Source: an uncultured Actinomycetota bacterium (lineage in GTDB: Bacteria > Actinomycetota > Acidimicrobiia > Acidimicrobiales > RAAP-2). From it: a DNA stretch of 64,000 bases. The DNA lies in assembly GCA_963824265.1 (NCBI GenBank), contig CAWGOO010000002.1, forward strand, positions 316,744-380,743, in the 5' to 3' direction. The number at the start of each line of letters is the position of its first letter. The first letter of the stretch is position 1. Both the position numbers and the translations under genes were made by a program. The notes under the pieces were generated by a model. That model searched no databases. It was not told the DNA's origin and was given only the letters and a program-made list of their open reading frames with translations. Positions 1-64,000 of this stretch are shown here, in pieces.

Positions 1-615
1 GTCCTGGGCACCGACGATCCTCGACCGCTGGAACAGCGACGCCGCACTCTGCGCGGCGATCAGACCGTGGAAGTCCTGCTGGAGTCGGCTCATCGACGCG
101 TCGTCCTGGGCCACGAGCTCCGCGGCTGACTCGCCAGCCCCACCGGCGAGCGCGCCGGCCGAACCGGTGCTGGCGGCTGCAGTCGGTCCGCTGACCATCG
201 CATGCTGTCGGATCTTCTCGAGGATGGTGATCTCGCGATGACCGTCGATGGCGACGGCGGCCACCGCTCGACCTTCGTCCACGGTCGGCTCGGTGTGCAG
301 CGCGCCGAGCCACTGGACGAGCGTCGGGACGAGCGCGTCGAACGAGCGGAGCGACGGCTGGTCGCCGGTGGCCACCGAACCGCGGACCGACGAATCGGCC
401 GCGTAGAACGACTGGACCGCCCGTTCGGAGGAATTGAGGTCACCGCTGATGACGATGGCCGTCGACCGGTAGCTGCTCTCGCGCCCCTGCAACCCGAGGG
501 AGATGGCGACGGTCACGATCAGCGCCAGCACCGGCACGCCGACGATCAACAACGACTTGGTGAGCAGACGGGCGTTGGACCACCGGCGGGCCGTCCACTG
601 CAAGGGGGATGGCAT
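1..615 (-). CDS. Membrane sensor protein, N-terminal part only (TM helix plus CHASE3-like extracytoplasmic domain); continues beyond the left edge
   Basis: My own translation of the minus strand from ATG at 615-613 gives MPSPLQWTARRWSNARLLTKSLLIVGVPVLALIVTVAISLGLQGRESSYRSTAIVISGDLNSSERAVQSFYAADSSVRGSVATGDQPSLRSFDALVP... The frame stays open to base 1, so it is absent from the ORF track. It has one hydrophobic helix followed by a helical region resembling CHASE3. Confidence 0.55.
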   Translation of the reverse strand, partial: MPSPLQWTARRWSNARLLTKSLLIVGVPVLALIVTVAISLGLQGRESSYRSTAIVISGDLNSSERAVQSFYAADSSVRGSVATGDQPSLRSFDALVPTLVQWLGALHTEPTVDEGRAVAAVAIDGHREITILEKIRQHAMVSGPTAAASTGSAGALAGGAGESAAELVAQDDASMSRLQQDFHGLIAAQSAASLFQRSRIVGAQD

Positions 616-722
616 CAAGGTGGCGTCGATCGGCCGGACCGGATTCGGTACTCTCTGACTGCGAACGATCCGCTGGTCTTTGGCGTGGTCAAGAAGGCAG
701 CCTTTTGGGAGGTCGTGACGCA

Positions 723-1808
723 GTGAACGATAGTGCCGAGCCGTCGACCGGCACGGACCACGAAGGCGTGCCGAAGCCGGCGACGGCGCCGTCCAAAGGA
801 CGGGTGCTCGTGGTCGAGGACGACCGGGCGACCCTCCAGTTCGTCATCACCGCCCTGACCCGAGGTGGCTTCACCGTCACGGGCGTCTCGGACGCGCAGC
901 AGGCGCTGGCGGTGCTCGATGACGAGCCGTGGGAGGTGCTGCTGGCCGACATCGGGCTCCCGGACCGGTCCGGCTTCGAGCTGGTCGCCGACGCCCGGCG
1001 CCGACGGCCGCAGATGGCTATCGCCCTGATGACCGCCGACGCCAGCGTCGACGTGGCCGTGCGGGCGCTGCGGATCGAGGTCGACGACTTCCTCCCGAAG
1101 CCGATCTCGCCGACGACGCTCGTCACCCAGGTCGAGCGGCTGGCCGAGCGCCAGCGGACCCGCGACCGAGGTACGGAGCGCGTCCTCGCGGTCGGCGCTC
1201 ACCCCGACGACGTCGAGATCGGCGTCGGTGCCATCTTGTTGAACCACCGCGTGACCGGCGACGACGTCGCCATCGTCACGATGAGCCGCGGGGCGCGCGG
1301 CGGCGAAGCGATCCGCCGGGCCGACGAAGCCGCCCGGGCGGCCCAGATGATCGGGGCCCGACTGTTCCTCGAGGATCTCGAGGACACCCGGATCCCCGAG
1401 GGCGATCCGACGGTTGCGCTCCTCGAGGGCGTCATCAAGGAAGTCCGCCCGACTGTCGTCTACACCCACACGCTGGCCGACTTGCACCAGGACCACCGCA
1501 ACGTGCACCGGGCGACGATGGTCGCCGCCCGCCGAGTGCCGAACGTCTACTGCTACGAGAGCCCGTCGGCGACCGTCGAGTTCCGGCCGGTCCGCTTCGT
1601 CAGCGTCGACGACCATGTCGACGGGAAGATCGACGTCATCGGCGCGTACACCAGCCAGACCGAGGTCCGCCAGTACCTCGCCGAAGATCTCGTCCGGGCC
1701 ACCGCCCGCTACTGGGGCCGGTTCGGGGCGACGAAGTTCTCGGAGCCACTCGAAGTCGTCCGCGACCGGCAGGCCGGCGCGCCGATCGCGGCCGCCGAGA
1801 GCCCATGA
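723..1808 (+). CDS. Response-regulator receiver domain fused to a PIG-L/LmbE-family N-acetylglucosaminyl deacetylase
   Basis: ORF 609..1808. I moved the start to the in-frame GTG at 723 because ATG 609 would overlap the divergent gene start. REC motifs: VLVVEDD, LLADIGLPD (phospho-acceptor Asp), LMTAD, LPKP. C-terminal half carries the PIG-L motifs GAHPDDVEIG and HQDH. Confidence 0.85.
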   Translation: MNDSAEPSTGTDHEGVPKPATAPSKGRVLVVEDDRATLQFVITALTRGGFTVTGVSDAQQALAVLDDEPWEVLLADIGLPDRSGFELVADARRRRPQMAIALMTADASVDVAVRALRIEVDDFLPKPISPTTLVTQVERLAERQRTRDRGTERVLAVGAHPDDVEIGVGAILLNHRVTGDDVAIVTMSRGARGGEAIRRADEAARAAQMIGARLFLEDLEDTRIPEGDPTVALLEGVIKEVRPTVVYTHTLADLHQDHRNVHRATMVAARRVPNVYCYESPSATVEFRPVRFVSVDDHVDGKIDVIGAYTSQTEVRQYLAEDLVRATARYWGRFGATKFSEPLEVVRDRQAGAPIAAAESP

Positions 1809-2878
1809 CGACCGACGACGGTTCGGACGCCGCGATGACCGTTGCTCGATCGACCGGATCAGCTGACCGACCCGACCCGGTCCGCGTGCTCGTCACCGGG
1901 GCCGGCGGTCCGGCGGCGGTGGCGTTTCTCGAAGGGCTCGCCGACGACGGGCAGCTGCCAACCGACTGCTGGGCCGTCGACATCGACCCCTGCGCCGCCG
2001 GCCTCTATCTCGTGCCCCGAGATCGCCGAGCCCTCGTTCCGAGGGGGGACGACGCGGCGTTTGTCGACGTCGTCCTCGAGACGTGCCGGCAGGAGCGGAT
2101 CGACGTCGTCGTGCCGACCGTCGACAGCGAGCTCATCCCCGTCGCCCGTCGGCTCGGTGACTTCGACGACCTCGGCGTGGCGGTTCTCTCGGCGTCGCTG
2201 GCGACGCTCGAGCAGTGCCTCGACAAGTGGGCGCTGCTGCAGGCCTGTGGTCCGGACATCCCGCTCCCGCTGGGTGGGCTCCTCGATGACGACTTCGACC
2301 CGGCGTCGCTCGGCTGGCCGGTGCTGGTGAAGCCGCGCCGGGGCAGTGGATCGAGGGGCATCGCGCTCGTCGAGGACGCGGCCGCCTTCGACCGACTTCC
2401 CCGCAACGGTTCGCAGCTGGTCCAGGAGTACCTGCCCGGGCCCGAGTACTCCGTCGACGTCCTCGCCTACCGGGACGGGCACGTCGCCGCCGCCGTACCG
2501 CGCAGTCGGCTCAAGGTCGACTCCGGGATCGCCGTCGCCGGCTGCTCGCTGCGCCGGCCGGCGCTCCAGGCGGCCGCCGCCGCGGTGGCCCGGACGGTTG
2601 GTCTGACGAGCGTCGCCAACATCCAGTTCCGAGAGGACGCCGACGGGCTGCCCAAGCTGCTCGAGGTCAACCCCCGCTTCCCGGGGGCGATGCCGCTGAC
2701 CGTGGCCAGTGGCGTCAACATGCCGGCGCTGGCCCTGGCCGACCGGCTCGGTCACACCGTGCCGAGGGACGTGCCGTTCCGCTCGATCGCCATGGTCCGG
2801 CACTGGGCGCAGACGTTCCTCTCGGTGGAGGAGTTCGAGGCCACCGGTGTCCCGATGCCGCTCGGGCTCCCGACGTGA
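1805..2878 (+). CDS. ATP-grasp domain protein (carboxylate-amine ligase-like)
   Basis: Internal ATG 1805 of ORF 929..2878, overlapping the upstream stop (ATGA). The first 290 aa of that ORF are an Arg/Pro-rich shadow frame. Motifs VLVKPRRGSGSRGI, QEYLPGPEYSVDV and ANIQFRED..LLEVNPRF are typical of the ATP-grasp fold. Confidence 0.8.
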   Translation: MTTDDGSDAAMTVARSTGSADRPDPVRVLVTGAGGPAAVAFLEGLADDGQLPTDCWAVDIDPCAAGLYLVPRDRRALVPRGDDAAFVDVVLETCRQERIDVVVPTVDSELIPVARRLGDFDDLGVAVLSASLATLEQCLDKWALLQACGPDIPLPLGGLLDDDFDPASLGWPVLVKPRRGSGSRGIALVEDAAAFDRLPRNGSQLVQEYLPGPEYSVDVLAYRDGHVAAAVPRSRLKVDSGIAVAGCSLRRPALQAAAAAVARTVGLTSVANIQFREDADGLPKLLEVNPRFPGAMPLTVASGVNMPALALADRLGHTVPRDVPFRSIAMVRHWAQTFLSVEEFEATGVPMPLGLPT

Positions 2879-2915
2879 CGCCGCCCGGCCGGCGGCGGAT
2901 CGTTCGGTCCTGACC

Positions 2916-4403
2916 GTGTGGGGCACCGTCGGTGACGACATCCTCATCGCCCTCGTGCTCGTCGGCGCGATCCCACTTCTCGTCAACGCCTACCAGTACC
3001 TGCTCATCGGGGCGGTTCGCTGGAAGAACCACTACGGCTCGGTTGGCCCGTACCTGCCCCGCGTCGCCGTCGTCGTGCCGGCCTGGAACGAGGCGGCCGT
3101 CCTCGATGCCTCCGTCGACCGGCTCATGGCCCTCGACTACCCGCCGGACCGGCTCCGCGTCTACGTCGTCGACGACGCCAGTACCGACGGCACCCCGGCG
3201 CTCATGACGGCCAAGGCCCGTCAGTACCCCGGCGCGGTCTTCCACCTCCGGCGCGAGAAAGGCGGCGAGGGTAAGTCGCACACGCTGAACCACGGCCTCT
3301 CGGTCGTGCTCGCCGACGACTGGATGGAAGCGCTCCTCATCATGGACGCCGACGTCATCTATCGGCCGGACTCGCTGCGCAAGATGACCCGGCACCTGGC
3401 CGACGAGCGCGTCGGCGCCGTGACGGCCTACATCAAGGAAGGTTCGGAGCCGAGCCACACGCTGACCCGTTTCATCGAGTACGAGTACATCACCGCCCAG
3501 GCCGCCGGCCGGCGGGCCCAGAACGTGCTCGGTGCGGTCGCCTGTCTGGCCGGCGGGGCCCAGCTCCACTCGCGGGCCAACCTCGAGGCGCTCGGCGGGC
3601 GGATCGACTCGTCCTCGCTAGCCGAGGACACGTTCACGACGTTCAATACGCAGATCGGCGGCCGCCGGGTCGTCTTCGAGCCGAACGCGGTCGCGCTGGC
3701 CGAAGAGCCGGAGCGGCTGAGCGGGCTGTGGAAGCAACGGCTCCGGTGGGCCCGGGGCAATGTCCAGGTGACGTCGACCTACAAGAAGTTGTGGTTCCGG
3801 CCGTCCCCCGTCCACCGGCTGGGCGGGATCTCGTTCGGGCTGATCTGGTTCAGCATCTTCCTGCTCCCGCTGTCGATGATCATCTCGTCGGCCAGCCTCG
3901 TCGTCCTTTACTTCACCGACCTCAACTCCGCCCAACACGTCTTCCGGGCGCTGTGGATCGTCAACGCGCTCTGCTTCGTCTTCACGACCGTCTTCACCTT
4001 GCTCATCGACCGCGCCGCCGGGCGGCGGACGTGGCTGCAGGGCTTCTTCTTCCCCGGATCCGTCTCGCTGCTGATCATCCTCTACACCTGCTTCCCGACG
4101 GCCTTCCACTGGCTCCTCGGCCGTTTCGAGAACGTCACCCACTGGGAGCTGACCATCGACCAGCGGCACGACGTCATGCTGTTCGCCTACGTCTGGGTCG
4201 CCGGCTGCATGCTGGCGGCCTATCTCGTCAAGAAGATCGACGACGGCGGCGCCCACCGGACCGCCGCCGGGCTGCTCTACGTCGTTGGCTACGGACCGAT
4301 CCTGTGCGTCGTCACGCTCGCCGCCTACGTCAAACAGCTCCGCCGGGCCGAGATGCACTGGGAGAAGACGGAGAAGTCCGGCCGGGTGGCGGTGCCCGAG
4401 TGA
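2916..4403 (+). CDS. Family 2 glycosyltransferase of the processive synthase type (PgaC/IcaA/NodC/chitin-synthase-like), integral membrane
   Basis: ORF 2709..4403 with the start set to in-frame GTG 2916. Motifs: VVVPAWNE, VVDDASTDGT, IMDADV, LAEDT, QRLRWARG (Q-x-x-R-W). One N-terminal and several C-terminal hydrophobic helices. Confidence 0.85.
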   Translation: MWGTVGDDILIALVLVGAIPLLVNAYQYLLIGAVRWKNHYGSVGPYLPRVAVVVPAWNEAAVLDASVDRLMALDYPPDRLRVYVVDDASTDGTPALMTAKARQYPGAVFHLRREKGGEGKSHTLNHGLSVVLADDWMEALLIMDADVIYRPDSLRKMTRHLADERVGAVTAYIKEGSEPSHTLTRFIEYEYITAQAAGRRAQNVLGAVACLAGGAQLHSRANLEALGGRIDSSSLAEDTFTTFNTQIGGRRVVFEPNAVALAEEPERLSGLWKQRLRWARGNVQVTSTYKKLWFRPSPVHRLGGISFGLIWFSIFLLPLSMIISSASLVVLYFTDLNSAQHVFRALWIVNALCFVFTTVFTLLIDRAAGRRTWLQGFFFPGSVSLLIILYTCFPTAFHWLLGRFENVTHWELTIDQRHDVMLFAYVWVAGCMLAAYLVKKIDDGGAHRTAAGLLYVVGYGPILCVVTLAAYVKQLRRAEMHWEKTEKSGRVAVPE

Positions 4404-4425
4404 CCGGCCGAACGGCGGTGCCCGG

Positions 4426-4599
4426 GTGACCGCCGGTACGGAGCCCGGCCGACCGGAACGGACCGACGAGGAGTGGGCGGCGATCTTCCGCGACGACCTC
4501 GCTAGCTCGCGGGCCGCCGAGCGGCGACTGATCTGGATGGAGCTGATCGCCCTCGGCGTCGTGGCCGGCCTCGTCGTCCTGCATTTCGTCTGGCACTAG
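4426..4599 (+). CDS. Small membrane protein (57 aa, single C-terminal TM), hypothetical
   Basis: In-frame GTG 4426 of ORF 4285..4599, 23 nt after the GT2 stop. Sequence: VTAGTEPGRPERTDEEWAAIFRDDLASSRAAERRLIWMELIALGVVAGLVVLHFVWH. No family recognised. Confidence 0.35.
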   Translation: MTAGTEPGRPERTDEEWAAIFRDDLASSRAAERRLIWMELIALGVVAGLVVLHFVWH

Positions 4600-4723
4600 C
4601 CACCTTCGTTCGGCCCGGACGGACGCCCGCCGACCCGGGCCGGGTGAACCCCCCGTGTTACCCTTTCGTCCAGGGGTCACTGGCGGGCGAGTCCCCGGCG
4701 ACGAGCAGTGACCGGAGGCGGAC

Positions 4724-6509
4724 GTGGCCAGTCGGATGACGGACGGCGATTCCTGGCGCGCCGGCGGTCGACCCGGGCCAACCACCGGCCACGCAGTTGG
4801 CACCGGCCTCGGTCCGGACGACTTCCAGCTCGTCTTCGAGGCGATCCCTGGCTGCTACCTGGTGCTCGACCCGTCGCTCACCATCGTCGCGGTCAGTAAC
4901 GCCTATCTCGAGGTCACGGCGAACGAACGGGACCAGATCGTCGGCCGCCATGTCTTCGATGCCTTCCCCGACAACCCCGACGACCCCGACCCGACCGGGG
5001 TAGCGAACCTGCGGGCCTCCCTCGAACGGGTTCTGGCCCGCGCCCAACCCGACACGATGGCCGTCCAGAAGTACGACCTCGAGCGGCCGGCCGGCAGCGG
5101 GCGGTTCGAGGCGCGGTTCTGGAGCCCGGTCAACTCGCCGGTCCTCGGACCGGACGGCCGGGTGGCGTTCGTCATCCACCGGGTCGAAGACGTCACCGAA
5201 CTGATCGGTCGGCGCGGCGAGCCCGGCGAACCGCGCCAAGGCGCCGAGCGGCGGGCGGACCGGCGCGGCGGGCAACCCGACGACCGGCGGGCGGCCGGAA
5301 GCGGTGCCGTCGAACGGCGCCGGGACGACGGGATGGTCATCGATATCCTCCAGCGGTCCCAGGAGCTCGCCCAGGCCAATCGCCAGCTCGAGGACGCCCG
5401 CTCGGCGACCAGCGGGTTCCTCTCCCGAATGAGCCACGAGCTGCGCACCCCCCTTACGTCGATCCTCGGCTTCGGCGAGCTGCTGTCGATGACGGCGCTC
5501 GACGACGACCAGCTCGAGTGGGTCGACCTCTCGCTGACCGCGGCCCGACACCTCCAGGCGCTCCTCGACGACGTGCTCGACATCGCCCGCATCGAGGCTG
5601 GCCACCTGTCGATCTCGCTCGAGCCGGTCTCGCTGGCCTCCATCCTGCACGACGCCTACGAGCTCGCCCAACCGCTGGCCGCGAGCTACCGGGTGCTGAT
5701 CGGCGAGCCGCCGAAGGAAGGTCGGACGCTCTACGTGCTGGCCGACCGTCAGCGCTTGCGCCAGGTACTGCTCAACCTGCTCTCGAACGCGGTGAAGTAC
5801 AACGACGAGCGGGCCCGGGTGACGCTCCGCGTGGAGGTCATCGCCGACGATCGGGTTCGGGTCCACGTCACGAACACCGGCACCGGCCTCACCGAAGAGG
5901 AGCTCGGGCGGCTCTTCGTGCCGTTCGAGCGACTGGGAGCCGAGGAGCGGGGCATCGAGGGGACGGGCCTCGGGCTCGCCCTCTCGGCGGACCTCATGAA
6001 GAGCATGAACGGACGGCTCACCGCGTCGAGCGTCCTCGGTGCCAGCTGCACGTTCACCGTCGAGCTCGCGCTCGCCTATCCGCCGGCCGTCGAGGAATCG
6101 GCTCGAGCCGGCGCGGCCCGGGATGCCCACGCCTACGAGCGCTCCCGGACGGTGCTCTACGTCGAGGACGTCGCGTCGAACGTCAAGCTCGTCGAGCAGA
6201 TCCTGCGTCGGCGACCGAACATCACGTTGGTGTCGACGTCGCGCGGCCACAACGCGTTGGGGCTGGCGAAGGAGCACCGACCGGACCTCGTCCTGCTCGA
6301 CCTGCACCTGCCCGACATCCCCGGCGAAGAGGTCCTCGCCCGGCTCCGGGCCGACGAGGAGACCGACGCCATCCCGGTCATCGTGCTCAGTGCGGACGCC
6401 ACGAGTGTCCATCGCCGAGATTCTGATGGCCGCCGGTGCCGACGAGTACCTGACGAAGCCGATCGGTGTGCGCGAGCTCCTCGACCTGATGGACGAGCGG
6501 TTCGGGTGA
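4724..6509 (+). CDS. Hybrid sensor histidine kinase (PAS - HisKA - HATPase_c - REC); frame broken inside the receiver domain near 6401-6410
   Basis: The frame of ORF 4724..6904 shows a PAS domain ([13 protein letters not shown]), H-box [25 protein letters not shown] and a receiver ([26 protein letters not shown]). After about 6403 it turns Arg-rich. The frame of ORF 6039..6509 supplies the expected receiver end [32 protein letters not shown]. Confidence 0.85.
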
Positions 6510-6904
6510 AGGCGGTCCTCAACGTCCTGTGGCTCGTGCTCTGCGGGTTCTGGCTGGCCATCGGCTACGCCGTGGCCGGCATCGTCATGTGCATCCTCAT
6601 CATCACGATCCCGTTCGGGATCGCCGCTTTCCGACTGGCCGCGTACGTCCTCTGGCCGTTCGGCCGGACGGTCGTCCGCCGGGACGATGCCGGCGCCGCG
6701 TCGACCGTCGGCAACGTCATCTGGTTCATCCTGGCCGGCTTGTGGATCGCCATCGCCCACATCGTGACCGGCGTCGTGCTCTGCCTGACGATCATCGGTA
6801 TCCCGCTCGGGATCGCCAACATCAAGCTCGCCGCCGTCGCCGTCGCTCCGTTGGGAAAGGACATCGTCGCCACCGACGACCCGCGGCTCCAACTCGCCGA
6901 CTGA
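6506..6904 (+). CDS. yccF: YccF-family (DUF307) inner membrane protein
   Basis: GTG 6506 overlaps the kinase stop (GTGA). Two DUF307-type repeats are present: [29 protein letters not shown] and [29 protein letters not shown]. Confidence 0.8.
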
Positions 6905-7142
6905 GCAAGCGGGCGACCTGGTGATCGCCTTCGCTGCGTGGCTGACAGGGGAGGTTGGCTCGCCCCGCAGCCGGGTGCCCTTCCTCCGGCCGCTCGAGGT
7001 CGTCGGCGGCGTGCCCGCCGTCTGTCCGGCCCCGGCGCCGGCGAATGTGGCCGGTGGGGCGAGTGTTGCCCATGTGGCAGGTGCGGCGAAGCGAGCTGAT
7101 CGCTAACATCGTCCTGGGCGGCCTGACAAAGGCTGGTACGGG

Positions 7143-8247
7143 ATGGAGATGAGCCGCAGTTCCGGGTGTTGGACCGGGGGCTTCCACCGCCGGTGGTCGT
7201 CGCCCCTTCCTGCAGTCACATCAGTTGCTGCCACGCGCTCCGGCACGGCGTTCTTGGGCACGGCGTTCCTCGGCACGGTGCTAGTGGGCACGGTGCTAGT
7301 GGGCACGGTGCTGTTGGGAACGGTCCTCGTCGGTGCGATCGGGATCGGCGATGCCGGCGCCAGCCCGACGGCGACGAGCCAAGCTGGCGGCAGCCAGCTG
7401 GGCGTACCGGCAACCACGACGTCGCAGTACGAGAACGACGCCAGTCCGGCGGCGCTCTACGCCCAAGGCGAGGCGGCCGGATTCCGCCGGAGCGCAGGGC
7501 ATGGTCATCCTCGACTTCGGCCGACCGGCCGACGAGGACACAACGCTCGGGACGATCACCCAGGACGACACCTTCGCGTCGTTCCCCTCGATCGCCGCGG
7601 CCGTCGAGAGCTACATCGCCGGGTACTTCCGGTCGGCTCCCGCCGGGCTCCGCCTGCACGTGGCCATCGGCACGAACGACAGCTGCGGCACCGGGCAGCC
7701 GTGCGGCAGCGTCGTCTGCGGCTGCGCGTTCGAGCCGCCGAGCTTCTGGACATGGGGCACCTCGCTGGCGTCGGCGGTCGAATCGGTGCAGGCGTGGGCG
7801 ACCCGGACGAAGCAGCAGTCGTCGTTCACGGACACCGTGACGGTCGTCGCCGGCGATGACGTCGAGCCGGCTTTCGACCCGGGCTACCTGAACACCTACA
7901 ACCTGCTGGCCGGTTATGCGGCCGAGGTCGGCGGCTACCAACCCGCCATGGTCGACTACGGCTCCGCCGAGCCCGGCTATTGGACGCAGGCGCAGCTGCT
8001 CAAGGTGGCGGACGGGTTCCGACCCGATGTCGTCTTCCCGGAGCTCTACTTTCCGACACACGTCGCCGAGTGGGCGTCGCTGGTCGGCTACGCCAAAGCC
8101 CACGGTCAGAACATGACGATCTTCGGCGTGCTCACCCAAGCGCCGGACGGCCAGACATCGGCGACGAGCTACACGTCGATCGAGCGGGCGATCGCGCCGA
8201 TCACCGGCCAGTCGTCGATCCAGTGGACGTCGAACATCGGCCCCTGA
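7143..8247 (+). CDS. Secreted or membrane-anchored hypothetical protein; frame break near 7491
   Basis: The N-terminus from ORF 7143..7859 has a hydrophobic anchor built from pentapeptide repeats, then ..YAQGEAAGFRR. The rest comes from ORF 7333..8247 (AQGMVILDFGRPADEDTTLG...IQWTSNIGP). The join requires a 1-nt shift at about 7491. Confidence 0.65.
7242..7331 (+). repeat. Six tandem 15-bp units (ggcacggyg ytnbtg) inside the CDS, encoding GTAFL-GTAFL-GTVLV-GTVLV-GTVLL-GTVLV
   Basis: Direct reading: ggcacggcgttcttg / ggcacggcgttcctc / ggcacggtgctagtg / ggcacggtgctagtg / ggcacggtgctgttg / ggaacggtcctcgtc. Confidence 0.9.
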
Positions 8248-8365
8248 GTCGCCGGCGACCGGCCCAGGTCGTCCCGGATCGACGGCCGGTCAGCATTTTT
8301 CGCGATCCGCGTATCTCGCCGCCCGGTACCCGCTCTATCCGACAGCGTCTGGGATCACAGGCGTT

Positions 8366-8408
8366 GCGACGAAAACCGGCACCTTCGCCTCGGTGCCGGT
8401 TTCGTCGC
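8366..8408 (+). terminator. GC-rich hairpin downstream of the 7143..8247 gene (candidate intrinsic terminator)
   Basis: gcgacgaaaaccggcacc - ttcgcctc - ggtgccggtttcgtcgc. 17-bp stem with one bulged A. No clear U-tract. Confidence 0.4.
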
Positions 8409-8779
8409 GCCTACCGGCGGGTGGCGGCGGGCCGCTGGCGCCGCCGACAGTGGGATTTTTCGATTTCCCGTGAGGAAGCATCCCCCGCGCCGTTCCTACG
8501 ACGACCGGAAGCGGAGCCGGTCACTCGCCGTGTCGGCGGCGAACGAGACCCCGTTGCGTCGGGATGCGCAGCGGGGTCTCGTCATGTCGGCGGTGTGTCC
8601 GCCAGGTAATCAGGAGATGAACTTTTCCGTCGACGCGCCCGCGCCCGAAACGTCGACGGTAGGGTCGCGAATGGTCGACAACGACCGTCACAATGCGTAC
8701 AGGGCCCGGCGAATCCCCCCCCTCGCCGGGCTCTGTCGCGTCCGGACCGGGCGAGTTCTGCCCTCCGGGCCGCCCGCCG

Positions 8780-9478
8780 TCAGCCGAGCCGGGTAGCCGC
8801 CTTCTTGGCCAGCGAGGTGACGAAGGTTGTCGAGAGCACCGTCGACAGACCGACCGGGGCCAGAACGGCGATCGTCTTCCCACTGCGAATGACGACGAAG
8901 TCAGCGTTCATCTGGAGGGCCTGCCCGTCGACCGTCAGGGGGATGGCGAGCTTCAGCGCGGTGGTCGCCGATCCCTCTCGTGGAAACGGCAGCCGCGACG
9001 TCGTGATCTTCGACGCTGTGATGCCGGAGCCTGTTGCCCCCGAAGCGATCGACTTGGCCAGGAGCTGGCCGACGCACGTCGGCGCCTTGGCGTTGGAGAA
9101 GAAGCCATAGGTGCGCTTGGCCGCGCTTGTCGAGGCGAAGATGCCGACGAGCTCGAAGACGAACTGGGCGGTCTGCTGCTCGGTGAAACTCGACTGTGCG
9201 CTCGGCGCGTTGGCGTCGAGGCCCGAAGTCGAGGTCCCCTCGCAGGACGCGACCTCAGTGAAGTCGTTTGTCGACCCTGTCGACGTCGACGATGTCGATG
9301 TGCTCTTTGTCACCTTCCACCCGGCGGGCAGGTCGGACAGGTGCAGCAGCTCACGGTGGGCGGCCGCGCTCGTCGGCTTGGCCGACGCGCCGGCTGGGAC
9401 GACCGCCACCGAACCGGCGGCGAAGGTCAGCCCCACTAAGGTCGCTCCGAGACCGGTCCACCAGCTGCGCTGTCCCAT
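8780..9478 (-). CDS. Secreted hypothetical protein (signal peptide, Ser/Thr-rich linker)
   Basis: ORF 8780..9478. MGQRSWWTGLGATLVGLTFAAGSVAVVPAGASA followed by a globular-looking sequence. No family recognised. Confidence 0.7.
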   Translation of the reverse strand: MGQRSWWTGLGATLVGLTFAAGSVAVVPAGASAKPTSAAAHRELLHLSDLPAGWKVTKSTSTSSTSTGSTNDFTEVASCEGTSTSGLDANAPSAQSSFTEQQTAQFVFELVGIFASTSAAKRTYGFFSNAKAPTCVGQLLAKSIASGATGSGITASKITTSRLPFPREGSATTALKLAIPLTVDGQALQMNADFVVIRSGKTIAVLAPVGLSTVLSTTFVTSLAKKAATRLG

Positions 9479-9585
9479 CGAACCTCCGCTCGGTCGTGGG
9501 CCCTGCCCGTGGCGGTACCCGGCGAGTCGCCGATCGTAGCGGTCCGGCTCGGGACCACCGGGTTCGTGGCCGGCCCGGCCCGGAG

Positions 9586-10537
9586 TCAGGGTGCCTCGAT
9601 CACCTGTCCGGCATACGAGAGCCCGCCACCGAAGCCGAGCAGCAGGATCGGCTCACCGGTCTCGATCGGTTCACGCTCGAGCAGCTTCGACAGCGCCAGC
9701 GGGATACTGGCCGACGAGGTGTTACCGGACTCGACGACGTCCCGGGCGACAACGGCCTTCACCGGTCCGACCCGCGCCATGATCGCCTCGATGATCCGCA
9801 GGTTCGCCTGGTGCAGGACGATCGCCTTCAGATCCTCGAGGGCGACGCCGCCCCGGACGCAGAATCTCCCCGACGATGCCCGGGAGCACGGTCGTGGCCC
9901 ACCGGTAGACCGCGGCGCCCTCCTGGGTGAAGACCGGCGGCTCGCCGTCGATGACGACGGCGTTGCCGAGCTCGGGCAACGACCCCCAGACCACCGGGCC
10001 GATCCCGGGCCGGTCGTCGGTACGCTCGACCGCAGCCGCCCCCGCGCCGTCGCCGACGAGGACGCAGGTGCTCCGATCCGTCCAGTCGGTGACGGCCGAC
10101 AGCTTGTCGACCCCGATGACCAGACCACGGGTCGCCGCGCCGGCTCGCATCGTGTGGTCGGCCAACGCCAGGCCGTGGGTGAACCCCGAGCAGGCGGTGT
10201 TGACGTCGATCACCGCCAGCCCGGCGGTGATGCCCAACTGCGCGGCCACCCGGCTGGCGACGTTCGGCGATCGCTCGACCGCGGTGCAGGTCGCCACGAC
10301 GAGCAGGTCGATGTCGCCGGGTGCCCAGCCGGCCCGCTCGAGGGCCCGGGTGGCGGCCGCCGCCGCCATGTCGCTCACGGTCGTCTCCGGTGCCGCGATA
10401 TGACGGGTCTCGATGCCGACGCGGCGCCGGATCCACTCGTCGCTCGTCTCGACGAGCTGCTCGAGATCGGCGTTCGTCATCACCGTCTCCGGCTGGAAAT
10501 GACCCAGCGCGACGACCCGCGAGCCCGACATTCTCAC
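9586..10537 (-). CDS. Beta-ketoacyl-ACP synthase III (FabH-like); frame break near 9857
   Basis: N-terminal 230 aa come from ORF 9722..10537 (DEWIRRRVGIETRH, NTACSGF, VLVGDGAGAA). The C-terminus comes from ORF 9586..10128 (VLHQANLRIIE, GNTSSASIPLAL, GFGGGLSY). The join EILR/RGGVALEDL needs a 1-nt shift. Confidence 0.85.
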
Positions 10538-10701
10538 CTCCTGCGCCCCCGGCCACCCCGACGGTGGCTCGCCGGCCAGCCTACGTGGCGACCGGTCGCG
10601 GCCGGTGGTCCTATGGGTCGGGCCGCCGATCCGGGCAGCGTCACATCCGCGGCTTCTCGTGGGTCATTGTCATAGGGACCGCGGAGCTGAGGACGGGGCA
10701 G

Positions 10702-11619
10702 ATGCACGACGACGACGAGTGGCTGGCCAGACGCTTCGAGGAACACCGCTCGCACCTTCGGGGAGTGGCCTACCGGATCCTGGGCTCGCTGGCCGAGGCC
10801 GACGACGCGGTCCAAGACGCCTGGGAGCGGGCCAGCCGGGCCGGCGCAAAGGACGTCGAGAACGTCGGGGGGTGGCTGACCACGATCGTCGCCCGGGTCT
10901 GCCTCAACAAACTGCGCTCCCGCCGAACCCGGCGCGAGGAGCCGTTGGAGACGAGCCTCCCCGACCCGATCGTCACCGCCGACGCGGCTGCGCTCGGCCC
11001 GGAGGACGAGGCGCTGCTGGCCGACTCGGTCGGCCTCGCTCTCCAGATCGTGATCGAGACGCTCGCACCGGCCGAGCGGCTCGCCTTCGTTCTCCACGAT
11101 CTCTTCGGCGTCCCGTTCGACGAGATCGGTCCGATGGTCGACCGGACGCCCCAGGCGACGAGACAGCTGGCCAGTCGGGCCCGCCGCCGGATCAAAGGCG
11201 CAGCGACGCCTGCGCCCGAGCGGGACGTGCCGCGGCAGCGGGCGGTCGTCGACGCGTTCTTCGCGGCGGGCCGGGCCGGCGACTTCGACGCGCTCGTCGC
11301 GCTGCTCCACCCCGACGTCGTCCTTCGGGCCGACTACGGTCCCGGCCGGCCGAGCCGGTCGATCGTCGCCCGAGGCCCCGCAGCCGTCGTCGAACAGGCC
11401 CGACTCGGCGCACGCATCGGCGGCACCCTGCACCCGGCGCTCGTCAACGGGGCGGCCGGGATCGTCGTCACGGCTCGCGGCCGGCCGGTGGCGGTGATGG
11501 GCTTCACCGTCGCCGACGGCCAGATCGTCGAGATCGACGCCATCGCCGACCCGGCGCGGGTCAGGCGGGTGGCCGCCGCCGTGCTCGGCCAGGGCGCGGA
11601 TCCGGGTCTGGCGGAGTAG
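10702..11619 (+). CDS. ECF sigma factor with a SnoaL-like C-terminal extension (SigJ/ECF41-like)
   Basis: Internal ATG 10702 of ORF 10321..11619. MHDDDEWLARRFEEHRSHLRGVAYRILGS..DAVQDAW (region 2), ERLAFVLHDLFGVPFDEIGPMVDRTPQATRQLASRARRRI (region 4), then a roughly 100-aa extension. Confidence 0.85.
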   Translation: MHDDDEWLARRFEEHRSHLRGVAYRILGSLAEADDAVQDAWERASRAGAKDVENVGGWLTTIVARVCLNKLRSRRTRREEPLETSLPDPIVTADAAALGPEDEALLADSVGLALQIVIETLAPAERLAFVLHDLFGVPFDEIGPMVDRTPQATRQLASRARRRIKGAATPAPERDVPRQRAVVDAFFAAGRAGDFDALVALLHPDVVLRADYGPGRPSRSIVARGPAAVVEQARLGARIGGTLHPALVNGAAGIVVTARGRPVAVMGFTVADGQIVEIDAIADPARVRRVAAAVLGQGADPGLAE

Positions 11620-11626
11620 CCCTAGC

Positions 11627-12175
11627 TCAGACCGGCGGTGCGGGGACCACTTCGCAGATCCCCGCTCCGCAAAGGTGCTCGAGCGGAGCCCCCCAGAGCG
11701 CGGTGTCGAGCAGCTCCACCAGCGCACCCGAAGCGAGCTGGAGATAGCAGGCGCGAATCTCGGCCAAGAGACCGTTCTCCCCTTCCGCTTCGAGCACCTC
11801 GGCGAGCCGTTCGCCGTCCTGCGTGGCCGCGCTGAACAAGCGGGCGCCGCCGGCGATGAGCTCGCGCGCCGTGCCGGCGAGGTCGGGGGCCCAGTAGGCG
11901 ACATGGCTGATGCCCGGGCGTTCTTCCAGCAGCCGTCGCTGGGGCGAGTCCGGCGTCGTCGCCGAGGGGGCGATGAGCTCGAGGGCCGGTCCACCGGCCA
12001 ACCGGCCGAACGCCATCGTCACCCGCTGGTCGACCACGCCACCCCCGAGGCCGTCGTACGTCGCGAACAAGTGGGGGGCGGAGACGACCCAGGGTCCGGT
12101 GACCAGCCCGGTGTAGTCGGCCATGGCCGCCGGTAGGTCGTGCACCGTGGCGCCGACGTGCATGAGCGACAGCAT
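11627..12175 (-). CDS. VOC (glyoxalase/bleomycin-resistance/dioxygenase) family protein
   Basis: ORF 11627..12232 trimmed to MLSLMHVGATVHDL.. Second half has ISHVAYWAPDL. Confidence 0.7.
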   Translation of the reverse strand: MLSLMHVGATVHDLPAAMADYTGLVTGPWVVSAPHLFATYDGLGGGVVDQRVTMAFGRLAGGPALELIAPSATTPDSPQRRLLEERPGISHVAYWAPDLAGTARELIAGGARLFSAATQDGERLAEVLEAEGENGLLAEIRACYLQLASGALVELLDTALWGAPLEHLCGAGICEVVPAPPV

Positions 12176-12274
12176 CTGGCCCCTTCCCACCGCGTCCCCG
12201 GCGAGCGTAGTTTTGCGACCGGCGACCCTCAACTGATGTCGGCCTCGTGACCAGCGCCGCCGAGCCGCGCCCCG

Positions 12275-14696
12275 CTACTGCTCTCGAAGGATTCCGTCCC
12301 GACTTCGATCGGGCTGCCGCCAATGCCGGCCCGACCGCAATGAGGTTGGCCGCCACGAGGATGCCCGCCACCAGAGCCAGGAGGAACGAGACCGGGACGA
12401 CGGCGACGGGGAAGGCCCCCAGTTGGGTAGCGAACAGGTTCCACAGCGCCCGTCCGGCGGCGACACCCACCGGCACGCCGATCGCCACTCCGACCAGGGA
12501 CACCGCCGTCGCTTGCCAGACCACCGCCCAAGCCACCTGGCGGTTCGTGAACCCCAGTACCTTCAGGAGCCCCGTCTCCCGTCGGCGGCGCGACACGCTG
12601 ACCACCAACACATGCACAAGCGTGGCCGCCCCGAAGATCGTGACGATCGCACCGAATATGAGCGGGAAGTTGATCGCTTCGCCGAAATTGGCCAACGAGA
12701 CCGGCGTAACGGGGAGCGTGGCATACAGCGGGTAGGTATCGAGATAGTGGGTGATCGTCGCCTGTCCTCGTGGACCCGCGACCATTCGGGTGGCGATGGA
12801 ACCGAAGTTCGTCGCTTCGACGGCGCGTCGGCAACGGGGCCGGCCGGCGCCGGCGGGACAGGCCGCCGCCTCGTAGCCGGCAATCGTGAAGATCGCGCCG
12901 TTGCCCAAACTGACGTAACCGCCCACCACCGGAAGGGGGACCTGGGCCACGACTCGGAACGACTTCGTGCGCTTGCCTCCCGATGGCGTGGAGACGGTCA
13001 CGGTCACGACGGAACCCACGTGGGCGCCCACCTGACGCATGGTCGCGGCCCCCAGGCCGATCTGGCCGTCGGCGCTGGGCAGGTGGCCCGCTACCGTCAA
13101 GAACGGGATCGGACCCCGGAGTGCCCCCACCGCCAACGCCCCCACCGTCGTGTGGTCGATCGAGACCTGGGTGGCCACGGCACGGGTGATCACGTCGACG
13201 TCTTGATCACGCTCCAGGCTTTTGAGCAGCGCTGGATCGGGCAGGCCCGGCACGACGGGGAAGATGACCTGATAGGCATCGCCGTACAGGGCCGGAGTAG
13301 CGGTGAGATGAGAGAGGCTGGCCCCGAAGACCAGCGTGCCGCACAGCGCGACGACCGCCATGACGGTGCCGACGAAGGCGGTTCCCGTCGGGATGCTGGC
13401 TCCACTCGCCCGCCGCTGCAAGGCGTTCCGAACGCCGATCAAGGTGCTCGGCGGCGCGCCCATGGCGGCCAGCCGCGTCACCACGACGGAAGGGCGAACG
13501 ATCACTGCCCGGTCGCCGGTAGGCGCCGAGGACGCAGCTCGCACGGCGGGCCAGATGCCGAGGGCGACGACGACCACTGCCGTTGCCAACCCCCCGAGCA
13601 AGAGGATGAGCGCGTCGAAGGAAACGCCGGTCAAGGGTTCAGCCAGTCGTGCTTCGCCCACGGGAGCCACCGGCGACAGTGCCGTCGCCAGCACCACCGC
13701 CCCAACGGAGCCGACCGTGCCGACCGCCACGTTCCGGGCCATGCCCAGCATGATCAGCTGCCACCGCTCCACGCCAAGGGCGACCAAAGTCGGATAGTCC
13801 GCGCTCTCGGCGAGGGACTGGCGGGCCAGTGCCTGGCCGATGACCACCAGGCCGACCAGGGCAGCCAGGGCAGCGAGGGCGAACCATCCGACGGCCTGCG
13901 GACGGATCGACCCTTCGACCGATGCCTCCAGGCCATTGCTGTTGCCTACGCCTTCCACGCCCTCGGCTCCGAGGGCACTGGCCGCGGCGTCGAACCGGGG
14001 GAGGTCGGCGGCGCGGCGCAATCGCACGGCGTACTCCGCTCCGGTGGCGGTGTGGGGGAGCACGCGGCGGGCGAAGGCGGGGGTGGTGTACACGTCGTAC
14101 GAAGGTGTCTGCCCCGACGGAAAATCGAATTCAGTGGCGACGATCCCGACCACCCGGAAGGCAACCGACGGACCCAGTGGCTTGGGTCCCGCTCCGGTGG
14201 AGCTGTTGGCGGCCGAGGCCTGCGACGGCGCGAAGAACGGCATATGGATCACCGTTCCCACCTGCACGCCGTCGTCTCGCTGCAGCGTGAGCGACGCCAG
14301 AACTTGATAGGGCGCGTTCGGGTCGGGGAGCTGCCCGGAGACCAGCTTGTAGATCGGCTTGCCTCCCGCCGCCACGGCGAGCACCGTGAAGTTCGCCGGG
14401 TTGATCGGATGCGGGCAGTCGCAGCTCGGCCGACCGTTGAACGGGTTCGCCGCCTCCGTCACCGAGGAGACGCCGGGCAGCGTGGCGACCTGCGGCACCG
14501 TCTTGGTGGCATAGACGGTGGCGTCGAACCCGTAGGTGGCGACAAACCGGGGGAACGCCGCGTCGGTGCGGCGACCAGCGGCGACGGCGGCCAACACGAA
14601 GCCCCCCACCAGGCTGATCAGTACGGCGATGGCCAGCCACGATCGCCATCGACTGCGCAGCTCGGCACGCAACGCGACCCCGACTGCTGCCAACAC
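12275..14696 (-). CDS. ABC-transporter permease with two FtsX domains (MacB/DevC-like); 3' end uncertain
   Basis: ORF 11622..14696 has an N-terminal TM, a large extracytoplasmic domain and FtsX-type helices twice (..ETGLLKVLGFTNRQV..). After ..GPALAAARS (about 12300) the frame becomes an Arg/Gly-rich run-on through the next gene. A +1 frame gives ..RDGILREQ* ending at 12275, which is a typical FtsX C-terminus. Confidence 0.75.
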
Positions 14697-14870
14697 GCCC
14701 TCCTCGGATCAGCCGATCGCCTCCAGTCTCGCTTCCTCGGCTGCCATCTCCAAGGTGGTTACCCAGCCGATACCTTCGGGTGGTAGCACCACTCGTTCCG
14801 AGACCCTTCCGCCGGTCGACCGATCGCTGGGCGGTGGAGACCGCGTTGCCCTGGCGCCTAGCATCCGCTC

Positions 14871-15306
14871 GTGGCAAAACACACCTCGCCGTCACCGCTC
14901 GTCGAAGTCTTCGTTCACGCCGTCGAGGAGCACCTGCCCTCGGACCAGCAAACTAAGCTCGACGGCTTCCGTGAAGCGATCGAGCGCACCACCGACGCCA
15001 AAGACGGTCACCGGGCGAGGCACTGTGCCATCTGGGCGGTTCGGCTGGCGGACGACAAGGATCTGCCGCACCCTCGTTGGCGGGAGATCAAGGAGCTCCA
15101 CGAGATTCTGGAAGAGCGCGTGGCTCGGAACCGAGTTCGCGCTGGATTTCGAGGGCGCAGGTCGTCCGGCCCCGATGAAGGACACCGAGATCGAGTGGGT
15201 GGAGAACGCGGTCGACGTTGCCAAGGCGATCGGTGAAGCGGACGGATGGGATCACGCACCGTGGGAGGAGCTCCTTTCTGGGCTCATCGCGATGGAGCCC
15301 AAATAG
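14871..15306 (+). CDS. Hypothetical protein; frame break near 15120
   Basis: ORF 14871..15236 (MAKHTSPSPLVEVFVHAVEEHLP..HEILEER) continues in the frame of ORF 14536..15306 (WLGTEFALDFEGAGRPAPMKDTEIEWVENAVDVAKAIGEADGWDHAPWEELLSGLIAMEPK*). Confidence 0.5.
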
Positions 15307-15380
15307 ACCATCCGACGACGGGGCGGGCTCGACTTCGCGACAGCAGGTCCCCCGTCGAGGGCCACCGCTAGAGTCGAGGC

Positions 15381-15827
15381 ATGCCGATCGAAGGCGAGTA
15401 CCGACCGAGCCCGGAGGCGCGGGTCCGTGACCAGGTCGCAGAGTACGAGGCGTCCGGTGGTCAACGGGCGAACACTCTCGGCGATACGGGGCTGCCCGTG
15501 GTGATCGTCAGTACCAAGGGAGCGACGAGCGGCCAGGTCCGCAAGATGCCGGTCATGCGGGTCGAGGACGGCGGCGAGTACGCCCTCGTCGCGTCAAAGG
15601 GGGGCGCCCCCCACCACCCGGTCTGGTATTACAACCTGAAGGCGAACCCGACCGCAGTGACCATTCAGGACGGCCCGGAGCCTCACGACTACACCGTGCG
15701 CGAAGTCGACGGTGCAGAGAAGGCGACGTGGTGGGACCGAGCCGTCGCCGCCTACCCGCCGTACGCGGACTACCAGGAGAAGACCGATCGTCAGATACCG
15801 GTCTTCGTCGCCACTCGCCAGGCCTGA
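15381..15827 (+). CDS. Nitroreductase-family deazaflavin (F420)-dependent oxidoreductase (DUF385 type)
   Basis: ORF 15381..15827. PVVIVSTKGATSGQVRKMPVMRV..YALVASKGGAPHHPVWYYNLKANP..TWWDRAVAAYPPYADYQEKTDRQIPVFV is characteristic of this family. Confidence 0.85.
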   Translation: MPIEGEYRPSPEARVRDQVAEYEASGGQRANTLGDTGLPVVIVSTKGATSGQVRKMPVMRVEDGGEYALVASKGGAPHHPVWYYNLKANPTAVTIQDGPEPHDYTVREVDGAEKATWWDRAVAAYPPYADYQEKTDRQIPVFVATRQA

Positions 15828-15852
15828 TCGTTGCGCCCGGACCGGGCGACGA

Positions 15853-16683
15853 TCAAAGACCTGGACCGGTGTCGAAGATCGGCCATCCGATCTCGGTGCG
15901 CCACAACGTCTGGTCGGCGGTCTCGTGGCTGCCGACGACGTAGAGCTCCCGCAGGGGTCCCTCGACGCCCAGAGCATGTTCTGCCACGTACGCCCCCAGC
16001 GACCCGTAGGCGCGATCCACATCCCGGTGGGAGCCGAGATGGGTGATGACTGCGAGCTCGACGGCCGGGACCGTCAGCGTGACGACCCGCCCGGTGGGTT
16101 CGATCGGCTCGGCGGAGGGAACGTAGATCGTGGCTTCACCCCGTTCGTGGGTGAACAGGTCGTTGGCGAAGATCCCGCCGGCCTGACCTGACGGCGTCAG
16201 CTTCTGGGCGGCGATGATGCCGTAGAGCTCACCCAGCGCGCCCTGGAACCAAGAGGCGGCGTGCTCGAGATCGAGCACTTCGCGCACCGCGGCGGCCGAC
16301 ATCGCCGCCACCTGGCGGTGCTCGATCACCACTGGCGCGTCGTCAGCTGGCGGTTGCAGCAGATCCCGGAGTGACGCCGCTGCTTCCTGCGTCCGGGCCA
16401 GATTGGCCTCGAGGCGCCGGAGATGGCCAGAGATCAGCTCGTTGCGGGTGACCAGATCGGGCGCGGCGATGACCGCTTGGATCCCCTCGAGAGGCATGTC
16501 GAGCGACCTGAACCGGTGGATGACCTGAGCCGTCGCGATCTGGTCGGTGGTGTAGCGGCGATGACCGGTGCCGGGATCCACGTCGGCGGGCTCCAGTAGA
16601 CCGATGCGGTGGTAGTGCCGCAACGTCTTGATGCTCAGGTGCGTGGCGCGGGAGAAGTCACCGATAGCCAGCGAGGACCGCAC
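15853..16683 (-). CDS. MerR-family transcriptional regulator with a GyrI-like effector-binding domain
   Basis: ORF 15853..17016 trimmed to GTG 16683, preceded by gggggagg. LAIGDFSRATHLSIKTLRHYHRIGLL (HTH), then a coiled coil and a GyrI-like C-terminal half. Confidence 0.8.
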   Translation of the reverse strand: MRSSLAIGDFSRATHLSIKTLRHYHRIGLLEPADVDPGTGHRRYTTDQIATAQVIHRFRSLDMPLEGIQAVIAAPDLVTRNELISGHLRRLEANLARTQEAAASLRDLLQPPADDAPVVIEHRQVAAMSAAAVREVLDLEHAASWFQGALGELYGIIAAQKLTPSGQAGGIFANDLFTHERGEATIYVPSAEPIEPTGRVVTLTVPAVELAVITHLGSHRDVDRAYGSLGAYVAEHALGVEGPLRELYVVGSHETADQTLWRTEIGWPIFDTGPGL

Positions 16684-16809
16684 GGTGTCCAGTATGAGAC
16701 CTCCCCCAAGGGGAGATACAAGCGCGGATGTGGTCTTGCTCCTCCCGCGGGGGGAGGCCCGAAACTGGACTGAGCGGGTCGAGGGACCCGCCCGGAAAGG
16801 ACCGAGACC

Positions 16810-17163
16810 ATGAGCACCACCCTTCCTCCCGTCATCGAGGAGCACGTTGCGGCAGTCAACGCCGGTGACGTTGACGCCCTGACGGCCACCTTCTCCGACG
16901 ATGCCTACGTCGCGGCTCAGGCCGAAGCCCGAGGCATCGAGGCCGTCCGTGCCTTGCTCACCAAGGAATTCATTGACGACCACGTCACGCTGAAGGTCCG
17001 CGACGTGATCGACCACCGCGGTGACTTCATCGTGCGCACCGAGTACGACGGCACGTACGACAAGACCAATCTGCCCGACCCTTTGATCATGACCAACTAC
17101 TTCTCGCTTCGCGACGGCAAGATCATCACGCTCGCCGTGATCTCCACCCCGCCCTCGGCATGA
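16810..17163 (+). CDS. SnoaL-like / NTF2-fold protein
   Basis: ORF 16810..17163. IEEHVAAVNAGDVDALTATFSDDA.. Divergent from the MerR gene. Confidence 0.7.
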   Translation: MSTTLPPVIEEHVAAVNAGDVDALTATFSDDAYVAAQAEARGIEAVRALLTKEFIDDHVTLKVRDVIDHRGDFIVRTEYDGTYDKTNLPDPLIMTNYFSLRDGKIITLAVISTPPSA

Positions 17164-17522
17164 CGAGCGCCCAGGCCGCTCTCGAACGGTTCCTCGTCGC
17201 CTTCTACTCGGGCGATATCCAGGGAACCCGCGATGCGGTGACGGAAGACTTCACGTTGTCCGGGCCGTTCGCCAGCGTGCACAACGCCGACGAGCTCTTG
17301 CAGCTCGGCGCCGGGCTCATGACGATCGCCCGCGGCCACAAGGTCCGGCGTTGCGTGACGACCGAGAACGAGGTCGCCGCGCTCTACGAGATCTTCCTCC
17401 AAGGACCGAGGGGTCAGGCTCCCTTGACCGTCGGCGGCTTCTTCACGGCCGCCTGCGACCGTCTGTCCGGTGGTCAGGTGATCTACGACTCAGCGGCCTT
17501 CGACGCCCTCGTCGCGCCCTGA
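17160..17522 (+). CDS. SnoaL-like / NTF2-fold protein (second copy)
   Basis: ORF 17160..17522, with a 4-nt overlap with the previous gene. LERFLVAFYSGDIQGTRDAVTEDF. Confidence 0.65.
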   Translation: MTSAQAALERFLVAFYSGDIQGTRDAVTEDFTLSGPFASVHNADELLQLGAGLMTIARGHKVRRCVTTENEVAALYEIFLQGPRGQAPLTVGGFFTAACDRLSGGQVIYDSAAFDALVAP

Positions 17523-17574
17523 CCATGCCTCGGGCGAGTCGAGCAGCGTGCCGTCACGCGCCACTGAGCGCCGA

Positions 17575-18141
17575 TCAGGTTGAGGCTGGGCGGCAGCCGC
17601 CCGCCGGCCATCCCCAGAGCTGGACGACGTCGGCGGGAACAGTCATCGGGCACGGCGTGTCCGGACCCGTTTGGCCATCGGCGTAGGCCGTCCAGCCTTT
17701 GCCGGGAGGCTGGGTGAACAGGTAGTAGGACCCGTCATCTTGAGAAGCGATCTGCGCCTGAGTGGGTGGTGTGCTCGGGTTGCTCGACGGAGCCGGAACC
17801 AGCTGGGCCCCAGCCCAGTAGGTGCCCGTGGCGTGATCCAAGGCGTAGTAGGTGAGGCCGGGCGTGAGCCCGGAGTACTGCTCCACCGGGATGTTGTTCA
17901 CCGCGGCGCCAGCGGCCACCAGCTGGGAGCGGACGGCCGAAGTAACCGGTTCGTTGACTGCCTGGCTCGACGTCTTGGTCGTGGAGGTACTGGACGACGT
18001 CGTGGAAGGACTCGACGAAGTGGTGTTGGCGGTCGTCGTAGTCGACGAGGTATTGGCCGCGTCCGGCGAGCTCGAGCAGGCGGCCAGCGTCACGCCGGCT
18101 CCCAAAGCCAGTGCCCCGAGCACTACCAGTTTGGATTTCAT
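17575..18141 (-). CDS. Lipoprotein, hypothetical
   Basis: ORF 17575..18258 trimmed to MKSKLVVLGALALGAGVTLAAC (lipobox LAAC), followed by a Ser/Thr-rich linker. Confidence 0.7.
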   Translation of the reverse strand: MKSKLVVLGALALGAGVTLAACSSSPDAANTSSTTTTANTTSSSPSTTSSSTSTTKTSSQAVNEPVTSAVRSQLVAAGAAVNNIPVEQYSGLTPGLTYYALDHATGTYWAGAQLVPAPSSNPSTPPTQAQIASQDDGSYYLFTQPPGKGWTAYADGQTGPDTPCPMTVPADVVQLWGWPAGGCRPAST

Positions 18142-18533
18142 CGCCCCTCCCGACCTCGGACCCTTCGTGGCCCGGAAGGCGACAGTTTGCCCCAAGGAGT
18201 CTCCAACCGGCGTGACCGTCCATTCGCTGGATCGGGCTTTCGTCGCTGCGGTCCCCACCGGGTCGCGATTTCAACCCACCGGCCTCGGTCGGCTGACCAA
18301 GATTTGGGTGCACCGTGACCTGATGAATCAAACAACCGAGTCAATATCCTGAAGTGTGTATTCTGGAATGGTGGGTCGTGCCGATCGGTGATTGAAGACG
18401 CGGCACGTCTGGGGCCTCTTGGAACTGCCGAGGCCGGGCGCCCGGTGGCCGGCCCGTCCACCGGCGCCGGTGAGCCGGCGATCGGGTGCGGCGAGCCGTT
18501 CGAGGTCCTGCAACGAGGCGCGGGCGGCGAGCG

Positions 18534-19532
18534 ATGAACCACTCGACGCTCGGGACCTCCGGCCTCCAGGTGTCCCGGCTCTGCCTCGGAACGATGACGT
18601 TTGGTGTCCAGTGCGACGAAGATCGTTCGCGAGCGATTCTGGATGCCGCGGCCGAGGCGGGCATCTCCTTCATCGACACGGCCGACGTCTACCCGATCGG
18701 CGGTGATGCCTCGACGACCGGGCTGACGGAGGAGATCGTGGGGCGCTGGATGCGCGGCCGACGTGACGAGGTCATCATCGCGACGAAGGGCTTCAATGCG
18801 ACGGGTCTCCATCCGTGGGACCGGGGCAATTCGCGCAAGCACCTCCTGTCGGCGATCGACGAGTCGCTCCGGCGGCTCCAGACCGACCACGTCGACCTCT
18901 ACCAACTGCACCAGGACGACCGGGTGACTCCGCTCGACGAGACGCTCGCCGCCCTCGACGACATCGTCTCGTCGGGGCGGGCTCGCTACGTCGGCTGCTC
19001 GAACTTCGCTGCCTACCGGACCGCGTTGGCGCTCGGACGCAGCGAGGCCGGCGGCGTCGTCCGTTTCGTGAGCCATCAACCCCGGTACAACCTGATCTCG
19101 CGCGGTATCGAGCGGGAACTGCTCCCGCTCGCGGCCGAGACTGGTCTCGGTGTCATCCCGTACAACCCCATGGCCGGCGGCCTGCTGACGGGCAAGCACC
19201 GACGCGACGCCCCGCCGGAGGAAGGCACCCGCTTCGCCATCGTCGGGACGGGCGGCCCCCAATACCGCCAACGCTATTGGCACGACCGCTCGTTCGACGT
19301 CGTCGACTCCTTGCGCCCGATCGCCGACGCCGCGGGGACCTCGATGGCGACGCTGGCCGTGGCATGGGTGCTGGCCCAGCCGATCGTGTCGTCCGTCATC
19401 GTCGGCGCGAGCCGGCCAGAACAGTTGAACGACGCTGTCGTCGCCGAGATGGGCTCACTCGACGACGATCTCTTGCGGCAGCTCGACCAGCTCACCCTCG
19501 AGTTTCGATCTGCTCCGGAGACGGATCCGTGA
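18534..19532 (+). CDS. Aldo/keto reductase
   Basis: ORF 18486..19532 trimmed to MNHSTLGTSGLQVSRLCLGTMTFG. Also FIDTADVY, LQTDHVDLYQLH, GCSNF, VIVGASRPEQL. Confidence 0.9.
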   Translation: MNHSTLGTSGLQVSRLCLGTMTFGVQCDEDRSRAILDAAAEAGISFIDTADVYPIGGDASTTGLTEEIVGRWMRGRRDEVIIATKGFNATGLHPWDRGNSRKHLLSAIDESLRRLQTDHVDLYQLHQDDRVTPLDETLAALDDIVSSGRARYVGCSNFAAYRTALALGRSEAGGVVRFVSHQPRYNLISRGIERELLPLAAETGLGVIPYNPMAGGLLTGKHRRDAPPEEGTRFAIVGTGGPQYRQRYWHDRSFDVVDSLRPIADAAGTSMATLAVAWVLAQPIVSSVIVGASRPEQLNDAVVAEMGSLDDDLLRQLDQLTLEFRSAPETDP

Positions 19533-19669
19533 TCGAGCGCTCGTTCCTCGCCGCTGAGCGGACCGACCGCGTGGCATCAACGGCGTACCGCCGGGACCAG
19601 GACCCAAATGACCTACACAAGGGCGTGGCCGCCTACCTGGAGGAGCGGCGCCCGGTCTGGAGCGGTTGA
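19529..19669 (+). CDS. 46-aa mini-ORF resembling the C-terminal helix of an enoyl-CoA hydratase/isomerase (possible gene remnant)
   Basis: GTG 19529 overlaps the AKR stop (GTGA), and its own TGA overlaps the next ATG. VIERSFLAAERTDRVASTAYRRDQDPNDLHKGVAAYLEERRPVWSG. Compare the crotonase ending ..EGVAAFLEKRxPxFxG. Confidence 0.4.
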   Translation: MIERSFLAAERTDRVASTAYRRDQDPNDLHKGVAAYLEERRPVWSG

Positions 19670-20124
19670 TGAGAGAACAGCGTCGTGGCCGGCGTATCGC
19701 CATGACCCCCGAGGAGGTCGACGACTTCTTGGAGCAGCAGCCCATCTGTCGGCTCGCCACCGTGAACCATGACGGTTCACCACATGTGTCGCCGCTCTGG
19801 TTCGTCTGGATCGACGGGGCGCTCTGGTTGAATTCCGTCGTCAAGAGCCAGCGTTGGGTAAACCTCCAGCGCGACCGTCGAATCAGCGTGGTCGTCGATG
19901 CCGGCGACACCTTTGCCGAGCTGCGCGGTGTCGAGATGATCGGCGAGGCCTCACCGATGGCCGACGTACCCCGGAGCGCGACGCCCGACGAATCGGTTCG
20001 CGTGCCGGAGGAGGTCTACGGCCAGAAGTACCTCGCTGGGCCCTTCGTCGCCGACGGTGCCCACGCGTGGGTCCGCCTCGTCCCGACCAAGGTAGTGAGC
20101 TGGGACTTCCGCAAGATGGGCTGA
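19669..20124 (+). CDS. Pyridoxamine 5'-phosphate oxidase (PPOX) family protein, probably F420/FMN-dependent
   Basis: ORF 19666..20124. EEVDDFLEQQPICRLATVNHDGSPHVSPLWFVWIDGALW. The start could instead be the later M at 19702. Confidence 0.8.
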   Translation: MREQRRGRRIAMTPEEVDDFLEQQPICRLATVNHDGSPHVSPLWFVWIDGALWLNSVVKSQRWVNLQRDRRISVVVDAGDTFAELRGVEMIGEASPMADVPRSATPDESVRVPEEVYGQKYLAGPFVADGAHAWVRLVPTKVVSWDFRKMG

Positions 20125-20152
20125 CGACTGGCCTTCCCGGCGGCTCTGGGGA

Positions 20153-21310
20153 TCAGGTCCTGCCGTAGTAGCGGAGCGCGTTGCCAGAGGTGATGAGCGT
20201 GGCCTCGTCCTCGGAGAGGCCGGCAACGCTGCCGGCCGCGGCCGCCTGTGAATACGGGAACTTCGTCTCGATGTGTGGGTAGTCCGTGGCCCAGGCGAGG
20301 TGTTCGGGGCCGAGGATGTCGACCGTGAAGCCGACGTTGCGATCCTCGAATTGGAACGTCGCGAGCAGATCGCGGTGCGTCACGTACTCGCTCGGCAGCA
20401 TCGACAACGTGGCCATCCGAGCCGTGTCGAACTTGTCGTAGGCGTGGTCCATCCGGTACATCAGGTGAGGCAGCCATGAGACATCCGCCTCGGCGAGGAC
20501 GAGTTTGAAGCCAGGAAACCGGTCGAAGACGCCACCGAAGATGATGTCGGCGACCGAGAGCTGGATCTCGAATGGGTTCATGATGTAGTTGGCAAACGTG
20601 CCGTTGCCAAATCCGCCAAAACCGCGTACGCCCGTCCCGGTATGCAAACTGATCGGCATCGACAGATCTTGGGCTGCAGCCCAGAATTTATCGTATATCG
20701 GGCTGTGGAATGGACGGTCTATGGGCGGGAATCCAGTGATGCTGGCGCCCCGAAGTCCGTTGGCGGCAATGCGCTCGAGCTCGGCGACCGCGGCGTCGAT
20801 ATCGGCCACGTCGATGGCGCCCACGCCGAACATCCTTTCCGGCGCGTACGAGGTGTACTCAGTGGCGTGGTCGTTGTACGCCCGGAAGCAGGCGGCCCGC
20901 AGCTCGACGTCGTCGAGGTGGAACAGCATCATGCACCACGTGTTGTAGAGGACCTCGGCGCTGACACCGTCGAGGTCCTGCTCCTCGAGCCGCTCTGCCG
21001 GATCCCAGACGCTCTTCGGCGCGCCGGCGAATCCCTGGGCGAACGCCTCGCGAAGCGCGTCGCCCTTGGCCGACGCCCCGACGAAGCCCCCGACGGGCAC
21101 AGGGTCCATGTGCTCGACGTGCCACACGTCGACCATGACGCCGTCATACTCAAGTTTGGTGACTTTCGGCGCCCGCTCGCGAAAGCGCTTGTCCAGTCGC
21201 TGTTCCCACAACTCCGGCGGCTCCACGATGTGCGCATCGGCCGAGACGAGATACATCTTGTCGGCCACCTGCGTGCCGCCGCGCTGATCCGATCCGACGT
21301 TCGTAGACAT
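20153..21310 (-). CDS. Amidohydrolase-2 family metal-dependent hydrolase/decarboxylase (ACMSD-like)
   Basis: ORF 20153..21346. YLVSADAHIVEPPELW, ..ISLHTG.., ..LAWATDYPHIE. The start is uncertain (MSTNVG at 21310 or a later M). Confidence 0.8.
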   Translation of the reverse strand: MSTNVGSDQRGGTQVADKMYLVSADAHIVEPPELWEQRLDKRFRERAPKVTKLEYDGVMVDVWHVEHMDPVPVGGFVGASAKGDALREAFAQGFAGAPKSVWDPAERLEEQDLDGVSAEVLYNTWCMMLFHLDDVELRAACFRAYNDHATEYTSYAPERMFGVGAIDVADIDAAVAELERIAANGLRGASITGFPPIDRPFHSPIYDKFWAAAQDLSMPISLHTGTGVRGFGGFGNGTFANYIMNPFEIQLSVADIIFGGVFDRFPGFKLVLAEADVSWLPHLMYRMDHAYDKFDTARMATLSMLPSEYVTHRDLLATFQFEDRNVGFTVDILGPEHLAWATDYPHIETKFPYSQAAAAGSVAGLSEDEATLITSGNALRYYGRT

Positions 21311-21455
21311 ATCGGCGAGTATCCTCTTCGATAGATGGCATGTCAACCCTCACCAGGGGAGATTGGGCGGGCTGCATTTTCCGCCTCAGGGTGGACGGTC
21401 GGCACGACTCCATCTTGCTTTCAATGAGGTCGTCTGTTTGCCGGCCGACGGGCTC

Positions 21456-21531
21456 CTCCAGCCCCGAAGCCCCGCGCCGCTCTGCCAGCCACGAAGCCCC
21501 GTCGCTCTGCCAGCCCCGAAGCTCCGTCGCT
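21456..21531. repeat. Three tandem 25-26-bp repeats in a divergent intergenic region
   Basis: ctccagccccgaagccccgcgccgct / ctgccagccacgaagccccgtcgct / ctgccagccccgaagctccgtcgct. The period is not a multiple of 3. Confidence 0.85.
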
Positions 21532-21800
21532 CGCCGGTAAGCGGAGCCGGCGGAGGGAACGGCCGGCCCGTGACTACCGCCGAATGTTCCTGGCCGCTGG
21601 CCGGACCATGGGTGATCCGCGACTCCTCCATCCGGATGCGGACCCCTCCCCTGGGCCGATCTCCCGAGACAACGGCTTGACCTGGGCCTTTCGGCGCCAA
21701 AGGCCGGCTGCTGGGCGGTGGCGCTCCAGCGCTCCGGAGGACGAGATGGCGGCGGCTCGCTCGCTGAGCGGACCTCACCTACATAAATGGAAAATCCGCG

Positions 21801-21829
21801 TTGCTTTTTCGGGCCCAGTTCGTTATACA
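21801..21829 (+). promoter_or_regulatory. Candidate sigma-70-type promoter for the substrate-binding-protein gene
   Basis: TTGCTT, a 17-nt spacer, then TATACA in a locally AT-rich stretch. The purine-rich aggggaagggga lies just before ATG 21866. Confidence 0.35.
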
Positions 21830-21865
21830 GTCTTAACAACAACGTAACAGGGGAAGGGGATCCCG

Positions 21866-23119
21866 ATGGGACTGAAGAGGGTACTTGAACGCCGACGGCT
21901 TCCGGCCGCGCTCATGGCGTCTGTCACCGGCTTGGCGATGGTAGCCGCGGTTGCGGCGCCAGCCGTCACGACCACCGCCGGTGCGGCAACCAAGGGCACG
22001 GTCAATTTCGATGCCGTGATGGACCTGACCGGCACATACGGCCAGTACGGCGGTTTCCAGCTGGCCGGGGACAAGGCCATGGTCGCCATCATCAACAAGA
22101 GCGGCGGCATCAACGGCAAGAAGGTCGTTCTCCACTACCAGGACGACCAGTCGAACGCCTCGACCGCGGCGCTCGCCGCCCAGCAGCTGCTGCAGCAGTA
22201 CCCGGCGATCGTCATGGACAGTGGGACGATCACCCCGACCTGCAACGCCGTGCTGCCGGTGACGACCAAGGCGAAGGTCATCTCCTTCTGCTCGGGGACG
22301 TTCCTCCAGACAGAGTTCCCCCACGCCTTTGCGCTGATCCCGACGTCGACACTCCAGGCGGCCTCTGAGGACTCGGCGCTCAAGTCCCTGGGAGTCAAGA
22401 AGATTGCCATCGTCTCCGACCAGTCGTCCGGTGACCTGGCCGGCACCAAGCTGGTGTCGGACAACGCCCCCAAGTACGGCATGACGTCGGTGGGCTACAT
22501 CACCACGCCGACCGGGGCGACCGACTACACGGCCGCCATCCAGCAGGCCAAGAACGCCGGAGCCCAGGCCATCGACCTGCACTCGGTTGTGGCGTCCAGC
22601 GTCGTCGCCTTCATGCGTGACATCCAGACGCTGGGTTGGAAGACAGTCAAGGTCGTGGTCAACGACGAGGCCGTCAGCACCGCAGTCATGACGAACATCC
22701 CGCCGGCCGTGGAAAAGCAGTTCTACGCTGTCGCCCCGCGGCTCTACGTGAAGGGCAAGAAGTCGACCAACCCCTTGCTCACACAGTTCGCCAAGCAGTT
22801 GGCTTCTCAGGGTCCGATCACCGACATCGGCATCTCCGCCTACCACGCTGACGCCCTCAACCTGACCAAGTACGCCATGGCCAAGGCGAAGACCACCACG
22901 ACAGTGACAAAGGTGCAGAAGCAGCTGGAAGCGATGGGCAAGACGAACATCCCGGTGGGGCAGTTCCTCGCCTACCAGAACCCCGGGTACACCGCTGCGA
23001 ACCACGGGCTCCCGAAGTCGACCAACAAGACATACTGGGCGATCATCCGGCCCGGTACGCCGCAAACAGGCCGCTACTCGGGTTACTACATCACCACCAC
23101 GACAGGAACAACTAAGTAA
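21866..23119 (+). CDS. ABC-transporter substrate-binding protein, type I periplasmic-binding fold (LivJ/branched-chain amino-acid-like), orphan
   Basis: ORF 21866..23119. Signal peptide ..MVAAVAAPAVTTTAGAAT. Also GTYGQYGG, VVLHYQDDQSN, and alternating alpha/beta-like sequence. No permease or ATPase gene is adjacent. Confidence 0.75.
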   Translation: MGLKRVLERRRLPAALMASVTGLAMVAAVAAPAVTTTAGAATKGTVNFDAVMDLTGTYGQYGGFQLAGDKAMVAIINKSGGINGKKVVLHYQDDQSNASTAALAAQQLLQQYPAIVMDSGTITPTCNAVLPVTTKAKVISFCSGTFLQTEFPHAFALIPTSTLQAASEDSALKSLGVKKIAIVSDQSSGDLAGTKLVSDNAPKYGMTSVGYITTPTGATDYTAAIQQAKNAGAQAIDLHSVVASSVVAFMRDIQTLGWKTVKVVVNDEAVSTAVMTNIPPAVEKQFYAVAPRLYVKGKKSTNPLLTQFAKQLASQGPITDIGISAYHADALNLTKYAMAKAKTTTTVTKVQKQLEAMGKTNIPVGQFLAYQNPGYTAANHGLPKSTNKTYWAIIRPGTPQTGRYSGYYITTTTGTTK

Positions 23120-23247
23120 CCATCGATCCGGCGGCGGTAGGTCGTTCAGACCAGCACCGAGCGTGCACTGAACGATCGCCGTCGCCGGATCGACTTGGTG
23201 ATCCACGATCGACCGGTTCGCACGCAGCCGGACGGTCGGAGGCAAGC

Positions 23248-23298
23248 GACAACCCGAAACACGCCGAACCACCAGGGTTCGGCGTGTTTCGGGTTGTC
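23248..23298. terminator. Perfect 23-bp-stem hairpin between convergent genes (bidirectional terminator candidate)
   Basis: gacaacccgaaacacgccgaacc - accag - ggttcggcgtgtttcgggttgtc. Confidence 0.6.
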
Positions 23299-23376
23299 AG
23301 CCCGGGTGCTCATCCGCTTCGCTCCCGGATCCTGGCTCTCTCGGCCAGATGATGGCGGCTTCGATCGAGACCCCCT

Positions 23377-24075
23377 CTAGAGGGTCGGCTTTGGCGCCAA
23401 CGCCAGCGACACGATCGCCAGCGTCATCACCGCACCACCTACGGTGACGGTCGCGATGCGTGCACTTCGGAGCCGGAAGTGGGTACTGATGCCGACGAGG
23501 AACAGCACCGATGCGAGGAAGATGGTCGTGCGGACGTAATTGTCCGAATTGGACGCCGCTACCTCCCCCGACGCGTAGGCCGCATCGGCCTCCGCATCGA
23601 GTTGCTTGGACTGCGCCAATCCCGGCTGCACGTAGTCGGGCATGTACGTAGGGCCCTTGGGAGCGTTGGGGTTCGTGGCCGGGTCAGTGGCCAGCCAGGA
23701 GTTGAAGGCGACCAAGAACTGAGGCGAGAAGCGCTTTACCGCGATATTCATCGCCGTCTGATTGTTGAGCGTGTACGCGGTGAACCAGGCATTGAACGTT
23801 GACGAATCGAAGTTCTTCGTCGTCAGGGCGTTCAGATTGGCGCGGTTGGCCTCGGTTCGCGCTGCCGACGCTTTGGCCAGGCTCAACGATGACTCGGTCC
23901 CCCACTTCGCCGAGGCGTACCCCGACCACGCGGCGAGTACCGCCACCACCGCGAGCAGCACCGCTTCGATGATGATCAGGGTTCTTGTCCGGTCTTCTTT
24001 TTCTTCGCCATTGGCGTGCTTCTTGTGTTCGCCAATCTCTTTTCCCACCTCCGTGGGGGACAGTCCCTCCGGCAT
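23377..24075 (-). CDS. Membrane protein, DUF4337-like (tentative)
   Basis: ORF 23377..24105 trimmed to MPEGLSPTEVGKEIGEHKKH.. Charged N-terminus, a TM helix (LIIIEAVLLAVVAVLAAW), a long helical region and a C-terminal TM pair. Confidence 0.6.
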   Translation of the reverse strand: MPEGLSPTEVGKEIGEHKKHANGEEKEDRTRTLIIIEAVLLAVVAVLAAWSGYASAKWGTESSLSLAKASAARTEANRANLNALTTKNFDSSTFNAWFTAYTLNNQTAMNIAVKRFSPQFLVAFNSWLATDPATNPNAPKGPTYMPDYVQPGLAQSKQLDAEADAAYASGEVAASNSDNYVRTTIFLASVLFLVGISTHFRLRSARIATVTVGGAVMTLAIVSLALAPKPTL

Positions 24076-24398
24076 GCACCCTCCTTTTGGGGACCATCCA
24101 AGCACCCGGAAGTTGCGTGCGGGTGAACGGTGGATGACATCGGATCCCGCCGGAACATCGGGGCGCCAAGCGGCGCGTACGGATACCTGTTCGTCACGCC
24201 GAGCTCGACGCGGCGATGATGTTCAGCCACTCATCGGCATGGAGGGATGAATGCACGTCAGGCTCCACTGGTCCGCCGTGGCGGACCGTTGCGGTCGGCA
24301 GCCTGGTTGCCATGTGTCACCCGGTCGCGCCTTCGGAGCATCTGGAGTGTGACGTCGATCGGCTGGCGGGTGGGAACACGATGGTTCGAGCGTGACCG

Positions 24399-25241
24399 GT
24401 GACGGGCCGGACGAGACGGGACCAAGGCCGCCTGACGTCAGGCGGCTTCGGGCCATTCACCACCTGGGGCCTGGCGTCCGACGGACGTGGAGCGGTGCGC
24501 CGATGGGAGAGCCGGCGCCTGCGCAAGCATCCGGCGCCGGCAACCAGGGTCGGGTCGACCTGGTGGGCGCCCTGGGCACGCGGGTGGTGGATCGGCGTGC
24601 TCTTCGCCGTGGGCTCGGTGCTCTTCGCCCTGGGAGCCTTTCCTCCCTATGCAGCCGCGGTCGGCGTAGTCGCCGACGCCGTCACCTATGCCGTCGGCTC
24701 CGTCTACTTCACCGCGGCGGGCTTCCTGCAGTACCGAGAGGCAGTGGACTCGGTCCCCGTCCGTCCCGGCTCGCGCCGGCGCCGAGTATTCGTGTTCCGA
24801 CCCGGTCGGATCGAATGGTTGGCCACGGCCGTCCAACTTGCGGGCACCCTCTTCTTCAATCGCAGCACCTTCAGCGCCTGCCACGCTGACATCACGGCTC
24901 AGGCGGCGCGCCACACGGTCTGGCGTCCCGACGCGTTGGGCTCGATCTGCTTCCTGGTGGCCAGCCTGTTGGCCTGGTGGGAGGTATGCCACGGCTGGGC
25001 CGCCTGGCGTCCGCGTCAGGTCGATTGGTGGATCACCTTCGTCAACCTGGCCGGCTCGGTGGCGTTCGGCGGTTCGGCGGTAGCCGCCTACGTGGTGCCG
25101 GCCACTGGTGATCTACGTAACGCGGAGCTGGCCAACGTCGGGACGTTCGTCGGGGCAGTGGGGTTCTTGGTGGGTGCCATCCTCCTGCTCAAGGAGCGGA
25201 CCGAGGATGTCGACACCGCCACGGAGGCGGCGGCGGCATAG
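24399..25241 (+). CDS. Multi-pass membrane protein (YrhK-like repeats, tentative)
   Basis: ORF 24399..25241. The start may be GTG 24495. Repeated hydrophobic modules: WWIGVLFAVGSVLFALG, YAVGSVYFTAAGF, LAGTLFFNRS, ICFLVASLLAWWE, VNLAGSVAFGG. Confidence 0.6.
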   Translation: MTGRTRRDQGRLTSGGFGPFTTWGLASDGRGAVRRWESRRLRKHPAPATRVGSTWWAPWARGWWIGVLFAVGSVLFALGAFPPYAAAVGVVADAVTYAVGSVYFTAAGFLQYREAVDSVPVRPGSRRRRVFVFRPGRIEWLATAVQLAGTLFFNRSTFSACHADITAQAARHTVWRPDALGSICFLVASLLAWWEVCHGWAAWRPRQVDWWITFVNLAGSVAFGGSAVAAYVVPATGDLRNAELANVGTFVGAVGFLVGAILLLKERTEDVDTATEAAAA

Positions 25242-25282
25242 CCACCGGATCGCGGTCGCCGAACGGTCCGAGGAACCGCTGC

Positions 25283-25456
25283 CTAGCCCCCCAGCTCACG
25301 GACAGCCATGAGCTCAGCTCGAGAGAACAGGAGCCCCCCGCCGTCCGACCCTTGAACCGGGGTCAGGAGCCCTTCGTCGATCATCACCTGCACACGGTCG
25401 TGCGCAACCTCCAGGAGCACCGCTGCCGTCGCCATGTCCACCAGTTCGTCGTCCAC
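25283..25456 (-). CDS. Small helix-turn-helix DNA-binding protein (excisionase/MerR-like HTH), 57 aa
   Basis: Not in the ORF track because it is under 60 aa. My own translation: VDDELVDMATAAVLLEVAHDRVQVMIDEGLLTPVQGSDGGGLLFSRAELMAVRELGG*. GTG 25456 is preceded by gaaaggac. An alternative ATG lies at 25435. Confidence 0.5.
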   Translation of the reverse strand: MDDELVDMATAAVLLEVAHDRVQVMIDEGLLTPVQGSDGGGLLFSRAELMAVRELGG

Positions 25457-25516
25457 GTCAGTCCTTTCGTTCGTTACGAATCCACCTACGAGACGGCGGT
25501 CCGAGCCGGCTCAATC

Positions 25517-25750
25517 TCACTGCACTGCACCGGGGCCCGGCTGCGACTCGGTCCCCGGCACCGGCTGGCAACGGGTGACGGCGAAGGAACCCGGGGGGGT
25601 GCCTAGGTGAAAAGAGATGATCGACGTTGCCATCCGATCGGTATCGCCGAGGATCTGGCTCTGGCTGGTCAGGCCCAGCTCTGGCACACGGATGGTCCAC
25701 CACCCGTCTTCTCGGCGGATGTTGTACCTGTACATGGCGCGGTCGGGCAC
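25517..25750 (-). CDS. HicB-like antitoxin-fold protein (UPF0150-like), tentative
   Basis: ORF 25517..25750. GTG start preceded by ggaggaggag. YRYNIRREDGWWTIRVPELGLTSQSQILGDTDRMATSIISFHLG resembles the N-terminal HicB fold. No HicA-like partner was seen. Confidence 0.5.
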   Translation of the reverse strand: MPDRAMYRYNIRREDGWWTIRVPELGLTSQSQILGDTDRMATSIISFHLGTPPGSFAVTRCQPVPGTESQPGPGAVQ

Positions 25751-25986
25751 CGTTCTCCTCCTCCGCTCGCCTCAGCGGCTCCCCCGGATGGCAACGGTAG
25801 CTGCCAAACCGACTGCCCGCTTGCGAACATATGTTTGTCATATCGAGTGCAGCCCAGTCGGGCTGACGTCCCGTAGGTGACACCGCCCGGTCTCACCCGC
25901 AGGAACGGGGGCCGGCGGCGGCGCATCGGCGGGAGTATCACCTGACACCCAGGGGTGCTCCTTTAATCGGCGATCCACATCGTCAC

Positions 25987-26057
25987 GGTCCGATAGCTCA
26001 GGTGGCAGAGCGCTCGCTTGAACCGCGAGAGCCACTCGTTCGAGTCGGTTCGGACCA
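25987..26057 (+). tRNA. tRNA-like sequence, Phe(GAA)-like, probably degenerate or non-canonical
   Basis: GGTCCGA-TA-GCTC-AGGTGGCA-GAGC-G-CTCGC-TTGAACC-GCGAG-...TTCGAGT...-TCGGACC-A. The acceptor, D and anticodon stems pair perfectly. However, position 37 is C, and the variable plus T-arm region is 20 nt instead of about 22, with a mismatched T-stem. Confidence 0.45.
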
Positions 26058-26139
26058 CGCTGTCGAGAGTCGTTGCCTCGCGCGGTCGAACGGGACTCGG
26101 CCGGCCACCGATGCCCTCGACGATCAGAGGGCCGTAACC

Positions 26140-27015
26140 TCAGCAGCCGGCGACTCGGTTTCGGCCGGTCCGCTTCGCCCGGTACAGCCCGGCGTCGGCT
26201 CGGCGGACGAGATCCTCTGGGTGCCCGGCTGGCAACGTTGCGCACCCGCAGCTGACCGTCAGATCGACCGCAGCCCCCCCAATGGCGACCGGGCTCTCCG
26301 CAACGATCCGACGGATCTGCTCCGCCAACACGATTGCGGCTCGGGGTCCAGTCCGAGGCGAGATGATCAGGAACTCCTCGCCCCCCCAGCGGCCAACGAT
26401 GGCCTGGGGCCACAGCGCGCCTACCAGGCGCCGAGTGACCTCCCGGAGGGCCATGTCACCGGCCAGGTGCCCGTGACCGTCGTTCACCAGCTTGAAGTCG
26501 TCGATGTCCAGCATGAGTACGCTCAGGGCCTCGCGGCGACGGCAGGCGGCGTCGAACTCGATCCTCAGACGCTCGTCGATGTGGCGGCGGTTGAAGACGC
26601 CGGTGAGGTCGTCCACCCGACTGTGGCGCTCGAGCTCCAAATTCCGGCGGATCAACGCTTCGGTCCGGCGAACGGAGCGCGCCACGGTCCCCAAGTACGC
26701 ACCTCCAGCTGCGACCACCCCCATCGTGCGGAGAACGCGCCGAGCCTCAGAGCGCGCTCTCGACAGGTCAACCCTCTTCGGCCCGACCGCAGCCGTTACC
26801 GTCCCGAGTCGCCGCCCTCGGCCAGGCTGGGCGACAGCGACGACGCCTCTCGGCGGTGGGCGCCGTCGCGCCAGCGTGTCCGGGACCGCGACAGGGAGCC
26901 ACGGGTCTAGCCGGGACGTCTCGCAGAAGCCTCGACTTGTGGCCGTGGCCGCCACGACCGACGGGTGGCTCATCCCCGCTCGGGAGTAGTCCTCCAAAAA
27001 GTAGATGTTCGACAT
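26140..27015 (-). CDS. Diguanylate cyclase (GGDEF domain) with an uncharacterised N-terminal region
   Basis: ORF 26140..27147 trimmed to ATG 27015, preceded by agaggag. DDLTGVFNRRH, LMLDIDDFKLVNDGHGHLAGD, GRWGGEEFLII, ADAGLYRAKRTGRNRV. Confidence 0.85.
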   Translation of the reverse strand: MSNIYFLEDYSRAGMSHPSVVAATATSRGFCETSRLDPWLPVAVPDTLARRRPPPRGVVAVAQPGRGRRLGTVTAAVGPKRVDLSRARSEARRVLRTMGVVAAGGAYLGTVARSVRRTEALIRRNLELERHSRVDDLTGVFNRRHIDERLRIEFDAACRRREALSVLMLDIDDFKLVNDGHGHLAGDMALREVTRRLVGALWPQAIVGRWGGEEFLIISPRTGPRAAIVLAEQIRRIVAESPVAIGGAAVDLTVSCGCATLPAGHPEDLVRRADAGLYRAKRTGRNRVAGC

Positions 27016-27228
27016 GGTCGGCTCCTCTGGTGCTGTGCCCTGGTCCCGGTGGGTCGTCTCTGAGCATCTCCCTTCTGACTGCCCGAGACATCGGGAGAAA
27101 GTCCTATTCGCCGGATGGGTCTGCTTATTTGGCCGTCGAGCCGGCACTGGGACTCCGGGAGACGAGCGCGGCCAGAGAAGCCGAAAACGGACCCGCCCTA
27201 TAGTTCTTGCGTGGATAGGGCCGGTTCA

Positions 27229-30200
27229 GTGAGATCGCCCTTCGTCGGTCGCGACCCGGAGCTGGCCGCCGTCGTCGGGGCAATCGACACTTCCCGCGAC
27301 GGCAAGGGCATGCTCGTCCTGATCGGCGGGGAGAGCGGGGTCGGCAAGACCCGCCTCGTGACGGAAGCGACGCTGACGGTCGGTCCGGCGACCACGGTCC
27401 TGTTCGGCTCGGCGCTCGACATGACGGAGAAGCGGCCTTTCTCGCCGGTGACCGATGCGCTCCGACGATTCCTCGAAGACGACGGATCGGAATGGGCGAC
27501 GGACGTCATCCGGCCGTGGTGGCCGTCGCTCTCGCGCTTACTCCATCTCGACATCCCCGACCGCGCAACGACGTCTGGCTCGCACGACGCCAACCCGGCC
27601 CCACCAGCGCCCACCGAACTGCCCGAAGTGGAGCTCTTGTGCCAGGTCATCGGCGCTCTGGCCGGTGCGCGTCCGCTCGTCTTCGTGCTGGAAGATCTTC
27701 AGTGGGCGGACCACTCGACGCGTGACCTTCTCTTGTACGCCCTGACCAATCTCGTCGATGCCTCCGTGACCATCCTGGCCACGTATCGGAGTTGACGCGA
27801 TCGGGAAGGCCCACCCGCTCCGGCGGCTTCTCGCAGAGCTGGTCCGGAATCGGCGGGTCCTCTCGATCGAGCTCGCGCCGGGCGATCGGGTGGCCATCGG
27901 CGTGTTGGTGGCAGTGGTGACCGCCGATGCCACCGGATTGGGCGCCTTCGAGGAGACCGTCTGGCAACGGTCGGGGGGGAACTTTTTCATCGCCGAAGAG
28001 ACCTTGCGCTCGATCATGGAAGGCCGGGGCACCGAAGTCCCCCATACGCTGCGCCAGATCGTTCTCGGACGGGTCGATGCTATGGCGGACGACGTCCAGC
28101 GCATCCTCCACGCCGTAGCGATCGCCGGCGAACCGGTGTCCCACGAGCTCTTGTCCGCCGTTGTGGGGCTCGAGGACGCCGCGCTCCTGGTCGCTATCCG
28201 CTCTGCGGTGGACGCTTCCATCTTGGTCGCCGAAGTCGACCGCTCGGTGTACCGGTTCCGGCACGGGCTCTACCGGGAGGTGATCGTCGGCGAGCTGCTT
28301 CCCGGGGAGCGGCACACCCTCCACCTCCGCTTTGCCGAAGCCCTTACAGCCCTCGGCGACCCGGCCGACCCCCAGACCGTCACCCGTCTGGCCCATCACT
28401 GGAACGAGGCCCAGCAATGGCCGGCGGCGCTGAGCGCCACCGTCGCGGCGGCGGAGCACGCCCTGCTGGCGCACGGCTATTCGGAGGCGAGCGGCTACTG
28501 GCGCCGCAGCCTGCGATTGATCGAGCTCGTCAACCGGGACGACCTCGCGTTCACGCGAACCTTCCTCCTCGAGCGGGCGGCGGCCACTGCATCGCTGGCC
28601 GGAGAACACCTCGAGGCCGTCTCTCTCATGGAGGAGCGGATCCGAGCCGGGACCGAGGGGGCGGACGCGACGGCGCGGCTCTACCAGGAGCTCGCCCGTT
28701 TCCTGGAGAGCGCGGGGAACAACCGGGCGGCCCTGGCGGCCCACCAGCGCGCCGTTTCTCTCCTCGATGCCGAGACAGTCCACACCGGCGACGCCGGGGA
28801 TCTCGCCTTCGGCCCCAGATCACGAGCACGGGTACTCAACGGCCTGGCCCACGGGTTGCTCATCACCGGCCAGTACGGTCCCGCCCGAACCGAGGCCGAG
28901 CGGGCGGCGGCGCTCGCGGAAGAAGCCGGGGACGGGACCGAGCTCGCCCGAGCCCTGGCCACGTTGGGCTTCAGCCTGGCGTACCTCGAAGATCCCGAGG
29001 CCGGAGTCGCGGCGCTCCATAGATCTCTGCGGACCGCCGAGGAGCAGGGGCGACCGACTGATATCGCCAGAGTCTTGGTTGACCTGTCCGGGTTGCATGC
29101 GGGGCCGCTCAACCAGCTCGAAGCGGCTCTGACCATGGCCCGAGGGGGGGCCGAGCGCGTGGCGATGCTCGGATTGGAACGGACCTTTGGCGCCGAGCTG
29201 CGGGCCGTGGCCGCCAACACCCTCTTTCGTCTTGGGCGGTGGGCAGAGGGGGATGCCGAGCTGTCTCTGGCGCTCGCGGCAAGGCCGACCGGCGTACAGG
29301 CGATCGAGCTCCGGCTGGCGCGAGCGAAGCTCCTCGTCGGTCGAGGCGACACGAGCGAGGCCGAGGACGAGCTCGAAGCACTGGAGACCCTCTTGGCCGA
29401 ATCCGTCGGTCCGCGGGACCGGGTCCCGCTCCTGACTCTCCGAGCCGGCGTGGCCCTCTGGCAGGGCCGCACCGGTGCGGCCTGCGACGCCGTGCTCGCC
29501 GGCTTCGAGATCGTGCCCCCGAGCTCCGACGACCTTTGGCTGGTGGCGCCATTGGTGTGGCACGGCCTCAGGGCACTCGGTGACCAAGCGGAGGGCATGA
29601 CCCGGGAGGGGGGTCGAGAGGCCCAAACGATCAGCCAGGCGGAGACCGTCTTCGTCGAGCGGATGCACTTGCTGGCGGCCCGGGCACCGAACGCGCCAGA
29701 CGCCCTCTCCCGGTGGGTGGGGGCCTACCTCGAGCTCTCGGAGGGCGAGTTGTCCCGGGCTCGACGAGCTCCGGACCCCGGCCCGTGGCTCCGGGCCGCT
29801 CACGCGTGGGAAGACCTGGGCCATCCCTACCCGACGGCGTATGCCTGGTTTCGCTACGCCGACGCCGCCTTCGCCCTTCGATCCCGGAGTGCCGACGCCT
29901 CGACGGCGTTGCTCCGAGCCCACGAGATCGCCTGTTCGCTCGAGGCGGAGCCCCTACTCGCGCTGGTCACGGCGTTGGCCGCCCGGGCGCGAGTAGCACT
30001 GGAGCCCGAACGGGTACCCACGGCCGAAACCGGTCGGACCGAGGAACGTCGCGCGGTTATGGCAACAGTTGCGAGTCTTTCCGCAGCTCCGGTTCGCACC
30101 ATGACGGCGGCCGCGCTGGGAGGTTTGACCGATCGAGAGCTCGTCGTGCTCGGGGAGATCGCCCAAGGTCGTTCGAACCGCGAGATCGCCGACCGGCTCT

Positions 30201-30325
30201 TCATCAGCCAGAAGACGGTAAGTGCTCACGTCTCCCATATCCTGAGCAAGCTCGGGGTTCGTTCTCGCGTGCAGGCATCCGCCGTCTTCTACCGGGCGAT
30301 GAGCTTGCCAGGTCAAGGGAAGTAA
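27229..30325 (+). CDS. Large ATP-binding LuxR-family regulator (AAA/NACHT-like ATPase - TPR-like helical repeats - LuxR HTH); frame break at 27792-27793
   Basis: N-terminus from ORF 27115..27795 (FVGRDPELAAV, LIGGESGVGKTRL, LVFVLEDLQWAD, ..ILATYRS*). It continues as DAIGKAHPLRRLLAEL.. in the frame of ORF 27890..30325. The C-terminus LTDRELVVLGEIAQGRSNREIADRLFISQKTVSAHVSHILSKLGV is a LuxR HTH. Confidence 0.85.
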
Positions 30326-30330
30326 ACAAG

Positions 30331-31107
30331 ATGCCTACTGGACCGGGTACGAGGCCATCCAACTCTGCAGTGTCGTCTACCGCGCCGGCCGCGCCGACTG
30401 CGCTATCGCCGAGCACCGTTCCCGAGGTCATCGCCGGCCTGGACAGCGTTCAGGCGCAGGCGGTGGCCGCCGACGACCGGGGCGCACGGGACGGCTTGGC
30501 GTGCTTCAACTACCTCTACCGGAGCATCACCGGAGAAGTCCTCCAGAGACTGGAACAACCTGACGGCTTCCAGGACAAACGATTCATGGCGGCCCTGGAC
30601 GTCGAGTTCGCGAAGCGGTACTTCCACGCGATAGCCCTCTATCAAGAGGGTCCGGCCAGCGCGCCGCGATCGTGGCGGGTGCTCCTCGACAAAAGGGCCG
30701 ACGCCACGATCGCCCCCCTCCAGTTCGCCGTGGCCGGGGTGAATGCCCACGTCAATTTCGATCTTGCCTTTGCGTTGGTGGCCGCCTGCCAATCCATCGG
30801 ATCACCACTCGGCTCCGACACCCAGCGGCAGGACTACCAATGCCTCAACCAGATCTTCGCCGACCAGATGACGTCGCTGCGCCATCACTTCGAGGACCTG
30901 GTCGAGCGGACCCTCGACCGGTCGGAGGTCAACGTGGTGAACAACACCGTTGACGACCTCATCGTCGTGCTCACCCGCGATGCCGCCTGGCACCGGGCCG
31001 AGCATCTCTGGAGTGTCCGAGACCAGGTGGCCGCCTTTCGGGCCGAGGAGGAGACGTTGGACATCCTCGTGGGCCTCGCCGGGCGGGGCTTGCTCGCCCA
31101 TCTCTGA
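30331..31107 (+). CDS. DUF5995-like protein
   Basis: Internal ATG 30331 of ORF 29713..31107. ..LACFNYLYRSITGEVL.., ..LQFAVAGVNAHVNFDLAFALV.. The family name is recalled from memory, not searched. Confidence 0.6.
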   Translation: MPTGPGTRPSNSAVSSTAPAAPTALSPSTVPEVIAGLDSVQAQAVAADDRGARDGLACFNYLYRSITGEVLQRLEQPDGFQDKRFMAALDVEFAKRYFHAIALYQEGPASAPRSWRVLLDKRADATIAPLQFAVAGVNAHVNFDLAFALVAACQSIGSPLGSDTQRQDYQCLNQIFADQMTSLRHHFEDLVERTLDRSEVNVVNNTVDDLIVVLTRDAAWHRAEHLWSVRDQVAAFRAEEETLDILVGLAGRGLLAHL

Positions 31108-31142
31108 CTGCCCCCACGGGCGGCCCAGGCCGGCGCCTGACT

Positions 31143-31162
31143 AGCCGGGGGTGAGCCCGGCT
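31143..31162 (+). terminator. Short hairpin after the DUF5995-like gene
   Basis: agccggg - ggtgag - cccggct, followed by tgctcgtcgtttgcc. Confidence 0.35.
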
Positions 31163-31409
31163 TGCTCGTCGTTTGCCAACCGCCGTGCGCTGGGTAATGG
31201 CCCTACACGTGCGAGAAGTTGGTTAGACAGAAGCCGCTTCTCGTACGCCCCCGAGCTTCGGCACCGACGTTGCTGTATTTGCAGGCAAGACCGGTGTTCA
31301 TCGAAGGGCGAGGAGGCTACCGTCACCCATAGACGTGTAGTCGTTTGCTTGGACCGTCCCTGACCCTGGGGCTTCGGGTGTCGCCTACCTTCGAAGAGGG
31401 TCGGAGTCC

Positions 31410-31745
31410 GTGCTCGAGTACTTTCAGGCAGTGCTGATCAGGAACGGTTCCGAAACGACGGTGACGCTGAGAGGCGAGCTGGACCTGGTCGCGGCCGCGG
31501 CCGCCGAAGAGGTCGTGACGCAGGTGCTGGCCGATCCCGATACCGACGTGGTCCTCGACTTCGCTGATTTGACGTACCTCTCCGCCACCGGTGTGACTCC
31601 CCTGGTACGGCTCTCCGTTGCACTGGAGGGCACGGGCCGACGCCTGACCGCCCGCAATGCGTCCCGTACGGTCGCCCTGGTTCTTACGTTCACGCCGATC
31701 GAAGTGGAAGACGAGCCGATGAGCGAGGTCGTGGCCACCGCTTGA
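31410..31745 (+). CDS. STAS-domain protein (anti-sigma-factor antagonist, SpoIIAA-like)
   Basis: ORF 31410..31745. TVTLRGELDLVAAAAAEEVV..VVLDFADLTYLSATGVTPLVRL. Confidence 0.75.
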   Translation: MLEYFQAVLIRNGSETTVTLRGELDLVAAAAAEEVVTQVLADPDTDVVLDFADLTYLSATGVTPLVRLSVALEGTGRRLTARNASRTVALVLTFTPIEVEDEPMSEVVATA

Positions 31746-31835
31746 CGAGGGGGCGGTCTGCCTTCGAGCTTTCGTCTCTCTACTAACGATCAGGTCTAGC
31801 CATCGGGTCGGCCTCCGTCAGGCTCAGGCCCCAGC

Positions 31836-32472
31836 TCAATGCCCCGCGTCGGACCCGCCGTCAATGGTGTCGGATCCCGGATGGCTTGGCGTCGCCACGT
31901 CCTCGACGGCATGGTCCAACTTGACGTGAGCGTTCGACAAGGCCCGACCGAGGGCGGTCCGAGGTGGCTTCGGTCGCTCAGACGCATGGCCAAGGGCCCG
32001 CTCGACGTCCGCGACGGCTACCTCACGCTGCTCCGGTGAGGTCATCGCCGTGTCGATCCGTTGGAGTACTCGATCCTCTCGGACCAGGATGGCCCGCAGC
32101 TGTCTGGTCACGTCTTCGAGCGTGTCCTCGAAACCTTGGGGGTCGGGGGCGTGCACGTTGCGGGGATCGACGTGCATCGTGCGCTCGTGGATCACCGTCA
32201 TGAGATCCCGTAGGGCGTCCCGGTCAAGTGCCAACTGTTCGACCTCGGCCCCTGTGGCCGGTGAGGCCAGTGGCCAGACCGCTCGCTCCAGCGTGTCTTC
32301 GTAGCGGGATGCCGACCGGACGAGCTCGGCCCCCAGATCCGCTCGCTCGACCAGAATCCTCGGTCACGTCGAGCCGGTCGAGGATCCGCTCGATCCTGGC
32401 CCGCTCCTCGTCGAGCGGCTCGGCGAGCCGAGCCGGTGCGCCGGCGCTCTTCGTTGCGTTGTTGTCAGCCAT
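31836..32472 (-). CDS. Hypothetical helical protein; frame break near 32355-32362
   Basis: ORF 32224..32472 (MADNNATKSAGAPARLAEPLDEERARIERILDRLDVTE) joins the extended frame of ORF 31836..32234 (ILVERADLGAELVRSASRYEDTLERAV...ALDRDALRDLMTVIHERT...). Confidence 0.5.
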
Positions 32473-32488
32473 GGATTTGCTCTACCCA

Positions 32489-32911
32489 CTAACCGTCCGG
32501 GTCGACGCTGAGTGACCCGCGGATCGGACGACCGCGGAGCAAAGGCCCTGTGAACGGCGTGCACTCTTTGCCCTGGAACGCCCGTTTCATACAGGACCGC
32601 ATCGTCGCCACCCCGTACGGTGACTCATGGCGATGACGAAGTGCCCCGGATGCAACCTCGTCGTGATCCACGACAAGGAGTCCGAGGAGCTCGAGTTCGA
32701 CCGCACTGAAGACCCGCCGGTGCTCCTCGTCGGCGGCGTTCCGATCCACCGCTGCCACCAACTCCCTGGGCCCGACGACGTCCCCGCCGAGAGCTCGTAG
32801 AGCCGGCAGAGAGTCGTAGCTCTCGGCGTCGCCGAAGGCGTACAGGTGAGTCGAGGGTCGTCGCCCAGCGACGGGCGTGTCGACGGGCGACGAGGGGTAT
32901 GGCGTTGCCAC
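32489..32911 (-). CDS. Hypothetical protein
   Basis: ORF 32489..32911 ends 17 nt upstream of the next minus-strand gene. The composition is protein-like, but no family was recognised. Confidence 0.45.
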   Translation of the reverse strand: MATPYPSSPVDTPVAGRRPSTHLYAFGDAESYDSLPALRALGGDVVGPRELVAAVDRNAADEEHRRVFSAVELELLGLLVVDHDEVASGALRHRHESPYGVATMRSCMKRAFQGKECTPFTGPLLRGRPIRGSLSVDPDG

Positions 32912-32943
32912 CAGTAGCCGCGACTGAGCGAAGGGAACAGCCC

Positions 32944-33128
32944 ATGCATGCGGTGGGGTACATCATCGGCATCATCATCGACCTGATCTTTGCCTTCGCC
33001 TGCGGGGCGATCGCCGGAAGAAGGGCCGGGGCAAGGTTCTCTGGGGGGTTCTCGGCTTCTTCTTCAGCATTCTCACCCTGGTCGTCGTGCTCCTCCTACC
33101 CCGAAAGAAGTGCGCCGTAAGTGCGTGA
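32944..33128 (+). CDS. Small two-TM membrane protein; frame break near 33015-33020
   Basis: MHAVGYIIGIIIDLIFAFACGAIAG (ORF 32899..33120 frame) continues as KKGRGKVLWGVLGFFFSILTLVVVLLLPRKKCAVSA* in the adjacent frame. Confidence 0.5.
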
Positions 33129-33142
33129 GTGACCGCCGGGCG

Positions 33143-33451
33143 ATGGCTGCGATGCTCCAACTGAAGAGAGAGACCTCTTTCGCCTTCGAGCTGCGCCGCG
33201 GCCGATTTGATATTTCCGTCGACGGCGCGAGTGTCGGGACGATCGACCACGACGAGACCGTCGAGGTGCCGGTAGAACCCGGCTCCCACACCCTCCGCCT
33301 CCAGGCGGGCCGGTACTCGAGCCGAGAGCTCACCTTCGAGGCGGCCGACGGCGCGACCGTCAGCTTCCGCTGCCACGGTGCCACTATCTGGCCGACCTAC
33401 GTCGCATCGATCGCCAGACCCGAACTGGCGATCTCACTGAGACAAGCTTGA
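33143..33451 (+). CDS. Hypothetical small beta-rich protein
   Basis: Internal ATG 33143 of ORF 32990..33451. MAAMLQLKRETSFAFELRRGRFDISVDGASVGTIDHDETVEVPVEPGSHTLRLQAG.. Confidence 0.5.
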   Translation: MAAMLQLKRETSFAFELRRGRFDISVDGASVGTIDHDETVEVPVEPGSHTLRLQAGRYSSRELTFEAADGATVSFRCHGATIWPTYVASIARPELAISLRQA

Positions 33452-33520
33452 GGTCGTCGACAAATGGCTCGTGAGCTCGGCGTAACAATGCCCCACTCGC
33501 CGAGCCACCGGCGGAACCGC

Positions 33521-34591
33521 TCAGATCAATAGCCGGGCACCGGCGTAGTCGAGGACCACTGAGCCGAACTGGCTCAACTGGTTCGACCCCAAGGTCCCCG
33601 AGACGAGCGTGCTGGCCTTCGTCGGCGTGTCGGTCCGAACAAGATCCTGTGGCTGCAGCGGCGTGCCGTTGAGTGACCACGGACCACTCGTCACCAGCTT
33701 CTCCACGCTCGTGCAGGTGGCGCCCGACACCGGCGCCGACGAATGGGTGACCGGCAAGTTCAGCAACGACGCGGCCGAAGTCGCAACCGAGGAGTCGGCC
33801 GAACCGGTGTCCACGGCGAAGGTGAGGCGCTGAGCGGAGGTGCCGAACTGGACGGGAGCGAGGGCGAGAACGCCCCCGGTCAACCCGGACGCGATGTCGA
33901 TCGGCACGGTGACGGGTGACGGGTAGCCAACGAGTAGGTCGGGTGGAGTTGGGATCGTCGTCGGCCCTTTGACGAGGCCTGGCTTGCCGGTCTCGGCTCC
34001 TTCGGGACCGGGGAGCAGCAGCTTCTGACCCTGGTAGTCGATGCGGACGGCGCCGAAGCGGCTAAGGATGTCAGACCCCAACAGTCCCGCTGGGGCACGG
34101 TGGAGACCAAAGTTCGGAATGGCCGTCGACTCGACCGTCTGGCCCGTCAACCGAACGGAGCCAATCGACCACTCCTTGATCCGCACCGGTCGAGCGGTCC
34201 CTGCGCAGTTGACGCCCACCACCTTCGTCGCCGCTCCAGCTGAAGCGAGGTGTAGGGCCCGGACGACCTGGGTGTCGACGATGGACACCGAGGCTCCGGT
34301 GTCGAGGACGAGCGGGAATGGGCCCGTCCCGTTAATGCATGCCGAGACCAACGCGATGGCGGCGCCGGATGAAGCCTTGGTCACCGCCAAGGGGACCGAG
34401 CTGGCCGCCCCGGGCGTCGGCGTTACCGTCCGACACCGTCCCGCTGGGGGCAGTTGGAGCCGGTTGGAGTTTCCCGAGGCCGCCGGCGAGCTGACCAACA
34501 TCGATCCGAGCACCAATAGGACCATCGCCACGCCGGCCCACGGAGCTGGCCAGGCGGTGCGGTGGGGCGTTCCGATCACGATCCGACTCAT
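33521..34591 (-). CDS. Secreted two-lobed retropepsin-like aspartic protease
   Basis: ORF 33521..34591. Signal/TM segment WAGVAMVLLVLGSMLVSSPAASG. Two D-T-G motifs (LVLDTGASVSIV and FAVDTGSADSSV), each followed by a similar lobe. Confidence 0.75.
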   Translation of the reverse strand: MSRIVIGTPHRTAWPAPWAGVAMVLLVLGSMLVSSPAASGNSNRLQLPPAGRCRTVTPTPGAASSVPLAVTKASSGAAIALVSACINGTGPFPLVLDTGASVSIVDTQVVRALHLASAGAATKVVGVNCAGTARPVRIKEWSIGSVRLTGQTVESTAIPNFGLHRAPAGLLGSDILSRFGAVRIDYQGQKLLLPGPEGAETGKPGLVKGPTTIPTPPDLLVGYPSPVTVPIDIASGLTGGVLALAPVQFGTSAQRLTFAVDTGSADSSVATSAASLLNLPVTHSSAPVSGATCTSVEKLVTSGPWSLNGTPLQPQDLVRTDTPTKASTLVSGTLGSNQLSQFGSVVLDYAGARLLI

Positions 34592-34793
34592 ACCCGCAAA
34601 GCGCGGTCTCTCTCAGGAGGCCCTGGGCCGAGGTTCCGGGAGCGGTCGAACCTGCGTCAGTCAGCTCGAACGATGCGAGCGCGGGGCCTCGCCAAAAACC
34701 GGTTCGGACGTGACAAATCCCACACCCCGGTCGACTCGTGCGACGAGCACGTCGATGGCCCCGAGACGCCGCGCCCGGTAAGCGGAGACCGAG

Positions 34794-35297
34794 ATGGACG
34801 AAGGACGGGCCGTTGTTCAAGGCTGTAGCGGCCAGTTGAGCTACGGAGGCAACCAGTTGGCGCTTGTACAGCGGTTCGACCACGTTGGGATCACCGTCGC
34901 CGACCTGGACGCGGTTACTGAGTTCTTCGTCGGGCTGGGCCTGGAACTGGAAGGCAGGACGTTCATCGAAGGCGAGTTCCTCGACACCGTCATCGGCATC
35001 CCCAACTCCCGTACGGAGATCGTGATGTTGCGCACGCCAGACGAAGGCACCCGACTAGAGCTCTCCGCCTTCGAGCGGCCCGCCCACGATCCCGGATCAC
35101 CCGGCGCGATGGCCAACGAACTAGGTCTGCGCAATGTGGCCTTCGAGATCGATGACCTCCAAGGGGCCGTCGATCGGCTGACCGCGGACGGCTACGGGCT
35201 GGTCGGCGGCATCGGCGAGTACAAGAGCAGCTGGCGAATGGCCCACGTGCGGGGACCCGAGGGAATCATTGTTTCCCTCGCCGAGCGAGTCGATTGA
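34794..35297 (+). CDS. VOC family protein (glyoxalase-like)
   Basis: ORF 34794..35297. FDHVGITVADLDAVTEFF.., LRNVAFEIDDLQGAVDRL. The true start is probably downstream, near 34857. Confidence 0.75.
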   Translation: MDEGRAVVQGCSGQLSYGGNQLALVQRFDHVGITVADLDAVTEFFVGLGLELEGRTFIEGEFLDTVIGIPNSRTEIVMLRTPDEGTRLELSAFERPAHDPGSPGAMANELGLRNVAFEIDDLQGAVDRLTADGYGLVGGIGEYKSSWRMAHVRGPEGIIVSLAERVD

Positions 35298-35374
35298 GCG
35301 TACCCCTGCCGCTCTCGACGAGAGCCTCGGCAACGCGGCACAGGTTGACTTGTCGGGCCGGCACTGACACCGTG

Positions 35375-37327
35375 ATGGCGATACACGGCGGACCGCGGCG
35401 GTCGCCGAGAGGGGATGGCGAAGTGCACGCAGGGAAGAGGTTTGTCCGGGGAGCTGGGGCGGTCAGCCTGGCCATCGTGGTGGTCGGCGGAGGTGGCGCC
35501 ATGGCGACGTCGCTCCTCACCGGGGAGGCGATCGCCGGCGCGGCGACCACGTGCGTGACGGCGGGGAGCACCGGTCTGACGGCCGCGCTGGTCGCCACGA
35601 CAGGTGCCACCTACAGCGGCACAACGATCAACGCCGGCGGCTGCGACATCGGCATCTTCGTGACAGGGGTCTCTGGTGTGACCATCACAGGCGTCACGGT
35701 CACCGGAGCCAACGATCAGGGCATCCTGGCCGAGGACGCCACCGACCTGACGATCTCGCACTCGACCATCCAGACAAACGGACTGCACTCGGCACCGAAC
35801 GTGCCCCAGGCCTTCGCCATCAGTCTCTTCGGCGTCTCGACATCGGTGGCAACCGCCAACACCGTGACCGCCAATGGGCGGGGCGGTATCGGACTGATGG
35901 ACAACGGTCCCTTCAACCCGGGTGCCGCACAGCACGGACCACCCGATCTGTCGGCACCGTTGGTTCCCTCCAACAACGACGTGATCTCGGGCAACCGGCT
36001 CTCGGCGAACTATGCCGGCTGCGGCGTCGTGCTGGCCACCTTCAATCAGGGCAACACCATGACGACAGACGTCGTCTCCACAAACGTCGTCACCGGCACC
36101 CACGCCGTCGGCCCGACCGGTCCGGATGTGGGAGGGATCGTCGCCCAGTCCAATGGTCCGACATCCTCACTGAAGAACATCACGATCAGCGGCAACACGG
36201 TCACCGACTCGTACGAAGGCGGCATAATCGCCCACGCCGCCGCTCCGGGGTCGGGCACCTTCACAGTGGCCATCAGCGGCAACACCGTGTCCGGCAACAA
36301 CTGGGGGCTCACCAACGGGCCGACGGCCACCGTCGGGGTGATCGTCGGCTCCAGCGGGGCTCCAGGCACCAAGAACGTCGGGACCACCGTCACTGGGAAC
36401 ACGATGACCAGCCAGTTCTACGGGATCTGGTCGTCCGGACCGAATCCCCCGACGGTGTCCGGCAACAACATCACCGTCACTGCGGGAGGAACGGCCTTCT
36501 ACGTCGTCCCGGCGCCCGGCTCGGGGTACTGGAGCGTGGCTTCTGACGGCGGGATCTTCGCCTACGGCGCAGCCGGCTTCTATGGCTCGATGGGCGGCAC
36601 CCACCTCAACGCCCCCGTCGTCGGCATGGCCTCCACCGAGGACCAGGGCGGGTACTGGGAGGTGGCGTCCGACGGTGGCATCTTCGCCTTCGGCGATGCC
36701 CTGTACCAAGGGTCGATGGGCGGCACCCACCTGAACGCGCCCATCGTCGGCATGGCGGCCTCCCCGTTCGTGCCCGGCACAAACGGTGCCACAGCTACAC
36801 CCGCCGGAAAGGGCTACTACCTCGTCGCCTCCGACGGCGGTGTTTTCGCCTTCGGTGACGCGCACTTCTATGGATCGGCTGGCAGCCTCCACCTGAACAA
36901 GCCGATCGTCGGCATGGCCGCCACACCGAACGGCAAGGGCTACTGGCTGGTCGCCTCCGACGGAGGGGTTTTCGCCTATGGGACAGCCAAGTTCTTCGGC
37001 TCCACCGGTGGCACGCACCTCAACCAGCCGATCGTCGGCATGGCCGCCACACCGAGCGGCAAGGGTTACTGGCTCATCGCCGCCGACGGCGGCGTCTTCG
37101 CCTATGGGACAGCCAAGTTCTTCGGCTCCACCGGCGGCACGCACCTCAACCAGCCGATCGTCGGGTTGTCAGCGACGCCGAGCGGCAAGGGTTACTGGTT
37201 GACGGCCGCCGACGGCGGCGTCTTCGCCTATGGGACAGCCAAGTTCTTCGGGTCCGCCGGAAGCCTGCATCTCAACAAGCCGGTGGTCGGCATGTCGGCC
37301 GTCGGAGTGACGCTCTCGGGGGCGTAA
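35375..37327 (+). CDS. Secreted protein: right-handed parallel beta-helix (PbH1/NosD-like) domain plus six C-terminal 42-aa repeats (propeller-like)
   Basis: ORF 35294..37327, start uncertain (ATG 35375). Signal-like AVSLAIVVVGGGGAMA. PbH1-type turns are present (ITGVTVTGANDQGI, ISGNRLSANYAGCG, ITISGNTVTDSYEGG, ISGNTVSGNNWG, VTGNTMTS). Then six copies of GYWLVASDGGVFAYGxAxFxGSxGGxHLNxPIVGMAATPxGK. Confidence 0.8.
   Translation: MAIHGGPRRSPRGDGEVHAGKRFVRGAGAVSLAIVVVGGGGAMATSLLTGEAIAGAATTCVTAGSTGLTAALVATTGATYSGTTINAGGCDIGIFVTGVSGVTITGVTVTGANDQGILAEDATDLTISHSTIQTNGLHSAPNVPQAFAISLFGVSTSVATANTVTANGRGGIGLMDNGPFNPGAAQHGPPDLSAPLVPSNNDVISGNRLSANYAGCGVVLATFNQGNTMTTDVVSTNVVTGTHAVGPTGPDVGGIVAQSNGPTSSLKNITISGNTVTDSYEGGIIAHAAAPGSGTFTVAISGNTVSGNNWGLTNGPTATVGVIVGSSGAPGTKNVGTTVTGNTMTSQFYGIWSSGPNPPTVSGNNITVTAGGTAFYVVPAPGSGYWSVASDGGIFAYGAAGFYGSMGGTHLNAPVVGMASTEDQGGYWEVASDGGIFAFGDALYQGSMGGTHLNAPIVGMAASPFVPGTNGATATPAGKGYYLVASDGGVFAFGDAHFYGSAGSLHLNKPIVGMAATPNGKGYWLVASDGGVFAYGTAKFFGSTGGTHLNQPIVGMAATPSGKGYWLIAADGGVFAYGTAKFFGSTGGTHLNQPIVGLSATPSGKGYWLTAADGGVFAYGTAKFFGSAGSLHLNKPVVGMSAVGVTLSGA
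36938..37315 (+). repeat. Three near-identical tandem 126-bp units inside the CDS (the last three protein repeats)
   Basis: Units start at 36938, 37064 and 37190. The core ttcgcctatgggacagccaagttcttcgg is identical in all three. Units 1 and 2 are identical over about 75 nt except for one base. Confidence 0.85.
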
Positions 37328-37470
37328 CGGCCGCGACGGTCCACGTTGTCTTGACCCATCGTCGTTGATGTCTCGCGACATCACCGGGGGTCACGAGATA
37401 GCGCCCTTCAACGAGGGCTGACCCGGACACCCACCAGCCGGCCCGGCTGGTGGGTGTCCTCGCGTCCGAT

Positions 37471-37906
37471 TCAGTCGGCGATGTCGGCCACGGCAGTGAC
37501 CCGCACCCGATGGAGGCGTAGAAGTAGCTCCCCGTCGACTGCGTTTCGCCTGCCGTACTCTTCGGCCAGTTCGTCGCCCATGTACCGACGGGCGATGGCG
37601 ATCGATAGCGGGAGCATCTCATCCAGGTCACGAGAGATCGAGACTCTTCCCTCGATAGTCGCGAAGGCATAGGGAGGCCGTTCGTCATCTACCGAAAGCG
37701 CCACTCGCGGGATCGCGCATCATGGCCTTCCCTTTCACCGTGTCGGCTCCGGTCATGAAGACCAGGTCGCCCCCATCGAGGATGAACCAGATAGGAGCAA
37801 CGTGCGGGCTGCCATCGGCTCGCGTGGTCGCCAGTTTCCCGGTGCGAGTGCCTGCCCCTAGGAACCGGTCCAGTTCGGCGCCCTTCATCTCGTGTGCCAT
37901 ATCCAA
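37471..37906 (-). CDS. PPOX-class (pyridoxamine 5'-phosphate oxidase family) probable F420-dependent enzyme; frame break at about 37705
   Basis: ORF 37685..37906 (..GKLATTRADGSPHVAPIWFILDGGDLVFMTGADTVKGKAMMRDP) joins ORF 37471..37704 (ALSVDDERPPYAFATIEGRVSIS..). Removing one base in gcg[a]gtg restores RDPAVALSVDD. Confidence 0.8.
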
Positions 37907-38228
37907 AGTATTGCCGTCGCACCGGTGGCTGCAGCCAGAATCTGCTACTGCTCGGTCACCTGGGGTGTGTCGGCGTGTTCGGATCCGAGTAGGGCAGAGA
38001 GCTTCTTGGGAGCCAGGATCCGATAGCTCTCGATCACGAGCTCACGATCTCCGCCCAGTCCGTGCGATCGGCGAGCCGGACCCCGATGCGATCACGCCCG
38101 GGTCTCCACGCGCTTGACCGTGCCGAACCGAGCCCCCCGATGTCGACCTCGAACGTTGAACCCCACGCTCGGCCCGGCCGGGCGTTACTGACCGCCGGGT
38201 GCAGGCATCACGAATGTGGCTGAACCAG

Positions 38229-38453
38229 CTATGTCATCCTGGCTCTCGCCTGCTCAACGCTATTGAGACGCGCCTGCTCATCAAGCCACCGACCAGAGCG
38301 TGCAGCTTGACGCTCGTCCGGAACGTGGCACTGGCCCATCGGGCCGTCCGTCGTGACGCCGCAGCGTCGACAGACAGCCATCCGTCCATTGGTCTCGGGG
38401 AGATGATGTTTGTCGAGCCGAACGGCCAGTTGGGATGGGCTAGCTGAGGTCAC
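38229..38453 (-). CDS. Hypothetical small protein (weak call)
   Basis: ORF 38229..38453 lies in a lower-GC stretch next to the tRNA. It has a CRRCG..C.H pattern. There is no other support. Confidence 0.3.
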   Translation of the reverse strand: MTSASPSQLAVRLDKHHLPETNGRMAVCRRCGVTTDGPMGQCHVPDERQAARSGRWLDEQARLNSVEQARARMT

Positions 38454-38549
38454 GGCTTCCTCTCGATGTGTCGATCGCTATTCCACGGTAGACGCGTGGC
38501 CGTGGTTCCGCAGGCCCTGGGTCCACCTTTCGCTCGCGACATCACAGGG

Positions 38550-38622
38550 CGCCCCAGGCAGGATTCGAACCTGCGACGCACGGTTTAGGAAACCGACGCT
38601 CTATCCCCTGAGCTACTGGGGC
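38550..38622 (-). tRNA. tRNA-Arg (anticodon CCT)
   Basis: Minus strand: GCCCCAG-TA-GCTC-AGGGGATA-GAGC-G-TCGGT-TTCCTAA-ACCGT-GCGTC-GCAGG-TTCGAAT-CCTGC-CTGGGGC-G. Canonical cloverleaf. CCA is not encoded. Confidence 0.9.
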
Positions 38623-40646
38623 CCGAAAAGCACGCTATCCGGCCCGGACGCGGCGTCGGCGTCCCCACCGTGGCCGGCATCGGCATCGGCCGCCGCCCCG
38701 GTAGGCAGCCGAACGAGGACGCCCGTCCCCGCGCCGACCGTCGAGCGGATCGAGATCGTCCCGCCGTGGCGGTCGACGATCGCTTTGGCGACGGACAGAC
38801 CGAGCCCGGTTCCGGGCAGGCCGCGGGTCCGGGCGTTCGACGCCCGGAAGAAACGGGAGAACAGCAGCGCCTGCTCGTCGTCGGGGATGCCGATCCCGGA
38901 GTCGACGATCTCGACCTCCCAACCCCCTTCGTCGCCATCGCCGTTGCGCTCGATCGGCGCGGCGCGGATCGTGACGAAACCATCGGCGGGCGTGAACTTG
39001 ACCGCGTTCGACAGGACGTTCTCGAACAGTTGCGTCAACCGGTCGGCGTCCCCCGCCAGTGGTGGCCCGTCGGTCACGTCGAGCTCGATGGCCACGGACC
39101 GGACGGCCGCGTCGGGGGCGATCGTCCGTTCGGCGTGACGGACGATGGCTGGCACGTCGACCGACGAGACGTCGAGCGGGAGGGCCCGCGACTCGAGGCT
39201 GTCGAGCCCGACGAGGTCACCAGCGAGCCGGAGGAGCCGGTTGACATTGCGGACGATCGCCTCCAGGCAGGCGGCCTGCTCGGTCGCGTCGGCGGCGTCG
39301 AGGTCGTCCCGGTCGAGGAGGTTCCCCAACAGCTGCGTGTAACCGACGATCGACGTCAACGGCGTACGGAGCTCGTGGGAGACCGCGGCGAGCGACTCGG
39401 ACCGGAACGCGTCCATCTCGGCGAGCCGCCGGTTCTCGTCTCGCTCGGATGCAAGCAGGCGCTCCCGCTCGGCTTCGGCGAGCGCTTGATTGGTGATGTC
39501 CCGGTACGTCGAGAGATGGCCGCGGTAGGTGCCCTGCACGTACATCGGGACGAAGTCGCACTCGAGCGTCCGGCCGTCGTAGAGCGTCGCCCGCACCCCG
39601 GCGATCCGCTCCGGCTGGGCCCGCAGCCGGACGACGGCGTCGGCCGCGTCCGGCGGATCGACGACGAGCTTCGCGACGGAGAGACCGATCGACTCGAGCG
39701 TCCGGCCCTCGAGGTCCTCGGGTCGGAACGGGAGGTGGAACAGGTCGACGAACGCCTGGTTGACGAGGACGACCGCCCGGTGTTCGTCCTCGAGCACGAC
39801 CCCGGTCTGCATGCTGTCGATCAACCCGCTCAACCAGCGGTTGCTCGCCTCGAGCGCGGCCAGGGTGTCGTGCCGGCGGGTGACGTCTCGGGCGTGGACG
39901 ACGATCCCGCGGATCGCCGGGTGGTCGACCTGGCTCTCGATGATCGCCTCCATGTACCGCCACGAGCCGTCGGCCGTCCGGAGGCGCATCTCGAACCGCT
40001 CGTCCGGGTCGATCTCGCCGGTGACGGCCCGGGCGAACACCTCCCGGGCGGCGTCGACGTCGTCGGGATGGAGCAGCGGGAAGATGCCGTCTTGGGCATC
40101 GAAGTCCGCCTGGTGGCCGATCAGCCGCAGCGCCCCACCGCTCGACCAGCGCCAGGACCCGTCGGGATTGAGGATCGTGACGATCTCGAGGGACCGGTCG
40201 AGAACGACGTCGAGCAACTGAGCTCCGGACAGTACGGGTCCGACGGCGGTCACGGCGGGGTTGGCGTCGACGATGGCGATCAGGTACCCGTCGATGCCAC
40301 CGTCGCCACCGACCATCGGCACCGTCTGGCCCTCGCAGTGCCGCACGCTCCCGTCGGGCCCGATCGTCCGGAACGCGCCGAACCGGCCCTGGCGTTCGAC
40401 GCTCGACTTCCACCGGTCAGCGACGCTCTCGGCGTCGTCGGGATGCACCGCCAGGTACCACGGCTGGTCTCGCAGCGAGCGCCCCGTCGTCCCGCTGAAG
40501 TCCTCCCAGCGCTGGTTGTGGTACCACGACCGGCCGTCGGGATCGACCGCGACGATGCCGACCGGCGCCACGACCGAGAAGGCGCCGAGGGCTCGCCGGG
40601 CGGCCACCCGTGACGGTTCGTCGCTCAAGTCCCCGCGTCGCTCCAC
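38613..40646 (-). CDS. Multi-PAS sensor histidine kinase (cytoplasmic)
   Basis: ORF 38613..41768 trimmed to GTG 40646; the upstream 370 aa are an Arg/Pro-rich run-on antisense to ahcY. At least three PAS-like modules are present (..WYHNQRWEDFSG.., ..HPDDVDAAREVF.., ..LEDEHRAVVLVNQAF..). H-box [35 protein letters not shown]. Confidence 0.85.
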   Translation of the reverse strand: MERRGDLSDEPSRVAARRALGAFSVVAPVGIVAVDPDGRSWYHNQRWEDFSGTTGRSLRDQPWYLAVHPDDAESVADRWKSSVERQGRFGAFRTIGPDGSVRHCEGQTVPMVGGDGGIDGYLIAIVDANPAVTAVGPVLSGAQLLDVVLDRSLEIVTILNPDGSWRWSSGGALRLIGHQADFDAQDGIFPLLHPDDVDAAREVFARAVTGEIDPDERFEMRLRTADGSWRYMEAIIESQVDHPAIRGIVVHARDVTRRHDTLAALEASNRWLSGLIDSMQTGVVLEDEHRAVVLVNQAFVDLFHLPFRPEDLEGRTLESIGLSVAKLVVDPPDAADAVVRLRAQPERIAGVRATLYDGRTLECDFVPMYVQGTYRGHLSTYRDITNQALAEAERERLLASERDENRRLAEMDAFRSESLAAVSHELRTPLTSIVGYTQLLGNLLDRDDLDAADATEQAACLEAIVRNVNRLLRLAGDLVGLDSLESRALPLDVSSVDVPAIVRHAERTIAPDAAVRSVAIELDVTDGPPLAGDADRLTQLFENVLSNAVKFTPADGFVTIRAAPIERNGDGDEGGWEVEIVDSGIGIPDDEQALLFSRFFRASNARTRGLPGTGLGLSVAKAIVDRHGGTISIRSTVGAGTGVLVRLPTGAAADADAGHGGDADAASGPDSVLFGPQ

Positions 40647-40736
40647 CGCAAGTGCCCTGTCCGTTCGCCGAGCACGCGTCGTCCGGTGGACGCCGCCGGG
40701 CGCGGCCCTGGCCGCTTCATCGTCAGATGACCCTAG

Positions 40737-43246
<2,510 letters not shown>

Positions 43247-44267
43247 GGCGCCGACCGCTAGGGCCCGGAGGGCCCGTTCGATACCGGCGTCGTCGACGTC
43301 GTGGTGGGTGACCAGGCGGACGACGCCCGGAGCGATCATGCCGGCCAGCACACCCTGCGGTCGCCAGATGGTCGACCAGCTCGACCGCCGACGGCGGCGC
43401 GAAGACGACGATGTTCGTCCGCACCGCTGTCGGCCGGCACCCGGCATCGGGCCACCGGTCGGCCACCGCCTCGGCCAGCCGGGCGGCCCGGGCGTGGTCG
43501 TCGGCCAGCCGCTCGACCATCTCCTCCAAGGCGACGAGCCCCGCCGCGGCGACGATGCCGGCCTGCCGCATAGCCCCGCCCAGGCGCTTGCGCTCGATCC
43601 GACCGGCCGCGATCACGTCGTCCGGACCCGGCCAGTACCGATCCGACCGGACGCGCAGAGGCCCTTCGACAGGCACGACATGACCGTCGTCGCGGTCGCC
43701 GCCATCGCGGCCGCCGAGACGCCGGTCGCCACCTCGGCGTTGAACAGCCGAGCCCCGTCCATGTGGACCGGTACATCACCCGCCGCCGCCTGGACGGCCC
43801 GCAGGGCGCGCAGCGACCAGGGCGCGCCGCCGGCGGCCATGTGGGTGTTCTCGACACAGACGAGCGAGACGGCCGGCTGGTGGTAATCGGCGGCCGTCCG
43901 GGCTGCCGCCACGGCGCTGGCCGCCACGGTCCCGTCGCCGTCGTCCACCGCAACGAACTGGACGCCCGCGTTGCGAGCCGCCGCACCGAGCTCGTAGGCG
44001 ACGACATGCTGGCGGCGGCCGGCGACGACCGCCGTTCCCGGGCCGGGCGAGCACCCGGACGGCGATCTGGTTGGCCATCGTGCCCGATGGGACGAAGACC
44101 GCCGCGGGCTTGCCGACCCGCTCGGCGTAGGCGGCCTCCAGCGCGTTGACCGTCGGGTCCTCGCCGTAGCTGTCGTCCCCCACCTCCGCGTCGGCCATCG
44201 CCCGGCGCATCGCCACGGTCGGCTGCGTGACGGTGTCGCTCCGCAGGTCGACGACGTCGGACGTCAC
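43247..44267 (-). CDS. ltaE: Low-specificity L-threonine aldolase; four frame breaks (about 44025, 43651, 43626 and 43355) and no in-frame stop before the next gene
   Basis: [49 protein letters not shown] (ORF 43776..44267), ..[32 protein letters not shown] (ORF 43613..43948), [29 protein letters not shown] (ORF 43119..43676), [19 protein letters not shown] (frame of ORF 42359..43447). Confidence 0.85.
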
Positions 44268-44318
44268 CGCCCGATGCTATCGGTCGCCCTCTGACACCTG
44301 CCCGGTAGGCTCCGCACC

Positions 44319-44793
44319 GTGGCGGCCGATGCGACCCAACCCAACCGGGCCCTTCCGTCCCACATCCGCGGTCTCGGCGAGGGCACCATCGGCGAGGTGC
44401 TCGACATCGAGACTGGTCGAAGCGACGCCCGAGCAGGTCGTCGTCCGACTGCCGGTGACGTCGAAGACGCACCAGCCGTTCGGCGTCCTCCACGGTGGCG
44501 TCTCCGCCCTACTCGCCGAGACGGCAGCCAGCTTCGGCGGTGCCGTCTCCGTCCCACCCGGCCAGAGCGTCGTCGGCATCGAGCTCAACGCCAGCCACCT
44601 GCGACCGATGACGAGCGGCACCCTTACCGCGGTGGCGACGCCCGTCCGCAAGGGCCGGACCATCCAGGTCTGGGACATCGCGCTGACCGACGACGACGAC
44701 CGGCCGATCTGCCGGGCCCGCTGCACCCTGGCGGTCATCGCCCTGCCTGATCAGGCGTCGCCCGGTCGTCCCGGTACGGGCGACGCCGGCTGA
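44319..44793 (+). CDS. PaaI-family hotdog-fold thioesterase; frame break at about 44412
   Basis: ORF 44319..44750 N-terminus (..GLGEGTIGEVLDIE) joins the ORF 44227..44793 frame (LVEATPEQVVVRLPV..HQPFGVLHGGVSALLAETAAS..GIELNASHLRP..GRTIQVWDIAL). Removing one base in gag[a]ctg restores the frame. Confidence 0.8.
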
Positions 44794-44917
44794 ACGGCCA
44801 CTCTCCGTCCCCTCGAGTACCACCGGCGGGCCCCCTCGAGTATCACCGGCGGGCCGCCCGGCGTATCACGACGGGGCGGGATGGCGCGAACCGGTGCTCG
44901 TTCGCGTAGGATACGCC

Positions 44918-45958
44918 ATGCTTCCGGTGCCACCCATCGCCGAACCTGGGTCCGTGGGCCTCATGCTCCCCCCCGTGCTTTCCAGTGACACCCCTGGTGG
45001 AGGCGGTCGTACCAGTGGTAAGAACGGTGGTAGCACCATGGGTACTACCGAGGTGCTGCAGCGGACGTGCCAGCAGGCCGAAGCCCTCGGTGCATCAGCC
45101 CTTTGGGCGGTCGACCACCTGTTCTGGGGGACGCCGATGCTCGAGTGCCTGACGACGCTGACGGTCGCCGCCACCGCGACGACGAGCGCCGCGCTCGGCA
45201 CCTGCGTGCTCCAGCTGCCACTGCGCCGGCCGGCCGCGGTGGCCAAGCAGGCGGCCGCCCTCCAGCTGCTCTCCGGCGGCCGGTTCGTCCTCGGGGTCGG
45301 GGTCGGCCGTCACCGGGGCGAGTACGAGATGGCCGGCGTCGACTTCTCCCGCCGCGGCCGTCTGCTCGACGACGGCCTGGCCGAACTGCGCCGAGCCTGG
45401 GACAGTGCCGGCGACCCGGCCGTCGCGTACCGACAGGAGCCGGCCGCCCCGCCGGTGCCGGTCTGGGTCGGTGGGTCGAGCGACGCCGCCCGGCGCCGGG
45501 CTGCCACGTCGGCCGACGGCTGGGTACCGCTGTTCCTCGACCCGACCGAGCTGGCCTCGTCCCTCGAACAACTGCGGGCCGAAGTGGCCGTCGCCGGTCG
45601 CCCGCCGTCCGCCGTGACCCCGGCCGTCGTCGTCATGGTCGCCGTCGGTCGAGGGCGCAAGGTGCACGAGCGAGGTACCCACTGGCTCTCCTCCCTCTAC
45701 GGCATCCCGCCGAAGGCGTTCGACCGCCACCTCGTCGCCGGACCGGCCGACCACTGCGCGACGCGGCTCGACGAGTACGTCGCCGCCGGCGCCGAGCACG
45801 TCGTCGTGATGATCGCCGACGACCAGCCGATCGATCACTTCGCCGAGCTCGCCGGCGCCCTCCGCCTGGCGGTCCCGCCGGGGCCGGTGGGTGCCGGGGC
45901 CGCTCGGCCCGACCTGGCCGAATCGGTTCGGCCCGACCTGGTGGAGGTGGGAGTGTGA
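44918..45958 (+). CDS. LLM-class flavin/F420-dependent oxidoreductase
   Basis: ORF 44894..45958. ..ALGASALWAVDHLFW.., ..SGGRFVLGVGVG.., ..PVWVGGSS..ADGWVP. Confidence 0.8.
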   Translation: MLPVPPIAEPGSVGLMLPPVLSSDTPGGGGRTSGKNGGSTMGTTEVLQRTCQQAEALGASALWAVDHLFWGTPMLECLTTLTVAATATTSAALGTCVLQLPLRRPAAVAKQAAALQLLSGGRFVLGVGVGRHRGEYEMAGVDFSRRGRLLDDGLAELRRAWDSAGDPAVAYRQEPAAPPVPVWVGGSSDAARRRAATSADGWVPLFLDPTELASSLEQLRAEVAVAGRPPSAVTPAVVVMVAVGRGRKVHERGTHWLSSLYGIPPKAFDRHLVAGPADHCATRLDEYVAAGAEHVVVMIADDQPIDHFAELAGALRLAVPPGPVGAGAARPDLAESVRPDLVEVGV

Positions 45959-47142
45959 GCACCGAACCGGTGGCGATCCTCGGGACGGGGATGACGGACA
46001 TGAGCCGGCGGGACCAATCCGCCGAGACCATGGCCCATCAGGCGGTCCATGAGGCGCTGGGCGACGCCGGCGTCGAACCGCACGAGCTGTCGCTCGTCGT
46101 CGCGGCGAACGCCCTCGGCGGGCGGCTCTGTGAACAGGGCTGTATCCGCGGGCAGACGTGGCTGCGCAAGGCCGGCCTCGGCGACGTCGCGGTCGTCAAC
46201 GTCGACAACTCCTGCGCCGGAGGGACGTCGGCCGTCCACGTCGGCTCCCTCGTCGCCCGGGCGTCGACCGGCCCGGTGCTCGTGCTCGGCGTCGAGAAGA
46301 TGTGGACCGGCGACCGGGCGGCCACGCTGGCCGGCATCGAAGACGGCCTGCCGGCGGACTACCGGGCCGACATGCACGCCCGCTTCCGGCCCGAGGACAA
46401 CCCCGGCGGCAGCATCCTGATGGGCCTGAACGACTTCTGGGCCCGCCAGTGCATGGAGGACCGGGGGACGACCGTCGAGCAGATCGCCGCCGCGGCGACG
46501 AAGGCACGCTTCAACGCCAGCCGGAACCCGATGGCCCAGATCACGAAGGCGACCACGATCGACGAGGTGCTGGCGTCGCCGCAGGTCTCCGGCGTGCTGA
46601 CCCGCCTGATGTGCAGCTCGTTCACCGACGGCGCCGCGGCCCTCGTGCTCGGCCCGGCCGACCGTGCCCCGGCGGGCGGCGCCTTCATCGTCGGCTCCGT
46701 CGCCCGGTCGGGCAACGGCGAGATGGACTACCACGATCGGCTCGGCGAGACCGCCCGGGCGGCGTGGGAGGCGTTCGGCCGCGGCCCCGGCGACTTCGAC
46801 ATGGTCGAGCTGCACGACGCGACGAGCGCCGAGGAGATCTACGCCCTCGAGTCGCTCGGCCTGTTCGATCGCGGCAAAGCCGGCCCGGCCACGCTGGCCG
46901 GCGACACCGCCATCGGTGGCCGTGGCCTCACCGTCAACCCGAGCGGCGGCCTCGTCGGCCGAGGTCACCCGCTCGGCGCCACCGGCATCGCCCAGATCGT
47001 CGAGCTCGCCACCCACCTGCGGGGGCGGGCTGGTGCCCGCCAGGTGGAGGGCGCCCGGCTCGGACTGGCCGTCAACACCGGCGGGGTGATCGAAGGCGAC
47101 GCGGCGTACGTCGGCATCCACGCCATCGCCGCCGGGAGCTAG
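45955..47142 (+). CDS. Thiolase-family protein (SCP-x / acetyl-CoA acetyltransferase-like)
   Basis: GTG 45955 overlaps the upstream stop (GTGA), within ORF 45067..47142. VAILGTGMTD, VNVDNSCAGGTSAV (active-site Cys), NPSGGLVGRGHPLGATG. Confidence 0.85.
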   Translation: MSTEPVAILGTGMTDMSRRDQSAETMAHQAVHEALGDAGVEPHELSLVVAANALGGRLCEQGCIRGQTWLRKAGLGDVAVVNVDNSCAGGTSAVHVGSLVARASTGPVLVLGVEKMWTGDRAATLAGIEDGLPADYRADMHARFRPEDNPGGSILMGLNDFWARQCMEDRGTTVEQIAAAATKARFNASRNPMAQITKATTIDEVLASPQVSGVLTRLMCSSFTDGAAALVLGPADRAPAGGAFIVGSVARSGNGEMDYHDRLGETARAAWEAFGRGPGDFDMVELHDATSAEEIYALESLGLFDRGKAGPATLAGDTAIGGRGLTVNPSGGLVGRGHPLGATGIAQIVELATHLRGRAGARQVEGARLGLAVNTGGVIEGDAAYVGIHAIAAGS

Positions 47143-47145
47143 CCC

Positions 47146-48072
47146 GTGCCCGGTCTCACCGTACGGGCCTGCGGCATCGCCGTCCCGGACAAGATCCTCA
47201 CCAACGACGACCTCTCCGCCCGGCTCGACACGAGCGACGAGTGGATCGCCGAGCGCACCGGCATCCGGGAGCGGCGGATCGGCGGGACGACGTCCGGGTT
47301 GGCCGTCGAGGCCGGCCGCCAGGCGCTCGAGCGGGCCGGCCTCGAACCGGCCGACATCGACATCGTCGTCCTGGCGACGACGACGCCCGACGCCATGGTG
47401 CCGGCGACGTCGGCCACCGTGCAGGCCGAGCTCGGCATCCCCGGCGGCGCGTTCGACGTCAACGCCGCCTGCTCCGGCTTCGTCTACGGCCTCGTCACCG
47501 CGGCCGGTCTGATCGCCACCGGGTCGGGCCGGGTCCTCCTCATCGGCTCCGACACGCTCAGCCGCATCACCGACTGGGACGACCGGACGATGGCCGTGCT
47601 CGTCGGCGACGGCGCCGGCGCGGTCGTCGTCGAACCGGTCGACGGGCCCGGCGATCTGCTGAGCTGGAACGTCGGCGCCGACGGCAGCCTGCGTCATCTC
47701 CTGCGCTGCGACCACGGCGGGTATCTGTTCATGGACGGCAAGGAGGTCTTCCGGCGGGCCGTGCGGGTAGTCGTCGACTCCGCCGTCAAGGCGCTCGACG
47801 ACGCGGGGCTGTCGGCCGCCGACGTCGACCTGCTCGTCCCCCACCAGGCCAACCTGCGGATCATCCAAGCTGCCTGCCAGCGGCTCGGCATCCCCGAGGA
47901 GCGGACCGCGGTCGTCATCGACCGGTACGGCAACACGTCGTCCGCGTCGATCCCGCTCGCCCTGGACGACGCCGTTGGCGGCGGTCGCGTCCGCCGCGGC
48001 GACCATCTGCTCCTCACCGGTTTCGGCGGCGGGATGACCTGGGCCAGCGCCGTTCTACGCTGGGGGGGATGA
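47146..48072 (+). CDS. fabH: Beta-ketoacyl-ACP synthase III (FabH family)
   Basis: ORF 47146..48072. SDEWIAERTGIRERR, DVNAACSGFVYGL, VLVGDGAGAVVV, VPHQANLRII, GNTSSASIPLAL, GFGGGMTW. Confidence 0.9.
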   Translation: MPGLTVRACGIAVPDKILTNDDLSARLDTSDEWIAERTGIRERRIGGTTSGLAVEAGRQALERAGLEPADIDIVVLATTTPDAMVPATSATVQAELGIPGGAFDVNAACSGFVYGLVTAAGLIATGSGRVLLIGSDTLSRITDWDDRTMAVLVGDGAGAVVVEPVDGPGDLLSWNVGADGSLRHLLRCDHGGYLFMDGKEVFRRAVRVVVDSAVKALDDAGLSAADVDLLVPHQANLRIIQAACQRLGIPEERTAVVIDRYGNTSSASIPLALDDAVGGGRVRRGDHLLLTGFGGGMTWASAVLRWGG

Positions 48073-49001
48073 GCGAGAACACCACGAACGCCACCGCCAC
48101 CACCCCCAGCGACCGCCGCCGGCCGACGTTGGTCGTGCTGGCCGCCGGGCGGGCCCGGCGCTACGGCGGCGTGAAGCCGCTCGCCCCGGTCGGGCCCGGA
48201 GGTGAGGCGGTGATCGACCTGCTGGCCAGCGACGCGCTGGCCGCCGGTTTCGGCTCGCTCGTGCTCGTGATCGGCCCGGCCACCGGCCCGGCCATCCGCT
48301 ACCACGTCGAGCAGACGTGGCCCGGTGCGGTCGACGTCCGCTTCGCCACCCAGGAGACGCCGCACGGCACCGTCGACGCCACCCTGGCCGCCTTCTCCCA
48401 TCTCGATCCGGCCGTCGCGTTCGGCGTCGCCAACGCCGACGATCTCTACGGTCAGGCCGGCCTCGCCCAGCTGGCCGGCCACCTGGCCGGCGACGGTTCG
48501 AACGCGCTCGTCGGCTACCGGCTGCGCAACGCGATCGTCGGCGACGCGCCGGTGACCCGCGGCGTCTGCCGGGTCAACCCGGACGGAACGCTCGAGTCCG
48601 TCGACGAGCGTCGCCAGGTGTGCGCGGCCGGTGACGGCCGGTACCTGGCCAAGGACGGACGGACGCCCGAGGAGCTCGACGGCGACGAGCTCGTCTCGAT
48701 GAACCTCTGGGGCTTCGGACCGGACATGCCGCCGATCTTCCGTGCCGCCATGACCGACGCCACCGAAGCGCTCGACGCCGGTCGGGCCGACGCCGAGGTC
48801 CTCCTACCCGAGATCGTCGGCGCCATCCTCGCCGGCCGCTCGCCCGGCGGGCTGCCGGCGGCGCCGTTCCGGGTGTTGCAGGCCGACGGTCGCTGCATCG
48901 GCGTCACCCACCCCGACGACCTCGCCCTCGTCCAAGCCGACCTCGCCGGCCAGGTCGGGCGGGGCGAACGGCCGGCCCGGCTCTGGGGCAGCGTCGGATG
49001 A
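48069..49001 (+). CDS. Nucleotidyltransferase (NTP_transferase fold, sugar-phosphate nucleotidylyltransferase-like)
   Basis: ATG 48069 overlaps the fabH stop (ATGA), within ORF 46158..49001. LVVLAAGRARRYGGVKPLAPVG, ..HGTVDA.., ..VANADDLYG. Confidence 0.7.
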   Translation: MSENTTNATATTPSDRRRPTLVVLAAGRARRYGGVKPLAPVGPGGEAVIDLLASDALAAGFGSLVLVIGPATGPAIRYHVEQTWPGAVDVRFATQETPHGTVDATLAAFSHLDPAVAFGVANADDLYGQAGLAQLAGHLAGDGSNALVGYRLRNAIVGDAPVTRGVCRVNPDGTLESVDERRQVCAAGDGRYLAKDGRTPEELDGDELVSMNLWGFGPDMPPIFRAAMTDATEALDAGRADAEVLLPEIVGAILAGRSPGGLPAAPFRVLQADGRCIGVTHPDDLALVQADLAGQVGRGERPARLWGSVG

Positions 49002-49020
49002 CCGCGGAGCACCGCTCCCC

Positions 49021-49941
49021 ATGACCCGGTCAGCCCGCCTGATCGTGGCGTTGGCCATCAACGTCGCCCTCGTCGCTGGCCAGATCGTTGCCGGGCTCGC
49101 TGCCCACTCGACGGGCCTCCTGGCTGACGCCGGCCACAACGTGACCGACGTCGCCGCCGTCGTGATCTCGCTGCTCGCCGTCCGCTGGGCGATGCGACCC
49201 CGCAGCGACGCCCGGTCGTTCGGCAACCACCGCGGCACGATCCTCGCCGCTCTGCTCAACGCCGTCACCCTGGCCGCCGTCACCGTGGCCATCGTCGCCG
49301 AGAGCATCTTTCGCCTCGTACACCCGGCGCGCGTCGACGGCGGGATCGTCGTCGTCGTGGCCGCGGCAGCCATCGTCGCCAACGCCGCGGCCGCCCTCGT
49401 CCTGCGCGACGGCAGCCACGACCTCAACATGCGCGCCACCCTCGTCCACATGGCCGCCGACGTCCTCGCCTCGTCCGTCGTCCTCGTCGCGGGCATCGTC
49501 ATCATGGCCACTGGCGGTGGATGGGACCGCATCGACCCGGCCGCGTCGCTCGTCGTCGCGCTGCTCATCACCGTCCAGGCCGTCCGGCTGATCAAGGAGA
49601 GCGCCGACGTGCTCTTGGAATCGACGCCGGCCGACGTCGACCTGGCCGATCTCCGCCGCGTCATCACCGCGGTGCCCGGCGTCGGCGAAGTGCACGACCT
49701 GCACGTGTGGAGCCTGTCGAGCGAGTTCCGGGCCCTCTCCGCCCACCTCGTCCTCACCGGCCATCCCACGCTCGAACAGGCCCAGGACGTCGGCGGCCGC
49801 GTGCGGTCCGAGGTTGTCGGGCCGTTCGAGATCGCCCACACGACGTTCGAGCTCGAATGTGAGCGCTGCGTCGACGACGACATCGACGATCCGTGTGGTG
49901 TCCACGAGATCCCGGTCACCGTCCGGGCCCACGCCGATTGA
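49021..49941 (+). CDS. Cation diffusion facilitator family metal exporter (CzcD/ZitB-like)
   Basis: ORF 49021..49941. AHSTGLLADAGHNVTDV, ..LVHMAADVLASS.., ..VHDLHVWSLSS.. Six hydrophobic helices. Confidence 0.9.
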   Translation: MTRSARLIVALAINVALVAGQIVAGLAAHSTGLLADAGHNVTDVAAVVISLLAVRWAMRPRSDARSFGNHRGTILAALLNAVTLAAVTVAIVAESIFRLVHPARVDGGIVVVVAAAAIVANAAAALVLRDGSHDLNMRATLVHMAADVLASSVVLVAGIVIMATGGGWDRIDPAASLVVALLITVQAVRLIKESADVLLESTPADVDLADLRRVITAVPGVGEVHDLHVWSLSSEFRALSAHLVLTGHPTLEQAQDVGGRVRSEVVGPFEIAHTTFELECERCVDDDIDDPCGVHEIPVTVRAHAD

Positions 49942-50238
49942 CCATGGCCGACGACCGAGGCTGACGATGACCGGCGGGGGGCACGGGGGGGACAGGGCGT
50001 GGTCCGGACGCGACGCGACCCCGAGTAACCGTCCGACCGAAGCCGTCCAGCTCCTCGGGGCCACGCCCGCAGTGACCCGCTGCTCCGACTGGCGGGACCG
50101 TGTCGGACAATCCCACTGCAGAGCCCGAGCCGGCACGCTCCAGGGAAGCCACCGACCCGTCGTACGAGCCACCATCATTCGAGCCACCGCCACCGCCGCG
50201 GCGCCGGTGACCTCGCGGCCCCCGTGCCGTCCCTCCAG

Positions 50239-50334
50239 TCGGCCTTGCGGCCTCCCTTCGGTGCGTCCGATCGGCCTTGCGGCCTCCCTTCTGCTCGCCC
50301 CTCGGTCCGCCTTGCGGCTTCCCTCAGGTCCGAC
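50239..50334. repeat. Three tandem 31-33-bp repeats upstream of the GH43 gene
   Basis: tcggccttgcggcctcccttcggtgcgtccga / tcggccttgcggcctcccttctgctcgcccc / tcggtccgccttgcggcttccctcaggtccgac. Each contains the mini-palindrome ggcc-ttgc-ggcc. The period is not a multiple of 3. Confidence 0.8.
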
Positions 50335-50514
50335 GGCGGGTCTTGGCAACCCGAACTGTCGCCAGCGTGCGCTCCTCGTCACGTGACGTCAAGTAGCTGT
50401 CGGGAAATCCAGATCTTCTCCCCACAAAATTCCAAGCCGTCCCCAAGCCGGCGGCCCGTCGTCCCCAGCCCGGCGGCCGGCGTCCCCAGCTCATCCCCAG
50501 CCCGCTCGCTGACG

Positions 50515-51817
50515 ATGGCGGCGCGGCCGAAGGCTGGATCGCGGACCGTACCAGGACGGCGTCGGCGCCCCGTCGTCGGCCGGCTGGCCGCAGTCGTCGC
50601 GCTCGCCGGCACCGGCCTCGGCCTCGTGTCGACCGGTGTGTCGGCGGCCGGCGGCCGCACCGATCCACCGGCCACCGCCGGTCACCCCGGCTGGCGACCG
50701 GCGGGCTCGAAGGACGCGGCCGGCACCGGACCGACCGCGGTCCGCGCCCTCGGCCTAGCAACCGGGGCCGCCGTGCCGGGCACCCGCTCGGCCTACTACG
50801 AGCCACTGCCCGCCACCGGTGTCGAGGCCATGTCGCCGGCGCAGTTCGTCGTGACTGGCCGCGACGCCCCCGACCCGTTCGTGCTCGTCGAGAACGGCAC
50901 CGACTACCTGTACACCAGCCAGGGCAACCAGACCGGGAACAACATCCCGGTCGCCGCCGGCCGCTCGCTGACCACGCTCGGGCCACTCGGCGACGCCATG
51001 CCCGCCCTTCCGGCCTGGGCCGTCCCCAACTTCACGTGGGCGCCGGACGTCCACCGGTTCGGCGACCACTACGTCCTCTACTTCACCGCCATCGTCGCCA
51101 GCACCGATCCCGCCGACGAGTGCATCGGCATCGCCTCCGGCCCGTCGCCGCTCGGTCCGTTCATCGCCGAACCGCAGCCGTTCGTCTGCCAGCTCGACCA
51201 GCACGGATCGATCGACCCGCGGACGTTCACCGACGTCGACGGCACGACGTACCTGATCTGGAAGTCCGACGACAACGCGGACGTGAACGGCACCGAGCTG
51301 ACGAACATCTACTCCCAACCGCTCAGCCCCGACGGCCTCCATCTCGACGGCCAGCCCGACCCGGATCTTCGGGCCCGACGAGCCCTGGCAGGGAAGGATC
51401 GTCGAGGCCCCCGACCTCGTCTGGGCCCAGGGGGCGTACTGGCTCTTCTACTCCGGCGCGTGGTTCAACCAGCCGGACTACGCCATCGGCGTCGCCCGCT
51501 GCGCCGGCCCGCTCGGGCCGTGTGCCGACTCGTCCGCCGAGCCGTTCCTGGCCTCGAACGACCAGGGAGCCGGGCCGGGCGAGCCATCCGTCTGGCGCGA
51601 CGCGGCCGGCATCTGGTTGCTCTACACGCCATGGCGTTCGGACGTCCCCAGCTATACAACCCCGCCCCGGCCGGTGGCGATGCTCCGGCTCGGCTTCGGC
51701 CCGGCCGGGCCGTACGTCGCCGCCCCCACCACCGACGTCCCCCCGCCGACGCCCCGCCGGGCGCCACCGCTCGAACCGCCCGTCCTCCGGCTGGCCGTTG
51801 CCGGGCGGTCACGATGA
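50515..51817 (+). CDS. Glycoside hydrolase family 43-like secreted protein; frame break at about 51358
   Basis: Internal ATG 50515 of ORF 50224..51840. Signal/TM segment LAAVVALAGTGLGLVSTGVSAAG. ..APDPFVLVENGTDYLYTS.., ..WAPDVHRFGDHYVLYF.., ..IDPRTFTDVDGTTYLIWKSDDN.. It continues in the frame of ORF 51617..51817 (TRIFGPDEPWQGRIVEAPDLVWAQGAYWLFYSGAWF..). Confidence 0.75.
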
Positions 51818-51826
51818 CGGCCGGGC

Positions 51827-52603
51827 TCAGAGCGGGGTGACGTAGGCGGCGTGGATGCCACCGTCGACCAAGAAGGTCGACGCCGTGACGAACGACGCGT
51901 CGTCGGAGGCCAAGAAGGCCGCCGCGGCGGCGATCTCGTCCGGCTCGGCGAACCGGCCCATCGGGATGTGGACGAGCCGCCGGGCCGCCCGTTCGGGGTC
52001 CTTGGCGAACAGCTCCTGGAGCAACGGCGTGTTGACCGGTCCGGGGCAGAGAGCGTTGACCCGGACGCCCTGCCGGGCGAACTGCACGCCGAGCTCGCGG
52101 GACATGGCGAGGACACCGCCCTTCGACGCGGTGTACGAGATCTGGCTCGTCGCCGCGCCCATGACCGCGACGAACGACGCCGTGTTCACGACCGATCCGC
52201 CGCCCCGTTCGAGCAGCCACGGGATCCCGTACTTGCAGCACAGGTAGACCGACGTCAGATTGACCTCTTGGACCCGCCGCCACGCGTCCATCTCCGTCTC
52301 CAGGATCGAGTCGTCGTCCGGCGGCGAGATGCCGGCGTTGTTGCAGCAGACGTCGATGCCGCCGTACTCGGCCACCGCCGCTTCGTACATCGCCTGGACG
52401 GCGTCCGGGTCCGTGACGTCGGCCGACACGAACAGGCCACCGACCGCCTCCGCCACCGCCGCACCGGCCGCCGGGTCGACGTCGACGACCACGACCGCGG
52501 CCCCTTCGGCCGTGAACCGCTCGGCCATCGCCCGGCCGATGCCGCTACCGGCGCCGGTGACGACGGCCACCTTTCCCTCCAGCCGGCTCGCCCGGACGTT
52601 CAC
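51827..52603 (-). CDS. Short-chain dehydrogenase/reductase (SDR)
   Basis: ORF 51827..52687 trimmed to GTG 52603, preceded by gaggaggagga. KVAVVTGAGSGIG, NNAG, YTASKGG. Confidence 0.9.
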   Translation of the reverse strand: MNVRASRLEGKVAVVTGAGSGIGRAMAERFTAEGAAVVVVDVDPAAGAAVAEAVGGLFVSADVTDPDAVQAMYEAAVAEYGGIDVCCNNAGISPPDDDSILETEMDAWRRVQEVNLTSVYLCCKYGIPWLLERGGGSVVNTASFVAVMGAATSQISYTASKGGVLAMSRELGVQFARQGVRVNALCPGPVNTPLLQELFAKDPERAARRLVHIPMGRFAEPDEIAAAAAFLASDDASFVTASTFLVDGGIHAAYVTPL

Positions 52604-52616
52604 GAGATCCTCCTCC

Positions 52617-53971
52617 TCACGGGTCGGTCGAGACGAAGACGGTCTTGATGTCGGTGAACGCGTCGGTGGCATCCGGTCCGAGCTCACGCCCGATGCCGGA
52701 CTGCTTGAAACCGCCGAACGGCGTCCAGTAGCGGACCGACGAGTGGGAGTTGACGGAGAGGTTCCCCGCCTCGACGGCCCGGGCCACCCGCAGCGCCTTG
52801 CCGACGTCGCGGGTCCAGACCGACCCGGACAGGCCGTAGTCGGTGTCGTTGGCGATACGGACTGCGTCGGCCTCGTCGTCGAATGGGACGACCACGACTA
52901 CCGGTCCGAAGATCTCGTCGGTCGCCGCCCGGTCGTCCGGGGCGACCGGAGCCAGCACGGTCGGCGGGTACCAGAAGCCCGGGCCGGACGGCGCCGAGCC
53001 ACAGAAGGCGACCGGCGCGCCGTCGGGGACGAACGCCGCCACCTCCCGGCGGTGGGCATCGGAGATGAGCGGACCCATCTCGCTGGTCTCGTCGGTCGGG
53101 TCGCCGACGACGACGGCCTGGACGGCCGGTTCCAGCCGTTCCATGAACCGGTCGTAGACACGGCGCTCGACCAGGATCCGCGAGCGGGCGCAACAGTCCT
53201 GCCCGGCATTGTCGAAGACCCCGTACGGCGCCCGAGCCGCGGCCATCTCGACGTCCGCGTCGGCGAACACGATGTTCGCCGACTTGCCACCCAGCTCGAG
53301 CGTGACCCGCTTCACCTGGGCCGCACAGCCGGCCATGATCCGCTTGCCGACGTCGGTCGAACCGGTGAAGCAGACCTTGCGAACCGCCGGATGGGTGACG
53401 AACCGCCAACCGACGACCGAGCCGCTGCCCGCGACCACTTCGAAGACGCCTGCCGGCAGACCGGCCTCGACCGCCAGCTCGCCCAGGCGGATGGCGCTGA
53501 GCGGGGTGAGCGCCGCCGGCTTGAGGACGACCGTGTTGCCGGCCGCCAGCGCGGGGGCGAACCCCCAGCCGGCGATGGCCATCGGGAAGTTCCATGGGAC
53601 GATGATCCCGACGACACCGAGCGGCTCGTGGAACGTCAGGCTGACCCCCCGGCCACCGGGATCTGCCGACCGCTCATCCGCTCCGGTGCGCCGGCGTAGT
53701 AGTCGAGGACGTCGCGGACATTGCCGGCCTCCCAGCAGGCGTTGCCGATCACGTGCCCCGCGTTCGCCACCTCCAGCGCCGCCAATTCGTCGACGTGGTC
53801 GTCGACGACGCCGGCGAACCGCCGGAGCAGCCGGGCGCGGTCGCCGGGCGCCACTGCCCGCCAGCCGTCGAACGCCGCCGCTGCCCGGCCCACCGCCGCG
53901 TCGACCTCCGCCGCGGTGGCCGAGGCGACCGTGGCGATGACCTCCGCCGTCGCCGGGTTGACGAGTGTCAC
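52617..53971 (-). CDS. NAD(P)-dependent aldehyde dehydrogenase; frame break in the C6 run at 53645-53650
   Basis: N-terminus ORF 53636..53971 (LVNPATAEVIA..) plus ORF 52617..53582 and its upstream frame (SLTFHEPLGVVGIIVPWNFP, VVLKPA, ELGGKS, catalytic C in GQDCCA, EIFGPV). Confidence 0.9.
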
Positions 53972-53978
53972 GCAGCGA

Positions 53979-55631
53979 TCATGGCACCGGCTCGAGCTCC
54001 AGCTCGATGCGAGCCAGCTCCTCGGGCGTGCCCTGCACCTTCGGGCCCTTGAACCACTTGCGGGCGGAGAGCACCCACCAGCCGCCGGCGAGGACCACCA
54101 CCACGCCGACCGCCACCGGTGCGTAGTTGAAGGTGTGGGCGGTCACCGGGGATGTCTGCGGCAGCATGAACAAGAAGCAGATGAGGACCACCCAGACCGT
54201 GGCCACCCACCCGATCAGGTAGGTCCACTTGCCCAGGTTCCACGGCCCTCGCTCGAAGTGCTCCTTGGCCCGCAGCCGGAGGAAGATCGGGATGATGTAG
54301 GCGATATAGAGCCCGATCACCGCGATGGACGTGACGGCGGCGTAGGCCACCGGGCTCCACCCGTAGGGCAGGCCCAGGATGAAGGCGAAGACCACGGCGA
54401 ACCAGATGGAGTTGGTCGGCGTACCGGTCCGACGGTTGATCTTGTGCCAGTGGGTCGAGCCGGGGACGGCGCCGTCCCGGGAGAACGCGTAGATCATCCG
54501 GCTGTTGGCCGTGACCGACGCCATCCCGCAGAACAGCTGGGCCACGATGGCGATCAGCAGGAGCAGCTCGCCTCCTACCCGGCCGACCGAGTCGATGAAG
54601 ATCTGCGCCGGCGGGACGCCGGTGGTCGAGGCGATCTCCCCGCTGTAGTTCTGGATGGCGAACGTCACCCCGATGAGCAGGACCCAGCCGGCGACGAGGG
54701 AGACCACGATCGACATGACGATCCCGCGGGGCCCGGCGATGTTGGCGTTGTGGGTCTCCTCGGTCATGTGCGCCGAGGCGTCGTAGCCGGTGAACGTGTA
54801 CTGGGCGACCAACAAACCGATGAAGAAGATGTAGACCGACGAGCCCCAGCCGGTGAACCCGCTCTCGTTGACGAAGTGACCGAAGACGAACGACGCCGAC
54901 TGGTGGTGGGCCGGAACGGCGAAGAGCACGATGACGATCGTCAGGACCCCGATGATGTGCCACCACACGCTGACGTCCGACAGGAGTGCGACGACGCGGA
55001 CGCCGAACGTGTTCAGCAGTCCGTGCAGGGCGAGGATGACGGCGTAGGCGATGACCACGTGCCAGTGCGTGGCCGACAACCCGGTGGTCAGGTTGAGGAA
55101 CGCGGTGGCGAACAGCGCGGCACCGAAATCGATGCCTGCCGTCACCGCCACCTGACCCAGCAGGTTGAACCAACCGCAGAACCAGCTCCAGGCGGCCGGG
55201 TTCTTTCCCGACTGGGGAGCCAGCTTCGCCGCCCAGTAGTACAGGCCGCCGGCGGTCGGGTAGCTGGAGCACACCTCGGCCATGGCCAGCCCGACCAGGA
55301 CCACGAGCAGACCGACCACCGGCCACCCGATCGTCATCGCCACCGGACCCCCGTGGGTCATCCCGAACCCGTACAGCGTCAGACAGCCCGACAGGATGGA
55401 GATGATCGTGAACGAGACGGCGAAGTTCGAGAACCCGCCCATCCGGCGGCGCAGCTCCTGTGCGTAGCCCATCTGGTGGAGCAGACGCGTGTCCGCGTCG
55501 GCCCCGGGCGGCGGTGGCGTTCCGACCGGTGGTGCGGTCGATGCGCCGGCCGGGACCGGCGTGACCGGTACCGCCTCGTTCGACGTCGGACCCGTGAGGT
55601 CGTCCACGTCCAACCCCCTACTGTCGGCCAC
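53979..55631 (-). CDS. APC-superfamily amino-acid/amine permease
   Basis: ORF 53979..55631. About 12 hydrophobic helices. ..FSNFAVSFTIISILSG.., ..SSYPTAGGLYYW.., ..GYDASAH.., ..SRMIYAFSRDG. Confidence 0.9.
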   Translation of the reverse strand: MADSRGLDVDDLTGPTSNEAVPVTPVPAGASTAPPVGTPPPPGADADTRLLHQMGYAQELRRRMGGFSNFAVSFTIISILSGCLTLYGFGMTHGGPVAMTIGWPVVGLLVVLVGLAMAEVCSSYPTAGGLYYWAAKLAPQSGKNPAAWSWFCGWFNLLGQVAVTAGIDFGAALFATAFLNLTTGLSATHWHVVIAYAVILALHGLLNTFGVRVVALLSDVSVWWHIIGVLTIVIVLFAVPAHHQSASFVFGHFVNESGFTGWGSSVYIFFIGLLVAQYTFTGYDASAHMTEETHNANIAGPRGIVMSIVVSLVAGWVLLIGVTFAIQNYSGEIASTTGVPPAQIFIDSVGRVGGELLLLIAIVAQLFCGMASVTANSRMIYAFSRDGAVPGSTHWHKINRRTGTPTNSIWFAVVFAFILGLPYGWSPVAYAAVTSIAVIGLYIAYIIPIFLRLRAKEHFERGPWNLGKWTYLIGWVATVWVVLICFLFMLPQTSPVTAHTFNYAPVAVGVVVVLAGGWWVLSARKWFKGPKVQGTPEELARIELELEPVP

Positions 55632-55850
55632 CGGCCTCGGCAGGCGGCGCTGCTCCGATACGGCATTGACGCGCCGAGACCACGGTGTGTCAAGGGAAAA
55701 TCCGCATCATTCCGGCGCCTCATGCCTATAACGGCTCACAATTTCGGCGCGATCCGCGCCTGAGCGACGGATTCACGCCCGCGGACACCAAGACGATGGC
55801 CGACCCGTCGGCGATCGGGGCGACGCCGCCCGTCGTTTAACCTCGCGAAG

Positions 55851-57564
55851 GTGGGGGGAACATCGGGCAGCACAAGGACGCAGTTCAATCTGGCTCGGGT
55901 CGTCGAGACGATCGCCCGGACGCTGCCCGACGGCGAGTGCCTCGTCTGGCGTGACCGGCGGCTGACGTACGGCGAGCTCGCCGAGCGATCCCGGCGCCTG
56001 GCGTCGTACCTCCACGACCGCGGCCTCGGCGTCCGGACGGAGCGGGACGGGCCGGACGGACGAGCCGGCTCGGCCGGACGGGCCGGGCTGGCCGGTCACC
56101 AGTCCGGGCAGGACCACGTCGCCCTCGCCCTCTACAACGGCAACGAGTACCTCGAGGGCATGATCGGCGCCTACCGCGCCCGGGTGGCGCCGTTCAACGT
56201 CAACTACCGGTACGTCGGCGAAGAGCTGCGGTACCTGCTCGGTGACGGCGCGCCGCGGGCCATCATCTACCACGCCTCGCTCGCCCCGACGCTGGCCGAG
56301 GTGCTCGACCAGGTGCCGCCGGTCGACGTCCTGCTGCACGTCGACGACGACTCCGGCAACGATCCGCTGCCCGGCGCCGTCCCGTACGAAGGGGCGCTGG
56401 CCGCCGGATCGGCCGACGGGCCCGACGTCGAGCCGTCCCCGGACGACCTCTACATCCTCTACACCGGCGGGACGACCGGCATGCCCAAGGGCGTGCTCTG
56501 GCGCCAACACGACATCTTCATCGCCGCCATGGGTGGTCGCCGGATCGGGACGTGGGAACGGGTGACCAGTTACGACGACCTGGCCAACCGGGTCGACAAC
56601 GGCCTCCGGCTGAAGCTCGGCGTGCTCCCGCCGCTGATGCACGGAGCCGCCCAGTGGGCCACGTTCATGATGATGACCGAGGGTGCGACCATCGTGCTGC
56701 CGGACGACCCGCGGCACCTCGACCCGGCCGACGTCTGGCGAACGGTCGAGCGGGAGCGGATCAACACGCTCACGATCGTCGGCGACGCCATGCTCCGTCC
56801 GCTGCTCGACGAGCTCGACCGCCACGACTACGACACGTCGTCGCTGTACGCCGTGGGCAACGGCGGCGCTCCGCTGACCCCGGCGGTCCGCCAGCTCGCG
56901 CTCGCCCACCTCCCGACGTTGATCATCAGCGACTCGGCCGGCTCGTCGGAGACCGGCGCCCAGATGCATGCCGTCGCCGACGACGCGGGTGCCACCGGCG
57001 GTGCCGCCACGCCGCGCTTTCGCCCCGGTCCCGGGACGGTCGTCGTCGACGAGCGACCTCGGCGCGGTGCTCGCCCCCGGCCACGCCGGGAACGGCTGGC
57101 TCGCCCAGACCGGTGCGGTGCCGCTCGGCTACCTGGGCGACGAGGCCAAGACCGCCCGGACGTTCCCGGTGATCGACGGCACGCGGTTCTCGATCCCCGG
57201 GGACCGGGCCCGCCACCTGGCCGACGGCGAGATCGAGCTGCTCGGGCGGGACTCGGTGACGATCAACTCCGGCGGCGAGAAGATCTTCGCCGAAGAGGTC
57301 GAGCGGGCCATTGCCGGCCATCCGGCTGTCGTCGACGTCGTCGTCGCCGGCCGAGCGAGCACGCGGTGGGGCCAGGAGGTCGTGGCCGTCGTCCAGCTCG
57401 GCGACGGTCAGACGGCGGCCGCCGACGAGATCGTCGCCCACGCGGCCGGGTACGTCGCCCGCTACAAACTGCCGAAGGCCGTCGTCTTCGTCGAGACGAT
57501 CCAGCGGTCGCCGTCCGGTAAGGCCGACTACCGATGGGCCCGCGAACAGGTCGAGAAGAGCTGA
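55851..57564 (+). CDS. Acyl-CoA synthetase / AMP-dependent ligase (FadD-like); frame break at about 57054
   Basis: ORF 55851..57521 (..ILYTGGTTGMPKGV.., ..GNGGAPL..) joins ORF 56968..57564 (..GWLAQTGAVPLGYLGD.., ..PGDRA..DGEIELLGRDS..INSGGEKI.., ..YKLPK..). Confidence 0.9.
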
Positions 57565-57565
57565 G

Positions 57566-58282
57566 TCAGACCGACAGGTCCCCGCCCGGTCGCAGCGCCC
57601 CGCCGAAACCCATCAGCAGGACGCCGAGGCTGAGGGCGGCGAGCGCCCCGAGCGCGCTCCAGCGGACGCCATGCTCCTCGAGCACCGCGCCGACCGCCGC
57701 GCCGAGGAAGAGGAACGCCACCGTCGCCACCCGCCGGGCCACCCGGGCGGCCCGGCCGGCCACCGCCACGACGTCGGAGGCCAGGCCGGCCATGGTGGTG
57801 GTGAGAACGGTCGTGTTGATGTCGGGGACCCCCATCCGGCGGACGACGGAGCTCTGGAAGCCCATCGACAAGCCGAACAGAACGATGACGACGTAGCGCA
57901 GTCCACCCCGGGTGGCGCCCGTGTCGAACAGGAGGACGGCGGCCGCGGCCAGGAACACCCATTCGGTGCCGAAGCCGGCCCGGAAGCGAGCGGTGGCGTC
58001 CCGGCGGCCGGCGACGGCGGCGCCGAGGAGAGCGCCCGACACGAAGGCCAGCAGGGCGGCCAGTCCGCCGTAGAGGATGGTGTTCTGCGTGTACCCGTCG
58101 GGCCGGGTGGTCGACGAGAAGCCGAGCAGGAGCACGTTGCCGGTCATGTTGGCCGTGAACACCCGGCCGAGCCCGAGGAACGTCGTCGCGTCGACCATGC
58201 CGGTGGTGGCCGCCAGTAGGAACAACCCGGTCAGCACGACCCGGGGCAGGACAACGCCCCCGCCCTCGCCGGCCTGCGTCAT
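57566..58282 (-). CDS. YoaK-family (DUF1275) membrane protein
   Basis: ORF 57566..58282. ..LAATTGMVDATTFLGLGRVFTANMTGN.. Confidence 0.8.
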   Translation of the reverse strand: MTQAGEGGGVVLPRVVLTGLFLLAATTGMVDATTFLGLGRVFTANMTGNVLLLGFSSTTRPDGYTQNTILYGGLAALLAFVSGALLGAAVAGRRDATARFRAGFGTEWVFLAAAAVLLFDTGATRGGLRYVVIVLFGLSMGFQSSVVRRMGVPDINTTVLTTTMAGLASDVVAVAGRAARVARRVATVAFLFLGAAVGAVLEEHGVRWSALGALAALSLGVLLMGFGGALRPGGDLSV

Positions 58283-58320
58283 ATCGACCAGTATCGGCGG
58301 TCCCGGCGTACGCTCCAGGG

Positions 58321-58935
58321 ATGGCTCGCCTGCCCGACGACAACCGGGCCGCCGACGGCTGGACCGACGACGGCCGACCCCGCTGTGGCTGGGCCACGGG
58401 TCCGTGGATGGTGCCGTACCACGACGAGGAGTGGGGCGTTCCGGTGCACGACGACCGCCGGCACTTCGAGTTCCTCGTCCTCGAAGGCGCCCAGGCCGGG
58501 CTGAGCTGGCTGACCGTCCTCAAGCGGCGCGACGGCTACCGCAAAGCCTTCGCCGACTTCGATCCGGCCAAGGTTGCCCGGTTCACCGAGAAGAAGGCCG
58601 AGTCGCTGATGGGCGATCCCGGCATCATCCGCAACCGGCAGAAGATCCACGCCACCATCGACAACGCCGGCCACTTCCTCGCCGTGCAAGAAGAGCTCGG
58701 GAGCTTCGACGACTACCTCTGGGGTTTCGTCGACGGGCAGCCGGTGGTCAACCGGTGGCCGGCCATCGGCCACGTACCGGCTACTTCGGCGCTGTCCGAT
58801 GCCGTCAGCGCCGACCTCCGCCAGCGCGGCTTCCGGTTCGTCGGCTCGACCATCTGCTACGCCCACCTCCAGGCCGTCGGCGTCGTCAACGATCACCTGA
58901 CCACCTGCTTCCGGTTCGACGAGCTGACCAGCTGA
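58321..58935 (+). CDS. tag: DNA-3-methyladenine glycosylase I
   Basis: ORF 58321..58935. RCGW.., YHDEEWGVPVHDDRRHFEFLVLEGAQAGLSWLTVLKRR, ..IIRNRQKI.., ..VGSTICYAHLQAVGVVNDH. Confidence 0.95.
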   Translation: MARLPDDNRAADGWTDDGRPRCGWATGPWMVPYHDEEWGVPVHDDRRHFEFLVLEGAQAGLSWLTVLKRRDGYRKAFADFDPAKVARFTEKKAESLMGDPGIIRNRQKIHATIDNAGHFLAVQEELGSFDDYLWGFVDGQPVVNRWPAIGHVPATSALSDAVSADLRQRGFRFVGSTICYAHLQAVGVVNDHLTTCFRFDELTS

Positions 58936-59045
58936 GCGCGTCGGCGCACCGGGAGCGGTGCCCGTGGCGGGAGCACGTCCGGTACGGTGGCAGCTGGCGG
59001 GGGGCCACCGGCCCCCCCGACGACGACGACCGGGGGGATCGATCC

Positions 59046-60158
59046 TTGCGACGACGGACGGCAGTTCGGGGGGCGGCGGCGGCGATCGGCGTGGCCGGAC
59101 CCGGCCGACGCATCGTCGCCTCCGTCGTCGCCGGTCCGCTGTTGACGGCCGGACTACTGGTTGGACTGATCGGGCCGGGAACCGGGCTGATCGGCGCCCC
59201 GGACCCGGCCGGCGCGGCGACCAAGCCAGCACCGGTGCCGGCCGCGCCGTCGGCCGGCTGCCGGGCCACCACCGCAGCCGCCCCCGGGGAGACCACGATC
59301 CCGCTGACCGTCGGCAGCCGGCACGGTTTCTATGTCCAGCAGTTGCCGACGTCCTACGACGGCCGCACGCCGATGCCGGTCGTCTTCGACTTCCACGGCT
59401 ACTCCGAGCCGGCGTCCGGTCAGGTGACCCTCTCCGGACTCGGCACATACGGTCAATCCCACGGGTTCATCACGGTCACCCCCGGGGTGACAGAGCCGGT
59501 CCCGTTGTGGGAGGCGACGATCGGCAGCGACGACATGAAGTTCGTCGGCGGCCTCTTCGACGCCGTCGAGCAGACGCTCTGCGTCGACCAGGCCCGGCTG
59601 TACTCGACCGGCTACTCGAACGGCGCGTTCTTGTCGTCGGCCATCGCCTGCCAGTACGCCGGGCGGATCGCCGCCGTGGCACCGGTGGCCGGCATCCAGG
59701 ACATCGCCGGCTGCCACCCGTCGCGTCCGGTCCCCGTCGTCGCCTTCCACGGCACCGCTGATCCGTTCGTCCACTTCGACGGCAGCCCCAGCCAGACCGC
59801 GGCCAACCTGCCGGCGCCGACAGGAAAGCCCGGGACGCTCGGGCAGTCCGGCGACAAGAGCGGACTGAAGAAGGCGCCGACGATCCCCGACGACACCGCG
59901 GCCTGGGCCAAGCGGAACGGCTGCGCCGCCGGGCCGAAGTCGACCAACGTCGCGAGCGACGTCACGCTGGTCCACTACCGCTGCCCGGACGACGCTGACG
60001 TCGAGCTCTACGTCGTCAAGGGCGGCGGTCACGCCTGGCCCGGCAGCCAGGTGTCCGAGGCCATCCACTCCGTCGTCGGCCGAACGACCTTCTCCATCAC
60101 AGCCGACGCCATCATGTGGCGCTTCTTCGCCACCCACCCCCTCACTCCGCACGACTGA
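59046..60158 (+). CDS. Secreted esterase, polyhydroxybutyrate-depolymerase/LpqC-like alpha/beta hydrolase
   Basis: C-terminal part of ORF 58077..60158. The start is uncertain (TTG 59046 or GTG 59091). ..PMPVVFDFHGY.., ..LYSTGYSNGAF (nucleophile elbow), ..VVAFHGTADP.., ..GGGHAWPG. Confidence 0.75.
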   Translation: MRRRTAVRGAAAAIGVAGPGRRIVASVVAGPLLTAGLLVGLIGPGTGLIGAPDPAGAATKPAPVPAAPSAGCRATTAAAPGETTIPLTVGSRHGFYVQQLPTSYDGRTPMPVVFDFHGYSEPASGQVTLSGLGTYGQSHGFITVTPGVTEPVPLWEATIGSDDMKFVGGLFDAVEQTLCVDQARLYSTGYSNGAFLSSAIACQYAGRIAAVAPVAGIQDIAGCHPSRPVPVVAFHGTADPFVHFDGSPSQTAANLPAPTGKPGTLGQSGDKSGLKKAPTIPDDTAAWAKRNGCAAGPKSTNVASDVTLVHYRCPDDADVELYVVKGGGHAWPGSQVSEAIHSVVGRTTFSITADAIMWRFFATHPLTPHD

Positions 60159-60168
60159 GCCGTGCGGA

Positions 60169-61747
60169 CTAGAGGTCGTGGTAGATCGTGCCAACCCGGC
60201 CGCCGCGGATGGTGAAGAAGGCGACGACCGCGCCGAGCAGCAGCAGACCGCCGGAGATCTCCAGCGCGAGGTGCAAGCCGGAGCCGAACGCCTCGTAGGC
60301 CGCGTTGACCACCTTGGTGGCGATCTTGGCGACCTCCGCGTTCTTCGAGTGCTCGGCCTGACTGGCCGCGCCACCGTTCCCGACGCCGCCGGTGGTCACC
60401 GCGTGAAGGACGAGCGACTGGAAGCTGGGCGGAATCCCGATCGCCTTCAGCCGGGCGGCCAGATCGCCGGTCAGCTTGGAGTTGACGAGCGAGCCGAGCA
60501 CCGCCACGCCGATCACCGCGCCGAGCTCCCGGCTCGTATTCGTCGCCGACGCCGCCATGCCCGAACGTTCGGGTCGGACGACGGTCAGCGCGGCCGAGGT
60601 CACCGGGACCAGGGCGATCCCGAAGCCGATCCCCGCGATCGGTAGCACCCAGCCGAGCGTGCTGAAGCCGACGTGCGGACCGAGCACGGCGCTCGTCGCC
60701 AGGATGCCGCCGGCCGCCAGCAGGCAGCCGACGACCATCGGCGTCCGGGCACCCGAACGAGCCACCCAGGGGCCGGTCACGGCGGACGCAATGATCAGCC
60801 CGGCGGCCATCGGCAGGAAGTCGAGTGCCGTCTGGTACGCCGACGCCGCGACGACGACCTGGAGGTAGAGGGCGGTGAAGAAGAAGATCGAGAACGTCCC
60901 GAAGTAGGCGACGAACGCCACGAAGTTCGAGCCGACGAACGGCGGCCGCCGGAAGTACCGCAGGTCCAGCATCGGGCTCTTCGACCGCCACTCCACCAGG
61001 ACGAACGCCAGGCCGGTAAGGACAGCGGCGCCGAAGAGGAGCTCGATCGGCCACGCGCCGGAGCCGGAGCTCTCGCCCTGGATGATGGCGAACGAGAGGC
61101 ACGCCAGCGCGGCCGCGCCGAGGATCGTGCCCGGCACGTCGAACCGGCGCCCCTGCGGATCGGACGACTCCGGCACGAACGCCAGGGCCATGACGAACGC
61201 CACCAGTCCGACCGCCAGGTTGAACCAGAAGATGGCCCGCCAGTTCGCCACCCCGACGAGGACGCCGGCGATCACGGGCCCGAGCGCCAACGCCAGGCCG
61301 GAGACCGCCGCCCAGACGCCGAGCGCATCCGCCCGCGTCTCCCGATCGGGGTAGACGTGGCGGAGGATCGACAGCGTCCCCGGCTCCGACGCCGCCGCGC
61401 CGACGCCCATGACCACCCGGCCGGCGATCAGCCAGTTGACGTTCGGCGCCAGCGCGGCCATCGACCGAGCCGGCGCAGAAGACGGCCACCCCGGCCAGCA
61501 TCATCTTCTTGCGGCCGAGCAGGTCGCCCATCGTGCCGGCGGCCAGCATGAAGCTGGCGAACGTCAGCGCGTAGCCGTTGACGACCCACTGCAACGACGC
61601 CACCCCGGCGTGCAGGTCGCTCTGGATATCGGCCAGGCCGACGCTGACGACGGTGTTGTCGAGGAACGTGAGGAAGAGGACGACGCAGAGCGTCGCCAGC
61701 GCGACCGCCTGGGCCGGCGAACCGAGGCCCCCCTTCTCGATCTTCAT
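60169..61747 (-). CDS. MFS transporter, DHA2 (EmrB/QacA, 14-TMS) type; frame break at about 61465
   Basis: N-terminus from ORF 60029..61747 (..FLTFLDNTVVSVGLADIQSDL..GTMGDLLGRKKMMLAGVAVFCAGS) plus ORF 60169..61461 (MAALAPNVNWLIAGRVVMGVGAA..). Confidence 0.85.
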
Positions 61748-61984
61748 CCCGGGGATGGCCCCGGTGGCCGCCTCGCCCGGACGACCGCGGCGACACCGTC
61801 GCCGCCCGCCGCGGCACGACTGGCCGCGTCTCGGTCATCGCGACGTCCAGCCCATGCCACGAACCTACCCGTGGGCCCTCGCCGCGAGACGGGATCGAAC
61901 CAATTTCCGACGAACGAACGTTCGATGAAATCGGCGTCCATACCGGCCATCGGGTGGCCGGATTTGTGTGGAACGCTGAACGTC

Positions 61985-63040
61985 GTGCGAGCGGACCGGC
62001 TGGTGGCCCTGTTGCTGCTGCTCCAGTCCCGTGGTCACGTGACGGCGGCCGAGGTGGCGGCCGAGCTGGAGATCTCCGAGCGAACGGCCCGCCGGGACCT
62101 CGAAGCCCTCGGCATAGCCGGCCTACCGGTCTACTCCCGCCAGGGTCGAGGCGGCGGGTGGCAGCTGCTCGGCGGGGCCCGGACGGACCTGAGCGGCCTG
62201 AACACCGCCGAGGTCCGCGCACTGTTCCTCGTCGCCGGCCCGTCGTCATCGGTCTCCCCGGACGTCAAGGCCGCGCTACGCAAGCTGGTCCGGGCGCTGC
62301 CCGAGCCGTTTCGGACAGACGCCGAGGCCGCGTCGACCGCGGTCGTCGTCGACCCGACCGGCTGGGGGAGCTCACCGCGGGCCGCGCCCCCGACGCCGAC
62401 CCATCTCGACGCCCTGCAGCAGGCCGTCGTCCACGGCGACCAGGTCGTGCTCGGCTACGCCGACCGTCAGGGTGCGTCGAGCCGCCGGACGATCCACCCG
62501 CTCGGCCTGGCCGCGAAGGGGTCGACCTGGTACGTGATCGCCGGCACGGACGCCGGGCAGCGGACGTTCCGGGCCGACCGCGTCACGTCGGTCACCCCGA
62601 CCGGCGACCGGGTCGTCCGACCCGACGGCTTCGACCTCGACGCGGCCTGGCGGCAGGTGACCGAGGAGGTCGGACGGCGCTGGTCCACCGGCTTCGTCGC
62701 CCGGGGCGTCGCCGACCCGGACACCGTCCGACTGCTGCGCATGGTCATGGGCCGGCGCGTCCGGATCGGACCGGCCGGCCCGGACGGTCGGGTGCCGATC
62801 GAGGTCGGCAGCGGGAGCGAGCGGTCGTTGGCGGGCGAGCTGGCCGGCTTCGGCGGCCTGGTCGAGATCACCGACCCGCCGTCGACGCGCCGGTTGCTCG
62901 CCCAGCTCGGCGGCGAGCTCCAGGCCACCTACGGGCCGGATCCCGACCCCCGGTGGGTAACCTGGGACCGATGGCCGCCGGCGACGATCTTCTGGCCTAC
63001 CGGCCACCGGTCGACGACATCCTGGACGCCCTCGACGTGA
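61985..63040 (+). CDS. YafY-family transcriptional regulator (HTH + WYL domain)
   Basis: Internal GTG 61985 of ORF 61409..63040. RADRLVALLLLLQSRGHVTAAEVAAELEISERTARRDLEALGIAGLPVYSRQGRGGGWQL, then ..HPLGLAAKGSTWYVIAG.. The 3' end overlaps the next gene by 70 nt, so the true stop may be earlier. Confidence 0.8.
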   Translation: MRADRLVALLLLLQSRGHVTAAEVAAELEISERTARRDLEALGIAGLPVYSRQGRGGGWQLLGGARTDLSGLNTAEVRALFLVAGPSSSVSPDVKAALRKLVRALPEPFRTDAEAASTAVVVDPTGWGSSPRAAPPTPTHLDALQQAVVHGDQVVLGYADRQGASSRRTIHPLGLAAKGSTWYVIAGTDAGQRTFRADRVTSVTPTGDRVVRPDGFDLDAAWRQVTEEVGRRWSTGFVARGVADPDTVRLLRMVMGRRVRIGPAGPDGRVPIEVGSGSERSLAGELAGFGGLVEITDPPSTRRLLAQLGGELQATYGPDPDPRWVTWDRWPPATIFWPTGHRSTTSWTPST

Positions 63041-64000
63041 CCGGGATCGACGAGGTGCTCGCCCTACCGGCGTTCGACCACGTCGACCGATCGACGGTCG
63101 CTGCCGTGCTCGACGAGTTCGGCCGCTTCGCGGCCGACGTCGTGGCCCCCACCGACCGGGCGGGCGACCGCGAGGGGGCGCGCCTCGACCAGACGGACGG
63201 CCACGTCACGACGCCGGCGTCCTTCGGCCCGGCCTTCGAACAGTTCGTCGCCGCCGGCTGGGGCGCGGTCACCGCACCGCCGGCGTACGGCGGCGGCGGG
63301 TTCCCGGCGTCGGTCGGCCTGGGCCTCCAAGAGATGCTCGGCTCGGCCAACCTGGCGTTCTCGCTCAACCCGGTCCTCACCCAGAGCGCCATCGAGCTGC
63401 TGACGGCCTGGGGTTCGCCGGACCAGCAGGCCCGGTTCCTGCCTCGGCTGGTCACCGGGGAGTGGACGGGCACGATGAACCTGACCGAGCCCGACGCCGG
63501 CTCCGATCTCGCCGCGGTGCGGACGCAGGCCGTGCCGGTCGACGGCGGTGGCTGGCGACTGTCCGGGACCAAGATCTTCATCACCTGGGGCGAGCACGAC
63601 CTGGCCGACAACATCGTCCACCTCGTCCTGGCCCGCACGCCAGACGCCCCGGAAGGCACGAAGGGCCTCTCGCTCTTCATCGTGCCGAAGGTCACCGTGC
63701 TGCGCCGACGGATCGCTCGGCGAGCGCAACGCGGTGCGCTGCATCGGGCTCGAGGGCAAGCTCGGCATCCACGGCAGCCCGACGTGCGTCATGTCGTACG
63801 AGGACGCCGACGCCGAACTGGTCGGCGACCGGCACGGCGGCATCCGGGCGATGTTCACGATGATGAACGCGGCGAGGCTGACCATCGGCATCCAGGGCCC
63901 GAGCGTGGCCGAACGGGCCTACCAGCACGCTCGGGGGTACGCAGAAGGCCGGTACCAGGGGCGGGCGACCGGGGTCCGCCCACCCGCCCGGTCGCCGATC
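62971..64000 (+). CDS. Acyl-CoA dehydrogenase (large FadE type), 5' part; frame break at about 63695-63703; continues beyond the right edge
   Basis: My own translation from ATG 62971: MAAGDDLLAYRPPVDDILDAL...GEWTGTMNLTEPDAGSDLAAVRT..GTKIFITWGEHDLADNIVHLVLART..GLSLFIVPK. It then continues in the +1 frame as ADGSLGERNAVRCIGLEGKLGIHGSPTCVMSYE..MFTMMNAARL. It is not in the ORF track because there is no stop in the window. Confidence 0.85.
   Translation, partial: MAAGDDLLAYRPPVDDILDALDVTGIDEVLALPAFDHVDRSTVAAVLDEFGRFAADVVAPTDRAGDREGARLDQTDGHVTTPASFGPAFEQFVAAGWGAVTAPPAYGGGGFPASVGLGLQEMLGSANLAFSLNPVLTQSAIELLTAWGSPDQQARFLPRLVTGEWTGTMNLTEPDAGSDLAAVRTQAVPVDGGGWRLSGTKIFITWGEHDLADNIVHLVLARTPDAPEGTKGLSLFIVPKVTVLRRRIARRAQRGALHRARGQARHPRQPDVRHVVRGRRRRTGRRPARRHPGDVHDDERGEADHRHPGPERGRTGLPARSGVRRRPVPGAGDRGPPTRPVAD

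What the first reader, a model, noticed from the sequence alone, without database searches (positions are those of the whole stretch)
1..6904. Phosphorelay-wired glycan synthase / deacetylase / ATP-grasp module: candidate undescribed polysaccharide-modification system
Six co-directional, tightly packed genes occupy this locus, with a divergent CHASE3-like membrane sensor at 1-615. They are REC::PIG-L deacetylase (723-1808), an ATP-grasp ligase (ATGA overlap at 1805-1808), a processive GT2 synthase with D/DxD/QRLRW motifs and multiple TM helices (2916-4403), a 57-aa TM ORF, a PAS hybrid histidine kinase (4724-6509) and YccF (GTGA overlap at 6506). From established knowledge, Q-x-x-R-W GT2 synthases polymerise and export beta-glycans such as PNAG, chitin oligomers and cellulose. 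PIG-L/LmbE enzymes remove the N-acetyl group from GlcNAc conjugates (MshB, BshB, PIG-L). ATP-grasp enzymes ligate a carboxylate to an amine. My inference is that a GlcNAc-containing polymer or glycolipid is made, de-N-acetylated, and the freed amine re-acylated. This follows the same chemical logic as mycothiol and bacillithiol biosynthesis, but applied to a synthase product. The deacetylation step would be gated by phosphorylation, with two sensor kinases in cis. I do not recognise this combination as a named system.
Basis: partly seen in the sequence, partly recalled or inferred. Interest (0 to 1): 0.8.

Follow-up and report, generated by a model that had tools for sequence, protein, structure and literature searches.

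The report
Kinase-controlled sugar-polymer synthase gene cassette
This is a real and widespread but unstudied bacterial gene cassette that pairs a membrane sugar-polymer synthase with a phosphorylation-switched deacetylase and an ATP-dependent ligase, so it probably makes a chemically modified surface or secreted glycan under direct sensor-kinase control.

Summary
The PAS hybrid kinase carries a 1-nt insertion near 6421-6424. CHASE3 is supported only indirectly. YccF is not part of the unit.

The cassette is conserved far beyond chance. Among 49 REC::PIG-L loci with at least 5 kb on both sides, 43 have the ATP-grasp, 37 the GT2, 36 a PHP phosphatase and 33 a histidine kinase nearby. These loci span Actinomycetota, Thermoleophilia, Legionella, Marinicella, Polyangiaceae and Alphaproteobacteria.

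I found further parts:
- a conserved mini-protein of about 50 aa with one membrane helix, right after the GT2;
- a phosphatase (PHP, or His_Phos_1 in one Legionella; one family has an ATP-grasp::PHP fusion), which is absent from this window;
- in every diderm locus with the GT2, a signal-peptide/TPR/beta-barrel-like protein like PgaA or BcsC.

The GT2 model matches hyaluronan, cellulose and chitin synthases. The receiver and PIG-L catalytic residues are invariant.

Best reading: a synthase-dependent, hexosamine-type glycan system. Its cytoplasmic tailoring enzymes act on a precursor or primer, gated by phosphorylation rather than c-di-GMP. The product and substrates are unknown. No curated family or paper I could search describes it; P2CS only lists an "LmbE" response-regulator class.

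The parts
1..615 (-). N-terminal 205 aa of a divergently transcribed membrane hybrid histidine kinase (sensor region). The gene is cut by the window edge.
   Evidence: The frame is open from 615 down to 1. It shares 83% nt identity with the start of the 666-aa HisKA-HATPase_c-REC gene of L081. It has no Pfam hit of its own. It aligns at 41% identity over 113 aa to the CHASE3-bearing kinase of L083.
723..1808 (+). REC::PIG-L: a response-regulator receiver domain fused to an LmbE/PIG-L-type zinc de-N-acetylase.
   Evidence: Pfam PF00072 covers residues 28-137 and PF02585 covers 155-268. D33, D34, D76, T104, K126, the AHPDD motif and the HQDH motif are invariant or nearly so in 19 and 51 homologues. 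The AF2 model has pLDDT 89. The PIG-L domain matches TT1542, BC1534, diacetylchitobiose deacetylase and BshB with TM-scores up to 0.80 on the target. 2364 homologues were found.
1805..2878 (+). ATP-grasp ligase of the PylC-like / ATPgrasp_Ter type, translationally coupled to the previous gene by an ATGA overlap.
   Evidence: PF15632 at 1e-32, PF02655 and PF21360. The NCBIfam PRK12767 models all score below their cut-offs. The best PDB match is 2pn1, which has no known function. It sits next to REC::PIG-L in 43 of 49 loci.
2916..4403 (+). Membrane-embedded family-2 glycosyltransferase with the architecture of a processive synthase.
   Evidence: Glyco_tranf_2_3, Glycos_transf_2, Glyco_trans_2_3 and Glyco_transf_21 all match. 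D86/D87, D144xD146, E237-D238 and Q274-R-x-R-W278 are invariant. The AF2 model has pLDDT 87 and pTM 0.87, with two N-terminal and several C-terminal long helices. The top Foldseek matches are PcManGT, Chlorella-virus and Xenopus hyaluronan synthases, BcsA, CesA and chitin synthases.
4426..4599 (+). Conserved mini-protein (57 aa here) with a charged N-terminal region, an invariant Glu, and a single C-terminal membrane helix. It is a likely synthase partner.
   Evidence: An ORF of the same kind directly follows the GT2, usually with a 4-nt overlap, in about 40 of 47 loci. These include Marinicella and Rhodospirillales. The alignment shows one invariant Glu just before the helix. It is called as a gene in L081, L082 and L083. 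It has no Pfam hit.
4724..6509 (+). Cytoplasmic PAS-HisKA-HATPase_c-REC hybrid histidine kinase, interrupted by a 1-nt insertion at about 6421-6424.
   Evidence: Pfam domains were found. The end of the receiver domain (…[13 protein letters not shown]…ERFG*) lies in another frame. The relatives L081 and L001 have the gene intact. Kinases flank the cassette in 33 of 49 loci.
6506..6904 (+). YccF-family inner-membrane protein. It is a neighbour specific to this lineage and probably not part of the cassette.
   Evidence: PF03733 at 130 bits and NF008740 at 171 bits against a cut-off of 123. It follows the kinase in the window and L081. It is not among the recurrent flanking families.

Best explanation
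The locus is one copy of a widespread, uncharacterised cassette for a glycan that is made and exported by a membrane synthase and controlled directly by two-component signalling.

Synthesis and export (inferred). The GT2, probably together with the conserved mini-protein, polymerises a sugar from a nucleotide donor and passes the chain through its own membrane channel. The sugar is most likely an N-acetylhexosamine, as in the PNAG or chitin type. In bacteria with an outer membrane, a protein with TPR repeats and a probable beta-barrel completes export.

Tailoring (inferred). The soluble enzymes work on the cytoplasmic side, on a GlcNAc-bearing donor, primer or acceptor rather than on the finished polymer. 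The PIG-L domain removes an N-acetyl group. The ATP-grasp then ligates a carboxylate, such as an amino acid or organic acid, to the freed amine. In most relatives a phosphatase removes a phosphate from that intermediate. This window lacks the phosphatase.

Control (inferred). The receiver domain fused to the deacetylase makes that step depend on phosphorylation by the adjacent sensor kinases. This is analogous to the way CheB's receiver gates its esterase. It would stand in for the c-di-GMP control of the classical synthase-dependent systems.

Shown: gene content, conservation, intact catalytic motifs, the synthase-like fold and the accessory genes. Inferred: sugar identity, enzyme substrates, order of steps and kinase partners.
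For: Conservation:
- REC::PIG-L is followed by ATP-grasp, (PHP), GT2, the mini-ORF and then (REC) plus a kinase across several phyla.
- A Pfam census of 187 flanking genes found only two-component proteins as recurrent neighbours.

Synthase:
- The model scores pLDDT 87 and aligns over its full length to hyaluronan synthases, BcsA, CesA and chitin synthases.
- The best curated sequence family is PgaC/IcaA at 1.8e-34, covering model positions 39-365 of 407.
- The catalytic motifs are invariant.

Export:
- All six diderm loci with the GT2 (three Legionella, Marinicella, Rhodospirillales, Polyangiaceae) carry a gene for a protein with a signal peptide and TPR repeats.
- In three of the six the C-terminus ends in an aromatic residue (…INHAF, …RFTW, …GRTF), as in outer-membrane barrels. 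The three Legionella proteins end …IYWG, …IYWA and …IYWQ.
- The gene lies next to the GT2 in five of the six loci and beside the PHP gene in Polyangiaceae.

Deacetylase:
- The motifs are intact.
- The nearest folds are GlcNAc and chitobiose deacetylases and BshB.

Ligase and phosphatase:
- There is an ATP-grasp::PHP fusion protein, P0320.
- In L. drozanskii a His_Phos_1 phosphatase occupies the PHP position.

Location: the N-termini of REC::PIG-L and the ATP-grasp have no hydrophobic segment.
Against: - No product has been determined anywhere.
- The GT2 scores far below the PgaC/IcaA cut-off (119 against 422 bits) and the NodC cut-off (85 against 550 bits). The sugar is therefore not established.
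- One locus (L054) couples a GH81 gene to the GT2. All characterised GH81 enzymes are beta-1,3-glucanases, which points away from a hexosamine polymer.
- Three Leifsonia loci keep REC::PIG-L, ATP-grasp and PHP without an adjacent GT2, and six loci have REC::PIG-L alone.
- PIG-L enzymes of known function act on small GlcNAc conjugates (established knowledge).
- No PIG-L enzyme is known to act on a nucleotide sugar, to my knowledge.
- The interdomain geometry of REC::PIG-L is uncertain (pTM 0.68).
- Pfam finds no Hpt domain in either flanking hybrid kinase.
- One kinase is frameshifted here.
Confidence: 0.45

Rival explanations
1. A small glycoconjugate or glycolipid pathway with mycothiol, bacillithiol or GPI logic. 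The GT2 would add one GlcNAc to a phosphorylated, possibly lipid, acceptor at the membrane. The phosphatase would remove the phosphate, PIG-L would de-N-acetylate, and the ATP-grasp would ligate an amino acid to the amine. The product would be a GlcN-aminoacyl conjugate, not a polymer.
For: - The four chemical steps match the mycothiol route one for one: MshA, the MshA2 phosphatase, MshB and MshC (established knowledge). This includes the phosphatase that is conserved in 36 of 49 loci and is fused to the ATP-grasp in P0320.
- The nearest PIG-L relatives are BshB1, TT1542, BC1534 and chitobiose deacetylase, all of which act on small substrates.
- All the tailoring enzymes are cytoplasmic.
- Leifsonia loci keep the three soluble enzymes without a GT2.
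- The GT2 also matches Glyco_transf_21, the ceramide glucosyltransferase family, and weakly HpnI. Both are non-processive membrane GT2s.
Against: - The GT2 aligns over its full length to channel-forming synthases (HAS, BcsA, CHS), with five to six C-terminal helices.
- A conserved mini membrane partner accompanies it.
- A TPR protein with a barrel-like tail is present in every diderm locus that has the GT2, as in PgaA and BcsC systems.
- The GT is family 2, not family 4, and the ligase is not of the MshC/BshC type.
Confidence: 0.28
2. A Nod-factor-like signal. The GT2 would make short chito-oligosaccharides released in the cytoplasm, as NodC does. PIG-L would de-N-acetylate the terminal GlcNAc, playing the role of NodB. 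The ATP-grasp would re-acylate it, playing the role of NodA. The decorated oligomer would then be exported.
For:
- NodC is the second-best curated hit for the GT2, at 6e-24.
- The PIG-L fold is closest to enzymes that deacetylate the non-reducing GlcNAc of chitobiose.
- It resolves the topology problem.
Against: - The GT2 scores 85 bits against the NodC cut-off of 550.
- At 495 aa, with about seven long helices, the GT2 is HAS-like rather than NodC-like.
- No NodI/NodJ-type ABC exporter recurs next to the cassette.
- The TPR protein with a barrel-like tail suggests polymer export.
Confidence: 0.1
3. A beta-glucan synthase (curdlan-like or another glucan). The PIG-L, ATP-grasp and phosphatase trio would not touch the polymer. 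Instead it would make or destroy a small activator or primer of the synthase, under kinase control.
For: - In L. drozanskii (L054) a GH81 gene overlaps the start of the GT2 gene. All characterised GH81 enzymes are endo-beta-1,3-glucanases.
- Operon-encoded hydrolases usually match the polymer in synthase-dependent systems (established knowledge).
- Cellulomonas, which I recall as a producer of curdlan-type polysaccharide (from memory, not checked here), carries the cassette (L025, L026, L032, L062).
Against: - GH81 occurs in one locus only. No glycoside hydrolase family recurs in the census.
- The best curated matches of the GT2 are GlcNAc polymerases, not CelA (57 bits).
- The tight coupling of a GlcNAc-type deacetylase to the GT2 would be left unexplained.
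Confidence: 0.1
4. A chance juxtaposition of unrelated genes, with no functional unit.
For: None beyond the lack of experimental data. YccF and the particular kinases do vary between lineages.
Against: - The same order and the same translational coupling recur in Actinomycetota, Thermoleophilia, Gamma- and Alphaproteobacteria and Myxococcota.
- A REC-less trio of PIG-L, ATP-grasp and GT2 also exists.
- An ATP-grasp::PHP fusion exists.
Confidence: 0.02

Closest known systems
PNAG systems PgaABCD (E. coli) and IcaADBC (staphylococci)
   Same: - Both have a membrane GT2 synthase. PgaC/IcaA is the best curated sequence match.
- Both have a small membrane partner encoded right after the synthase, comparable to PgaD and IcaD.
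- Both include a de-N-acetylation step.
- In diderms, both have an outer-membrane protein with TPR repeats and a probable beta-barrel, like PgaA.
   Different: - The GT2 scores 119 bits against the family cut-off of 422.
- The deacetylase here is a cytoplasmic PIG-L/LmbE enzyme fused to a receiver domain. In PNAG systems it is an exported CE4 enzyme (PgaB or IcaB).
- This cassette adds an ATP-grasp ligase and a phosphatase.
- It has no c-di-GMP element and is flanked by kinases instead.
- The mini-protein has no detectable homology to PgaD or IcaD.
Nod factor core pathway NodC-NodB-NodA (rhizobia)
   Same: The chemical order is the same: a GT2 GlcNAc polymerase, cytoplasmic de-N-acetylation of a GlcNAc residue, then N-re-acylation of the freed amine. 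This is established knowledge.
   Different: - NodB is a CE4 enzyme and NodA is an acyl-ACP transferase. Here the corresponding enzymes are PIG-L and an ATP-grasp.
- The GT2 is not a NodC orthologue (85 against 550 bits).
- The GT2 has a larger, HAS-like membrane domain.
- No NodIJ exporter is present.
Mycothiol (MshA/A2/B/C) and bacillithiol (BshA/B/C) biosynthesis
   Same: Both use a PIG-L family de-N-acetylase, with BshB1 the best NCBIfam and PDB relative. The sequence of steps is the same: glycosyl transfer, dephosphorylation, de-N-acetylation, then ATP-dependent ligation to the amine.
   Different: - The glycosyltransferase is a polytopic GT2 synthase-like protein, not a soluble GT4.
- The ligase is an ATP-grasp, not MshC or BshC.
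- The deacetylase carries a receiver domain.
- Diderm versions include an outer-membrane export-type protein.
CheB (receiver-fused methylesterase) and other enzymatic response regulators
   Same: A receiver domain is fused N-terminally to a hydrolase, so that phosphorylation can switch catalysis directly rather than switching transcription. P2CS lists an 'LmbE' response-regulator class (PMC9487997).
   Different: The output domain and its substrate are different. No structure or biochemistry exists for REC::PIG-L. Whether the receiver occludes the active site is unknown (pTM 0.68).
Hyaluronan, cellulose and chitin synthases (Cv-HAS, BcsA, Chs)
   Same: The fold and motif set of the GT2 are shared: D, DxD, ED and QxxRW, interface helices and a transmembrane bundle.
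   Different: Sequence identity is 13-18%. There is no PilZ domain. The protein is much smaller than BcsA or Chs. The product is unknown.

Membership tests
Response regulator receiver domain (PF00072) | Pfam score above the gathering threshold, plus the acidic pocket, phospho-acceptor Asp, Thr and Lys. | tested here: met
   79 bits against a cut-off of 30.2. D33, D34, D76, T104 and K126 are invariant in 19 and 51 homologues.
PIG-L / LmbE zinc-dependent de-N-acetylases (PF02585) | Domain score above threshold, the AHPDD and HxDH metal and catalytic motifs, and the LmbE fold. | tested here: met
   80.7 bits against a cut-off of 28.2. H160, P161 and D162 are invariant and D163 is nearly so. D257 and H258 are invariant and H255 is nearly so. 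Foldseek matches TT1542, BC1534, Dac and BshB with TM-scores of 0.64-0.80 on the target.
PIG-L / LmbE zinc-dependent de-N-acetylases (PF02585) | Hydrolysis of the N-acetyl (or N-acyl) group of a GlcNAc conjugate. | not testable with these tools
   This needs an enzyme assay.
BshB1 bacillithiol deacetylase (TIGR04001) | Score above the curated equivalog cut-off. | tested here: not met
   78.2 bits against a cut-off of 182.5.
PgaC/IcaA poly-beta-1,6-GlcNAc synthase (TIGR03937) | Score above the curated equivalog cut-off. | tested here: not met
   119.4 bits against a cut-off of 422.3.
PgaC/IcaA poly-beta-1,6-GlcNAc synthase (TIGR03937) | Operon partners: an exported CE4 deacetylase (PgaB or IcaB) and PgaD or IcaD. 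| tested here: not met
   No polysaccharide-deacetylase family appears in the window genes or among the recurrent flanking families. A small membrane partner exists but has no family hit.
NodC chitooligosaccharide synthase (TIGR04242) | Score above the curated cut-off. | tested here: not met
   84.7 bits against a cut-off of 550.
Membrane-embedded processive GT2 synthases (BcsA, HAS, CHS class) | The D, DxD, (T)ED and Q(R/Q)xRW motifs. | tested here: met
   D86/D87, D144-A-D146, E237-D238 and Q274-R275-x-R277-W278 are invariant in 37 sequences.
Membrane-embedded processive GT2 synthases (BcsA, HAS, CHS class) | A GT-A domain packed on interface helices and a transmembrane bundle. | tested here: met
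   The AF2 model has pLDDT 87.2 and pTM 0.87. Full-length Foldseek alignments to Cv-HAS, XlHAS1, BcsA, CesA and Chs give probability 1.00 and TM-scores of about 0.5-0.58.
Membrane-embedded processive GT2 synthases (BcsA, HAS, CHS class) | Processive polymerisation coupled to translocation. | not testable with these tools
   The top hit, PcManGT, and Glyco_transf_21 relatives show that this fold also occurs in enzymes not known to be processive.
Synthase-dependent exopolysaccharide secretion systems (cellulose, PNAG, alginate, Pel) | An outer-membrane export protein with TPR repeats and a beta-barrel, in diderm bacteria. | tested here: inconclusive
   Six diderm relatives encode proteins with a signal peptide and TPR repeats, and three of these end in an aromatic residue as outer-membrane barrels do. 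No barrel family passes threshold: DUF2490 scores 23 bits against 29.8. The window organism is a presumed monoderm, so the feature does not apply to it.
Synthase-dependent exopolysaccharide secretion systems (cellulose, PNAG, alginate, Pel) | Post-translational activation through a c-di-GMP receptor. | tested here: not met
   No cassette protein has a PilZ, GGDEF or EAL domain. Receiver domains and kinases are present instead.
ATP-grasp superfamily, ATPgrasp_Ter family (PF15632) | Domain score above threshold. | tested here: met
   113 bits against a cut-off of 29.1. PF02655 and PF21360 also pass.
ATP-grasp superfamily, ATPgrasp_Ter family (PF15632) | Association with the Ter (tellurite-resistance) operon, which gives the family its name. 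| tested here: not met
   No Ter genes lie in the cassette or among the recurrent neighbours. A TerC gene lies about 8 kb away in L081 only.
CHASE3 sensor domain (PF05227), for the 1-615 fragment | A Pfam match. | tested here: inconclusive
   There is no hit even at E <= 10 in the window, L081, L082 or L001. The homologous kinase in L083 scores 55 bits, and the window fragment aligns to its N-terminus (E = 4e-9).
Multi-step His-Asp-His-Asp phosphorelay | An Hpt domain or protein between the hybrid kinase and the terminal receiver. | tested here: not met
   Pfam finds only PAS, HisKA, HATPase_c and REC in the flanking kinases. Hpt is not among the listed recurrent flanking families.

The most novel reading that the evidence does not exclude
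The ATP-grasp and REC::PIG-L may form a writer/eraser pair. The ligase would attach an amino-acyl or other acyl group to glucosamine on the donor, primer or nascent chain end. The phosphorylation-switched PIG-L amidase would remove acetyl or acyl groups. A two-component signal would thereby set the charge and chemistry of a secreted polyglucosamine-type polymer in real time. That would be a new mode of control for synthase-dependent exopolysaccharides, replacing c-di-GMP, and a previously unknown aminoacylated glycan found across Actinomycetota and some Legionella.
Probability: 0.15. Interest if true: 0.8.

Novelty: new variant of a known kind. Interest (0 to 1): 0.6.

Why it matters
Every well-studied synthase-dependent exopolysaccharide system (cellulose, PNAG, alginate, Pel) is switched by c-di-GMP and tailored outside the cytoplasm. 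This cassette keeps the synthase, adds a small membrane protein after it, and in diderms adds a TPR export-type protein. It replaces the regulator with a receiver domain fused to a cytoplasmic deacetylase. It also adds an ATP-dependent ligase and usually a phosphatase.

Some of these are REC-less. Thousands of metagenomic proteins also match. Carriers include the cultivable genera Microbacterium, Leifsonia, Cellulomonas, Blastococcus, Leucobacter and Legionella.

Working out the product would do three things:
- define a new modified glycan or glycoconjugate;
- give the first function for the 'LmbE' class of response regulators;
- show how monoderm Actinomycetota couple envelope or matrix chemistry directly to sensor kinases.

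The system is directly testable because cultured carriers exist.

Tried and rejected
1. Seven full-text literature searches found no description of the cassette. They combined PIG-L or LmbE with ATP-grasp, PHP, glycosyltransferase, cellulose synthase, response regulator, CheY and P2CS. The only relevant item is that P2CS lists an 'LmbE' response-regulator class. The Aravind-group lipocone paper does not cover it. The 2009 amidoligase paper (PMC3268129) is not held.
2. I looked for a polymer-specific hydrolase or sugar-nucleotide enzyme as a recurrent neighbour, to identify the product. A Pfam census of 187 flanking proteins found only kinases, PAS domains and receivers. GH81 (L054), GH65 (L075) and GH43 (L081) are single cases.
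3. I searched the whole 64-kb window for the PHP phosphatase and for second copies of cassette genes. None was found.
4. I tried to assign the C-terminal part of the diderm TPR proteins to a barrel family. Only a sub-threshold DUF2490 hit came up, and PDB sequence hits were TPR only.
5. A first flanking-gene picker that chose the longest ORF selected antisense ORFs in these high-GC loci. I replaced it with a GC3 filter.
6. I could not compare the GT2 with curdlan synthase CrdS, because no CrdS sequence or model was available in the tools.
7. Model coordinates are not exposed. I therefore could not inspect the channel of the GT2 model or the REC/PIG-L interface.
8. The 'chance cluster' reading and the reading of YccF as a component were rejected on the synteny data.

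Full report
**1. What is in the window**

The region is about 70% G+C. On the + strand it carries the following genes.

- **REC::PIG-L, 723-1808.** It starts with GTG, which agrees with the start of its 91%-identical homologue P0001.
- **ATP-grasp, 1805-2878.** It overlaps the previous gene by ATGA.
- **GT2, 2916-4403.**
- **A 57-aa ORF, 4426-4599.**
- **A PAS-HisKA-HATPase_c-REC hybrid kinase, starting at 4724.**
- **YccF, 6506-6904.** It overlaps the kinase by GTGA.

These assignments rest. On the - strand, 615-1 is the open N-terminus of a gene cut by the window edge.

Pfam confirms each assignment:

| Protein | Pfam families and scores |
|---|---|
| REC::PIG-L | PF00072, 79 bits; PF02585, 81 bits |
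| ATP-grasp | PF15632, 113 bits; also PF02655 and PF21360 |
| GT2 | Glyco_tranf_2_3, 109 bits; also three related GT2 families |
| Hybrid kinase | PAS_4, HisKA, HATPase_c, Response_reg |
| YccF | PF03733, 130 bits |

The mini-ORF and the upstream fragment have no hit. NCBIfam has no model that any cassette protein passes:

| Protein | Best NCBIfam model | Score (bits) | Cut-off (bits) |
|---|---|---|---|
| GT2 | PgaC/IcaA | 119 | 422 |
| GT2 | NodC | 85 | 550 |
| REC::PIG-L | BshB1 | 78 | 182 |
| ATP-grasp | PRK12767 'CPSase-like' models | all below cut-off | – |

**2. Corrections to the observation**

*The kinase is not one ORF.*
- Its receiver C-terminus (…[13 protein letters not shown]…ERFG*) lies in another frame.
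- I aligned the DNA to the closest relative, L081, which is about 90% identical in nucleotides. The window has one extra T (GATTCTG against GA-CCTG) at about 6421-6424.
- The insertion removes the receiver's conserved Lys.
- The two genes overlap, so the insertion also fuses the kinase frame to YccF. This is why ORF listing shows a 726-aa ORF at 4724-6904.
- L081 and L001 have the kinase intact.
- A second split gene lies only 3 kb away. The N- and C-terminal domains of FabH are in different frames at 9586-10537(-).
- Assembly indel errors are therefore at least as likely as real pseudogenes.

*'CHASE3-like' is only indirectly supported.*
- The fragment has no Pfam hit, even at E <= 10.
- It is the start of a hybrid kinase of about 666 aa.
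- It aligns to the N-terminus of the orthologous-position kinase in L083, which does carry CHASE3 at 55 bits.

**3. Is the arrangement more than chance?**

REC::PIG-L has 2364 database homologues at E < 1e-5. The top 120 all carry PIG-L, and 119 of them also carry the receiver domain. It found 571 stretches encoding a relative, and 80 loci were kept. The taxa include:
- Acidimicrobiales, which are the closest (82% identity);
- Microbacteriaceae, Cellulomonas, Blastococcus and Frankiaceae;
- Solirubrobacterales and other Thermoleophilia;
- Legionella, Marinicella and Lysobacterales;
- Polyangiaceae, Rhodospirillales and Longimicrobiales.

I ran tblastn and ORF clustering on these loci. They give a recurring order: REC::PIG-L, ATP-grasp, a gene of about 240 aa, GT2, and then often a stand-alone receiver and a PAS kinase.

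Among 49 fused loci with at least 5 kb on both sides, the counts within 9 kb are:

| Neighbour | Loci (of 49) |
|---|---|
| ATP-grasp | 43 |
| GT2 | 37 |
| 240-aa gene (PHP) | 36 |
| Histidine kinase | 33 |

Exceptions:
- Six loci have REC::PIG-L with neither the ATP-grasp nor the GT2.
- Three Leifsonia loci lack only the GT2.
- L002 has PHP and GT2 but no ATP-grasp.

I also ran a Pfam census of the nearest flanking genes, 97 proteins upstream and 90 downstream. The only recurrent families were HisKA/HATPase_c (11 and 22 members), PAS and Response_reg.

A REC-less trio of PIG-L, ATP-grasp and a membrane GT2 exists in Arthrobacter, Actinomycetaceae and others. This suggests the three-enzyme core also occurs on its own, without the receiver fusion.

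**4.

*(a) A phosphatase.*
- The 240-aa gene is a PHP-domain phosphoesterase (PF02811).
- It is absent from the window, from L001, from L081 and from the whole 64 kb.
- In Legionella drozanskii, a histidine-phosphatase-superfamily gene (PF00300) sits between the ATP-grasp and REC::PIG-L instead.
- P0320 is a 587-aa ATP-grasp::PHP fusion protein with seven member sequences.
- A dephosphorylation step tied to the ligase is therefore part of the ancestral pathway.

*(b) The mini-ORF is a real gene.*
- An ORF of 37-79 aa follows the GT2 in about 40 of 47 loci, usually with a 4-nt overlap.
- It has a charged N-terminus, an invariant Glu and one C-terminal membrane helix.
- It is found in Marinicella and Rhodospirillales as well.

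*(c) An export-type protein in diderms.*
- All six diderm loci with the GT2 encode a protein with a signal peptide and TPR repeats. These loci are three Legionella, Marinicella, Rhodospirillales and Polyangiaceae.
- Each protein has a non-TPR C-terminal region. In Marinicella, Rhodospirillales and Polyangiaceae it ends in an aromatic residue (…INHAF, …RFTW, …GRTF), as outer-membrane barrels do. The three Legionella proteins end …IYWG, …IYWA and …IYWQ.
- The gene lies next to the GT2 in five loci and beside the PHP gene in Polyangiaceae.
- This is the PgaA/BcsC architecture.
- No barrel family passes threshold.

*(d) The extra receiver.*
- In Acidimicrobiia it is fused to the kinases, making them hybrid kinases.
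- In Microbacteriaceae and Cellulomonas it is a separate small gene in front of a non-hybrid PAS kinase.
- Pfam finds no Hpt domain in the flanking kinases, and Hpt is not among the listed recurrent flanking families.

**5. The individual proteins**

*GT2.*
- D86/D87, D144xD146, E237-D238 and Q274RxRW278 are invariant in 37 homologues.
- The AlphaFold model has pLDDT 87 and pTM 0.87. It has two N-terminal helices, a GT-A domain and about seven further long helices.
- Foldseek against the PDB ranks hits in this order: PcManGT (a minimal cellulose-synthase-like fold), Chlorella-virus and Xenopus hyaluronan synthases over the full length, BcsA, plant CesA and fungal chitin synthases.
- Polyprenol-phosphate transferases do not lead the list.
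- The fold and the QxxRW motif are not proof of processivity. PcManGT is not known to be processive, and the protein also matches Glyco_transf_21.

*PIG-L.*
- AHPDD and HQDH are conserved.
- The model (pLDDT 89) matches TT1542, BC1534, archaeal diacetylchitobiose deacetylases and BshB.
- These enzymes take GlcNAc, chitobiose or small GlcNAc conjugates.

*Receiver.* All five signature residues are invariant.

*ATP-grasp.*
- It has a PylC-like N-domain and an ATPgrasp_Ter core.
- Its nearest solved structure, 2pn1, has no known function.
- More distant relatives are amino-acid ligases and biotin carboxylases.

**6. How it most likely works**

*Shown:*
- The cassette is conserved.
- The GT2 has a synthase-type fold.
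- The deacetylase and receiver motifs are intact.
- The ligase and the phosphatase are coupled.
- Diderm loci carry export-type partners.
- Kinases are the only recurrent neighbours.

*Inferred:*
- The GT2, with the mini-protein, makes and exports a glycan. A hexosamine backbone is the most economical guess for two reasons. PgaC/IcaA and NodC are the nearest curated families, and a GlcNAc-type deacetylase is genetically welded to the GT2.
- REC::PIG-L and the ATP-grasp have no export signal, and the ligase needs ATP.
- By established knowledge, synthases of this class elongate at the cytoplasmic active site while extruding the chain.
- The soluble enzymes therefore more plausibly act on the donor, a primer or an acceptor than on finished polymer.
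- The PIG-L step is placed under phosphorylation control, by analogy with CheB.

I put this model at 0.45.

*The main rival (0.28)* is a mycothiol-, bacillithiol- or GPI-like conjugate pathway. The four steps there are glycosyl transfer, dephosphorylation, de-N-acetylation and ATP-dependent ligation. They match the four enzymes one for one. The rival also explains the Leifsonia loci that lack a GT2. It fits poorly with the HAS-like membrane domain and with the diderm export-type protein.

*Other rivals:*
- A NodC/NodB/NodA-like oligosaccharide reading (0.10).
- A glucan reading (0.10), prompted by the GH81 gene fused in operon with the GT2 in L054.

**7. Comparison with what is known, and novelty**

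The cassette works most like a synthase-dependent exopolysaccharide system, but it fails the membership tests for PgaC/IcaA, NodC and BshB. It also lacks three features of the classical systems:
- the exported CE4 deacetylase;
- any c-di-GMP element;
- any known partner family for the mini-protein.

P2CS already catalogues an 'LmbE' response-regulator class (PMC9487997), so the fusion itself is not a new sighting. Seven full-text searches found no functional or comparative description of the cassette.

I class it as a new variant of a known kind and score interest at 0.6. It is widespread, testable in cultured bacteria and mechanistically unusual. Its product is still unknown, and the components are individually familiar.

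**8. Origin of the window (inference)**

The source is an uncultured member of Acidimicrobiales (Actinomycetota). The evidence is 82-93% protein identity to Acidimicrobiales/Acidimicrobiaceae MAG proteins and about 90% nucleotide identity to a JGI metagenome contig.

Noticed in passing
window 6415-6430 (within 4724-6904): There is a single extra T relative to the closest relative. It frameshifts the hybrid kinase inside its receiver domain and fuses it in frame to YccF, giving a 726-aa ORF. This could be a real pseudogene or fusion, or an assembly error.
   Followed up: yes
window 9586-10537 (-): The FabH (KAS III) gene is split. ACP_syn_III is in ORF 9722-10537 and ACP_syn_III_C is in a different frame at 9586-10128. 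This is a second frameshift within 4 kb, which suggests indel errors in the assembly.
   Followed up: partly
window 11622-14696 (-) and 11627-12232 (-): A 1024-aa FtsX-permease ORF runs on for about 200 low-complexity, Arg-rich residues over a same-strand Glyoxalase_4 ORF in another frame. This may be another frame or stop anomaly.
   Followed up: no
window 7333-8247 (+) and 8780-9478 (-): Two ORFs of 304 aa and 232 aa just downstream of the cassette have no Pfam or NCBIfam hit. The first is not present next to the cassette in the other loci examined.
   Followed up: partly
window 10321-11619 (+): This ORF has ECF-type sigma-70 regions 2 and 4 fused to a SnoaL-like domain. The true start is probably well inside the listed 432-aa ORF.
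   Followed up: no
L054 1079-3229 and 9164-9796 (Legionella drozanskii): A GH81 gene overlaps the start of the GT2 gene. All characterised GH81 enzymes are endo-beta-1,3-glucanases. A His_Phos_1 phosphatase takes the place of PHP between the ATP-grasp and REC::PIG-L.
   Followed up: partly
P0320 (metagenomic protein, 587 aa): ATP-grasp and PHP are fused into one polypeptide, with seven member sequences. This argues that the two enzymes act on the same intermediate.
   Followed up: partly
L010, L019, L024 (Leifsonia): REC::PIG-L, ATP-grasp, PHP, a receiver and a kinase are present, but there is no GT2 within 10 kb. The soluble trio may work with an unlinked transferase or have its own role.
   Followed up: no
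L065-L080, e.g. L075 6436-9593 and L068 9704-12815: These loci have a REC-less version of the trio: a 304-aa PIG-L protein with an unassigned N-terminal region of about 100 aa, an ATP-grasp, and a GT2 of 451-467 aa. In L075 it is followed by a GH65-family gene.
   Followed up: partly
L085 7042-9856 (-): A phosphoglucomutase/phosphomannomutase-family gene, fragmented in that assembly, lies divergent from REC::PIG-L. This is a single case and a possible link to sugar-phosphate supply.
   Followed up: no

Follow-up and report, generated by a model that had tools for sequence, protein, structure and literature searches.

A response regulator with a PIG-L/LmbE-type output domain in a conserved, putative glycan-synthesis operon of Actinomycetota

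What would a response regulator control when its output is a PIG-L/LmbE deacetylase domain? The question is raised by a gene in a 64,000-nt stretch of DNA from an uncultured Actinomycetota bacterium (hereafter, the window), in which a preliminary description, made from the sequence alone, had recognized a receiver followed by a PIG-L domain in one reading frame. Its answer depends on whether the fusion is genuine, on which genes accompany it and on how far a known regulated enzyme can serve as a guide. We confirm that the encoded protein (REC-PIG-L) is a single-polypeptide response regulator carrying a PIG-L/LmbE output domain instead of a DNA-binding domain. The features of the locus are collected in Table 1.

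Table 1. Coordinates of the REC-PIG-L gene, its domains and its neighbours in the window
Feature	Position (nt)	Strand	Evidence
Divergent hybrid histidine kinase, N-terminal 205 aa, cut by the window edge	1..615	-	tblastn against the L081 kinase
Divergent intergenic region, 107 bp	616..722	.	Holds Shine-Dalgarno sequence GGGAGG (707-712), 5' of the REC-PIG-L GTG (sequence reading)
REC-PIG-L response regulator gene, 361 aa	723..1808	+	ORF reading, Pfam, alignment, AF2
Receiver domain, aa 27-147	801..1163	+	Pfam PF00072, invariant residues, AF2, Foldseek
PIG-L/LmbE de-N-acetylase domain (predicted), aa 153-348	1179..1766	+	Pfam PF02585, PDB sequence matches, Foldseek
ATP-grasp carboxylate-amine ligase (ATPgrasp_Ter / PylC-like N-terminal domain / PRK12767 type)	1805..2878	+	Pfam, NCBIfam
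Membrane GT2 processive synthase, 495 aa	2916..4403	+	Pfam, NCBIfam; start from L081 homology
Small single-pass membrane protein, about 57 aa, start codon uncertain	4426..4599	+	89% identity to the 67-aa gene of L081
PAS-HisKA-HATPase-REC hybrid histidine kinase	4724..6509	+	Pfam; tblastn against L081

A receiver and a PIG-L domain in one polypeptide

The open reading frame runs from a GTG at 723 to a TGA at 1806-1808. The same start was called in a 91%-identical homologue (P0001), with which the alignment is colinear and without a change of frame, a single frame being unbroken over 369 aa. Across 400-7200, no promoter match to the sigma-70 consensus was found, in a scan that says little at 69% G+C, and terminator matches stayed at chance level; the sole match of the Rfam scan was a distant tRNA.

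In the N-terminal half, the Response_reg profile (PF00072) matches aa 28-137 over positions 1-110 of 111 (E 3.4e-22, 79.1 bits against a cut-off of 30.2). The receiver hallmarks listed in the preliminary description, VVEDD (D33, D34), LLADIGLPD (D76), MTAD (T104) and PKP (K126), are all present, and the five residues are invariant in an alignment of 63 sequences; the phospho-acceptor D76 is encoded at 948-950. AF2 models this half as five strands and five helices in alternation with pLDDT above 90, and Foldseek aligns it with receiver-domain structures at TMt 0.90-0.93. The receiver is canonical and looks phosphorylation-competent.

The PIG-L profile (PF02585) matches aa 155-268 over positions 1-128 of 129 (E 1.7e-22, 80.7 bits against a cut-off of 28.2), and the PIG-L signature claimed for this half is intact: AHPDDVEIG includes H160 (AHPDD motif at 1197-1211, H160 codon at 1200-1202), and HQDH at 1485-1496 provides H255 (1485-1487) and H258 (1494-1496). 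In the same 63 sequences, H160, P161, D257 and H258 are invariant, and D162, D163 and H255 are conserved in at least 90%. By analogy, we take H160, D162, D163, H255 and H258 to correspond to His13, Asp15, Asp16, His144 and His147 of MshB. Sequence matches of this half in the PDB include BshB1, TT1542, BC1534 and diacetylchitobiose deacetylase, the best being deacetylases of GlcNAc glycosides and chitobiose. By Foldseek, the C-terminal half matches TT1542, BshB and BC1534 (E about 5e-13, TMt 0.76-0.79) over 217-230 columns, which span the whole PIG-L fold and so indicate a complete Rossmann-like fold; diacetylchitobiose deacetylases were matched as well. A zinc-type de-N-acetylase is, as a prediction from sequence, the best explanation of this domain. 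The best NCBIfam match is BshB1 (TIGR04001), an assignment that we rejected at 78.2 bits against an equivalog cut-off of 182.5, and no bshA/bshC context was seen around the gene.

The AF2 model of the entire protein has a pLDDT of 89.6 and a pTM of 0.73, the latter suggesting a defined interdomain arrangement, and the first enzyme-domain strand follows almost directly on helix alpha5 of the receiver (aa 130-147). None of the solved structures among the PDB sequence and Foldseek matches holds both domains. That an assembly or frameshift artefact had joined two separate genes was a reasonable worry, because the window contains at least one 1-nt indel that falsely fuses neighbours, a kinase gene and YccF. 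The evidence against such an artefact here is manifold, and we give it next to no credence: neither a stop codon nor a shift of frame separates the two domains, the alignment with the closest homologue is colinear, and the same fused frame recurs in at least 484 independent species genomes, mostly of Actinomycetota with a few Gammaproteobacteria, including complete chromosomes of cultured strains. Both Pfam domains lie in one polypeptide in 119 of the 120 best database relatives (the exception, P0069, has 280 aa), and the helical interdomain linker is conserved in length: of 61 relatives with both motifs located, 50 have 34-35 aa from K126 to H160. The single-gene fusion, which the preliminary description had considered vulnerable to an indel between the domains, therefore stands.

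The architecture, which is spread over several classes of Actinomycetota and also occurs in Proteobacteria, is abundant and automatically annotated in public databases: the NCBI records seen call it only 'response regulator', and JGI labels family members 'LmbE family N-acetylglucosaminyl deacetylase/CheY-like chemotaxis protein'. Full-text literature searches found no paper on the architecture or its operon, which response-regulator classifications or surveys of ATP-grasp amidoligases may nevertheless mention, and look-ups found no mention of REC-PIG-L in the archaeal two-component census, the 2005 census, the lipocone paper or the pseudo-receiver preprint. This agrees with the earlier statement that such an output is not among the well-described enzymatic ones.

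The operon, its kinases and its relatives with a pseudo-receiver

Judged from its neighbours, REC-PIG-L is the first gene of a conserved, predicted glycan-synthesis operon, often with overlapping stop and start codons. The ATG of the ATP-grasp gene overlaps the REC-PIG-L TGA as ATGA, with an alternative in-frame ATG at 1835, and a ligase of this type lies directly 3' of REC-PIG-L in 65 of the 68 loci with enough flanking sequence; its closest PDB entry, 2pn1, is uncharacterised. The next gene, found in 57 of these 68 loci, encodes a GT2 synthase with the motifs DDASTDG, MDADV, AEDTF and QRLRW, which are the DxD, ED and QxxRW hallmarks of processive GT2 enzymes, and its start at 2916 was set by 96% identity (tblastn) to the L081 gene. 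The best-scoring named families in NCBIfam are the GlcNAc polymerases PgaC/IcaA and NodC. Neither name was assigned to the synthase, the scores being 118.7 bits against an equivalog cut-off of 422.3 for PgaC/IcaA (TIGR03937) and 84 bits against 550 for NodC. Downstream of it, the small membrane protein has the motif AAERRLIW followed by a transmembrane helix and no Pfam match. In 55 of 62 loci, Marinicella included, an equivalent ORF of 43-98 aa overlaps the GT2 gene, its start lying 4 nt (in one locus, 13 nt) before the GT2 stop codon ends. The small protein, a probable accessory subunit of the synthase, is thus translationally coupled to it.

A PHP phosphoesterase gene is found in 61 of the 68 loci with enough flank and nowhere in the 64,000-nt window, and 54 of the 68 have a kinase in their flanks. 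In independent gene calls, gene order in the two nearest relatives, L081 and L082, matches that of the window. Five Leifsonia loci keep REC-PIG-L, the ATP-grasp ligase, PHP and a kinase, with no GT2 match in the 8-kb downstream flank; in one of them, L050, the kinase gene directly follows PHP. Because of these loci, the system may centre functionally on the deacetylase, ligase and phosphatase, with a product that is not necessarily a polymer. In Gram-negative loci, TPR proteins are encoded near the cluster or downstream of it; they are candidate export components, although they resemble outer-membrane export porins only weakly. The operon of one relative includes a phosphohexosamine/phosphohexose mutase.

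Both kinases that flank REC-PIG-L in the window are candidate phosphodonors. The upstream one is 70% identical over aa 1-203 to the L081 kinase (tblastn, 615..1), and its full-length homologue is a HisKA-HATPase-REC protein; an upstream kinase match occurs in 19 of 80 loci (within about 4.5 kb, on either strand) and is divergent in L001-L003, L077, L081 and L082. The downstream kinase gene is broken by a 1-nt insertion near 6421-6423, which leaves its last 29 aa in another frame (frame 2 to 3 relative to L081 by tblastn; GATTCTG here, GACCTG in L081), and this frameshift falsely joins it to YccF. Both are of the hybrid type, with no sign of an Hpt domain. In Micrococcales, a non-hybrid kinase lies inside the same operon, and in Marinicella, an H-NOX gene and a hybrid kinase gene are located divergently upstream, in place of the usual kinases.

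Close PIG-L relatives outside the family carry an N-terminal extension of about 120-170 aa, in which Pfam recognizes a receiver in 2 of 42. Profile-profile comparison was needed here, as single-sequence phmmer with the window receiver missed these divergent domains; by hhalign, the extension is homologous to the family receiver domain (99.5%, E 3e-23). The DD, D, T and K residues are lost in most of these sequences, and their genes lie in the same kind of operon. By this homology, a degenerate pseudo-receiver has been retained at the N-terminus in the sister clades, and because of this degeneration, the domain has a role that is independent of phosphorylation.

Candidate mechanism and rival readings

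Direct post-translational control of a sugar-modifying step, as first suggested for this protein, is what we infer from the domain content together with the operon context. We favour, as a probable account held with some reserve, a model in which a kinase signal would switch the deacetylase and gate a hexosamine-based secreted glycan at the enzyme level. An adjacent kinase would phosphorylate D76, and phosphorylation would alter deacetylase activity, either by releasing the receiver from the active site in a CheB-like manner or by driving oligomerization, as PIG-L enzymes use. Working on the cytoplasmic side, the enzyme would de-N-acetylate a precursor or nascent chain that contains GlcNAc, the ATP-grasp enzyme would acylate the freed amine, following the logic of MshB-to-MshC, BshB-to-BshC and NodB-to-NodA, and the GT2 synthase with its small subunit would polymerize and export the product, so that a two-component signal would gate synthesis or modification of the glycan without a transcription factor. 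The known deacetylases of synthase-dependent polysaccharides, PgaB, IcaB and PelA, belong to CE4 and act outside the cytoplasm, and we know of no direct precedent for a cytoplasmic PIG-L enzyme acting on a polymer.

The sister clades lend themselves to another reading, in which the receiver or receiver-like domain serves chiefly for structure or docking, perhaps in oligomerization or in binding to the GT2 synthase complex, and phosphorylation tunes assembly or localization while the deacetylase is constitutive. Retention of the domain without phosphorylation chemistry, in the same kind of operon, is what this reading would expect. However, the invariance of the five phosphorylation residues in 63 sequences and the linkage of kinases to the operon argue that phosphorylation is under selection, and we regard a mainly structural role as unlikely, while noting that docking and a phospho-switch are mutually compatible.

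The nature of the product is debatable in a similar way. Glycosyltransferase, phosphatase, PIG-L deacetylase and ATP-dependent ligase mirror, by analogy only, the set of MshA, MshA2, MshB and MshC, which have these respective activities, and the receiver could accordingly control metabolite flux to a small glycoconjugate, such as a mycothiol- or bacillithiol-like GlcN-amide, an acylated chito-oligosaccharide signal or a lipid-linked sugar, rather than to an exopolysaccharide. The rank of BshB1 among NCBIfam matches, the Leifsonia loci lacking a downstream GT2 match and the presence of NodC, an oligosaccharide synthase with a cytoplasmic product, among the best GT2 matches point in this direction, but the BshB1 score is far under its equivalog cut-off (78 versus 182.5 bits). 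Polymer export fits better, because the GT2 synthase spans the membrane several times, contains QxxRW and is coupled to a small membrane subunit, and because TPR proteins, if only weakly porin-like, accompany the Gram-negative clusters; a small glycoconjugate would therefore come as a surprise to us, though not a great one. Far less probable is a different activity of the PIG-L fold itself, such as that of an Mca-like amidase, a glycopeptide deacetylase or a GalB-like hydratase. The substrate does not follow from Pfam membership, and Foldseek scores are similar for the GalB hydratase, LnmX and the glycopeptide deacetylases Dbv21/Orf2; yet the best sequence matches deacetylate GlcNAc glycosides and chitobiose, and the partners are a GT2 resembling GlcNAc polymerases and, in one relative, the phosphohexosamine/phosphohexose mutase.

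A wider reading can be entertained, which we consider possible but doubtful. REC-PIG-L would be the enzyme-level switch of an undescribed, widespread glycan system comprising the deacetylase, an ATP-grasp re-acylase, a phosphoesterase, the GT2 synthase and the small membrane subunit; a signal, perhaps nitric oxide via H-NOX in Marinicella, would toggle polymer synthesis or modification without c-di-GMP or a transcription factor; the resulting N-(amino)acylated poly- or oligo-glucosamine would be new to bacteria; and the switch would have become a pseudo-receiver in sister lineages.

Comparison with known regulated enzymes

Exopolysaccharide synthases are usually controlled by c-di-GMP or transcription, and a receiver attached directly to a cytoplasmic deacetylase would act at another point and more quickly. 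The ATP-grasp ligase paired with it hints that the product is an N-acylated glucosamine of an unusual kind. Canonical receivers and pseudo-receivers together offer a natural series on receiver regulation of enzymes. Hundreds of Actinomycetota associated with soil and plants carry the locus, which is experimentally reachable, because the carriers include the culturable genera Microbacterium, Cellulomonas, Leifsonia and Blastococcus.

CheB, the textbook case in which phosphorylation relieves inhibition of an enzyme domain, may serve as the best working model for the mechanism of REC-PIG-L. Both proteins join a receiver at the N-terminus directly to a hydrolytic alpha/beta enzyme at the C-terminus, the substrate of which loses a small acyl or methyl group. 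The catalytic domains are unrelated, however, CheB, a methylesterase/deamidase, having a Ser-His-Asp site and REC-PIG-L having the metal-dependent PIG-L fold, and CheB acts in chemotaxis on chemoreceptor proteins, not on a sugar; no match to the CheB family was obtained in Pfam or NCBIfam.

The enzyme half is closest to the stand-alone PIG-L proteins BshB1, TT1542, BC1534, MshB and the archaeal diacetylchitobiose deacetylase, which share its fold and the H-P-D-D ... H-x-D-H signature. These are cytoplasmic enzymes with GlcNAc glycosides as substrates, and in the thiol pathways, the amine that they free is next acylated by a ligase; in contrast to REC-PIG-L, they lack a receiver, they are 18-25% identical to it (Foldseek) and they lie in other operon contexts. 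The operon as a whole resembles NodC/NodB/NodA and PgaC/PgaB (IcaA/IcaD/IcaB) in pairing a GT2 GlcNAc polymerase with a de-N-acetylase, the Nod system also in N-acylating the freed amine after deacetylation, and the Ica and Pga systems in having a small membrane accessory subunit. Unlike the enzyme studied here, NodB, PgaB and IcaB are CE4 and not PIG-L proteins, PgaB and IcaB being outside the cytoplasm; NodA is an acyltransferase and not an ATP-grasp ligase; and all these systems are regulated by c-di-GMP or transcription, not by a receiver on the deacetylase.

Attachment of a receiver to an enzyme, placing its activity under environmental control, also links REC-PIG-L to PleD/WspR and PorX and, with polysaccharide synthesis as the target, to the REC-BcsA-like GT2 of Methanobacteriaceae (MTH_548) (PMC5847659), although the outputs of these proteins differ and none is a deacetylase. 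Receivers fused to metabolic enzymes, including a BcsA-like glycosyltransferase, are a recognised class, in which the archaeal fusions have narrow phyletic distributions (PMC5847659), whereas REC-PIG-L extends across several actinobacterial classes and Proteobacteria. Because such fusions are already established, REC-PIG-L extends a known class and founds none.

A receiver and a PIG-L deacetylase in one gene

The preliminary description had proposed a response regulator with a PIG-L/LmbE de-N-acetylase as its output domain, and our analysis bears this out for REC-PIG-L, the 361-aa product of an open reading frame running from GTG at 723 to TGA at 1806-1808, with GGGAGG 10 nt 5' of the start. 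Each receiver and PIG-L motif that it named is present where it was placed, and Pfam calls both Response_reg (aa 28-137, E 3.4e-22, full profile) and PIG-L (aa 155-268, E 1.7e-22); the pairing is far beyond chance. In a 63-sequence alignment, D33, D34, D76, T104 and K126 of the receiver and H160, P161, D257 and H258 of the PIG-L domain are invariant, and D162, D163 and H255 of the latter are at least 90% conserved. A BshB1 identity for the PIG-L half was rejected, the match lying below the equivalog cut-off (78 vs 182.5 bits).

An AlphaFold2 model built on the same alignment (mean pLDDT 89.6, pTM 0.73) has a receiver of five strands and five helices, whose helix alpha5 (aa 130-147) is followed almost at once by enzyme-domain strand 153-158. 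Foldseek matched the N-terminal half to receiver domains in the PDB (TMt ~0.9) and the C-terminal half to TT1542, BshB, BC1534 and archaeal diacetylchitobiose deacetylases (E ~5e-13, TMt 0.65-0.79, 217-236 columns); no solved structure in the PDB was found to hold both domains together.

It had also been asked whether an assembly indel might have fused two separate genes, a reasonable worry because a 1-nt insertion about 4.6 kb downstream in the window does falsely fuse neighbouring genes. There, the frame 4724..6904 reads as a 726-aa PAS-HisKA-HATPase-REC-YccF protein, a frameshift fusion: one extra T at 6421-6423 (GATTCTG, versus GACCTG in the 86%-identical kinase gene of L081, one of the nearest related loci) breaks the receiver of the hybrid kinase, so that its last 29 aa are read in a different frame (6423..6509); in L081, YccF has a gene of its own. 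The extra T reflects a sequencing indel or else a true pseudogenising mutation. For REC-PIG-L itself, an indel origin is excluded because the fusion recurs across relatives with conserved residues and conserved domain spacing. P0001, its relative encoded at L081 (91% identity), aligns over 369 residues with zero frame changes, and its called start coincides exactly with 723. Both Pfam domains occur in the best 120 of 2364 database relatives, except in P0069 (280 aa), and the receiver lysine lies 34-35 residues from the first metal-binding histidine in 50 of the 61 sequences with both motifs located. With each species represented by one genome, a relative is encoded in at least 484 genomes, and the best 80 are nearly all Actinomycetota (Acidimicrobiia, Streptosporangiales, Solirubrobacterales, Conexibacter, Blastococcus, Nakamurella and many Micrococcales, including Leifsonia, Microbacterium and Cellulomonas, with complete chromosomes among them); Gammaproteobacteria contribute two, a Lysobacterales MAG and Marinicella.

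The operon and its conservation

Coordinates of features in the window and in related loci
Feature	Location	Position	Strand
Divergent hybrid kinase, N-terminal part	window	615..1	-
REC-PIG-L	window	723..1808	+
ATP-grasp ligase, ATGA overlap with REC-PIG-L stop	window	1805..2878	+
GT2 synthase	window	2916..4403	+
Small membrane protein	window	~4426..4599	+
PAS hybrid kinase, frameshifted	window	4724..6509	+
YccF	window	6506..6904	+
GH43-like short remnant	window	6885-7010
tRNA gene	window	38550-38622	-
Histidine-kinase-like gene	window	38706-39473	-
GH43 paralogue	window	50863-51688
H-NOX sensor and hybrid kinase	L077 (Marinicella MAG)	9-2224	-
REC-PIG-L, ATP-grasp, GT2, TPR protein	L077	2420-7283	+
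LMWPc phosphatase	L077	7885-8349	-
PHP phosphoesterase	L082	12065-12832
Pseudo-receiver PIG-L	L083 (marine)	2926-3918
LMWPc phosphatase	L083	3933-4415
Pseudo-receiver PIG-L	L085	8001-9059

The window GT2 carries DxD, ED and QRLRW motifs; among named families it matches PgaC/IcaA and NodC best, and neither identity was adopted, both scores being below equivalog cut-offs. The operon genes have their closest relatives (82-96% amino-acid identity) in uncultured Acidimicrobiaceae/Acidimicrobiales metagenome assemblies, which makes an Acidimicrobiia bacterium the probable source; the G+C content of the window is 69.4%. Just past YccF lies the GH43 glycoside hydrolase-like remnant, and L081 has a full GH43 gene 101 bp further downstream, past a 183-aa ORF; tblastn switches from frame 1 to 2 within the GH43 paralogue of the window, perhaps because of another indel. 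The tRNA gene, the sole Rfam match in the window, adjoins the histidine-kinase-like gene.

Of the related loci, 68 had 6.5 kb or more of downstream sequence. In 65 of these an ATP-grasp gene comes next after REC-PIG-L, 61 have a gene for a PHP-family phosphoesterase (HisJ/YcdX-like), which mostly lies between those for ATP-grasp and GT2, 57 have a GT2 of the window's type and 54 a histidine kinase inside the flanks. No PHP gene was found in the window or its two closest relatives; the next-closest, Desertimonas flava, has one. In 55 of 62 loci, Marinicella included, a small ORF of 43-98 aa overlaps the GT2 end, beginning 4 nt, or in one locus 13 nt, ahead of the point where the GT2 stop codon ends; its product has an R-(R/S)-E-R-x-L motif followed by a single C-terminal transmembrane helix and matched no Pfam family. 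By analogy with IcaD/PgaD, the small membrane protein is probably an unannotated accessory subunit of the synthase.

In Micrococcales the last operon gene encodes a non-hybrid membrane PAS kinase. A haem-NO sensor of the H-NOX type and a hybrid kinase are encoded divergently upstream at the Marinicella locus, which suggests a nitric-oxide input to the module in this gammaproteobacterium, and the TPR protein that follows GT2 there gives weak PgaA/BcsC-like matches. Five Leifsonia loci (L015, L033, L040, L041 and L050) had no GT2 match in the 8-kb downstream flank and keep REC-PIG-L, ATP-grasp, PHP and a histidine kinase match, the kinase directly following PHP in L050; for this reason, the deacetylase, ligase and phosphatase may form the functional core.

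Pseudo-receivers in the wider PIG-L clade

The PIG-L half alone, searched against 1.84 billion cluster representatives, matched 211 clusters at E <= 1e-30 and 1551 at E <= 1e-10. A receiver was recognisable in 69 of the top 150; 12 are seemingly stand-alone (~205 aa), 23 begin at or near the PIG-L N-terminus and are unclassifiable, many being fragment-like, and 46 carry an N-terminal extension, mostly of ~120-170 aa, missed by single-sequence search. Pfam Response_reg matched only 2 of 42 extended sequences; a profile of the extension aligned with the family receiver domain in hhalign (99.5% probability, E 3e-23, 130 columns), and most extensions have lost the acidic pair, acceptor Asp, Thr and Lys. 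Because receiver-containing and homologous-extension forms both appear among the top matches, this PIG-L clade is typically fused to a receiver fold, and the window's clade keeps a receiver predicted to be phosphorylation-competent.

The pseudo-receiver sister clades (representatives P0126-P0261) share the window's kind of gene cluster: a marine contig encodes PIG-L, a low-molecular-weight phosphatase, ATP-grasp, phosphohexose mutase and a TPR protein, and a second contig PIG-L, ATP-grasp, an NtrC-type regulator, GT2, TPR and PHP. At the marine locus LMWPc stands where PHP would, and a further LMWPc gene was seen close to the Marinicella cluster; the two phosphatases appear to replace one another by non-orthologous displacement. 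Deacetylase, ATP-grasp and phosphoesterase are the most constant core of these clusters.

Proposed mechanism and known systems

The analysis shows what the two domains are, that the catalytic and phospho-acceptor residues are intact, that the linker is rigid and that the operon ties the gene to a ligase, a synthase and kinases. We favour, with moderate confidence, a kinase-switched deacetylase followed by ATP-grasp re-acylation and GT2 polymerisation and export. An adjacent kinase would phosphorylate D76 and so alter deacetylase activity, although the route from the hybrid kinases is uncertain because no Hpt domain was seen. Activity might change because a CheB-like occlusion is relieved, or through oligomerisation driven by alpha4-beta5-alpha5, since oligomers are common among PIG-L enzymes; phosphorylation might also act on assembly rather than on catalysis. 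A hexosamine amine unmasked at the cytoplasmic face by the deacetylase would then be re-acylated by the ATP-grasp carboxylate-amine ligase, and polymerisation and export of the product would fall to GT2 and its small subunit. Candidate substrates include a polymer, an oligomer and a small glycoside; the five Leifsonia loci had no GT2 match in the downstream flank.

Fusions of receivers to metabolic enzymes are a recognised class, including a BcsA-like glycosyltransferase in methanogens (PMC5847659). Public databases already carry the REC-PIG-L architecture, auto-annotated as LmbE deacetylase/CheY-like protein by JGI and, in the NCBI records seen, as 'response regulator' (e.g. WP_162942065.1); no publication on it was found in the literature searched, and classic response-regulator classifications possibly mention it in passing. 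Specialists would find the architecture itself mildly surprising; what makes the module worth pursuing by experiment is a conserved, widespread and uncharacterised operon, together with the H-NOX link and the series of pseudo-receivers. Among known systems, CheB is the closest working analogue, stand-alone PIG-L/LmbE deacetylases are the closest catalytic relatives and Nod and Pga/Ica the closest pathway analogues, and deacetylation followed by re-acylation is the chemical logic common to MshB -> MshC, BshB -> BshC and NodB -> NodA.
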